27,382 bases of DNA, from contig CAYMPD010000015.1 in the NCBI GenBank assembly GCA_964392445.1, forward strand, positions 1-27,382, in the 5' to 3' direction. The translations under genes and the position numbers were made by a program. Origin of the DNA: an uncultured archaeon (GTDB lineage Archaea; Aenigmatarchaeota; Aenigmatarchaeia; CG10238-14). The notes under the pieces were generated by a model that was given only the letters and a program-made list of their open reading frames with translations, was not told the origin of the DNA and searched no databases. This document shows positions 1 to 27,382 of this stretch, one piece after another; positions within the stretch are counted from its first letter, which is position 1, and each line of letters begins with the position of its first letter.

Positions 1-2
1 TA

Positions 3-695
3 CAGATACACACAAAGTGGAGTGATGGTGTAAATACAATTGAAGAGATGGCTAAAGCAGGGAAGGAATTGGGATACGAATACATTGCAATAACAGATCA
101 CACAGGTAGCTTGAGGATAGCAGGTGGACTGAATGAAAAAGAAATTCAAAACCAGATGAAAAAAATAGATGAAATTAACGATAAAATCAATGGTATCACA
201 ATTCTGAAGGGAGTTGAGGTAAATATCCAATCAGATGGTAAGTTGGACGTTAGTGACAAAGTTTTGGGACAGTTGGATGTGGTTGTAGCGAGCATACACT
301 CGGGATTCAGACAAGGAGAAGAAAAAATGACAGGAAGAATAATCTCAGCGATGGAAAATGAGAATGTGAACATAATTGCTCACCCAACTGGAAGAAAAAT
401 CAAAGAGAGGAAAGCATATGAACTGAACTTCGAGAAAATATTTGGAAAATCCAAAGATACCAACACATTCCTAGAGATCAATTCTTATCCTGCTAGACTG
501 GATTTGAACGATATTAACGCAAAAAGAGTGATAGAAAATGGTTGCAGATTGGCTATTAACACTGATGCTCATAGTACTGATCATCTCAGATACATGGAAC
601 TTGGTATAGCAACTGCCAGGCGTGGTTGGGTGCAGAAGAAGGATGTGATTAATTCATTATCACTTAAAAATCTTAGAAAGGTTTTGGAGAAATAG
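3..695 (+). CDS. polX: C-terminal PHP domain of DNA polymerase/3'-5' exonuclease PolX (5'-partial, runs off the window)
   Basis: The frame is open from base 3: (L)QIHTKWSDG...ITDHT...GVEVNI...ASIHSG...IIAHPTGR...EINSYPARLDL...INTDAHS...GIATARRGW. This is the PHP motif set typical of PolX C-termini. Confidence 0.88.
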   Translation, partial: QIHTKWSDGVNTIEEMAKAGKELGYEYIAITDHTGSLRIAGGLNEKEIQNQMKKIDEINDKINGITILKGVEVNIQSDGKLDVSDKVLGQLDVVVASIHSGFRQGEEKMTGRIISAMENENVNIIAHPTGRKIKERKAYELNFEKIFGKSKDTNTFLEINSYPARLDLNDINAKRVIENGCRLAINTDAHSTDHLRYMELGIATARRGWVQKKDVINSLSLKNLRKVLEK

Positions 696-699
696 GATA

Positions 700-1080
700 T
701 TATTTCTTCTCAACTATAATCCCATTAACAACCCCATCCTGGCTGGGTCTACTGGTAATCCTAACTTTCCCCATATCAGTCTTAACAACTGTACCCTTAG
801 TTAAAATATTCCTTCTGACATAGTTTGGACTCGCGGGGTTTTCAACAACATCCAATATCTTTACCTTTTTACTCTTTTTTTCATCAGAAACATTAACAAA
901 CTGAGTCTTAGCAAGCTTTACTTTCTTATTTCCTCCTCTAGTCCTTTTGATATGTTTCTTTTCCTCTCCTACTTCCGTCAATAAAGGAATCGATCCTCTC
1001 TGGAATCTTTTCTTCTTTCTATATTGGTGTATTCTCCCACCTGTTACCTTTTTTCCTTTGTCTATGTGCCATTTTGTCAT
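700..1080 (-). CDS. rps8e: 30S ribosomal protein S8e
   Basis: Basic protein with KVTGGR, RTRGGN, NPASPNYVRRNILTKG and ITSRPSQDGVVNG. Confidence 0.97.
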   Translation of the reverse strand: MTKWHIDKGKKVTGGRIHQYRKKKRFQRGSIPLLTEVGEEKKHIKRTRGGNKKVKLAKTQFVNVSDEKKSKKVKILDVVENPASPNYVRRNILTKGTVVKTDMGKVRITSRPSQDGVVNGIIVEKK

Positions 1081-1210
1081 TTAAACCACTCAATCCTTAT
1101 TAGTAAGCTTAAGATATAAGTGTTAACATATATTTATTTAAGTTAAAATCACTCTTAATATTAAAGTTTAAATATAGAAAATGCTAAAGAAAAACAGAGG
1201 GGGTAAATAG

Positions 1211-1432
1211 ATGGCTGGAGAAAGACCAATTGATGCTTTGGATAGAGCCAAAGGAAAGAATGTACTTGTTAAATTAAAAAATGGACAAGAAGTTACAGGG
1301 AAACTTATAGCTCTGGACCTTCACTTGAATCTATGGTTAGAAAACGTGGAAGTTCAAGGAAAGGAAGATAAAAAGAAGTTCAGAATTATTCTCATTCGAG
1401 GAGATAATATCTTGTATGCTTCTCCTGTTTAA
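1211..1432 (+). CDS. Sm-like (Lsm/snRNP) RNA-binding protein
   Basis: Sm1 motif GKLIALDLHLNL and Sm2 motif IRGDNI; 73 aa; GAGGGGT RBS upstream. Confidence 0.93.
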   Translation: MAGERPIDALDRAKGKNVLVKLKNGQEVTGKLIALDLHLNLWLENVEVQGKEDKKKFRIILIRGDNILYASPV

Positions 1433-1484
1433 GGGTTTCAGGATAGACAACTAATTTATAATCAGAAACCAATAAGTCTTTCTT

Positions 1485-1925
1485 ATGGAAAATGAGAAAG
1501 AAAAGGACGAACCCGTTATTATGAAACATACTATTGAAAAGGGTGTTTCTGAATATGAGGAAATGAAAGACAGATTCGGTGATCTATTCTTTGACCTAGA
1601 AAAACTAGAACCAATAGACTTAAGTGGGATTTATGTCATTCTACCTAAGGGGACAAGACTTAGAAAGAAATCAGTTCTTTGGGCCTTTAGTTTGGCTAAA
1701 AAATGTGAATCAAAGGTTTTTCTTGCTTTAAAGAAGAATAAGACAATACTGGAGCAGATAGAAAAAGTTTCCAAGGCTTTTGACGTGGAATACGAATTTT
1801 TAGAAGGGGAAATCGGTGATTTAATGGAAGATATCAAAAAGGAAAGGAACATAGTTATCCTCCCCAGAGATACGATAAAACCTCTGAAAGACGAAGAACA
1901 GAAAGGTCCTATGTTAATTATTTAG
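1485..1925 (+). CDS. Hypothetical protein, possibly universal-stress-protein-like fold
   Basis: 146-aa ORF. IYVILP...WAFSLAKKCESKVFL...EGEIGD...IVILP resembles the USP secondary-structure pattern; lies 10 nt before a transporter gene. Confidence 0.5.
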   Translation: MENEKEKDEPVIMKHTIEKGVSEYEEMKDRFGDLFFDLEKLEPIDLSGIYVILPKGTRLRKKSVLWAFSLAKKCESKVFLALKKNKTILEQIEKVSKAFDVEYEFLEGEIGDLMEDIKKERNIVILPRDTIKPLKDEEQKGPMLII

Positions 1926-1935
1926 GTGTTTTTGA

Positions 1936-3198
1936 ATGGAACCGATAACTATAGCTTTATTGATATTCACACTAACATTTCTACTCATAATTACAGAGCT
2001 TGTTCATAAAACACTTGCAGCCCTAATCGGTGCATTTCTGATGGTTATGTATGAGTTCGTACAATATTCTGAAATTGGGGGATTGATAGATTTCAAATCA
2101 CTCGGGATAATATTTGGAATGATGATAGTAGTTGAGGTTGTAAAGGATTCGGGTATCTTCCAGTTTTTTGGAATTAAAGCTATAAAATTAGCCAAAGGAG
2201 ATCCAAAATCCTTATTTGTCATAATGATAATTTTTACTACTATCTTAGCCTCATTTTTAAGTAATAAAATATCAATTTTTATACTAGCTGCTCTAACTTT
2301 CACTCTTTGCAGGTCATTAGAAATAAACCCAATTCCGTATATAATAGCAGAATCTATCTCAGCGAATATCGGAGGTATAGTATTCTTAACTAGTTCGATG
2401 CCGAGTATAATCACTGGGGGAACTGCAGGATTATCTTTTTCAGAATTTGTAACATTTAGTCTTCCCTTTGCTATTTTACTTCTAATTTTCACTATAATTA
2501 TACTTCTATTAATATACAGAAAGGAATTTGAAGATAGTAAAAAACGTAACTTGGAAGGGTTAGATGAGTGGTCTGTTGTAAAAGACACGAAATTTTTCTA
2601 TAAATCCCTTATAATACTCGTCTTTACTCTATTATTTTTCTTGTTCTCTGATAAATTAGGTATCACCCCAGATTTTGTTGCTATTTCATCAGCAATTATA
2701 ATATTGCTTCTAAGTGGGGCTGATCCTGATCAAACTTTAAAGAAAGTACAATGGGGGACTATATTCTTTTTTATAGGGATTTTTATATTAGTTGGAGGGT
2801 TAGAGAAATCGGGGTTTCTTGAAATGATAGCAGATAAACTAATCGAGATAATAGGATCTAATAAAATTATGAGTATCCCTCTAATTGTGGCCATCTCAGG
2901 TATAACTTCAGGAGTAGTTGAGAATATTTCAATAACACTTACCTTAATCCCAGTAATCGGAAAATTGACTGAGGTACTCAATATGAGTATAATTTGGTGG
3001 TGTCTAATATTTGGAGTGGCATTGGGAGGAAATTTAACACCCATAGGATCTGCTTCAAGTATTATTGCTATGAATATTGCAAAAAAAGAGGGAGTAGATA
3101 TCTCATTTTCAGAGTTTATGAAGATTGGGTTTGTAGTAACTATTTCTCATTTATTTTTAGCTATATGTTATTTATTGTTTAGATTTTTGGTATTCTAG
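1936..3198 (+). CDS. SLC13/ArsB/NhaD-superfamily ion transporter permease
   Basis: 420 aa with about 12 TM segments; IDFKSLGIIFGMMIVV, SANIGG, VQWGTIFFFIGIFILVGGLEKSG and LGGNLTPIGSAS. Confidence 0.85.
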   Translation: MEPITIALLIFTLTFLLIITELVHKTLAALIGAFLMVMYEFVQYSEIGGLIDFKSLGIIFGMMIVVEVVKDSGIFQFFGIKAIKLAKGDPKSLFVIMIIFTTILASFLSNKISIFILAALTFTLCRSLEINPIPYIIAESISANIGGIVFLTSSMPSIITGGTAGLSFSEFVTFSLPFAILLLIFTIIILLLIYRKEFEDSKKRNLEGLDEWSVVKDTKFFYKSLIILVFTLLFFLFSDKLGITPDFVAISSAIIILLLSGADPDQTLKKVQWGTIFFFIGIFILVGGLEKSGFLEMIADKLIEIIGSNKIMSIPLIVAISGITSGVVENISITLTLIPVIGKLTEVLNMSIIWWCLIFGVALGGNLTPIGSASSIIAMNIAKKEGVDISFSEFMKIGFVVTISHLFLAICYLLFRFLVF

Positions 3199-3272
3199 GA
3201 ATTATTGGTACCGATATTGGTGGTTATATTAATGCCAATATATTTAAGTTTCAATTGTTAAAGATATTGCTC

Positions 3273-3521
3273 ATGACTTCCTACGATATAAACTTGGATG
3301 GGGTAGAACCTCGTCAAATGTGTACCCTAAATCTAGAATTAGGTAGAGCATTTCCGAAATATAGAGATAAATTTCAGATTTTAGCATCTCTCGGTCAAGG
3401 AGTTAAAGTTCAAATTATAAGGAATCCAAAAATTTTAGAAAAACTAGGTCATTTGATTGGATTAACTCGTTATCCAAGAGAAAGAATTAAACAATATTGT
3501 GAGGATCAAGGGTATACATAA
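3273..3521 (+). CDS. Hypothetical soluble protein (82 aa)
   Basis: ORF fills the gap between the permease and a convergent gene; ATG at 3273 preferred over TTG at 3255; no recognisable motif. Confidence 0.55.
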   Translation: MTSYDINLDGVEPRQMCTLNLELGRAFPKYRDKFQILASLGQGVKVQIIRNPKILEKLGHLIGLTRYPRERIKQYCEDQGYT

Positions 3522-3530
3522 TCAAATAAT

Positions 3531-4055
3531 CTATTCCTTCCTCTTCCCTTTAATCTTAAAATTCTTAGTACTTCTCTCAATAATCCTATAAACAGTCTTA
3601 CCAGCATCATATAGAAGAAGTAATATTAAAACCATCTCAATTATATCAACAACATTCTTAGCATAAGGTGTCAACTTAGTTAAGGTCGGTATCAAAGAAA
3701 CACCAACCAGAATAATAATTATTATGTAAACAAAGTCACTCAGAATCCTCCTAACATTTCTTTCTTCTACCTTCTCAAATCCAGGTAAGAGCTCCAAAAA
3801 TTCCCTGTTAACCATATCAATCAAAGGAAAGAATATACTAGCGATTTTAAAAATAATAAAAAGGCTTAAAAGAGGAAATAGAACACTCAAAACATCGAAA
3901 AGAGTATAGTCATAAATAACTTCAATCTCTTTTGAAAACCACATTAAGGGAAGCAGAAACTGATTCGCGAGGATAGTTATTATAAGCAGTACAGAAAAAG
4001 TCCACAATTTAGGTAATTTTTCTTTTATATCAACCGGAAATTTGTTGTCACTCAT
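3531..4055 (-). CDS. Hypothetical membrane protein (about 4 TM)
   Basis: Long ORF with four hydrophobic segments; divergent from rpl37e. Confidence 0.7.
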   Translation of the reverse strand: MSDNKFPVDIKEKLPKLWTFSVLLIITILANQFLLPLMWFSKEIEVIYDYTLFDVLSVLFPLLSLFIIFKIASIFFPLIDMVNREFLELLPGFEKVEERNVRRILSDFVYIIIIILVGVSLIPTLTKLTPYAKNVVDIIEMVLILLLLYDAGKTVYRIIERSTKNFKIKGKRKE

Positions 4056-4134
4056 CTTAAACACTATATTATTGAATCCCCAATAAATTAAAGCTTTATT
4101 AATCTTACTGATAATAATTTGTAGGAGTGATTAT

Positions 4135-4320
4135 ATGACAAAGGGAACACCATCTTTCGGAAAGCATAATAAAAGATCACATGTACTCTGCAGAAGATGT
4201 GGGAAAAGATCATTTCACATTCAAAAAAGACGATGCTCATCCTGTGGTTATGGTGAAAGTTCTAAAATAAGAAAATTCAAGTGGCAGAGTAAGTCCTTGG
4301 CGAAAAATAGATTGGAATAA
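4135..4320 (+). CDS. rpl37e: 50S ribosomal protein L37e
   Basis: [10 protein letters not shown], zinc ribbon CRRC...CSSC; GGAGTGA RBS; AAAGCTTTATTAA promoter-like element at about 4090-4102. Confidence 0.97.
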
Positions 4321-4371
4321 GTAAGTTTTAAGTATATTCTTCACGAATTTTATCTTAAGAGGTAGGTTACA

Positions 4372-4893
4372 TTAAACAGAACATACAAACTTCCAGAAGA
4401 ACTCAGACAAGGATTTAGAAAACCTTATGGTAAGCTATACCCTACTACTCCTGAAGATGTTAAACAAGAACTTGAGAAAAAGTTGGAAGGTAAAAAAATT
4501 GTTTGTGTGGGAGATATAATAAGCGCAAACATGATAAAAGCTGGGTTTCGCCCTGATATAATCGTTTATGACCTGAAAAGGTATAGAAAGGATATAGAAA
4601 AAGATACGAGAAAAATTCTGGAAAATTTCCCTGGGAAAATATTCAAAGTCAGAAATCCCCCAAGCATGATCACTCAAGAATTCTGGGATATTATTCAAGA
4701 ATCACTAGAATTAAGAAAACCTGCTAAAATTGTGGTTGAAGGAGAAGAAGATTTGGCTGTAACACCATTTGTAATGGAAGGGGACATGGATACAGTTATT
4801 CTTTATGGGTTATTGGATAGAGGATTTGTGCTGGTGGAAATAGATAAAGATTTAAAAGATAAAGTAAAGAAGTTATTGGAACAGATGCAATGA
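4372..4893 (+). CDS. Archaeal GTP-dependent dephospho-CoA kinase (DUF359); start codon uncertain
   Basis: VCVGD, PDIIVYDLK, VRNPPSMIT and VEGEEDLAV motifs. The family-like N-terminus YKLPEELRQGFRKPYGKL lies in frame upstream of the TTG at 4483. Confidence 0.85.
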   Translation, partial: LNRTYKLPEELRQGFRKPYGKLYPTTPEDVKQELEKKLEGKKIVCVGDIISANMIKAGFRPDIIVYDLKRYRKDIEKDTRKILENFPGKIFKVRNPPSMITQEFWDIIQESLELRKPAKIVVEGEEDLAVTPFVMEGDMDTVILYGLLDRGFVLVEIDKDLKDKVKKLLEQMQ

Positions 4894-4967
4894 GGGCCTG
4901 TAGCTCAGCATGGAAGAGCAGCTGGCTTTTAACCAGTTGGCCGTGGGTTCAAATCCCTCCGGGCCCA
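4894..4967 (+). tRNA. tRNA-Lys (anticodon UUU), intronless, CCA not encoded
   Basis: Acceptor GGGCCTG/CGGGCCC, D arm GCTC/GAGC, anticodon arm GCTGG-CTTTTAA-CCAGT, T arm GTGGG-TTCAAAT-CCCTC (one U:U mismatch), discriminator A. Confidence 0.96.
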
Positions 4968-5053
4968 TACCCATTCCTATCTGGGCCCTAGCGAATATTT
5001 ATTTCTGAGAAATCGTCAAAAATGAATTTAATTCTAAAATTATATAGATTATT

Positions 5054-7780
5054 ATGATAAAAACCAAGCATATAAATAACTCTTTCTATTCAAAGAATAT
5101 TCATCAAGTATTAGATGAATTATCTTCTGAGATAAAAGGGCTTTCGGATAAAGAAGCGAAAAATCGTCTGGAGGAATTTGGTGTAAACGAAATACCCGAA
5201 AAAAAGAGAGATAGGACCTTTCTAATTTTTTTGAGACAATTTCATAGTGTTTTGATATACGTACTTTTCATTGCCGCTTTTATTTCATTTCTTACTAATC
5301 ATTTAATCGATGCTTATGTGATTATCGCTGTTATCTTCATTAATGCTACAATGGGATTTATACAAGAGTATAAGGCAGATAAATCAATTCAATCACTAAA
5401 AAATATAGTTGTGTCATATGCAAAAGTTTATCGAAGAGGTAAATTATTAAAAGTAAATGCAAAAGAGTTGGTCCCTGGAGATATCGTTTTATTGGAAGAA
5501 GGAGATAAGATCCCTGCTGATGCAAGACTTCTTGAAGTAAGGAATTTTAGGACTGTAGAGGCATCTTTGACGGGTGAATCATTTCCCATCGATAAAAATA
5601 CTGAAGTATTAAATGAAAAAACTCCTTTTTCTGAATGCAAAAATATGGTATGGTTGGGAACCTTTGTTGCGAGAGGACAGGCCAAGGCTATCGTTACTGA
5701 AACTGGAATTAATACGGTAATTGGTAGATTGGCTCAAGATATTGAAAAAATAAAGAAAGTAAAGAGTCAATTCGAAAAAAAAATAAATAAATTAGCAAAG
5801 AAAGTGGGTATTATTGCAGTTAGTGGTGCGTCCGTAACATTTTTAATCGGTTTTTTAATTAGAGAAATAGGTTTCTCATATATTTTACCTTTTTCAATTG
5901 CATCTCTTATTTCCGGGATTCCAGAAGGATTACCCGCAGTATTAGTTATTGTTCTTGCCTTTGGTGCAAACAGAATGGCCAAAAGAAATGTTATTATTAA
6001 GAGACTATCAGTTACAGAAACTATTGGAATGGTAACAGTTATCGCAACAGATAAAACTGGGACGATCACACAGAATACTATGAATGTTGAGAAGATAATT
6101 TTACCCGGCGAATCTGAGATTGAAGTCTCTGGAAATGGATGGGTTCCATCTGGTACTTTTTTTCAAGAAGAGAAGGTCATTCATCCATTAGGAAAACCTT
6201 CTTTAGCAAAACTTCTTGAAATAGCCGCTATCTCAAGTGATGCAAAACTTTTGATAAAAAAGGGAAGTTACGAAATTATAGGAGATCCGACAGAAGCTGC
6301 TCTAACTGTATTAACAGAAAAGGCAGGAATTAAAAAGGAGAGATTATTAGAAAGTATGAATGAAATAGACGAATTACCCTTTAATTCAGAATTAAAGTAT
6401 GAAGCTTCCCTTATAAAATTTCCAGATATATCTAAAAAAAAGGAAATTTATGTTGTTGGTAGTGTTGAAGTAATTTTAGATCGATCTTCATTTTTATTTG
6501 AAAAAAAGATGGGAAAAAAGGAACGAAAAAAAATTTTAAGACAAACAAGAGGAATAGCAAAAAAATCTATGAGAGTTCTAGCTATGGGCTATAAAGAAGT
6601 ATCAGAAGATGTGAATAGCCTTTCTGAAGACATGATTAAGGACCTTAAATTTGTTGGTTTGGTTGGAATGAAAGATCCACCAAGACCAGAAGTAAAAGAC
6701 GCTATTACCGAAGCTAAGAGAGCTGGTATCCGGATTATTATGCAAACAGGAGACCATAAGGACACTGCTATTGCTATTGCTAAGGAAATTGGGCTTATTG
6801 ATGAAAATATGATAAATGGTGAATATCCTCTGGTACTTACAGAACAAGATCTATCTAAATTATCTCAGAAGAATTTTGAGGATTCAATAAAGAATGTTTC
6901 TGTTTTTGCTAGAATGACACCAAAGATGAAATTAAGAGTTATTGAAACCCTCCAGAAACAAGGTGAGATTGTAGCTATGACTGGGGACGGTGTCAATGAT
7001 GCCCCAGCTTTAAAAAAGGCTGATGTTGGTATAGCTATGGGAAGAATTGGTACTGATGTTTCAAGGGAGTCTAGTGAAATGGTACTTACTGATGATAATT
7101 TTGCCTCTATTATTAACGCGATAGAAGAAGGAAGAATTGTCTTCAGAAACACGCAGCAGGCAAGTTCTTTTCTTGTAACAACTAATTTTGCAGAGGATAT
7201 GATTATCATATTTTCTATGTTATTTGGCCTTCCTTTACCATTGTCACCTATTCATTTACTGTATCTTAATTTAGTTACTGATGGTGTTTCAGATATTGCC
7301 TTAGCAGCTGAATCGAGTCATGGAGATGTTTTAGAAGAACCACCAAGGAGTGTAAAAGAAAGTATTTTATCAAGAGAAATTTTACCTTTTATCACTATTA
7401 TATTTAGTATCATGACAATTCTTACAATAACCACTTTTAACAATTATTTGTCTCAAGGGGTAGAAAAGGCAATGACGGTAGCTTTTAGCGTTATGGTCTT
7501 TACCCAACTGTTTAATGTATTAAATATGCGATCGCTTAAAAAATCCATCTTCAATATAGGCTTATTTAGTAATAAATTCATAATCTTATCCCTAATAGCT
7601 TCCCTTGGTCTTTTTATCCTAGTAATTTATACCCCCCTTTTCCAAGACATATTTAAATTTTCTTCTTTGGATTTATCGGAGTTGATATTTATAGTTTCTC
7701 TGTCTTCCCTGATTTTATGGGTTGGAGAACTATACAAATATCTCAAATACTCAAAAAAGAGATCTAATGGATATTACTGA
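5054..7780 (+). CDS. Type II P-type ATPase, SERCA-like Ca2+ pump candidate
   Basis: TGES, PEGL, DKTGT, TGD and GDGVNDAPALKKAD all canonical; M5 TNFAE and M6 LNLVTDG keep the SERCA-type Ca ligands. Confidence 0.93.
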   Translation: MIKTKHINNSFYSKNIHQVLDELSSEIKGLSDKEAKNRLEEFGVNEIPEKKRDRTFLIFLRQFHSVLIYVLFIAAFISFLTNHLIDAYVIIAVIFINATMGFIQEYKADKSIQSLKNIVVSYAKVYRRGKLLKVNAKELVPGDIVLLEEGDKIPADARLLEVRNFRTVEASLTGESFPIDKNTEVLNEKTPFSECKNMVWLGTFVARGQAKAIVTETGINTVIGRLAQDIEKIKKVKSQFEKKINKLAKKVGIIAVSGASVTFLIGFLIREIGFSYILPFSIASLISGIPEGLPAVLVIVLAFGANRMAKRNVIIKRLSVTETIGMVTVIATDKTGTITQNTMNVEKIILPGESEIEVSGNGWVPSGTFFQEEKVIHPLGKPSLAKLLEIAAISSDAKLLIKKGSYEIIGDPTEAALTVLTEKAGIKKERLLESMNEIDELPFNSELKYEASLIKFPDISKKKEIYVVGSVEVILDRSSFLFEKKMGKKERKKILRQTRGIAKKSMRVLAMGYKEVSEDVNSLSEDMIKDLKFVGLVGMKDPPRPEVKDAITEAKRAGIRIIMQTGDHKDTAIAIAKEIGLIDENMINGEYPLVLTEQDLSKLSQKNFEDSIKNVSVFARMTPKMKLRVIETLQKQGEIVAMTGDGVNDAPALKKADVGIAMGRIGTDVSRESSEMVLTDDNFASIINAIEEGRIVFRNTQQASSFLVTTNFAEDMIIIFSMLFGLPLPLSPIHLLYLNLVTDGVSDIALAAESSHGDVLEEPPRSVKESILSREILPFITIIFSIMTILTITTFNNYLSQGVEKAMTVAFSVMVFTQLFNVLNMRSLKKSIFNIGLFSNKFIILSLIASLGLFILVIYTPLFQDIFKFSSLDLSELIFIVSLSSLILWVGELYKYLKYSKKRSNGYY

Positions 7781-7888
7781 GAAGACAAAGGGTACATATT
7801 ATTATCTAAATCTAAAAAATCACTAGTCTAGATATTGAGGGAGACATAAATGATTTTTATATTTAAATACAATTATAGTTAGATTTGG

Positions 7889-8842
7889 ATGAGCATTGTT
7901 CTGGAATTTATAATATTTTTGGTATCTATTATTATCCTAGATATATCTAGCGACCTTATGATCAAGACTTCAGTGAAAATTTCTCGGTTCACACGCATCG
8001 GTCAATTATCTGTGGGTTTTCTCATATTATCAGTAATAACTATAATTCCAGAGTTCTCAATGTCGATGATAGCTATCTCAACCGGAGATTCGGAAATTGC
8101 TATCGGAACTATTTTAGGTTCACTTATAACACATTTATGCTTGATATTAGGTCTAGTATCAATTAAAGAACCGTTGGATTTGAATGAAAAAATATTGAAG
8201 AAATTACTTTTGATATTGTCTGTAATAGCTTTCATTATAGCATTATTAATTTTAGTTCCAGTTCATTCGAAATTTATCGGATTTATATTAATAGTTTTTT
8301 TCTTTTTGTTTTTTTATCATAATATGAAAAGAGATACTAAATCCAATTTAATCAAGAAAAAAGACTCAAAGGTTACCTTCCTAAATACCATTAAAAATAT
8401 ATTTTTAATTTTTTTAGGTTTTGTGCTAGTTTTGGTTTCAGCAAGATTTACTATAAATTCTGGGGTTAAAATTGCTAGAATACTTAAAATAAACGAGTTT
8501 TTTATCGGCTCAACACTTATTGCTTTGGGGGCCTCTATCCCGGAATTAGCAGTATCTTGGAGTGCACTAAAGAAAAGACACGAAAACCTTTTGGTTGGAA
8601 ATATTATTGGATCATCTTTTATGAACATAACTTTGATATTAGGTCTTATACTAGTCTTATCAAAAAATCAAATTAACTTAGCTTCTTCCCTTGAGTCAAT
8701 TCTATTCGTTTCTGTATCAACTATACTACTTTGGATTTTCTTGGGTAACATAGGTAGAAAAAGATTGGATAGATTTGAGGGCTTTATATTGTTGTTTATT
8801 TACCTGTTATTTGTCTTAAGGACTTTTATCAGAATTTACTAA
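7889..8842 (+). CDS. Cation/Ca2+ antiporter (YrbG/Na_Ca_ex family)
   Basis: About 10 TM with two alpha repeats (TIIPE...GTILGS and GASIPE...GNIIGSS). Confidence 0.88.
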   Translation: MSIVLEFIIFLVSIIILDISSDLMIKTSVKISRFTRIGQLSVGFLILSVITIIPEFSMSMIAISTGDSEIAIGTILGSLITHLCLILGLVSIKEPLDLNEKILKKLLLILSVIAFIIALLILVPVHSKFIGFILIVFFFLFFYHNMKRDTKSNLIKKKDSKVTFLNTIKNIFLIFLGFVLVLVSARFTINSGVKIARILKINEFFIGSTLIALGASIPELAVSWSALKKRHENLLVGNIIGSSFMNITLILGLILVLSKNQINLASSLESILFVSVSTILLWIFLGNIGRKRLDRFEGFILLFIYLLFVLRTFIRIY

Positions 8843-8894
8843 ATAAGATGAAGAAATATTGTTAAAATCTATTGGTACAATATCATCCTCTGGA

Positions 8895-8920
8895 CCATAC
8901 CTATTCTGTATTAAATTATT
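8895..8920 (+). repeat. 26-bp direct repeat, left copy (partner at 10438-10463)
   Basis: CCATACCTATT-CT-GTATTAAATTATT versus CCATACCTATT-TG-GTATTAAATTATT; 24/26 identical. Confidence 0.9.
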
Positions 8921-9651
8921 CCTTCTATAATAGAACTTTTTACCCTATTAAAATCTGGTACATTGTCAATTAGCGGCTTTAACTCTGATTTCCATATATC
9001 TTTTGTCGACTTAATTTTTTCTTTGAATTTTTCTGGCTTCCATTCTTGGTTATAATGTCCCATTTTTTTCTTGGCCAATTTCTTATTAAATTTGACATTC
9101 TTTTTCACTAAAAACCAAAGATCGTAAACATCTCTAGCTTTTTTTCTGGCCATTATTGTCCTTATTTTTTCTGATAGTATTTCTTCTTCTTGCATCACAT
9201 AAACATCAAATTCTGGAATTTCTTCTAAAAATCTTCCAATGGTTATTATTTTTGGTTCTAATAGAACTTTTTCCCTGAAACTAAGATCAAGTATGAAATT
9301 ACAGAGACTTACTCTTGTCCCAATGTAAAGAGGTCCTTTTATTCTTAAAATGATTTTCAGTCCATCTGAATATTCTTTGGTTTCTATCTCATAATCTACC
9401 TTAAATCTCTCTAGGCCACGTTTGAGGATATCTGCACTAAAATCATTTTCAAATGTAAAATCTAAATCTTCCGAAAATCTTCTAGATCCATAACATTTAC
9501 TTAAAGCAGTTCCGCCCTTGAACACCAGATTTTTCCCATATTTTTGATATAGAATAAACAAGATTACGTTTTGAAAATAATCTTTCTCTGCTTGACCCAA
9601 ATTAAGATTTCTGATTTTAGAATATTCTTTTAACTCCTCTTTTGTTATCAT
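8911..9651 (-). CDS. abiEii: AbiEii-family nucleotidyltransferase toxin (type IV TA)
   Basis: FKGGTALSKCYGSRRFSEDLDF, EKIRTI and RDVYDLW. ATG at 9651 overlaps the antitoxin stop (ATGA). Confidence 0.92.
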   Translation of the reverse strand: MITKEELKEYSKIRNLNLGQAEKDYFQNVILFILYQKYGKNLVFKGGTALSKCYGSRRFSEDLDFTFENDFSADILKRGLERFKVDYEIETKEYSDGLKIILRIKGPLYIGTRVSLCNFILDLSFREKVLLEPKIITIGRFLEEIPEFDVYVMQEEEILSEKIRTIMARKKARDVYDLWFLVKKNVKFNKKLAKKKMGHYNQEWKPEKFKEKIKSTKDIWKSELKPLIDNVPDFNRVKSSIIEGII

Positions 9652-10331
9652 ATTTTCACTCTCCATTTTGAATCTGTTTTCTCGGGTTTAGAGAAAGGAC
9701 TTAATTTTACATAATTTCTATCTAACTCGACCTTATCAGAAATATCTATACCTTTTATTTTCTCAATGAGATATCCCACTCTTTTTGTTATGGAATTATT
9801 ATCTGTTCTCTTAAGGTATTCAATGATTTTTTCTTTTGATATCTTGGAATTCTCGTAAATTTTCTTAATTTCACCAAAATTTCCACATTCTTTTGGCCTT
9901 AAAAAAGCGTCAATTAGTAATTTCTCATCGTCAACGAGGAATATTTCTCCCTGACTAGTTCTTATTTTTTTATATCCGAAGAACTCTTTTAATTTAATGA
10001 ATTTTATTTTATATCCCTCAAAATCTATCACTTTCTTTCTTACAGTTGTTGCAACTTGAATTGTGTTTACTATCTGTTCCGTATAGCCCAGAAAATAGGA
10101 AGCCGACCAAAAGGAAATGTAACAGGGGGTTATTATATTGCTTGCTATGACGAATATCTCATCCTTTGTAGTATAGACGTTTTCAGAAACCCTTTTTATT
10201 GAACCCTTTTCTTTTAATCTATGCAATACCAATCTAGCGTAATCTCTTTCACAATTGTATAGTCTTTCAATATCTTGAGAACTAAATACGGGCATATTTT
10301 CAAGTTTTTTCATTAATTTTATCTTGTCCAT
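9648..10331 (-). CDS. abiEi: AbiEi-family antitoxin / transcriptional regulator
   Basis: N-terminal wHTH-like region (LHRLKEKGSIKRVSENVY), YISFWSASYFLG, QVATT and EKLLID; directly upstream of AbiEii. Confidence 0.85.
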   Translation of the reverse strand: MDKIKLMKKLENMPVFSSQDIERLYNCERDYARLVLHRLKEKGSIKRVSENVYTTKDEIFVIASNIITPCYISFWSASYFLGYTEQIVNTIQVATTVRKKVIDFEGYKIKFIKLKEFFGYKKIRTSQGEIFLVDDEKLLIDAFLRPKECGNFGEIKKIYENSKISKEKIIEYLKRTDNNSITKRVGYLIEKIKGIDISDKVELDRNYVKLSPFSKPEKTDSKWRVKI

Positions 10332-10352
10332 AACTATTTTTCTTATTTCTAG

Positions 10353-10379
10353 TATTTATAATTATCATTTTTGATAATT
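10353..10379 (-). promoter_or_regulatory. abiE promoter: TATA box plus 8-4-8 inverted repeat (probable auto-operator)
   Basis: Minus-strand TATAAATA (10360-10353) ends 22 nt before the ATG; AATTATCA-TTTT-TGATAATT at 10360-10379 abuts it. Confidence 0.65.
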
Positions 10380-10437
10380 TTCCAGTATTAAAGTAAGATG
10401 TTTGGTCATTTAGACCTCAGATCAAATCAACCTTGAC

Positions 10438-10463
10438 CCATACCTATTTGGTATTAAATTATT
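10438..10463 (+). repeat. 26-bp direct repeat, right copy (partner at 8895-8920)
   Basis: 24/26 identical to the left copy; contains the internal dyad ATACC-TATTT-GGTAT. Confidence 0.9.
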
Positions 10464-10490
10464 TTCTATTTTTATGAGATTTCCCCAGAC

Positions 10491-10510
10491 ATATTTATAT
10501 ATTCAAATAT
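10491..10510 (+). promoter_or_regulatory. arsR promoter: TATA box (TTTATATA) inside an imperfect palindrome, probable ArsR operator
   Basis: ATATTT-ATATATTC-AAATAT; TATA centred about 27 nt before the ATG and no RBS, which suggests a leaderless mRNA. Confidence 0.55.
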
Positions 10511-10523
10511 AACAATATGACTT

Positions 10524-10790
10524 ATGCCCATAGATTTATTCAAATCACTATCGGATCCGACAAGGATTAAAATAATAAAGATACTACGGGGTAAAGAGAT
10601 GTGTGCTTGTGAGATACCGGAAAAAGTTAATAGAGCTCAACCAACCGTTTCTCAACATCTAAAGATACTTGAAAAATCCGGAGTTCTTCAATCAAGGAGA
10701 GACGGGAGAGAGATTTTATACAGCATAGCGGATGAGAAGGTTTTCGAACTCATTGAAATAGCAGGAAAAATTCAAAATAGAGGTGACTAG
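10524..10790 (+). CDS. arsR: ArsR/SmtB metalloregulator
   Basis: FKSLSDPTRIKI, MCACEI (alpha3 Cys site), QPTVSQHLKIL and RRDG. Confidence 0.92.
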   Translation: MPIDLFKSLSDPTRIKIIKILRGKEMCACEIPEKVNRAQPTVSQHLKILEKSGVLQSRRDGREILYSIADEKVFELIEIAGKIQNRGD

Positions 10791-11955
10791 GTTGTCAAAG
10801 TTAACAGAAATAGTCAGGAAAAATTGGGTATTATTACTTCTAGGAATATCCTATCTGATCATTTTTCTATGGCAGAATCAAATTGGTAATTTCTTGAGCC
10901 AGGAATCGGTACAAAAAACCATAGGCGGAAGTATATATCAAGGATGGTTGGGCTTAGTTGATTACCTCTCTGCTCATGTTCTAATGTGTCTTATACCCGC
11001 ATTTTTCATTGCTGGTGCGATTAATACACTGATAGACTCAAGTTCTATCATAAAATACATGAGCGGGAAGACCAAAAAATGGCTTGCTTATATTATTGCG
11101 TCTATCGGCGGATTTTTCATCCAAGTATGCTCTTGCACTATACTGCCTTTATTTGCTGGTATATGGAAGAGGGGTGCGGGGTTAGGTATAGCAACGACAT
11201 TCCTTTATGCTGGACCAGCTGTCAATGTGTTGGCGTTTGTATTGACAGGACAAAGGATAGGGTGGGATTTTGCTACAGTCAGACTAATCCTATCGATATT
11301 ATTTTCAATATTGGTTGGTTTGATAATGGAGTTTACTTTCAGGAAGGAAAAAATAGGTAAAGCAGATTTGAATTTAGACTCAAAAAAGGAAGATTCTTTG
11401 AAGGGAAGCAAAAGCAAAATATTCTGGATATTGCTGTTTGGAATCTTGATTGTCGGGACAGCACCTATCCCCAATTCAATAAAATATCCTGCTTTTTTAG
11501 CATTAACATTGGCTGAAGTTATAGTATCTTTTGTTTGGATAAAGAAAGAGGAAAGGAATGCTTGGTGGGACGAGACGATAAAGTTCACCACTGATATTAT
11601 ACCACTCCTTTTAGTTGGGGTTTTCCTTGCAGGTGCGATTACGTATCTGATACCGCAAGAGGATTTCCAGAGATTTGCAGGAAAAAACACAATAATGACA
11701 AACTTTGTCGCTGTGTTGTTTGGGGCAATAGCTTATTTCCCAGCATTGGTTGAAGTCCCTATTGCTGAAAGTTTTTTGAGTCTTGGTATGAACAGAGGTC
11801 CATTAATGGCCTATCTTCTTTCTGATCCTGTGCTGTCTATACAAGGTTTACTAATAATATCAAAAATATTGGGTACAAAAAAGACTTTAGTTTACGCTGT
11901 TAGTATTATTGTTTTAACTACTCTGGCTGGTTATTTTTTTGGTTTGATTGTCTAA
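10783..11955 (+). CDS. ArsP/DUF318-family permease (start may be TTG at 10792)
   Basis: HVLMCLIPAFFIAGAI, VCSCTILPLF, FLYAGPAVN, GPLMAYLLSDP; multi-TM; follows arsR. Confidence 0.85.
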   Translation: MTRLSKLTEIVRKNWVLLLLGISYLIIFLWQNQIGNFLSQESVQKTIGGSIYQGWLGLVDYLSAHVLMCLIPAFFIAGAINTLIDSSSIIKYMSGKTKKWLAYIIASIGGFFIQVCSCTILPLFAGIWKRGAGLGIATTFLYAGPAVNVLAFVLTGQRIGWDFATVRLILSILFSILVGLIMEFTFRKEKIGKADLNLDSKKEDSLKGSKSKIFWILLFGILIVGTAPIPNSIKYPAFLALTLAEVIVSFVWIKKEERNAWWDETIKFTTDIIPLLLVGVFLAGAITYLIPQEDFQRFAGKNTIMTNFVAVLFGAIAYFPALVEVPIAESFLSLGMNRGPLMAYLLSDPVLSIQGLLIISKILGTKKTLVYAVSIIVLTTLAGYFFGLIV

Positions 11956-11968
11956 TGGAGGTGTGAAA

Positions 11969-12199
11969 ATGAAAATAGAAGTGTTAGGTCCAGGGTGTCC
12001 GAAGTGTAAGGGACTGGAGAATAATGTCAGAAAGGCGATTGAAGATTTGAAAATTAAGGCTGAAGTGATAAAGGTTAGTGACATAAGCAGATTCGTGGAA
12101 TACGGGATTATGTCTTCCCCTGCATTGGTTGTGGATGGAAAAGTGAAAGTTTCCGGAAGAGTGCCGGATGTTGATGAAATTAAAAAATGGTTCAAGTGA
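11969..12199 (+). CDS. Small redox-active disulfide protein (thioredoxin_3/MTH895 type)
   Basis: MKIEVLGPGCPKC...YGIMSSPALVVDG; GGAGGTG RBS gives the start at 11969. Confidence 0.92.
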   Translation: MKIEVLGPGCPKCKGLENNVRKAIEDLKIKAEVIKVSDISRFVEYGIMSSPALVVDGKVKVSGRVPDVDEIKKWFK

Positions 12200-12203
12200 T
12201 TAA

Positions 12204-12485
12204 TTGAAAATAAAAATATGGTTTGTCTATGAGGGTATTTCCAAAGAAGGTTGGGACACCACAAAAAATATAATAGAAATCATAAACGAACTTGAAAAAA
12301 CCTACAATAAAGATATCTTCGATTTGAGATCCATAGAATATAGTAGGTTTATTACCGAAACAGAAATTCAGATTAAAAAAACTGATTTGCCTGTTACGTT
12401 GATTAATGAAAAGATTTTTTCAAAAAAGGTTTTGCCTTCCTCAAAAAATTTGAAGAAGGAGATTAAAAAGATATTAGGTGATTGA
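12204..12485 (+). CDS. Cys-free thioredoxin-fold protein, ArsD-like C-terminus
   Basis: LPVTLINEKIFSKKVLPS resembles the ArsD/Trx C-terminal strand pattern; no cysteines; TTG start. Confidence 0.5.
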   Translation: MKIKIWFVYEGISKEGWDTTKNIIEIINELEKTYNKDIFDLRSIEYSRFITETEIQIKKTDLPVTLINEKIFSKKVLPSSKNLKKEIKKILGD

Positions 12486-12839
12486 ATGGACAAAAAGAAA
12501 TTTTCTGAATGGCACGGAATAGAAAGAGAAAAAATTGATTGGCACCCGGAAGTAGATGAAGACAAATGTGTTGGTTGTGGCCTTTGTGTCACAACATGTG
12601 GGCGGGGAGTTTATAAATATGATTTTGGTGAAAAAAAGCCTAAAGTAGTCAATCCTAACAATTGCATGGTTGCATGCCAGACTTGTTCTAACTTATGCCC
12701 AGCAACAGCTATTCATTTTGCTGAAAATAACGCTACAAGAGAAAAGGTGCAAGAAATAATCAAAGATTTTAAAGTCTTGCCTGGAATTAAAGCTGAACTT
12801 GAAAAAAGAAAGGATGAACTGGGTTTTAACCAAGATTAG
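12486..12839 (+). CDS. 2x[4Fe-4S] ferredoxin
   Basis: CVGCGLCVTTC and CMVACQTCSNLCP; N-terminal WHGIEREKIDWHP. Confidence 0.92.
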   Translation: MDKKKFSEWHGIEREKIDWHPEVDEDKCVGCGLCVTTCGRGVYKYDFGEKKPKVVNPNNCMVACQTCSNLCPATAIHFAENNATREKVQEIIKDFKVLPGIKAELEKRKDELGFNQD

Positions 12840-12909
12840 ACTAATAATCGCTGTACATGAAACTTGATAAAAAATATAAGCTTATGCTAGAATAATATTA
12901 CAGGTTCCA

Positions 12910-13533
12910 ATGAAATACAAATTTTTCTTTATTGGTTTATTTCTTTCATTCCTTATATTTACATTTTATTTTAATTTTGAAACAACGGGAAAATTTTTAT
13001 TGAACACAAAAGAGAATGAGACTTTAAGGCTTGGGTATTGCCCCACTATGGAGAAATATGCTAACTCGATAGATAGCCAAAATAAAAATGTGGATTTATT
13101 GAAATTTGGTGATGCCTCCACAGTCATGTCGAAATTGAACTCCAAACAAATAGACGTTGCTTTGATTGGCAGAAAAGCAAGAGAGGATGAATTAGGTTCG
13201 AATCATGAAAGATTATTGAAACCCGGATTCACTCTTGTTTCACCATCAAAATATTTTATAGGATATTCCGAATTAAGGAATTTGGAAATAATTACTTATG
13301 AACACAAAGGGATAACTGAAATTTTCCCAGAATTAAATTTGGAATTCATTCAGGATAAAGCTGATGTATTTCAAGGTAGTAACATAGTGTTAATTTCATG
13401 GGAGGATTACGAAGATTTTATGGGATTGGTCATACCACTGAATGAAGACGGAACGAAAGTTGAGAAATTCAGGGCACCGATAATCTATTCTGGCGACGGG
13501 AATTTGATTGAAACAATCAAATTCAATGGTTAG
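12910..13533 (+). CDS. Membrane-anchored hypothetical protein, possible periplasmic-binding-protein fold
   Basis: N-terminal TM, then LRLGYCPTM...SKLNSKQIDVALIGRKA, a PBP2-like pattern. Confidence 0.55.
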   Translation: MKYKFFFIGLFLSFLIFTFYFNFETTGKFLLNTKENETLRLGYCPTMEKYANSIDSQNKNVDLLKFGDASTVMSKLNSKQIDVALIGRKAREDELGSNHERLLKPGFTLVSPSKYFIGYSELRNLEIITYEHKGITEIFPELNLEFIQDKADVFQGSNIVLISWEDYEDFMGLVIPLNEDGTKVEKFRAPIIYSGDGNLIETIKFNG

Positions 13534-14005
13534 GTGAAAGTATTTTTGAGAACTTTTTTGTAAGCCTTATCATGTTGGTCTTTCCATGAGGTTCCTTGTC
13601 GACTATACCCCTCAATTCTAGATCCTTTAGGGTTCTATGGACTTTTACCGCGCCTAATTCCGAGGAGAGCTTGCTCTGTGTTATTTTACCACCGTTTTCT
13701 ACTATCATTCTTATTAATTTGGCTTCTTCATGCGTTAAAAGGTCTATTAACGCCCTAGTATCTTTTACATATTTTCCTCTGTACTTCTCAATTTTTGGAA
13801 AAAGAAGGTAATAAACAATCGAGCCGACAAAAATTCCCAATGAAGATAATGTCGGTATCAGAATGGGTATGGGTAGTGTACAGCTACATACCTGTCCTTG
13901 AGAAACATGTGTCTGGGCATATAATGTGCTGAAAGAAACACCAAAGACAAACCCAGTTAATAAAATTGTCACGATTAAAACATTTCCAATCGGTTTCATA
14001 ATCAT
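13523..14005 (-). CDS. Two-TM membrane-anchored winged-helix transcription regulator
   Basis: Two hydrophobic segments with VCSCT between them; C-terminal ENGGKITQSKLSSELGAVKVHRTLKDLELRGIV (wHTH). Confidence 0.78.
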   Translation of the reverse strand: MIMKPIGNVLIVTILLTGFVFGVSFSTLYAQTHVSQGQVCSCTLPIPILIPTLSSLGIFVGSIVYYLLFPKIEKYRGKYVKDTRALIDLLTHEEAKLIRMIVENGGKITQSKLSSELGAVKVHRTLKDLELRGIVDKEPHGKTNMIRLTKKFSKILSPNH

Positions 14006-14122
14006 AATCTTTCTTTCGTTTATTTAAATATATTATTATGGAAAAAATTAGCCAATTTTTTTGATTTCATTTTTTGAAACATAACTTTATATATGATTTC
14101 AGACTATTCTAAAAAGATAAAA

Positions 14123-15919
14123 ATGATAGATAAACGATGGATAGTAATTTTATTGTCGATTCTAGGCATTATTCTAGGCATTGTTATAGGTTTGTTATTA
14201 TTTTCAGATATTGTGTTTTCAGAAACGCAAAATAGAGTTGTCGTATATTTCTTCTGGGGAGATGGGTGCCCTCATTGCGCTGCTGAAAAACCTTACTTAG
14301 AAGAATGGCAGAAAAAATATGGCGATGATATAGAAGTAAAGATGTTTGAAACATGGAAGAACCCAGAGAATGTGCCTTTATTTCAGGAGGTTGCACAAGC
14401 TTATGGAATCCAGGCAAGAGGAGTTCCAACAACATTTATTGGTGAAAAAAACTGGGTTGGATTTTCTTCATCAATGGCACCAGAAATGGAACAGTATATT
14501 GAAGAGTGTATTGAAAATGGTTGTGAGGATAAAGCAAAAGATGTTTTTAATGAGTTTCAAAATGAAGATAATTCAGAAGAAATTTCAGAAGAAAATCAAG
14601 GTGATGAATTATGTCTACATGTTTTTTTAAAAGAGGAATGTCCCCAGTGTAAGAATATAGAAAATTATCTTGGGGAGCTGAGTGAAAAATATAGTATTGA
14701 AATTGATAAATATAATGTAAAAGAAAGCGAAGATAAGGAATTATTTCAACAATTTAAAGAAAAATATGGTTTAGAAGCAGATTTATATCCTGCTATTTTT
14801 ATAGGAAACAAATATATTTTAGGTGAAGAGCCAATAAAAACAGCACTTGAGAGCGAGATTGAAACATGTCTGGAAGAGGGTTGTCCTTGCCCCCTATCTA
14901 AAGTAAAACCTTTTACACCAGTAGGAACCAAACCAGAAGATGTGAGTTCTGATGAAGAACAAGTTATAAAAATTCCTTTGATTGGAGAAATAGATTTATC
15001 TTCTATGTCTATGGTTGTTGTTACAGCTTTAATTGCTTTTGTAGATGGATTTAATCCTTGTTCTTTATGGGTGCTTACATTTTTGCTAGGGATAGTAATA
15101 TATACCCGTTCTAGAAAAAAAATATTCATTGTAGGAGCAACCTTTTTATTGGTAACTACTTCAGCATATGGTATTTTCATGACAGGGTTAGTTAGTGTTT
15201 TTTCTTATGTGGGCTATACATTTTGGATTAAACTTGCAGTAAGTCTTATAGCCTTGTTATTTGCAATTGTTAATATAAAGGATTATTTCTGGTACAAAAA
15301 AGGATTATCTTTTACTATATCAGATAAACATAAACCTAGAATGTTCAAAAAAATAAGAGACATCATGGATCCAAATAAATCTACTTTAAGCATGATGATT
15401 GCTACAGCATTAATGGCGCTTGGGATAGTATTAATCGAAATTCCTTGTACAGCAGGATTCCCTGTGATTTGGACAAATATTTTGGCAGAAAATAATGTTG
15501 TTGGTAACACATTTTTTATGTTACTTGCTTTATACCTGATAATTTATCTTCTTGATGAATTAACTGTTTTTATAGCAGCAACAATTACTTTGCAAGCGAG
15601 CAAATTCGAAGAAAAACATGGAAGAATATTGAAGTTGATTGGAGGACTTATAATGTTAGCCTTAGCAATTTCATTGTTGTTTTTCCCTGAAATTATGAAT
15701 TCAATTCTTGGATCAATATATGTGTTTGGTATTGCAATCATAGTTTCTTTTATTATAATATGGATTCATAGAAAAATCCTACCAAAATATGGAATAAAGA
15801 TTGGGACAGAAGAATTAAAAAATAAATCACTAAATAAAAAAGAGGGAAATATGGAAACCCCCTCTCAAAAGAAAAATATTAAGAAAAATGAAATTAAGGA
15901 GGAGGAGGAAAATGACTGA
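14123..15919 (+). CDS. Trx-Trx-CcdA/DsbD-like fusion (membrane thiol:disulfide transfer protein)
   Basis: N-terminal TM; CPHC and CPQC thioredoxin domains; CPCP linker; membrane domain with DGFNPCSLW and EIPCTAG. TTTATATA at 14086-14093 favours the ATG at 14123 over 14093. Confidence 0.85.
   Translation: MIDKRWIVILLSILGIILGIVIGLLLFSDIVFSETQNRVVVYFFWGDGCPHCAAEKPYLEEWQKKYGDDIEVKMFETWKNPENVPLFQEVAQAYGIQARGVPTTFIGEKNWVGFSSSMAPEMEQYIEECIENGCEDKAKDVFNEFQNEDNSEEISEENQGDELCLHVFLKEECPQCKNIENYLGELSEKYSIEIDKYNVKESEDKELFQQFKEKYGLEADLYPAIFIGNKYILGEEPIKTALESEIETCLEEGCPCPLSKVKPFTPVGTKPEDVSSDEEQVIKIPLIGEIDLSSMSMVVVTALIAFVDGFNPCSLWVLTFLLGIVIYTRSRKKIFIVGATFLLVTTSAYGIFMTGLVSVFSYVGYTFWIKLAVSLIALLFAIVNIKDYFWYKKGLSFTISDKHKPRMFKKIRDIMDPNKSTLSMMIATALMALGIVLIEIPCTAGFPVIWTNILAENNVVGNTFFMLLALYLIIYLLDELTVFIAATITLQASKFEEKHGRILKLIGGLIMLALAISLLFFPEIMNSILGSIYVFGIAIIVSFIIIWIHRKILPKYGIKIGTEELKNKSLNKKEGNMETPSQKKNIKKNEIKEEEEND
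14246..14518 (+). repeat. 273-bp perfect direct repeat, copy 1
   Basis: Base-for-base identical to 16471-16743; encodes YFFWGDGCPHC...ECIEN (91 codons). Confidence 0.97.
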
Positions 15920-16325
15920 AAACAATTTCCCAAAGGATTTGAAATATAACAAAGATTATTCATGGATTAAAATTGAAAAAGAGACTACAACTGTAGGAGT
16001 CATAGAATCTGCTACAAAAAAAGTTAAAGAGTTTGTTTTCATTAAACTCCCTGAAAAAGGCAAAAAAATTAGTCAGGGAGAAAAATATGTTTCTTTAGAA
16101 GCAGTCAAGTGGTCTGGTCATTTATCAAGTCCTGTTTCAGGGGAGATTATTGATGTGAATGATTCATTGTTTGCTGAACCATCTAAAATAAATAAAGACC
16201 CTTATGAAAGTTGGATAATGAAAGTTAGAGTGGATAACACGAAAGATTTAGAAGAATTAATGGATCCAGAAGAGGCAACTAAATTTTATGAAAAAAAATT
16301 GAAAGGAGGTAATAAAAGTGAATAA
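15912..16325 (+). CDS. GcvH-like lipoyl carrier protein (LbpA-like)
   Basis: LKYNKDYSW, FVFIKLP, SLEAVKWSGHLSSPVSGEIIDVN, INKDPYESWI; lipoyl-Lys codon at 16107-16109; GGAGGAGG RBS. Confidence 0.9.
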   Translation: MTENNFPKDLKYNKDYSWIKIEKETTTVGVIESATKKVKEFVFIKLPEKGKKISQGEKYVSLEAVKWSGHLSSPVSGEIIDVNDSLFAEPSKINKDPYESWIMKVRVDNTKDLEELMDPEEATKFYEKKLKGGNKSE

Positions 16326-16773
16326 AAAATATATCTATATAGGAATTGGAATTTTGGTTTTAGCTGTTGCGAGTATTTTAGTCTTTTCTAATGGAAATAA
16401 TCAGAACATAACTGGAGATGTTGTCTTAGGAAATTCTGATTTAATTGGTGATCCAGACAAAGTAACAATTTATTTCTTCTGGGGAGATGGGTGCCCTCAT
16501 TGCGCTGCTGAAAAACCTTACTTAGAAGAATGGCAGAAAAAATATGGCGATGATATAGAAGTAAAGATGTTTGAAACATGGAAGAACCCAGAGAATGTGC
16601 CTTTATTTCAGGAGGTTGCACAAGCTTATGGAATCCAGGCAAGAGGAGTTCCAACAACATTTATTGGTGAAAAAAACTGGGTTGGATTTTCTTCATCAAT
16701 GGCACCAGAAATGGAACAGTATATTGAAGAGTGTATTGAAAATAAATGCGAAAGTCCATTAAATGGAGTGTAA
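16318..16773 (+). CDS. Membrane-anchored thioredoxin/glutaredoxin (CPHC)
   Basis: GTG start with a GGAGGT RBS; N-terminal TM; Trx domain identical to that of the fusion protein. Confidence 0.88.
   Translation: MNKKYIYIGIGILVLAVASILVFSNGNNQNITGDVVLGNSDLIGDPDKVTIYFFWGDGCPHCAAEKPYLEEWQKKYGDDIEVKMFETWKNPENVPLFQEVAQAYGIQARGVPTTFIGEKNWVGFSSSMAPEMEQYIEECIENKCESPLNGV
16471..16743 (+). repeat. 273-bp perfect direct repeat, copy 2
   Basis: Identical to 14246-14518; offset 2225 bp. Confidence 0.97.
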
Positions 16774-16819
16774 GATTATGAAAGCTTTATTCTGTTTGAA
16801 GAATTTGAGGTGATATAAA

Positions 16820-17056
16820 ATGACTGAGAAACCAAATGCTACAATTGACGTGAGAGGGGAAATATGTCCTTATCCGGACATAAAGGCAAGAAAAAAGCTG
16901 AAGGAGATGGAGTCGGGTGAGATTCTTGAAATTCTCACAGACTATCCATTATCGCTTGAGAGGATTCCCAGGAGCGCAGAAAAGGAAGGGCATAAAGTTC
17001 TTATTGTTGAGAAAATAGACGGAGCAGATCACAGGATTTTAATAAAGGTGAAATAA
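16820..17056 (+). CDS. tusA: TusA/YeeD-family sulfur carrier
   Basis: IDVRGEICPYPDI (CPxP motif) and GEILEILTD. Confidence 0.93.
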   Translation: MTEKPNATIDVRGEICPYPDIKARKKLKEMESGEILEILTDYPLSLERIPRSAEKEGHKVLIVEKIDGADHRILIKVK

Positions 17057-17057
17057 G

Positions 17058-18071
17058 ATGATTGCAGCAACAGGAATTATCAGTGGGTTATTTGTAGGGT
17101 TGATTTTCGGGTTTGTGTTACAGAGAGGAAGATTCTGCATGAATTCAGCATTCCGAGACCCATTGGTATTCAAAGATTTTACCCTCTTAAAGGCAGTAGC
17201 ATTAGCATTGATTATCCAGATGATTGGATTTCATTTCCTTTCATATTTAGGAATTATAACCCTTGCTCCAAAAACATTCTATCTGATTGGTGCTATTACT
17301 GGAGGATTTATATTTGGGATTGGCATGGTGATTGCAGGAGGTTGCGCTAGTGGTACAGCCTATCGAGTGGGGGAAGGTATGGTAAGCTCTATGCTGGCTT
17401 TGTTTTCATTTGCATCAACTGCTTTCTTTTTTAAGGATGGATTCTTGTCAAATATTACAGAATCTATTTATCAATTTGATTTAGGGAAAATAACTTTAGC
17501 ATCCTTGACAGGGGTTCCAAACTGGATTTTTGTCATTATATTTTCAGTAATCGGATTTTACTTTCTATTCAGGAAAAGGGAGCATGCTACTGAAAAAAAT
17601 AAGTCTTTTTTTGAAAAGATGTTTAAGACAGGATGGACGTGGAAGGTTACAGGGACAATCATAGGACTCATAGGGATAGCTGGTTTTGTTGCTTCTGCTT
17701 TTACGGGCAGAAATTATCCTTTAGGCATCACTATGGGGTTTGAAACAATCGTAAAATCAATTGCTACAGGAAGAAACTTTCTGACATGGGAATCTTTTGA
17801 AGTCATTGGCTTAATATTTGGGGCTTTTATTGCAGCATTGATAGCCAATGAGTTTAAAATAAGAATACCTCCAATAAAGATGGGCATGCAAGCATTTTTT
17901 GGAGGAATATTACTTGGTGTGGGTGCTGTGATTGCTGACGGATGCAACATAGGACATATCTTGAGCGGAGTTCCGCAGTTGGCTATAAGTAGCATTGTTG
18001 CAGGAACATTCATCGTGATTGGGGCCTGGAGCACTGCATATTTTATGTTTATGAGAGGTGAAAAACAATGA
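17058..18071 (+). CDS. yeeE: YeeE/YedE-family sulfur-compound (thiosulfate) transporter
   Basis: QRGRFCMNSAFRD, GMVIAGGCASG and DGCNIGH: the three conserved Cys loops; multi-TM. Confidence 0.92.
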   Translation: MIAATGIISGLFVGLIFGFVLQRGRFCMNSAFRDPLVFKDFTLLKAVALALIIQMIGFHFLSYLGIITLAPKTFYLIGAITGGFIFGIGMVIAGGCASGTAYRVGEGMVSSMLALFSFASTAFFFKDGFLSNITESIYQFDLGKITLASLTGVPNWIFVIIFSVIGFYFLFRKREHATEKNKSFFEKMFKTGWTWKVTGTIIGLIGIAGFVASAFTGRNYPLGITMGFETIVKSIATGRNFLTWESFEVIGLIFGAFIAALIANEFKIRIPPIKMGMQAFFGGILLGVGAVIADGCNIGHILSGVPQLAISSIVAGTFIVIGAWSTAYFMFMRGEKQ

Positions 18072-18412
18072 AACTAGGATTGATGCTTATAAGACCACCG
18101 TACACTTATCAGGATCTTGATACAGCTTATCATTTAACAAAGGCAGCATTGGAAAAGAATCATGAAGTCAAAATTTTTCTTTACGTTGACAGCGTAATTG
18201 TAGCAAACAAAGAGATAAACTCTGGTAGCGAAAGAAATCTTGCAAAAAAGTTCGGTGAATTGACAAAATTGGGTGTTGAAGTAAAGATCTGCGGTGTCTG
18301 CGTCCAATACAGAGGTATTAAAAGAAGCCAGCTTATAGAAAAGGGAGAGCTTGAAGGCCTCCCGGGGCTCGCAGATTTAATCAAGGAATGCGACAAATTC
18401 GTAAGTATATGA
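18068..18412 (+). CDS. dsrE: DsrE/TusD-like sulfurtransferase
   Basis: RPPY, KIFLYVDSV, KICGVCVQYRG and LIKECDKFVS. Confidence 0.85.
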   Translation: MKLGLMLIRPPYTYQDLDTAYHLTKAALEKNHEVKIFLYVDSVIVANKEINSGSERNLAKKFGELTKLGVEVKICGVCVQYRGIKRSQLIEKGELEGLPGLADLIKECDKFVSI

Positions 18413-18421
18413 GGTGTTAAA

Positions 18422-18772
18422 ATGAAAAAAGTGCTATTAATAGTTAATAGGGCTCCTTTTGGAAGCGTTTTTGCGGCAGAGGCGCTGAGGGCAGGCATTG
18501 CTTTTGCAGGCATGGACTTAGAGACAAAGCTCCTTTTTGCAGACGATGGGGTGTTTTGCCTTTTAAAAGACCAGCATCCAGAAATTGCTCAAATGACCAG
18601 CTTGGGAGAAGGATTTAGCAATGCTGGGGAGTTCGGGCTGAAAATATTTGCCGATACAGAGTCCATATCTGAAAGGAATCTTAAAAATGATAGCTTGATT
18701 GAGGTGAAACAAGTAACCAAGCAACATATAAGGGACTTCATTGATGAGGCTGAAGCAATCATTAATTTTTGA
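18422..18772 (+). CDS. dsrF: DsrF/TusC-like protein
   Basis: RAPFGS...EALR, FADDGVFCLLKDQ and DTESISERNL. Confidence 0.85.
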   Translation: MKKVLLIVNRAPFGSVFAAEALRAGIAFAGMDLETKLLFADDGVFCLLKDQHPEIAQMTSLGEGFSNAGEFGLKIFADTESISERNLKNDSLIEVKQVTKQHIRDFIDEAEAIINF

Positions 18773-18782
18773 GGTGAAAAAA

Positions 18783-19058
18783 ATGGTATTATTCATAATA
18801 AAAGAATCTTTGCTGAGAGGAGAACCCAGCATGATTAAGTATTTGAATCCTAAAGACAAGGTGTTGCTGATACAGGACGGGGTGCTGATATTGAATAGGA
18901 GCGATTCGGGCATTCAATTTCTCAAAGAAAAAGAGGCTGAAGTATTGGCATTGAAAGAAGACCTGGAGCTTCGAGGAATCCAGAATAATGCAGGGGTCAA
19001 ACTTATTGATTATCAGGGTTTTGTTGAATTGATTGAAAATGAGAAGGTGTTTTCTTGA
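18783..19058 (+). CDS. dsrH: DsrH/TusB-like protein
   Basis: DKVLLIQDGV, ALKEDLELRG and IDYQGFVELI; start moved to ATG 18783 behind a GAGGTG RBS. Confidence 0.88.
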   Translation: MVLFIIKESLLRGEPSMIKYLNPKDKVLLIQDGVLILNRSDSGIQFLKEKEAEVLALKEDLELRGIQNNAGVKLIDYQGFVELIENEKVFS

Positions 19059-19900
19059 AGATGTCTGCGCTAGAAAACATTCAGATTCCTGAATATGATA
19101 GAACAGAATATGTGAAAACTAAAAAGATGATAGAACAAAATAATTTGACAACTGTGTGTATTGAGGCAAACTGCCCCAACAGATACGAATGTTTTTCAAA
19201 AAAGACTGCTACATTTATGATATTGGGGGATACATGTACAAGAAACTGTCTTTACTGCAACGTCAAAAGCGGTATGCCAAGAAAGGTTGATACTAATGAG
19301 CCAGTAAGAATCGCTAAAGTAATTAAGAAAATGAATTTAAAATATGCAGTAATTACTTGTGTTACAAGGGATGATCTTCCTGACGGTGGAGCAGGACAGT
19401 TCGTCAATATAATAAAAGAAATCAGGAAGTTAAACCCTAATTGCAGAATTGAAGTGCTAATTTCCGATCTTAAAGGAGACTGGAATTCACTGGAAGAAAT
19501 AATCGATGAAAAGCCAGATGTATTAAACCACAACATAGAAACTGTAAGGGGATTGTTCCCTGAATTAAGGCCAGAGGGAGATTACAATACTTCCATGAAA
19601 TTGTTAAAAAAAGCAAAAGAATTTAGTTCGGGTCTAATAACAAAGTCAGGATTTATGCTGGGATTTGGAGAGACTGGAGCGCAAATAACAGAAACCCTGA
19701 AAGACCTGAAGAAAGTTCAATGCGATATCGTTACAGTCGGCCAGTATCTGCAGCCAAGCGAAAAAGAATTTCAAATGAAGAAGCAGTATACAACCGAGGA
19801 ATTCAAAGAGATTGAAGAAAAAGCCAAAGAATTGGGAATAAAACGGGTTGTTTCAGGCCCGTTGGTAAGAAGCTCTTATAAGGCAGGGGATGTTATATGA
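19055..19900 (+). CDS. lipA: Lipoyl synthase (start TTG 19055 or ATG 19061)
   Basis: CIEANCPNRYEC (CX4CX5C), CTRNCLYC (CX3CX2C), RDDLPDGGA, NHNIETV, GQYLQP and RSSY. Confidence 0.97.
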   Translation: MKMSALENIQIPEYDRTEYVKTKKMIEQNNLTTVCIEANCPNRYECFSKKTATFMILGDTCTRNCLYCNVKSGMPRKVDTNEPVRIAKVIKKMNLKYAVITCVTRDDLPDGGAGQFVNIIKEIRKLNPNCRIEVLISDLKGDWNSLEEIIDEKPDVLNHNIETVRGLFPELRPEGDYNTSMKLLKKAKEFSSGLITKSGFMLGFGETGAQITETLKDLKKVQCDIVTVGQYLQPSEKEFQMKKQYTTEEFKEIEEKAKELGIKRVVSGPLVRSSYKAGDVI

Positions 19901-20343
19901 AGATGTTAAATATTTACAAATTCTTTTCTCTGGCCTTGATGCTTGCTGGCGTGGTATATATTTCTGGGTGCATTCAGAATACAGGTACATATGGAAACGG
20001 AACTCTTGGCATTGAAATCGCCATGCTCACAACGGATAAAAACACCTACGGTTCCCATGAGGACATGAAGGTTTCTGTCCTTATCAGGAGTTCAAAAAGC
20101 TTTGAAAATGTGACCGTAAGTCTGTCCGGAATAAAGCCGTATAACCACGCTTATGTAAAAGAATCAAAAATCGTGAATCTCTTCCAAGGCGAGAATGAGA
20201 TAGTGTTTTATGTAAAAACGCCTTACTGTACTTCTGGCTGCGGGGGCGTCTATCCCGGTCCATATGACATTAACGCGGAAATACTGATAAATGGAGAGCA
20301 GGTCGCCAATTCCAGTACAAAAGTAAACCTAGTAGGTGATTAA
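19897..20343 (+). CDS. Predicted lipoprotein with a beta-sandwich-like domain and a CxxxC motif
   Basis: Hydrophobic signal ending in SGC lipobox; PYCTSGCGG; sequons NGT, NVT and NSS; overlaps the lipA stop (ATGA). Confidence 0.7.
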   Translation: MKMLNIYKFFSLALMLAGVVYISGCIQNTGTYGNGTLGIEIAMLTTDKNTYGSHEDMKVSVLIRSSKSFENVTVSLSGIKPYNHAYVKESKIVNLFQGENEIVFYVKTPYCTSGCGGVYPGPYDINAEILINGEQVANSSTKVNLVGD

Positions 20344-20357
20344 TAGGGGTATAGAAA

Positions 20358-21113
20358 ATGAATGAATGGAGATTACTAAAATTAAGAGAGGACAGCGGGG
20401 CGATGCAGATGGCAATAGATGAGGCTATACTTATTGCACGATCAAAAAACTCAGTTCCAAATACTTTGAGATTTTTTACGTGGAATCCTCCGTGCTTGAC
20501 AATTGGTTATTTCCAGTCTCTTCAGAAGGAAGTTGATGTCAAAAATGCAGAAAGGCAGGGAGTGGATATAGTGAGAAGATATACTGGTGGAGGGGCAGTT
20601 TTTCATGATAAGGAACTGACATATTCATTAGCAATCTCTGAGGATAATGTTCCGCAGGATATTGTTGCATCATATCAGAAAATATGTTCTGCCATAATAA
20701 ATGGTTTGAAGAATTTGAATATCAATTCTAAGTTTAAACAGATAAATGATATAGTCGTCAATGGAAAAAAAATTTCTGGGAGTGCTCAGACAAGAAAAGA
20801 AGGTGTTGTCTTGCAGCACGGAACCATTCTTATTGATTTGGATATAAAGAAGATGTTTTCTCTTCTAAAAGTTCCAGATGAAAAGATAAAAGATAAGATG
20901 ATAAAGAGTGTTGAAGAAAGGGTAACTTCATTGAAGAAAGAACTTGGTAGAAACGTAACGCTTGAAGAGCTCAAGAAATCATTAAGAAGTGGATTTGAAC
21001 AAATTTTTGATATAGAATTTGTAGGTGGAGAATTGACTTCTAAAGAAATTAAGACTGCGGAAAGATTATATGAAGAAAAATACTCAACAAAAGGGTGGAA
21101 TCATTGGCGATGA
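20358..21113 (+). CDS. lplA: Lipoate-protein ligase catalytic subunit
   Basis: QMAIDEAIL, LRFFTW, RRYTGGGAVFHD, NDIVVNGKKISGSAQ and LQHGT. Confidence 0.93.
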   Translation: MNEWRLLKLREDSGAMQMAIDEAILIARSKNSVPNTLRFFTWNPPCLTIGYFQSLQKEVDVKNAERQGVDIVRRYTGGGAVFHDKELTYSLAISEDNVPQDIVASYQKICSAIINGLKNLNINSKFKQINDIVVNGKKISGSAQTRKEGVVLQHGTILIDLDIKKMFSLLKVPDEKIKDKMIKSVEERVTSLKKELGRNVTLEELKKSLRSGFEQIFDIEFVGGELTSKEIKTAERLYEEKYSTKGWNHWR

Positions 21114-21394
21114 AAAAGCATATTGATTATAAGGTACCAAATGGAAAACTAATACGAGTTGATTTAGAATTAGAGAATAACATAATAGAAAAAATAAAAA
21201 TTACTGGAGATTTTTTTATTCATCCTGAAGAATCAATAATACTCATAGAAAATTCCTTGAAAGGAACCAATGTTAAAGATTGTGGTAAAACTATAAGAAA
21301 AGTCATTGGACTCAACAAAATAAAACTCATTGGACTATCAGAAAGAGATTTAGAAATAGTATTAACGAATGTTTCTGAGGACGATATGAAGTGA
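21110..21394 (+). CDS. lplB: Lipoate-protein ligase accessory (C-terminal domain) subunit
   Basis: YKVPNGKLIRV and IKITGDFFIHPEE; ATG 21110 overlaps the lplA stop. Confidence 0.88.
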   Translation: MKKHIDYKVPNGKLIRVDLELENNIIEKIKITGDFFIHPEESIILIENSLKGTNVKDCGKTIRKVIGLNKIKLIGLSERDLEIVLTNVSEDDMK

Positions 21395-24081
21395 AATGGC
21401 ACAGTCTACCTAAAGAAAAAGTGATTAAACAACTTAATACAGATTCTGATAATGGTTTAAGTGATAGTGAAGTAAGGGAAAGAATCAGCAAGTATGGTAA
21501 GAATAGAATTGATAAGGAAAAACACTCGTCCAAGTTACAAATATTTTTTAGGCAGTTTAAATCTCCTTTGATTTACATTCTTATTATAGTTGCTGTTATC
21601 GTATTTTTTCTGGAAGATTATCCGAGGAGCTTACTTGAAAGTGGATTTATACTAGCTTCGGTCTTGATAAATTCTATGTTTGGGTTTTGGGAGGAGAACA
21701 AAGCGTCTAGGACCTTTGAAAAACTCAAAGAAATACTTAAAACAGAGACAATAGTCATTAGAAATGGAAATAAGAGGGTTGTTCTTCAGGAAGAAATCGT
21801 ACCAGGAGATATAATTGTTTTAAGTTCCGGAGACAAAGTACCTGCTGATGGGAGATTAATAGAAGTACAGGATCTTAAAATTTCTGAGGCAGTTTTGACT
21901 GGTGAATGGCTCCCTACTGGGAAGATAGTCGATCCTTTACACGAGAATACAGCACTAGCTGAACGGGATAACATGGTTTATGCAGGATGTTTAGTAAAAG
22001 GGGGAGAAGGAAAATTTGTTGTTACGGCTACAGGAACGAACATGGAAACAGGTAAAATTGCGGATATGGTTGATAAAACAAAAGAAGAAAAAACACCTCT
22101 TCAAAAGAAAATATCTAGTTTCAGTCAGATAACTGGTATTGCTATTCTGGTAATCACCATCTTAATTTTTATCGGTGGTTTAATACGTGGAAATGATCTT
22201 GTTGAGATGTTTGAGACAGCTTCTGCTATCGCTGTGGGGGGTATACCTGAAGCTTTACCTATAATCATGACTTTAACTTTGGCAATAGGAATGGAAAGAT
22301 TGTCAAAAAAACAGGGATTAATTAGGCGACTTTCTTCTGTGGAAACTTTGGGCTCTACTACAGTGATATGTTGTGACAAGACAAAAACACTTACCCTGGG
22401 TGAGATGGAACCTCACAAAGTTGTCACCTTGGAAAATAATTTTACGGTGGATAAAGAAGTCAATAGTCAAGTTTATCTTTCAGTTGTTAGAACAGCCACC
22501 CTCTGCAATGAAGCTTTTGTTGAAAATCCAGAAAAAACTCCTGAAAAGTGGAAAATAAGAGGTACACCCACTGATAAAGCTCTATTTTTAAGTGGACTTA
22601 GGTCAGGAATTATAAAATCGGAATTGGAAGAAGAATTCTCTTTGGTTAAACGAGTTTCATTTGATTCTTCATTGAGATATCAGGCTGGTTTGTATGAGAA
22701 AAACGGTAAAACATTTTTGTATGTAGCTGGGGCACCCAAAGAAATCATAAAAAATTCGGGTTTTGTAAAATTAGAGAAGGAGACCAAAAAAATCAACTCT
22801 AAAGTCTCTAAGAAATTAGATTCAAAAGTTGATAATTTGACTGAAAAAGGAGAAAGAGTGATAGCATTCGGGTACAGACAAATTAAAAAATCTGAAATGG
22901 GTAAAGACCCAAAAGAATTGGTAGATGAACTTACTTTTACGGGTTTTCTTAGTATAAAAGATCCTTTAAGAAAGGATGTTAAAAAAGCTCTAAAGACGGC
23001 TAAACAGGCTGGATTGAGATTGATAATCATAACTGGTGATCACAAAAAGACGGCTAAATCTGTTGCCGAAGAATTGGGGATGCTAATAAAAGAAGAAAAT
23101 ATCCTTGAGGGAAGTCAATTAGATGAAATGTCTGATCAGGAGTTTGTGGGTATCGTGGAGAAAATAAAAATTTATGCTAGGGCAGAACCTAGACACAAAA
23201 TGAGAATAGTAGATGCTTGGCAGGATAAAGGTGAAGTTGTGGCTATGACTGGAGATGGTGTGAATGATGCCCCTGCATTGAAAAAGGCTGATATAGGAAT
23301 TGCCGTTGGTTCTGGGACTGAAGTGGCAAAGCAAACATCTGATCTGGTTTTACTGAACGACAGTTTTGACATTATTGTTAAGGCGGTAGAAGAAGGTAGA
23401 ACAATATTAAACAATCTGAGAAAAGCGATTAGTTATGTAATGGCAGATTCATTTACTACTGTGGTTTTGGTTGGGAGCAGCTTAATAGCTGGACTACCTT
23501 TACCCATATTATGGACACAAATACTTTGGAATAATGTTGTTGAGGATACATTACCAAATATTGCGTTTGCTTTCGAATCGAAAGAAAAAGATACTATGAA
23601 AAGAAAACCAACATCTAGGAAAAATTCGATACTTACAAAAGAGATGAAAGTGCTTATATTTGCTACTGGTCTGATAGATCAGATATTAGCTTTAGCACTT
23701 TTCTGGATTCTTTGGGGGAAATTAGGTTTAAATCTCAAATATGCAAGAACAATGACTTTTGGTGCTATTTGTATAGATACAGCTTTTGTAATTTATTCTT
23801 ATAAAAACCTGAAAAGGAATATTTGGGAAATTGATCTTTTTGATAATAGATTATTACTTTTATCTTCGTTATTAGTTCTGTTATTTTTTGCAGGGGCTGT
23901 CTATTTGTCCATATTTCAAAATTTACTTCAAACAGTGCCTTTGGGTTTGAGGGATTGGCTTATCCTGATAGTGATGGCTATAGTATCTACGCTATTGATT
24001 GAAGTTACTAAGTGGTTTTTTATTACCAAAAATAGGAAAGAGTATAGAAGAATCGAAGATAAAGAAGATTTATTTGCCTAG
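21391..24081 (+). CDS. Type II P-type cation ATPase with atypical motifs
   Basis: Full-length A/N/P/TM architecture; TGEW, PEAL, DKTKT, TGDH and GDGVNDAPALKKAD; GTG start overlaps the lplB stop. Confidence 0.9.
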   Translation: MKWHSLPKEKVIKQLNTDSDNGLSDSEVRERISKYGKNRIDKEKHSSKLQIFFRQFKSPLIYILIIVAVIVFFLEDYPRSLLESGFILASVLINSMFGFWEENKASRTFEKLKEILKTETIVIRNGNKRVVLQEEIVPGDIIVLSSGDKVPADGRLIEVQDLKISEAVLTGEWLPTGKIVDPLHENTALAERDNMVYAGCLVKGGEGKFVVTATGTNMETGKIADMVDKTKEEKTPLQKKISSFSQITGIAILVITILIFIGGLIRGNDLVEMFETASAIAVGGIPEALPIIMTLTLAIGMERLSKKQGLIRRLSSVETLGSTTVICCDKTKTLTLGEMEPHKVVTLENNFTVDKEVNSQVYLSVVRTATLCNEAFVENPEKTPEKWKIRGTPTDKALFLSGLRSGIIKSELEEEFSLVKRVSFDSSLRYQAGLYEKNGKTFLYVAGAPKEIIKNSGFVKLEKETKKINSKVSKKLDSKVDNLTEKGERVIAFGYRQIKKSEMGKDPKELVDELTFTGFLSIKDPLRKDVKKALKTAKQAGLRLIIITGDHKKTAKSVAEELGMLIKEENILEGSQLDEMSDQEFVGIVEKIKIYARAEPRHKMRIVDAWQDKGEVVAMTGDGVNDAPALKKADIGIAVGSGTEVAKQTSDLVLLNDSFDIIVKAVEEGRTILNNLRKAISYVMADSFTTVVLVGSSLIAGLPLPILWTQILWNNVVEDTLPNIAFAFESKEKDTMKRKPTSRKNSILTKEMKVLIFATGLIDQILALALFWILWGKLGLNLKYARTMTFGAICIDTAFVIYSYKNLKRNIWEIDLFDNRLLLLSSLLVLLFFAGAVYLSIFQNLLQTVPLGLRDWLILIVMAIVSTLLIEVTKWFFITKNRKEYRRIEDKEDLFA

Positions 24082-24209
24082 AAATAGATATATAATGGTT
24101 AAAAGTGAGTCAAGAAAATAAATGAAAATGTCAGGGGATTTGGGAATCCATTCGGAAAGGTATAAAAGAGAAAAATTCCAAAGTAATTGTGTTGTTGTTA
24201 GGTGATGAA

Positions 24210-24680
24210 ATGAGTGAAATGGAGGTAAAGATTAACAAAAAGTTATTTATAGGCATTGTAATAGGTATTTTAATTCTGGTATTTTTCATCCCCAAGTATT
24301 TGACAAAATCAGGATCGATGGTGGAAGTTGCAAGTAACAGCAATGTTGAGAAAGTTGAGATATACCATTTTCATGGTACTCACCAATGCTATTCTTGCAT
24401 AACTGTGGGGGCATATGCCGAAGAGACCATCAATACTTATTTCACTGACGAGCTGAAATCTGGAAGAATAGTTTTTGACCATATCAATGGTGAACTACCT
24501 GAAAACGGTGATCTTGTAAAAAAGTACGGCGCAACGGGTTCTTCTCTCTGGATAGGTGTTTACGATGAGAATGGATTTCATGCAGAAGAAAACACAAATG
24601 TTTGGTACAAAATAAATGACAAAGACGACTATATGCAGTACCTGAAAGGGGTAATCGAAAAGAAGTTGGAGGGTAATTAG
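24210..24680 (+). CDS. arsF: ArsF-family thioredoxin-fold protein (membrane-anchored, CxxC)
   Basis: TM, then VEIYHFHGTHQCYSC; GGTGA RBS supports ATG 24210. Confidence 0.72.
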   Translation: MSEMEVKINKKLFIGIVIGILILVFFIPKYLTKSGSMVEVASNSNVEKVEIYHFHGTHQCYSCITVGAYAEETINTYFTDELKSGRIVFDHINGELPENGDLVKKYGATGSSLWIGVYDENGFHAEENTNVWYKINDKDDYMQYLKGVIEKKLEGN

Positions 24681-25391
24681 ATGGGGATAATGGGTTTTAT
24701 GGAAGCTATGGGAACACACAATTTTCCATTGATTGCGGCTTTTTTTATAGGATTGATGACAGCTATTAGCCCGTGCCCAATGGCTACAAACATAACAGCG
24801 ATTGCTTATGTATCCAAAAAGCTGGACAAGGAAAAGAAAACTTTGCTTGTTGGATTGAGTTATACACTAGGAAGGATGTTGACATATATTCTGATTGCAT
24901 CAACCATAGTTTATATCGGCGTAAATGTACAGACTATATCTTTATTCCTACAAAAATATGGGGAAAAAGCACTGGGTCCGCTCTTGATTTTCTTTGGTGT
25001 CGTAATGCTGGATATAATTAAAATTAATATTGGCAAAAAGAGTGAAAGGATTGAAATGCTAAAGGAGAAGTTATCAGAAAAAGGTTATGTTGGAAGTTTT
25101 CTTTTGGGAGTTATCTTTGCACTGGCTTTCTGTCCGTTCAGTGGTGTGTTATTCTTTGGGATGTTAATTCCACTTGCACTAAAATTTTCTGACGGTTTAT
25201 TAATTCCTTCTGTATTTGCGTTTGCTACAGGGCTGCCCGTGATAATCTTTTCATTTATATTGGTCTATAGCATATCAAAGTTAGGTACTATAATGGATAA
25301 GGTTCAGAGAGTTGAAAGATGGACAAGAATTTCTGTTTCCATAATTTTTATTTTGGTTGGGATTTATTATATAGTGAAGCTGTTTTTGTGA
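24681..25391 (+). CDS. arsG: ArsG/CcdA-like membrane protein
   Basis: GLMTAISPCPMATN, YTLGR and LAFCPFSGVLFFG; follows arsF with zero gap. Confidence 0.75.
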   Translation: MGIMGFMEAMGTHNFPLIAAFFIGLMTAISPCPMATNITAIAYVSKKLDKEKKTLLVGLSYTLGRMLTYILIASTIVYIGVNVQTISLFLQKYGEKALGPLLIFFGVVMLDIIKINIGKKSERIEMLKEKLSEKGYVGSFLLGVIFALAFCPFSGVLFFGMLIPLALKFSDGLLIPSVFAFATGLPVIIFSFILVYSISKLGTIMDKVQRVERWTRISVSIIFILVGIYYIVKLFL

Positions 25392-25499
25392 ATAATAGGT
25401 GGTTTTATGACTCCACCTGCTGTATCAGTAAATGGGAAAATTGTAACTCATGGTAAGATACCAACCAAAGAGGAGATATTGGAAGTACTTGAAAAGTAA
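25392..25499 (+). pseudogene. C-terminal remnant of a thioredoxin_3-type gene (not in the ORF track)
   Basis: Translates IIGGFMTPPAVSVNGKIVTHGKIPTKEEILEVLEK*, matching YGIMSSPALVVDGKVKVSGRVPDVDEIKK of 11969-12199; the CxxC half is absent. Confidence 0.75.
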
Positions 25500-25590
25500 A
25501 AATGGAATTATTTACTTCTAATAACTTTTACAATTCCCAACATCATTTCTTGAGGAAATTAGTCGTAGTTTCTACCAGTTTAAGTAAAAA

Positions 25591-25610
25591 ATATAAGAAT
25601 ATTCTTATTT
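25591..25610 (+). promoter_or_regulatory. Palindromic operator candidate upstream of the trmO-like gene
   Basis: Perfect 16-bp palindrome ATAAGAAT-ATTCTTAT (25593-25608), 22 nt before ATG 25631. Confidence 0.55.
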
Positions 25611-25630
25611 TTACAAAGCGAATACCATTC

Positions 25631-26113
25631 ATGGAAAAAATTCAATATAGTCCAATAGGAGTTATTCATTCCCCTTTCAAAAAACCAGAAGGCACACCTA
25701 TACAACCAACCGCTGATAAAGACATAGAAGGAACCGTGGAAGTTTTACCGGATTATGAAGAAGGACTTAAAGATATTGATGGATTTTCGCATATAATTCT
25801 CATATATCATTTTCATCTTTCAAAAAAACCTAAACTACTGGTAAAACCATTTCTGGATAACAAATTAAGGGGTTTATTCTCGACCAGAGCCCCTTCAAGA
25901 CCCAATTCGATAGGAATTTCAATTGTCCGTCTAGTCAAAATTGAGGGAAGAAAATTACATGTCAGAGGCGTGGATATATTAGATGGCACTCCTCTACTTG
26001 ATATAAAACCTTATGTGCCCCATTTCGATGAAAGGAAAGTTGAAAAAATAGGCTGGTTGAAAGGTAAAATAGGAGAAATTCCGGGAAAAAAGGCTGATGG
26101 GAGATTTACGTAA
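25631..26113 (+). CDS. trmO: TrmO/TsaA-family SAM-binding protein (tRNA t6A37 N6-methyltransferase-like)
   Basis: YSPIGVIHSPF, GFSHIILIYHFH, GLFSTRAPSRPNSIG and DILDGTPLLDIKPY; the family-like start is at 25631, not 25502. Confidence 0.9.
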   Translation: MEKIQYSPIGVIHSPFKKPEGTPIQPTADKDIEGTVEVLPDYEEGLKDIDGFSHIILIYHFHLSKKPKLLVKPFLDNKLRGLFSTRAPSRPNSIGISIVRLVKIEGRKLHVRGVDILDGTPLLDIKPYVPHFDERKVEKIGWLKGKIGEIPGKKADGRFT

Positions 26114-26149
26114 TAAAAATACGGTTTTTTGAAATAAAAAAATAAAAAA

Positions 26150-26491
26150 TTATTCTGCTGCTATTCTATGACATCCACCTGTAAGCCCTGCTTTATGTCT
26201 GTCACAACCGCCAGCACCATGACATCCACTAGCTGTAGTATGTCTTGGACAATTAGCCGCATTATCACACACGCCGTCATTGTCAGCATCTACATATCCG
26301 CCTGCTCGCTCCTTGTTAGGGCAATCACCAGCATTATCACAAACACCATCACCATCTGCATCTATGAAGCCTGTTGTCGGAGCGGTGTTAGAGTCTTGAG
26401 CACTCGCAAAACCCGTCATGTTAAAGAGTCCAATAACAAGCATTGCAGCAAACATTATGCCAATACCAATTCCTACTATTTTTCTATCCAT
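26150..26491 (-). CDS. Small exported protein with two DADxDGVCDN repeats and a Cys/His tail
   Basis: Signal/TM; GFIDADGDGVCDNAGDCP and GYVDADNDGVCDNAANCP; GAGGTGA RBS. Confidence 0.82.
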   Translation of the reverse strand: MDRKIVGIGIGIMFAAMLVIGLFNMTGFASAQDSNTAPTTGFIDADGDGVCDNAGDCPNKERAGGYVDADNDGVCDNAANCPRHTTASGCHGAGGCDRHKAGLTGGCHRIAAE

Positions 26492-26596
26492 TTGGTCTTC
26501 ACCTCTTAATATTCTTTATGTATTTAATATTTTTCATCTCGTTATTATTAAATTAGTTTTTTAATTTATAAAGAATATGGACTTCACGTCCATTTT

Positions 26597-27052
26597 TTAC
26601 GGGCAATAAAACCTGACCATCAAATCTTTTAATTTCTTAAAAATTTTCAAAGTCTTCTCTATATCTTTATCATCAATCTTTAACTTAATTATATATTCCC
26701 AAACGTGTTTACAGGTTTGTGGGTCTAGTCCAAGGTGTAGGCTCGTCCAGAAAGATTACTTTGAGGTAATTTATTAGCCCTCTAGCTATTTCCAATCTTC
26801 TCTGCATACCACCTGAAAATGTTCTTACTACAGAATTTTCTCTATCTTTCAATTCGACAATTTATAAAACTTTATTTATTCTCGTCTTTTTTCATCTTTG
26901 GGAACAACATACGATCTCGCATGAAGTTCAAGATCCTCTTTCGTAGTTAATCTATCGTCCAATGTAGTGCCCTGAAAAAATAATCCTATGGATTATCTTA
27001 CTTCTTTTTGTTTAGAATTAACATCATATCCGCATATGGTTGCTTTATTCAT
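26597..27052 (-). pseudogene. Decayed ABC-transporter ATPase (DrrA/NodI-like); not in the ORF track
   Basis: Manual translation: ATICGYDV...EVR*SIGLFFQGTTLDDRLT...LHAR / (frameshift) KVL*IVELKDR...TFSGGMQRRLEIARGL...VIFLDEPT / (frameshift) LGLDPQT...VWEYI. Stops at 26993-26995 and 26862-26864; no Walker A. Confidence 0.9.
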
Positions 27053-27382
27053 ATCTCAATGCATCAACTGGATTTAGTTTTGATGCTCTATAAGCAGGAA
27101 TTGCTCCAGCAACCATTCCTATAATAACTGAAAACAATAATGCTCCAATTACAAGTTCAGGAGTTATTGCAGTTGCCCCAAACATTCTACTTGTCATCCC
27201 TCCTCCATTAGCACCTAAAGAACCAACAAAATTAGAACCAAAAACTCCGAATATGACTCCTCCAATACCTCCGACAAATCCAATCAAAGCAGAATTCAAT
27301 AAAAAAATCAAAAGAATGTCTTTATTCTTTGTTCCAATTGCCTTCATAATTCCTATTTCTTTTGTTTTCTCTAAAACAGAAG
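27045..27382 (-). CDS. MacB/FtsX-family ABC permease, C-terminal part (5'-partial)
   Basis: The frame is open to the window edge: SVLEKTKEIGIMKAIGTK...GAIPAYRASKLNPVDALRYE. Confidence 0.93.
   Translation of the reverse strand, partial: SVLEKTKEIGIMKAIGTKNKDILLIFLLNSALIGFVGGIGGVIFGVFGSNFVGSLGANGGGMTSRMFGATAITPELVIGALLFSVIIGMVAGAIPAYRASKLNPVDALRYE

Follow-up and report, generated by a model that had tools for sequence, protein, structure and literature searches.

What does a lipoyl carrier do in a cell that encodes none of its normal metabolic partners? The question is raised by a stretch of 27,382 nucleotides from the genome of an uncultured aenigmatarchaeote (contig CAYMPD010000015.1; hereafter the window), in which an orphan GcvH shares an operon with a lipoylation kit, a sulfur-relay set and exported thiol proteins. 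A first-pass annotation described 13 co-oriented, overlapping or closely spaced genes here, and all are present on the + strand at 14093-24081, with spacings of, in order, -8, -8, 46, 1, -4, 9, 10, -4, -4, 14, -4 and -4 nt (range -8 to +46). These ORFs, assigned to families with Pfam/NCBIfam, are listed with their flanks.

10524-10790, + strand: ArsR/SmtB-type regulator with CxC (Cys27, Cys29) (NCBIfam HTH_metalloreg, 6.8e-28)
10783-11955, + strand: ArsP_1-family permease (PF03773, 3.4e-70)
11948-12199, + strand: small MTH895/ArsE-family thioredoxin-like protein (TIGR00412, 109 bits, over cut-off)
12486-12839, + strand: 2x[4Fe-4S] ferredoxin with 8 invariant Cys (Pfam Fer4 families)
12910-13533, + strand: exported anchored protein of the h205/h207/h218 family, type-2 periplasmic-binding-protein fold (fold match; no Pfam match)
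13523-14005, - strand: membrane-anchored winged-helix regulator, DUF7343 (PF24034, 6e-9)
14093-15919, + strand: TGM, 608 aa (Pfam/NCBIfam Thioredoxin_2 and Glutaredoxin)
15912-16325 (ORF start also 15888), + strand: orphan GcvH-type lipoyl carrier (PF01597, GCV_H, 3.6e-35)
16318-16773, + strand: exported anchored thioredoxin, CPHC (Trx family match)
16820-17056, + strand: TusA-family sulfur carrier (PF01206, 5e-24)
17058-18071, + strand: YeeE/TsuA-family sulfur-compound transporter (PF04143, Sulf_transp, 1.5e-85; NF052577, 2e-91)
18068-18412, + strand: DsrE/TusD-like subunit (PF02635, 4e-23)
18422-18772, + strand: DsrF/TusC-like subunit (TIGR03010, 1e-18)
18783-19058 (alternative start 18741), + strand: DsrH/TusB-like subunit (PF04077, 3e-19)
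19055-19900, + strand: LipA, canonical lipoyl synthase (TIGR00510, 339 bits, over cut-off)
19897-20343, + strand: small exported/lipoprotein-like protein, 148 aa (signal/anchor and Cys25)
20358-21113, + strand: LplA, catalytic (large) subunit of lipoate-protein ligase (PF21948, 1.6e-59)
21110-21394 (ORF start also 21095), + strand: LplB, small subunit of lipoate-protein ligase (NF053749, 75 bits, over cut-off)
21391-24081, + strand: P-type IIA ATPase, overlapping LplB by 4 nt (Pfam/NCBIfam)
24189-25391, + strand: ArsF-family protein and ArsG/DsbD_2-family membrane protein (NF040494 and NF040495, over cut-off; PF13386, 5e-22)

The absence of GcvP/T, 2-oxoacid dehydrogenase, Lpd, sHdr and DsrAB, originally remarked for the window, extends to the whole genome. 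Across its 1.2 Mb, 94.9% complete, which makes absences strong and not absolute, there is no 2-oxoacid_dh, GDC-P, GCV_T, Pyr_redox_dim, DsrC or NIR_SIR domain and no GcvP/T, E2, Lpd-type flavoprotein, sHdr, DsrC/TusE or DsrAB. The operon's GcvH is the single protein with a GCV_H/lipoyl domain, no GCS, OADH or sHdr is there to use it, and the sole CCG protein is LutA, adjoining LutB. With GCS, E2, sHdr, DsrC/TusE and DsrAB all missing, neither lipoate nor the sulfur relay has any other client in the genome. The cluster is absent from 40 close relatives of this genome and is therefore an acquired island. The operon is a mosaic, and GC content is 0.39 in the sulfur block versus 0.32 in TGM-GcvH-Trx.

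TGM, as the fusion of an exported Trx-Grx domain to a two-cysteine membrane domain is called here, consists of an N-terminal anchor, an exported Trx (CPHC), an exported Grx-like domain (CPQC) and a membrane domain of about seven helices with two conserved Cys, in FNPC and EIPCTAGFP. The protein had been read as Trx-Trx-CcdA; the first exported domain is indeed a Trx, the second is glutaredoxin-like, and the CcdA label finds no backing in sequence. In Pfam the membrane domain belongs to no family and has no DsbD/CcdA match; it shows no similarity to the DsbD_2 profile (hhalign probability 0.3%) and has no sequence match in the PDB. Its fold match to CcdA (Z 7.6, rank 9) does not rise above unrelated helical proteins, and the fold hints only faintly at kinship with CcdA/DsbD. 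TGM and GcvH are translationally coupled, and the pair is invariant: GcvH lies directly downstream of TGM in essentially all of the 80 related loci found in DPANN archaea and CPR bacteria. The lipoyl-Lys codon (16107-16109) falls within an invariant EAVKWSGH motif, mean column identity across the GcvH family alignment is 65%, and 273 bp of the stand-alone Trx gene that follows are identical to 14246-14518 inside TGM.

The common order after TGM-GcvH is an exported CPHC thioredoxin, a swappable cassette and LipA-LplA-LplB. Among 70 scorable loci, which as relatives are not mutually independent, the cassette is a CoADR/Nox-type flavoprotein in 44, TusA-YeeE-DsrEFH in 15, both in 2, DUF169 alone in 5 and nothing in 4, so that the cassette is optional. 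The usual occupant is thus a single-Cys CoADR/Nox-type flavoprotein, and the sulfur block holds its slot. Gene order at locus L011/L017 is the same as here, the nearest relative of the present locus, L038 at 80% identity, carries the flavoprotein, and a tree of the TGM C-terminal domain and GcvH requires at least 5-6 switches between the two cassettes. This genome and 11 of the 12 other sulfur-variant genomes are free of any Pyr_redox_dim flavoprotein. In 11 loci, every one a flavoprotein variant, the gene after GcvH encodes an AhpD-like CMD protein. With recurrence in at least 15 further genomes, the arrangement is no chance mosaic; 14093-21394, with upstream partners from 12486, constitutes the sulfur-relay variant of a conserved DPANN/CPR accessory module.

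Within the sulfur block, TusA Cys16 is invariant in a CPxP motif, YeeE has three invariant Cys (27, 96, 296), DsrE Cys75-x-x-Cys78 and Cys108 are invariant in 17 sequences, and DsrH has no Cys at all. The DsrE clade is dedicated to the module: a word-based search found just 23 relatives, and almost all of these sit on module contigs. The outgroup closest to it is a TusA-YeeE-DsrEFH cluster with a true Lpd-type CxxxxC flavoprotein behind it, so that in this case the sulfur block has a dithiol:NAD(H) enzyme as its partner. The characterised role of YeeE/TusA is import (PMC11073785), against which they would run if the block supplied reducing power. LipA has its CX4CX5C, CX3CX2C and RSSY motifs (LipS2 scores just 32 bits), and the 148-aa protein behind it, without a Pfam/NCBIfam family, carries an invariant C111-x3-C115 motif and has relatives between LipA and LplA in 10 related loci. 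N-terminal anchors are present on both Trx proteins, the C111-x3-C115 protein and h207, and absent from GcvH, TusA, DsrEFH, LipA and LplAB; this predicted topology fits a membrane relay.

The limits of the system also shift. The P-type ATPase, once counted as a member, is near the module in just 4 of 80 loci and is not a conserved component. Upstream, the system reaches beyond the 13 genes to the ferredoxin, to the exported protein that combines a binding-protein fold with a Cys, and to two regulators with CxC motifs. Among loci with enough upstream DNA, the ferredoxin accompanies 7 of 9 sulfur variants versus 1 of 27 flavoprotein variants, the paired test resting on just 4 pairs. A sulfur block that consumed reducing power would find no source for it in the operon; this ferredoxin goes with the sulfur variant, and a TrxR-like gene is present in 29 of 29 module genomes tested. 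The exported protein (AF2 pLDDT 91; Foldseek to PstS-like and LysR effector domains, E 7e-9) has an invariant Cys44 in GYCPTM and, across 31 aligned loci, invariant C44, T46, G87, R88, E94, T129, W164, R188 and Y193. The DUF7343 regulator, with a CxC motif between two TM segments, adjoins TGM upstream in 27 archaeal loci, its Cys40 and Cys42 97% conserved. ArsR (in 28 related loci, its Cys kept at 86-90%), the ArsP_1 permease and the ArsF/ArsG pair, a second thiol-type membrane pair, are frequent flanks.

The best explanation of the whole, held with moderate confidence, is that lipoyl-GcvH serves a membrane relay as its cytoplasmic dithiol hub and is linked, in this variant, to sulfane-sulfur chemistry. 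As a dithiol/disulfide hub it would exchange reducing equivalents with the TGM membrane Cys pair and, through this, with the exported Trx/Grx domains; coupling of the hub to a second redox pool would fall to the cassette, this pool being NAD(P)H in the flavoprotein variant and sulfane sulfur in the sulfur variant. Sulfur from thiosulfate or polysulfide may cross the membrane via YeeE and TusA to TusA Cys16 and pass to DsrE Cys75, where Cys78 would resolve the persulfide to a disulfide able to exchange with the lipoyl dithiol. As to direction, the chances fall slightly short of even that dihydrolipoyl-GcvH is the reductant that frees sulfide from imported sulfane sulfur; it is rather doubtful that, instead, sulfide/sulfane chemistry reduces lipoyl-GcvH and so feeds electrons to the outward relay in place of NAD(P)H. 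The AhpD-like CMD variants offer a reductive precedent within the family.

CPHC, however, is typical of oxidases, and outward reduction by the exported domains is consequently not assured. This DsbA-type motif dominates the exported domains (46 of 63 TGMs; 41 of 48 stand-alone Trx/Redoxin proteins), which might oxidise surface thiols and send electrons inward through TGM and lipoyl-GcvH to NAD(P)+/O2, by way of the Nox/CoADR-type flavoprotein, or to imported sulfane sulfur, yielding H2S: a quinone-free stand-in for DsbB/VKOR. Flavoprotein and sulfur block alternate and either could oxidise a dithiol, dihydrolipoate reduces persulfides by established chemistry (rhodanese and 3-MST assays), dihydrolipoyl is oxidised by E3 in every lipoyl enzyme complex known to us, and H2O-forming NADH oxidases are good matches to the flavoprotein (E 1e-57 to 1e-62). 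Thermodynamics is unfavourable, with lipoyl (about -290 mV), NAD (-320 mV) and S0/H2S (-270 mV) far below the DsbA-type couple (about -120 mV); moreover, the AhpD-like variants imply lipoyl as reductant, characterised CoADR-family enzymes act reductively, and the source habitats, from record titles, look mostly anoxic, all of which leaves inward flow improbable.

LipA sacrifices its auxiliary [4Fe-4S] cluster at each turnover, and imported thiosulfate sulfur passed along TusA/DsrEFH could simply rebuild it, with no redox link to GcvH/TGM. A 4-nt overlap joins the DsrH stop codon to the LipA start, LipA is present in 13 of 13 complete sulfur-variant loci versus 22 of 28 flavoprotein loci, and the sulfur-variant-linked ferredoxin is a plausible radical-SAM reductant; but the block shares the flavoprotein's slot, LipA is equally close behind the flavoprotein, ordinary cysteine desulfurase genes are present (392 bits, contig C47), a transporter and four relay proteins are a large outlay to lipoylate one protein, and the invariant DsrE CxxC suggests redox resolution over plain transfer, so that this is a long shot. 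The vicinal dithiols of lipoate are a classic arsenical target, and dihydrolipoyl-GcvH might instead be a high-affinity trap or carrier in a 10.5-25.4 kb island against arsenite, organoarsenicals and soft metals, the bound species being handled by TGM, permeases and exported Cys proteins. This would accommodate the alpha-3 CxC site of ArsR, the ArsP_1 permease and ArsE-, ArsF- and ArsG-family genes that border it at about 32 of the 80 module loci, the phosphate-binding-protein fold and invariant Cys of the exported h207 protein, and the fusion of one TGM-type membrane domain (P0242) to a ZnuA metal-binding domain. Yet the island yielded no ArsA, ArsB, ArsC, Acr3 or ArsM, the Ars-type names are transferred from families and the functions they suggest are putative, the Ars-like flank is missing from many module loci, and the two cassettes gain no obvious role; such a defence is likewise distinctly unlikely. 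Finally, the sulfur genes might merely lie beside an unrelated lipoyl operon and work in nothing but tRNA thiolation or the general assimilation of sulfur: E. coli TusA/TusBCD relay sulfur for tRNA thiolation, YeeE/YeeD brings in thiosulfate to be assimilated (PMC11073785), and a PP-loop ATPase with a weak tRNA_Me_trans match is encoded on contig C1. Yet the genome has no TusE/DsrC, the block is found in 0 of 40 relatives, its DsrE clade hardly occurs away from module contigs, and at least 15 loci, spread over both domains of life, have the block within the operon, with Trx before it and LipA after it; such hitch-hiking is very improbable indeed.

Returning to the lipoyl-GcvH hub, the broad proposal of the first-pass annotation, lipoate in sulfane-sulfur handling or envelope thiol redox outside carbon catabolism, stands in a genome with no GCS, OADH or sHdr, its details corrected. 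No paper describing the module was found. The combination is not unique; it is a version of a module widespread among ultra-small DPANN archaea and CPR bacteria. More broadly, a lipoyl carrier without its normal metabolic partner, tied to a membrane Cys relay and a sulfur set, points to a putative, undescribed use of lipoate in thiol/sulfur chemistry. There is precedent in the literature: yeeE, tusA and dsrEFH are established as a relay trio (PMC13293266), and in Aquifex the lipoate-binding protein LbpA and DsrE proteins co-purify with TusA (PMC11094781).

The 13 co-oriented genes reported in the first-pass annotation form a compact cluster of + strand open reading frames running from 14093 to 24081, with spacings of -8, -8, 46, 1, -4, 9, 10, -4, -4, 14, -4 and -4 nt, and every gene label other than CcdA is supported by Pfam and NCBIfam. 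The assembly that carries them amounts to 1.215 Mb in 54 contigs and is 94.9% complete, the window being the entirety of its 27,382-bp contig C15. The cluster and its flanks comprise the following features.

12486-12839: 2x[4Fe-4S] ferredoxin
12910-13533: anchored exported protein (h205/h207/h218 family), with an invariant Cys in 31 aligned loci
13523-14005, -: membrane-anchored DUF7343 regulator, with CxC between its two helices
14093-15919, +: TGM, a 608-aa protein with exported Trx and Grx-like domains (Pfam/NCBIfam) fused to a two-Cys membrane domain
directly downstream of TGM, +: GcvH, a GCV_H protein (PF01597, 3.6e-35)
between GcvH and TusA, +: anchored Trx (Pfam/NCBIfam)
consecutive, +: TusA, YeeE/TsuA, DsrE, DsrF/TusC and DsrH/TusB (Pfam/NCBIfam)
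after DsrH, +: LipA (TIGR00510, 339 bits, over cut-off), with auxiliary-cluster CX4CX5C, radical-SAM CX3CX2C and C-terminal RSSY in the translation
19897-20343, +: 148-aa exported protein of no family in the Pfam/NCBIfam scan, with an invariant CxxxC on family comparison
downstream of the 148-aa protein, +: LplA and LplB (PF21948, 1.6e-59; NF053749, 75 bits, over cut-off)
21391-24081, +: type IIA P-type ATPase (Pfam/NCBIfam), overlapping LplB by 4 nt
24189-25391: ArsF-family protein with an N-terminal anchor, and an ArsG/DsbD_2 membrane protein

Two assignments of the earlier reading need revision. The P-type ATPase, counted there as a member of the system, is nearby in only 4 of 80 related loci and is therefore placed outside it; its phosphorylation motif, read in translation, is DKTKT where DKTGT is the usual form. 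The other is the CcdA label, which finds no basis in sequence. The C-terminal 300 residues of TGM have no Pfam or NCBIfam match, and all routes to a DsbD/CcdA assignment by sequence were empty: residues 301-608 do not match PF02683 (DsbD_TM) or PF13386 (DsbD_2) at E<=1, 10 diverse members of the membrane-domain family have no Pfam match, hhalign against an ArsG/DsbD_2 alignment gives a probability of 0.3%, and a profile of the domain matches nothing among PDB sequences. Foldseek of the AlphaFold model (pLDDT 79.6) against the PDB returned nothing at E<=0.001. Alignment of the model to the NMR structure of CcdA (5VKV) by VIA-align covers 202 of 224 residues (Z 7.6, rmsd 4.6 A), ranking ninth, with unrelated helical proteins scoring as high.

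On paper, TGM resembles a DsbD-type protein in design, its membership of the family being unproven. Judged by hydropathy and positive-inside charges, the N-terminus is cytoplasmic and the Trx (CPHC) and Grx-like (CPQC) domains lie outside; some seven helices are predicted to follow, with a Lys-rich tail in the cytoplasm. Each half of the membrane domain contributes one Cys beside a Pro, in FNPC (conserved in at least 90%) and ELPCTAGFP (invariant) across 38 sequences, and both lie at breaks in predicted helices, as is characteristic of the DsbD/CcdA cysteines. The family to which this domain belongs is large: a profile search of public data recovers 4205 clusters (50% identity) at E<=0.001 and 831 at E<=1e-30, with no Pfam model in the members sampled. 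N-terminal extensions vary within it, and one protein from the search, P0242, is a fusion to a ZnuA metal-binding domain. A complex prediction for the TGM membrane domain with GcvH scored 0.01, a value that says nothing on binding either way.

The two exported CPHC domains of the cluster have a shared history. A stretch of 273 bp in the Trx domain of TGM (14246-14518) is identical to one in the stand-alone Trx (16471-16743), and in six other assemblies (L020, L023, L027, L028, L040 and L054) this pair of genes shares segments of 278-308 bp at 96-100% identity; in the remaining loci the identity is 70-87%, or the match is shorter or missing. An assembly artefact is unlikely, given similar segments in six independent assemblies. 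Because such segments recur between the same genes, repeated homogenisation of the two domains by gene conversion is indicated, and this argues that the exported CPHC domains of TGM and of the stand-alone Trx would share one partner.

Several neighbours are also conserved. The family at 12910-13533, for which Pfam has no model, is predicted to adopt a type-2 binding-protein fold similar to that of PstS and of LysR effector domains (pLDDT 91), and its invariant Cys starts the first helix (GYCPTM). An ArsR with an alpha-3 CxC site is found among the conserved neighbours as well. The ArsF/ArsG pair, a putative second membrane thiol pair, recurs near the module in many loci, its arsenical-type names being family transfers only. 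Further upstream, at 8911-10331 on the - strand, an AbiEii toxin (PF08843, 1e-33) and an AbiEi-like antitoxin lie inverted relative to their neighbours within the lowest-GC stretch of the contig.

GcvH has the GCV_H fold and the lipoyl-lysine of a glycine cleavage H protein. NF002270 recognises it at 129 bits, over cut-off, and TIGR00527 at 107.6 bits, under its cut-off of 115.85; the lipoyl-Lys is invariant within EAVKWSGH in the family alignment. It is the sole GCV_H or lipoyl domain in the genome. The means of lipoylating it are complete, comprising a canonical LipA (with the LipS2 model it reaches just 32 bits, the cut-off being 270) and a split archaeal lipoate-protein ligase, made up of catalytic LplA and a separate small C-terminal-domain LplB. 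The LipS1/LipS2-type synthases with sLpl(AB) that characterise sHdr-LbpA are not what is found here.

What the carrier lacks is a known client. The first-pass annotation had noted the absence of GcvP/T, 2-oxoacid dehydrogenase, sHdr and DsrAB from the window; domain searches extend this to the whole 94.9%-complete genome, where GDC-P, GCV_T and Pyr_redox_dim, the P, T and L partners of glycine cleavage, are missing, together with any E2 catalytic domain, DsrC/TusE or sulfite-reductase domain (NIR_SIR). A glycine cleavage or 2-oxoacid dehydrogenase role for GcvH is accordingly rejected. The only CCG protein in the genome, on another contig (C22), offers no sHdr, because a LUD/Fer4 protein adjoins it; it is LutA, not sHdrB, and is accompanied by LutB. 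At that locus (L005, 2308-6642), NUDIX and HAD genes and a 411-aa ORF of no Pfam family lie between the LutB-like and LutA-like genes, and a nearby amino-acid permease appears split into ORFs at 7362-8186 and 8203-8640. DsrE-family genes are confined to the window cluster, an MnmA search of the genome gives only weak PP-loop matches to tRNA_Me_trans, and cysteine desulfurase genes and a TrxR-like gene lie elsewhere. With glycine cleavage, E2, sHdr, DsrC and sulfite reductase all absent, the lipoyl carrier and the sulfur relay therefore appear to be without any known client. Nor does the lipoyl system stand in for a missing thioredoxin reductase, as each of the 29 module genomes tested has a TrxR-like gene (13/13 with the sulfur block, 16/16 with a flavoprotein in its place).

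The arrangement is not a chance mosaic. Homologues of GcvH, 55-77% identical, occur commonly among Woese-, Pace-, Nano- and Aenigmarchaeota as well as CPR bacteria; of three homologue neighbourhoods, one has the exact order of the window and in two TusA-YeeE-DsrEFH gives way to a Pyr_redox flavoprotein. When GTDB species genomes were scanned, 80 related loci emerged, which were annotated by BLASTP with proteins of the window and of sister loci. TGM is directly upstream of GcvH in essentially every one; GcvH is usually followed by an exported Trx in archaea and by a Redoxin-type Trx in CPR, and the operon ends with LipA, in some loci a small C111-x3-C115 protein, LplA and LplB. Between these constant parts sits a swappable cassette.

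Cassette content in the 70 of 80 loci where it could be scored
Flavoprotein, no sulfur block: 44 loci
Sulfur block, no flavoprotein: 15 loci
Both flavoprotein and sulfur block: 2 loci
DUF169 alone: 5 loci
Nothing: 4 loci

The flavoprotein of the sister loci is not Lpd: its top NCBIfam matches are CoA-disulfide reductase (CoADR) and H2O-forming NADH oxidase (Nox), and it has a single invariant Cys42, in YSPCALPY. In the genome of the window and in 11 of 12 other sulfur-variant genomes no Pyr_redox_dim protein exists, and the sulfur block therefore truly replaces the flavoprotein. A maximum-likelihood tree built on the TGM membrane domain and GcvH (62 rows, quick search) requires at least 5-6 changes between the two cassette states. 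The nearest neighbour of the window on that tree is a flavoprotein variant, L038, at 80% identity. Gene by gene, the identities form a mosaic: L017, L018, L022, L026 and L027 match the window at 71-94% in the sulfur block and at only 36-53% in TGM. An AhpD-like CMD protein directly follows GcvH in 11 loci, all with the flavoprotein. DUF169 proteins (PF02596) occupy the cassette slot in L025, L068, L071, L077 and others; they have three invariant Cys and a fourth conserved at 86%, and might constitute a third kind of redox input, perhaps Fe-S-binding.

Among 40 genomes from the same genus, family or order, not one carries a homologue of GcvH or a gene of the YeeE family. Mis-binning of the contig is rejected, since the ribosomal protein S8e encoded on it shares 70-81% identity with same-genus genomes and 45-54% with genomes of the wider order, a gradient that places the contig in the lineage; absent from relatives on a contig that belongs, the cluster is an acquired accessory island. 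The GC content of the sulfur block is 0.39 (top 3% of genome windows) against 0.32 for TGM-GcvH-Trx.

Within the sulfur block the reactive residues are retained. Cys16 of TusA (CPxP) and three Cys of YeeE are invariant, the latter a Sulf_transp protein adjoining the TusA-like protein as in the YeeE/TsuA-TusA/TsuB pair; at 307 bits to NF052577, under the equivalog cut-off of 400, YeeE is assigned at family level only. The DsrEFH/TusBCD subunits are all present (PF02635 twice, PF04077), and a lipoyl carrier next to TusA and a DsrE-family protein is the adjacency seen in sHdr-LbpA loci; the DsrC/TusE acceptor with DsrAB downstream is absent from the genome. DsrH has no Cys. DsrE has an invariant Cys75-x-x-Cys78 and Cys108. 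Because canonical TusD/DsrE have a single active Cys, the CxxC suggests that a persulfide on Cys75 could be resolved to a disulfide.

This DsrE belongs to a small clade that is found almost exclusively on module contigs. The closest outgroup of the clade, at 46% identity and with the CxxC retained, is part of a free-standing cluster on an ENA metagenome contig (L099:998-5251), in the order TusA-YeeE-DsrE(CxxC)-DsrF-DsrH, followed by an ArsR-TusA fusion regulator and a true Lpd-type flavoprotein with GGTCTNWGCIPTK. That cluster may be a separate NADH-linked sulfane-sulfur system, its flavoprotein implying that outside the module the sulfur block partners a dithiol:NAD(H) enzyme. Inside the module, lipoyl-GcvH is the only dithiol carrier available to the block. 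The ferredoxin is present in 7 of 9 sulfur variants versus 1 of 27 flavoprotein variants, a link that is suggestive, not proven, because only four contrasts are independent.

What is established here is the content and order of the genes, their conservation and catalytic residues, their topology, the substitution of one cassette for another and the lack of known clients; a working scheme can be set upon these. Lipoyl-GcvH would act as a cytoplasmic dithiol hub serving TGM, and the cassette would tie that hub to NAD(P)H or, in the window, to sulfane sulfur through the CxxC of DsrE. Electrons may run outward, bringing about reduction at the cell surface, as the low potential of lipoate, the reductive working of CoADR enzymes, the AhpD-like variants of the module and every characterised DsbD/CcdA would favour. 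They may also run inward, in keeping with the DsbA-type CPHC motif (46/63 TGMs; 41/48 stand-alone Trx/Redoxin proteins) and with the reduction of persulfides by dihydrolipoate, which is well-known chemistry.

The sulfur block, too, may act in one of two ways. That it consumes reducing power has a chance just short of even; a source of reductant would then be needed, with ferredoxin, TrxR/Trx and TGM itself as candidates. That it supplies reducing power is rather doubtful, and would call for an attack of sulfide on a disulfide, resembling the opening step of SQR, and for export by YeeE. On one quite improbable reading, sulfide in sulfur-variant cells would attack a strained disulfide, be it the lipoyl dithiolane or the Cys75-Cys78 disulfide of DsrE, sulfane sulfur would leave via DsrEFH, TusA and YeeE, and the two electrons left on lipoyl-GcvH would be exported through TGM. 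If true, this would amount to a quinone-free, flavin-free reduction of surface thiols powered by sulfide in ultra-small archaea and bacteria. To our knowledge, CPR and DPANN cells have neither quinones nor respiratory chains.

Five enzyme complexes are known to use lipoate as a swinging arm, and sHdr sulfur oxidation has more recently joined them. Organisms stripped of nearly all metabolism, and without lipoyl complexes, here retain a lipoyl protein and a complete set of genes for its own lipoylation. Were the hub model correct, transmembrane thiol relays would gain a cytoplasmic donor or acceptor of a new kind and TusA/DsrEFH sulfur relays a new client, and the handling of surface thiols by CPR and DPANN cells in sulfidic habitats would be accounted for. 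The exchange of cassettes in nature, between flavoprotein, sulfur relay and DUF169, offers ready comparisons for biochemistry.

Known thiol-disulfide relays of the DsbD/CcdA type include E. coli DsbD, Bacillus CcdA with ResA/StoA, and the pneumococcal CcdA-Etrx-MsrAB2 system. The module shares with them exported Trx-fold domains and a polytopic membrane domain with two Cys beside Pro in a broken helix. It differs in the N-terminal fusion of Trx/Grx, in its approximately seven helices, in the exported CPHC and in lacking sequence-family membership, and the gene-coupled cytoplasmic partner of TGM is lipoyl-GcvH, not thioredoxin. In Mycobacterium tuberculosis, protein-bound dihydrolipoate reportedly reduces a thiol protein in the Lpd-DlaT-AhpD-AhpC peroxidase relay, said to have been described by Bryk et al. 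in Science in 2002. The AhpD-like proteins of the flavoprotein loci recall it, whereas the cluster of the window has neither an AhpD-like protein nor an NAD(P)H flavoprotein, its carrier is GcvH and not an E2, and it is tied to a membrane protein.

The sHdr-LbpA system (PMC6067878; PMC11094781) comes close in that a GcvH-like carrier with its own lipoylation genes adjoins TusA and DsrE-family sulfurtransferases; TusA co-purifies there with LbpA and DsrE proteins (PMC11094781), and YeeE-like importers lie near the genes in some organisms (PMC11582611). In contrast, the window has no sHdr, a canonical LipA in place of LipS1/LipS2, and a DsrEFH/TusBCD-type relay, not DsrE3; the module adds a putative membrane thiol relay, and its hosts are fermentative ultra-small cells, not sulfur oxidisers. 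The type II YTD (yeeE-tusA-dsrEFH) clusters of sulfate reducers, disproportionators and cable bacteria, proposed to import and relay sulfane sulfur (PMC13293266), share the three-part unit of transporter, TusA and DsrEFH. In the window, however, the unit is embedded in a lipoyl operon without the known acceptors DsrC and DsrAB, all three DsrEFH subunits are recognised by Pfam, and an extra Cys in DsrE gives CxxC. The YeeE/YeeD (TsuA/TsuB) thiosulfate uptake system (PMC11073785) likewise pairs a three-Cys YeeE with a TusA-like CPxP protein, but the YeeE of the window is followed by DsrEFH within a lipoyl operon, and an assimilatory role is not evident in the reduced genomes that carry the module. 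The stress-linked GcvH-L/LplA2/SirTM operon of Staphylococcus aureus provides a spare lipoyl carrier and ligase for redox defence, not glycine cleavage (PMC12440151); a spare GcvH-type carrier with its own ligase is common to both, whereas the window has no SirTM/macrodomain or lipoate-receiving E2 clients and does have membrane and sulfur relay genes. The combination was put forward in the first-pass annotation as undescribed, and a full-text search that covered few subscription journals returned no account of the module for DPANN or CPR. No closest described system joins a lipoyl carrier to a membrane thiol relay; the module is a real, recurrent and apparently undescribed system, assembled from known families and one unclassified membrane family, with a function that is plausible and putative.

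Follow-up and report, generated by a model that had tools for sequence, protein, structure and literature searches.

What does a set of sulfur-handling genes do immediately upstream of a lipoyl synthase gene in an uncultured Aenigmatarchaeota archaeon? The window, i.e., the whole stretch of DNA analysed, comprises 27,382 nt of contig CAYMPD010000015.1 (GCA_964392445.1). Profile searches of its ORFs revealed an uninterrupted run of tusA, tsuA (yeeE), dsrE, dsrF, dsrH and lipA on the plus strand, as an earlier note on this DNA had described. That note proposed that the first five genes form a dedicated sulfur supply for lipoyl synthase (LipA), a proposal that we do not favour. In our best reading, the six genes form the central part of a single operon-like cassette whose core is an orphan lipoyl protein. 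This larger plus-strand cassette encodes a membrane thioredoxin protein, a GcvH-like lipoyl protein and a thioredoxin 5' of tusA (14093-16773), then the sulfur relay and LipA, and finally LplA and LplB 3' of lipA (20358-21394).

The tusA gene (16820-17056) encodes a TusA/YeeD-type sulfur carrier (PF01206, 84 bits) that contains the CPYP cysteine and is the sole TusA of the genome. It is followed by tsuA/yeeE (17058-18071; PF04143, 288 bits), which encodes a TsuA/YeeE-type transporter predicted to carry thiosulfate or sulfane sulfur. The pairing of a TusA-like gene that keeps the conserved cysteine with a neighbouring YeeE-like gene resembles TsuA/TsuB (PMC11073785). However, the scores here fall short of the cut-offs of the curated TsuA and TsuB models (307 bits against NF052577, with a cut-off of 400), DsrEFH genes come next, and the substrate is only predicted. 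The three paralogous subunits follow in the order E-F-H (PF02635, PF02635 and PF04077). The DsrE/TusD-like subunit (18068-18412; 82 bits) carries the CGVC reported earlier within the motif ICGVCVQYRG; C75 and C78 are both invariant in 13 homologues (alignment A3), and Cys78 corresponds to the DsrE/TusD active-site cysteine. DsrE scored 54 bits with the curated TusD model (cut-off 89), and the DsrF/TusC-like subunit (18422-18772; 62 bits; alignment A4) scored 67 bits with TIGR03010 (TusC; cut-off 94), both below the cut-off, whereas the DsrH/TusB-like subunit (18783-19058; 70 bits) passed TIGR03011, the TusB domain model, with 69 bits against 49. The dsrH ORF opens at 18741, and its homologues begin at the ATG at 18783. 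The nearest solved chain of DsrE is A. vinosum DsrE (2HY5), and its clade holds only 23 proteins within a collection of 5.8 billion. DsrH of sulfur oxidisers typically has a conserved cysteine (Cys20 in A. vinosum). The DsrH found here has no cysteine at all, and its alignment (A5) shows no conserved cysteine column.

The same five genes, for a YeeE-like transporter, TusA and three DsrE-family subunits, make up the YTD cluster with type II DsrEFH and a unit of Thermotoga maritima (PMC13293266, PMC9431562), and DsrH has T. maritima TM0979 (structure 1RHX; 83 bits) as its nearest solved chain. The yeeE/dsrE/tusA unit of T. maritima is induced 42-fold by thiosulfate (PMC9431562). The module also occurs in other gene contexts. 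The tusA-tsuA-dsrEFH genes constitute a separable, Thermotoga-type module for import and relay of thiosulfate or sulfane sulfur. In contrast to those systems, the known acceptor DsrC/TusE is absent (no PF04358 match in the 94.9%-complete genome), no sulfite reductase gene was seen in the window, and the module has the gene of a lipoyl protein on one side and that of a lipoyl synthase on the other. We know of no DsrEFH for which sulfur transfer onto a lipoyl group has been demonstrated.

The 11-mer AAAGCTTTATT lies on the plus strand at 16781-16791, with its end 29 nt 5' of the tusA ATG. It was previously said to match an element before rpl37e, and indeed the window contains exactly two copies, the other at 4090-4100, ending 35 nt 5' of the rpl37e ATG at 4135. 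With one mismatch allowed, 7 matches were found against 3.1 expected, a number reached in 3 of 100 shuffles. Judged from these two copies, a role as an archaeal promoter element is plausible. The gap 5' of tusA is longer in several relatives (340-760 nt). A scan for sigma-70 promoters and terminators returned fewer sites than shuffled sequences, such models being uninformative for an archaeon.

The first cassette gene (14093-15919) encodes a 608-aa membrane protein (TrxTM; Pfam Thioredoxin_2 and Glutaredoxin matches) with an N-terminal anchor, a thioredoxin domain (CPHC), a glutaredoxin-like domain (CPQC) and a multi-helix membrane domain containing two invariant cysteines (NPC and LPCTAGFP). 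In nearly all related loci this gene stands directly 5' of the GcvH-like gene. The membrane domain matched no Pfam family, including DsbD, and Foldseek found no match for it in the PDB. The AlphaFold model of the protein has a pLDDT of 82.5, and comparison of the membrane domain with CcdA (5VKV) gave a Z of 8.2 and an rmsd of 4.4 over 200 of 224 residues, a Z within the range of unrelated helical bundles. A CcdA-like nature of the modelled domain is suggestive only. The protein recalls CcdA/DsbD in its outward-facing thioredoxin-type domains and in the pair of invariant cysteines of its membrane domain, but the presumed cytoplasmic partner would here be a lipoyl protein rather than thioredoxin. 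A 273-nt stretch of this gene (14246-14518) recurs with 100% identity at 16471-16743, within the gene for a 151-aa anchored thioredoxin (16318-16773; Pfam Thioredoxin_2); the repeat is a perfect copy of the TrxTM thioredoxin domain.

Between these two genes lies that of the GcvH-like lipoyl carrier protein, GcvHL (15888-16325; PF01597, 121 bits; motif EAVKWSGH), whose lipoyl lysine K67 is invariant (alignment A1). GcvHL is the lone GCV_H or Biotin_lipoyl match in the genome. Unlike in a glycine cleavage system, GcvT does not accompany it: GcvT was absent from all nine cassette genomes and present in three control genomes that have a canonical GcvH. No E2 was found in the genome. E3 was dropped as a partner because the genome has no Pyr_redox_dim match, only a Pyr_redox_2 protein of thioredoxin-reductase size. 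The other end of the cassette contains lplA (20358-21113; PF21948, 202 bits) and lplB (21095-21394; NF053749, 75 bits, above the cut-off of 65), for the large and small subunits of a lipoate/octanoate-protein ligase. The positions of lipA, lplA and lplB suit them to synthesise the lipoyl group of GcvHL and attach it. A secreted or anchored 148-aa protein of no assigned family (19897-20343; no match in Pfam or NCBIfam) is encoded between lipA and lplA; this position is kept in archaeal cassettes, with homologues in loci L022, L024, L025, L026 and L056. A 207-aa protein likewise matched nothing in Pfam.

The lipA gene (19055-19900) encodes a canonical lipoyl synthase that passes the TIGR00510 equivalog cut-off (339 against 310.25 bits); the LipS2 model gave only 32 bits, so the enzyme is LipA and not LipS1/S2. 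It contains the radical-SAM CX3CX2C motif (CTRNCLYC) and the auxiliary-cluster ligands, i.e., CX4CX5C as CIEANCPNRYEC and the C-terminal VRSSY. R272, S273 and S274 are invariant (alignment A6), as are the six cysteines across 54 LipAs. With both cluster motifs and the RSSY serine in place, as in the E. coli enzyme, its auxiliary cluster should need reloading, which NfuA or IscU accomplishes for E. coli LipA (PMC13692748). This requirement and the gene order speak for the proposed route, in which the sulfane sulfur of imported thiosulfate would pass from TusA through DsrEFH to LipA, either rebuilding the auxiliary [4Fe-4S] cluster or being inserted directly, independently of cysteine. The dsrH stop TGA (19056-19058) indeed abuts lipA, whose start is TTG 19055, with a 4-nt overlap, or ATG 19061, with a 2-nt gap. 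The earlier note named unlinking of lipA from dsrEFH in homologous loci as one point against its proposal, but the junction is kept in all ten loci that reach it, archaeal and apparently bacterial, with a gap of 1-3 nt or an overlap in nine of them. Within cassettes, the relay was found in 10 of 24 that contain LipA and in none of eight that lack it (one-sided Fisher p = 0.03, with kinship ignored). In locus L102, moreover, the relay stays with LipA-LplAB, whereas a TrxTM-like gene, GcvH and a second LplAB pair stand 2.5 kb off, beyond an ABC transporter operon. The genome contains no Nfu (no PF01106 match) and no SufBD, in addition to lacking DsrC/TusE, and SUF is missing from all six relay genomes.

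Comparison of related loci argues against this route. A search of genome contigs with the single GcvHL protein yielded only five loci, and an alignment-based metagenome scan with the GcvHL motif yielded 37. In the latter, TrxTM-GcvHL is nearly universal and LipA is adjacent in about 15, but the relay occurs in none. The full order TrxTM, GcvHL, Trx, TusA, TsuA, DsrE, DsrF, DsrH, LipA, (148-aa protein), LplA, LplB recurs in five other genomes of the phylum and in four assemblies found via DsrE. About 14 sister cassettes have LipA but no relay, including that of genome G316, which has no DsrH match anywhere. The LipA studied here falls in a cassette-specific clade (99% support), most members of which belong to relay-less versions of the same cassette. 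Members with and without the relay interleave in the tree, and no residue or additional cysteine among the 54 LipAs marks those with the relay; the extra cysteines are common to the whole clade. In 13 relay-less cassettes, a gene for a flavoprotein of about 440 aa (active cysteine YSPCALPY) precedes LipA or LplA. Its best matches are CoA-disulfide reductase, NADH oxidase, CoA-persulfide reductase and Npsr. The relay module fills a slot that separates carrier genes from cofactor genes and that in most relatives is occupied by an NAD(P)H flavoprotein of the CoA-disulfide/persulfide-reductase type. This flavoprotein is present even where LipA is absent (3 of the 13; L013, L089 and L093), and in L022, which has both relay and flavoprotein, it separates dsrH from lipA. 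No homologue of it was found in genome G000, and four of the six relay genomes lack one.

Sulfur supply elsewhere in the genome points in the same direction. The earlier observation that the window encodes no cysteine desulfurase or Fe-S carrier holds for the ORFs scanned. However, the genome check that it called for, which did return neither Nfu nor SufBD, also located an IscS-like gene adjoining IscU on contig C4; a second class-V aminotransferase is on contig C47, and CysK is present. Because IscS-IscU and CysK are available, the cysteine-independent part of the proposal is not needed, and IscU can restore the cluster of E. coli LipA in vitro (PMC13692748). Of the 40 genomes in the phylum that have LipA or the cassette, 38 contain no Nfu, irrespective of the relay, and we therefore rejected the idea of a complementary distribution in which the relay replaces NfuA. 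The relay type also exists apart from LipA, both in the T. maritima control genome, which has a DsrH match but no LipA match, and in a sister clade (DsrE identity 46-50%) in which TusA-TsuA-DsrEFH precedes an ArsR-TusA fusion and a dihydrolipoyl dehydrogenase. Co-folding of DsrE, DsrF, DsrH and LipA (alignments A3-A6) gave a score of 0.00, which is no answer and neutral on binding. The linkage and the lack of DsrC/TusE and Nfu thus stand, but the mechanism finds no specific support. We consider it unlikely that the relay supplies LipA with thiosulfate-derived sulfane sulfur, directly or via IscU, and regenerates the auxiliary cluster as a persulfide alternative to NfuA-type carriers in hosts with only a minimal IscS-IscU, and the cysteine-independent version is just as improbable. 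In a broader role, TsuA, TusA and DsrEFH would import and break down thiosulfate so that sulfide reaches cysteine through CysK and then, through IscS-IscU, all sulfur cofactors, with co-regulation in a thiol/sulfur island as the sole reason for the place of the module in this operon. YeeE/YeeD (TsuA/TsuB) takes up thiosulfate for assimilation, with YeeD turning it into sulfide (PMC11073785), the relay is separable, and CysK/M was found in G000, G044 and G341 but in none of three relay-less cassette genomes. However, the other three of the six relay genomes have no CysK/M match, E. coli needs only TsuA and TusA, which leaves a full DsrEFH unexplained, and neither the fixed slot of the module across distant hosts nor the tie of the sister clade to dihydrolipoyl dehydrogenase is expected from general assimilation. 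We regard this role as doubtful.

We prefer the reading in which sulfur or electrons pass between the relay and the lipoyl protein and in which lipA and lplAB only make the cofactor of that protein, and assign it a probability of about 0.5. It is supported by GcvHL being the lone acceptor with no E3 and with GcvT absent from all nine cassette genomes, by the equivalence of flavoprotein and relay in the cassette slot together with the relay-less LipA cassettes, and by the LipA-less sister clade. The dihydrolipoyl dehydrogenase of that clade (L104) scored 531 bits with TIGR01350, above 409; it was rejected as an orthologue of the cassette flavoprotein, with 28% identity over part of the sequence. 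Further support comes from the Thermotoga link and from the sHdr-LbpA systems, whose gene clusters combine TusA/DsrE proteins with a lipoyl protein and the genes that assemble its lipoate; in Aquifex, TusA was co-purified with LbpA (PMC11094781, PMC6067878, PMC10332631). Like them, the present cassette joins a GcvH-like lipoyl protein that is not part of glycine cleavage to TusA/DsrE-family carriers and to ligase and synthase genes of its own. However, it has LipA instead of LipS1/S2, a DsrEFH heterotrimer set instead of DsrE3, and a membrane thioredoxin neighbour, and its hosts are tiny-genome anaerobes rather than sulfur oxidisers. The genome has no sHdr genes; its only CCG protein is LutA-like, in a LUD/LutB (LutABC-like) context on contig C22, and sHdr was rejected as the missing partner. 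T. maritima also has a CoADR-like NSR that reduces thiosulfate in the cytoplasm (PMC9431562), which parallels the association with a CoADR-type reductase in L022 and the relay-less cassettes. The reading is weakened by the relay never occurring in a cassette without LipA, by the arrangement in L102 and by the 1-3 nt junctions.

If the lipoyl protein is the partner, TsuA would import thiosulfate or polysulfide, and the TusA cysteine and Cys78 of DsrE would carry the sulfur as a thiosulfonate or persulfide to the dithiol/disulfide arm of the lipoyl protein. The dihydrolipoyl group may then reduce the carried sulfur to sulfide, or the reverse may take place in sulfidic water; which way electrons or sulfur move is a guess. 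Sulfur compounds would thereby be coupled to the lipoyl protein and on to the membrane thioredoxin protein. Released sulfide could supply CysK and IscS-IscU, reaching LipA only indirectly. With the lipoyl protein as the partner, the adjacency of dsrH and lipA is positional and no sign of direct sulfur delivery.

To our knowledge, the way in which the sacrificial cluster of LipA is restored is known only in E. coli and humans. A persulfide relay that restores it would be a new answer, if true, but the evidence presented here makes such a role unlikely. Our literature search found no paper on this cassette. What the cassette reveals is an orphan lipoyl protein, with no glycine cleavage partner, 2-oxoacid dehydrogenase or E3, that very small genomes, archaeal and, judged by gene content, bacterial, retain along with the genes that make its cofactor. 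It is paired either with a flavoprotein of the CoA-disulfide/persulfide-reductase type or with a thiosulfate/sulfane-sulfur relay. This pairing suggests that lipoate bound to a protein acts as a redox carrier for thiols or sulfane sulfur beyond the known sHdr system.

The window is a complete 27.4-kb contig from a 1.2-Mb genome that is 94.9% complete, and the ribosomal proteins S8e and L37e encoded in it identify it as archaeal. As the earlier note had described, tusA, tsuA (yeeE), dsrE, dsrF, dsrH and lipA lie head to tail on the plus strand (16820-19900). The dsrH stop codon (19056-19058) overlaps or nearly abuts the lipA start, which is either TTG at 19055 or ATG at 19061, and DsrE carries the CGVC motif, both cysteines of which are invariant among 13 homologues. 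LipA is canonical, scoring above the TIGR00510 cut-off and containing CX4CX5C, CX3CX2C and RSSY. These six genes are the centre of a longer plus-strand string, which begins with a 608-aa membrane protein bearing thioredoxin and glutaredoxin domains (14093-15919), continues with a GcvH-like lipoyl carrier protein (15888-16325), an anchored thioredoxin (16318-16773), the tusA-dsrH relay and LipA, and ends, after a 148-aa protein of no known family, with LplA and LplB (through 21394). No paper describing this cassette was found in the literature.

The window has exactly two copies of the element AAAGCTTTATT, about 30-35 nt 5' of the start codons of rpl37e and tusA (the latter copy at 16781). The spacing fits that of a putative archaeal TATA/BRE element, although two copies prove nothing. 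The gap 5' of tusA is long in several relatives.

The membrane domain of the 608-aa protein matched no Pfam family, and a Foldseek search with it returned nothing. Its predicted model is confident (pLDDT 82.5), with two invariant cysteines, and superposes on the electron transporter CcdA with a Z score of 8.2 (200 of 224 residues), a value that lies within the reach of unrelated helical bundles as well; the protein may plausibly act like CcdA. The thioredoxin domains of this protein and of the 151-aa thioredoxin are identical in DNA, forming a 273-nt perfect direct repeat (14246-14518 and 16471-16743). Such identity points to a recent duplication or gene conversion, unless it arose in assembly.

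The cassette is flanked on both sides (10783-13533 and 24189-25391) by genes found alongside it in other genomes as well. The upstream segment includes an ArsP_1 permease, a 2x[4Fe-4S] ferredoxin (12486-12839) and a conserved 207-aa protein of no family (12910-13533), and the downstream segment an ArsF-family protein (24189-24680; NF040494, 111 bits) and a DsbD_2 membrane protein (24681-25391). In relatives, these genes are grouped in a single block together with a Thioredoxin_3 gene and one for an ArsR-type regulator. Also encoded are two P-type cation ATPases, each about 900 aa long (5054-7780 and 21391-24081); the second is directly 3' of lplB and overlaps its stop codon, and a homologue also lies beside the cassette of another locus, L022. 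An AbiEii-type nucleotidyltransferase toxin gene occupies 8911-10331 on the minus strand, and an overlapping ORF upstream of it may be its antitoxin.

The linkage of lipA to dsrEFH, on which the earlier note had staked its proposal, was kept in every homologous locus reaching past dsrH, both across the phylum and in a search of 5.8 billion proteins. DsrH was found in 6 of 371 genomes of the phylum, spread over five families, and all six have the same cassette. The DsrE clade has only 23 members; where they share at least 65% identity and the contig extends past dsrH, all are followed by DsrH, LipA 1-3 nt on, LplA and LplB. Judging by their genes (PilM/PilO and T2SS genes, SurA, an OmpR-type two-component system), three of the contigs are apparently from bacteria.

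The lipoate genes have a single visible client. The adjacent GcvH-like protein, with an invariant lipoyl lysine and the clade motif EAVKWSGH, is the sole GCV_H or lipoyl-domain match in the genome. A Pyr_redox_dim search of the genome found no E3, and GcvT was found in none of nine genomes of the phylum with this GcvH type, whereas three control genomes with canonical GcvH have it. An sHdr context was rejected, since the genome's one CCG-domain protein adjoins lactate-utilisation (LutABC-like) genes instead.

The earlier note proposed that thiosulfate-derived sulfur passes through TusA and DsrEFH to LipA. Several results speak against LipA needing the relay or the relay being specific to LipA. 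Within the phylum, 38 genomes have LipA, and in about 30 of them it belongs to another clade and adjoins E2-type lipoyl proteins. In most genomes with that clade (L028, L031, L032, L034-L038, L042-L047, L051, L058), a thioredoxin-like gene lies directly 5' of lipA. The LipAs of the cassette group together with 99% support; those with and without the relay are interleaved within this clade, and no alignment column sets the two apart. One genome, G316, has the cassette with LipA, yet DsrH was not found anywhere in it. Among 37 metagenome loci selected by the motif of the GcvH-like protein, this protein is paired with the membrane thioredoxin protein almost throughout and LipA is next in about 15, with the relay in none.

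Nor does the relay fill an Nfu-shaped gap: the Nfu domain is absent from 38 of 40 LipA or cassette genomes, with or without the relay. An IscS-like gene directly adjoining IscU, and a CysK/M gene, are present in the genome of the window. Because IscU reloads E. coli LipA in vitro and lipoylation persists in an E. coli nfuA mutant (PMC13692748), the suggested cysteine-independent route is not required. Across the phylum, genomes with E2-linked LipA mostly have SufBD and a SufU-like NifU_N match in a suf operon, whereas most genomes with the cassette lack SufBD and have a high-scoring stand-alone IscU adjoining an IscS-like gene. Some IscU and SufB matches are split inside long open frames of 488-896 aa (G316:C34:2548-3999 and G341:C2:148354-149823; SufB in G192, G026, G108, G237 and G313), as expected of putative intein-containing genes.

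Clustering the ORFs that had no assignment in 35 cassette loci showed what replaces the relay. In 13 relay-less cassettes, a flavoprotein of about 440 aa lies between the GcvH-like protein (with thioredoxin, DUF169 or CMD-family gene) and LipA or LplA. It has a conserved cysteine in YSPCALPY, and its best matches are CoA-disulfide reductase, NADH oxidase, CoA-persulfide reductase and Npsr. LipA is missing from three of these 13 cassettes. In the other ten loci with a relay, it is the relay that takes this slot, and in L022, which holds both, DsrH comes first, then the flavoprotein, then LipA. The nearness of the relay to lipA thus reflects the slot, not the relay itself. No homologue of the flavoprotein was found in the window's genome.

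Some observations do favour direct supply of sulfur to LipA. Within the cassette, the relay is present in 10 of 24 loci with LipA and 0 of 8 without (one-sided p = 0.03, with only about four independent relay groups). At L102 (GCA_964422035.1, locus coordinates 8019-19773), the relay stays with LipA-LplAB, away from the GcvH block. This locus has two LplA/LplB pairs, one after relay-LipA and one after a gene like that of the membrane thioredoxin protein, GcvH and DUF169, with an opposite-strand ABC transporter operon between them. DsrC/TusE was not found in the window's genome, leaving no known acceptor for DsrEFH. SufBD is lacking in all six relay genomes, but also in the relay-less G316 and G262. 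Direct supply is nevertheless judged improbable.

The relay itself belongs to a known type of module, the YTD cluster or DsrEFH type II (PMC13293266), and a function in general sulfur assimilation is possible, if rather unlikely. The nearest match of DsrH is TM0979 of Thermotoga maritima, where thiosulfate induces the yeeE/dsrE/tusA unit 42-fold and a cytoplasmic CoADR-like NSR reduces thiosulfate and polysulfide (PMC9431562); as a control genome, T. maritima gave a match for DsrH and none for LipA. In the sister clade of this DsrE (46-50% identity), an ArsR-TusA fusion and a genuine dihydrolipoyl dehydrogenase come after TusA-TsuA-DsrEFH, and LipA is absent. This relay type is therefore independently associated with dithiol/persulfide redox enzymes. 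Together with the precedent of the sHdr-LbpA system (PMC11094781), these associations point to the lipoyl arm of the GcvH-like protein, not lipoyl synthesis, as the partner with which the relay would act, a reading to which we give a probability of about 0.5.
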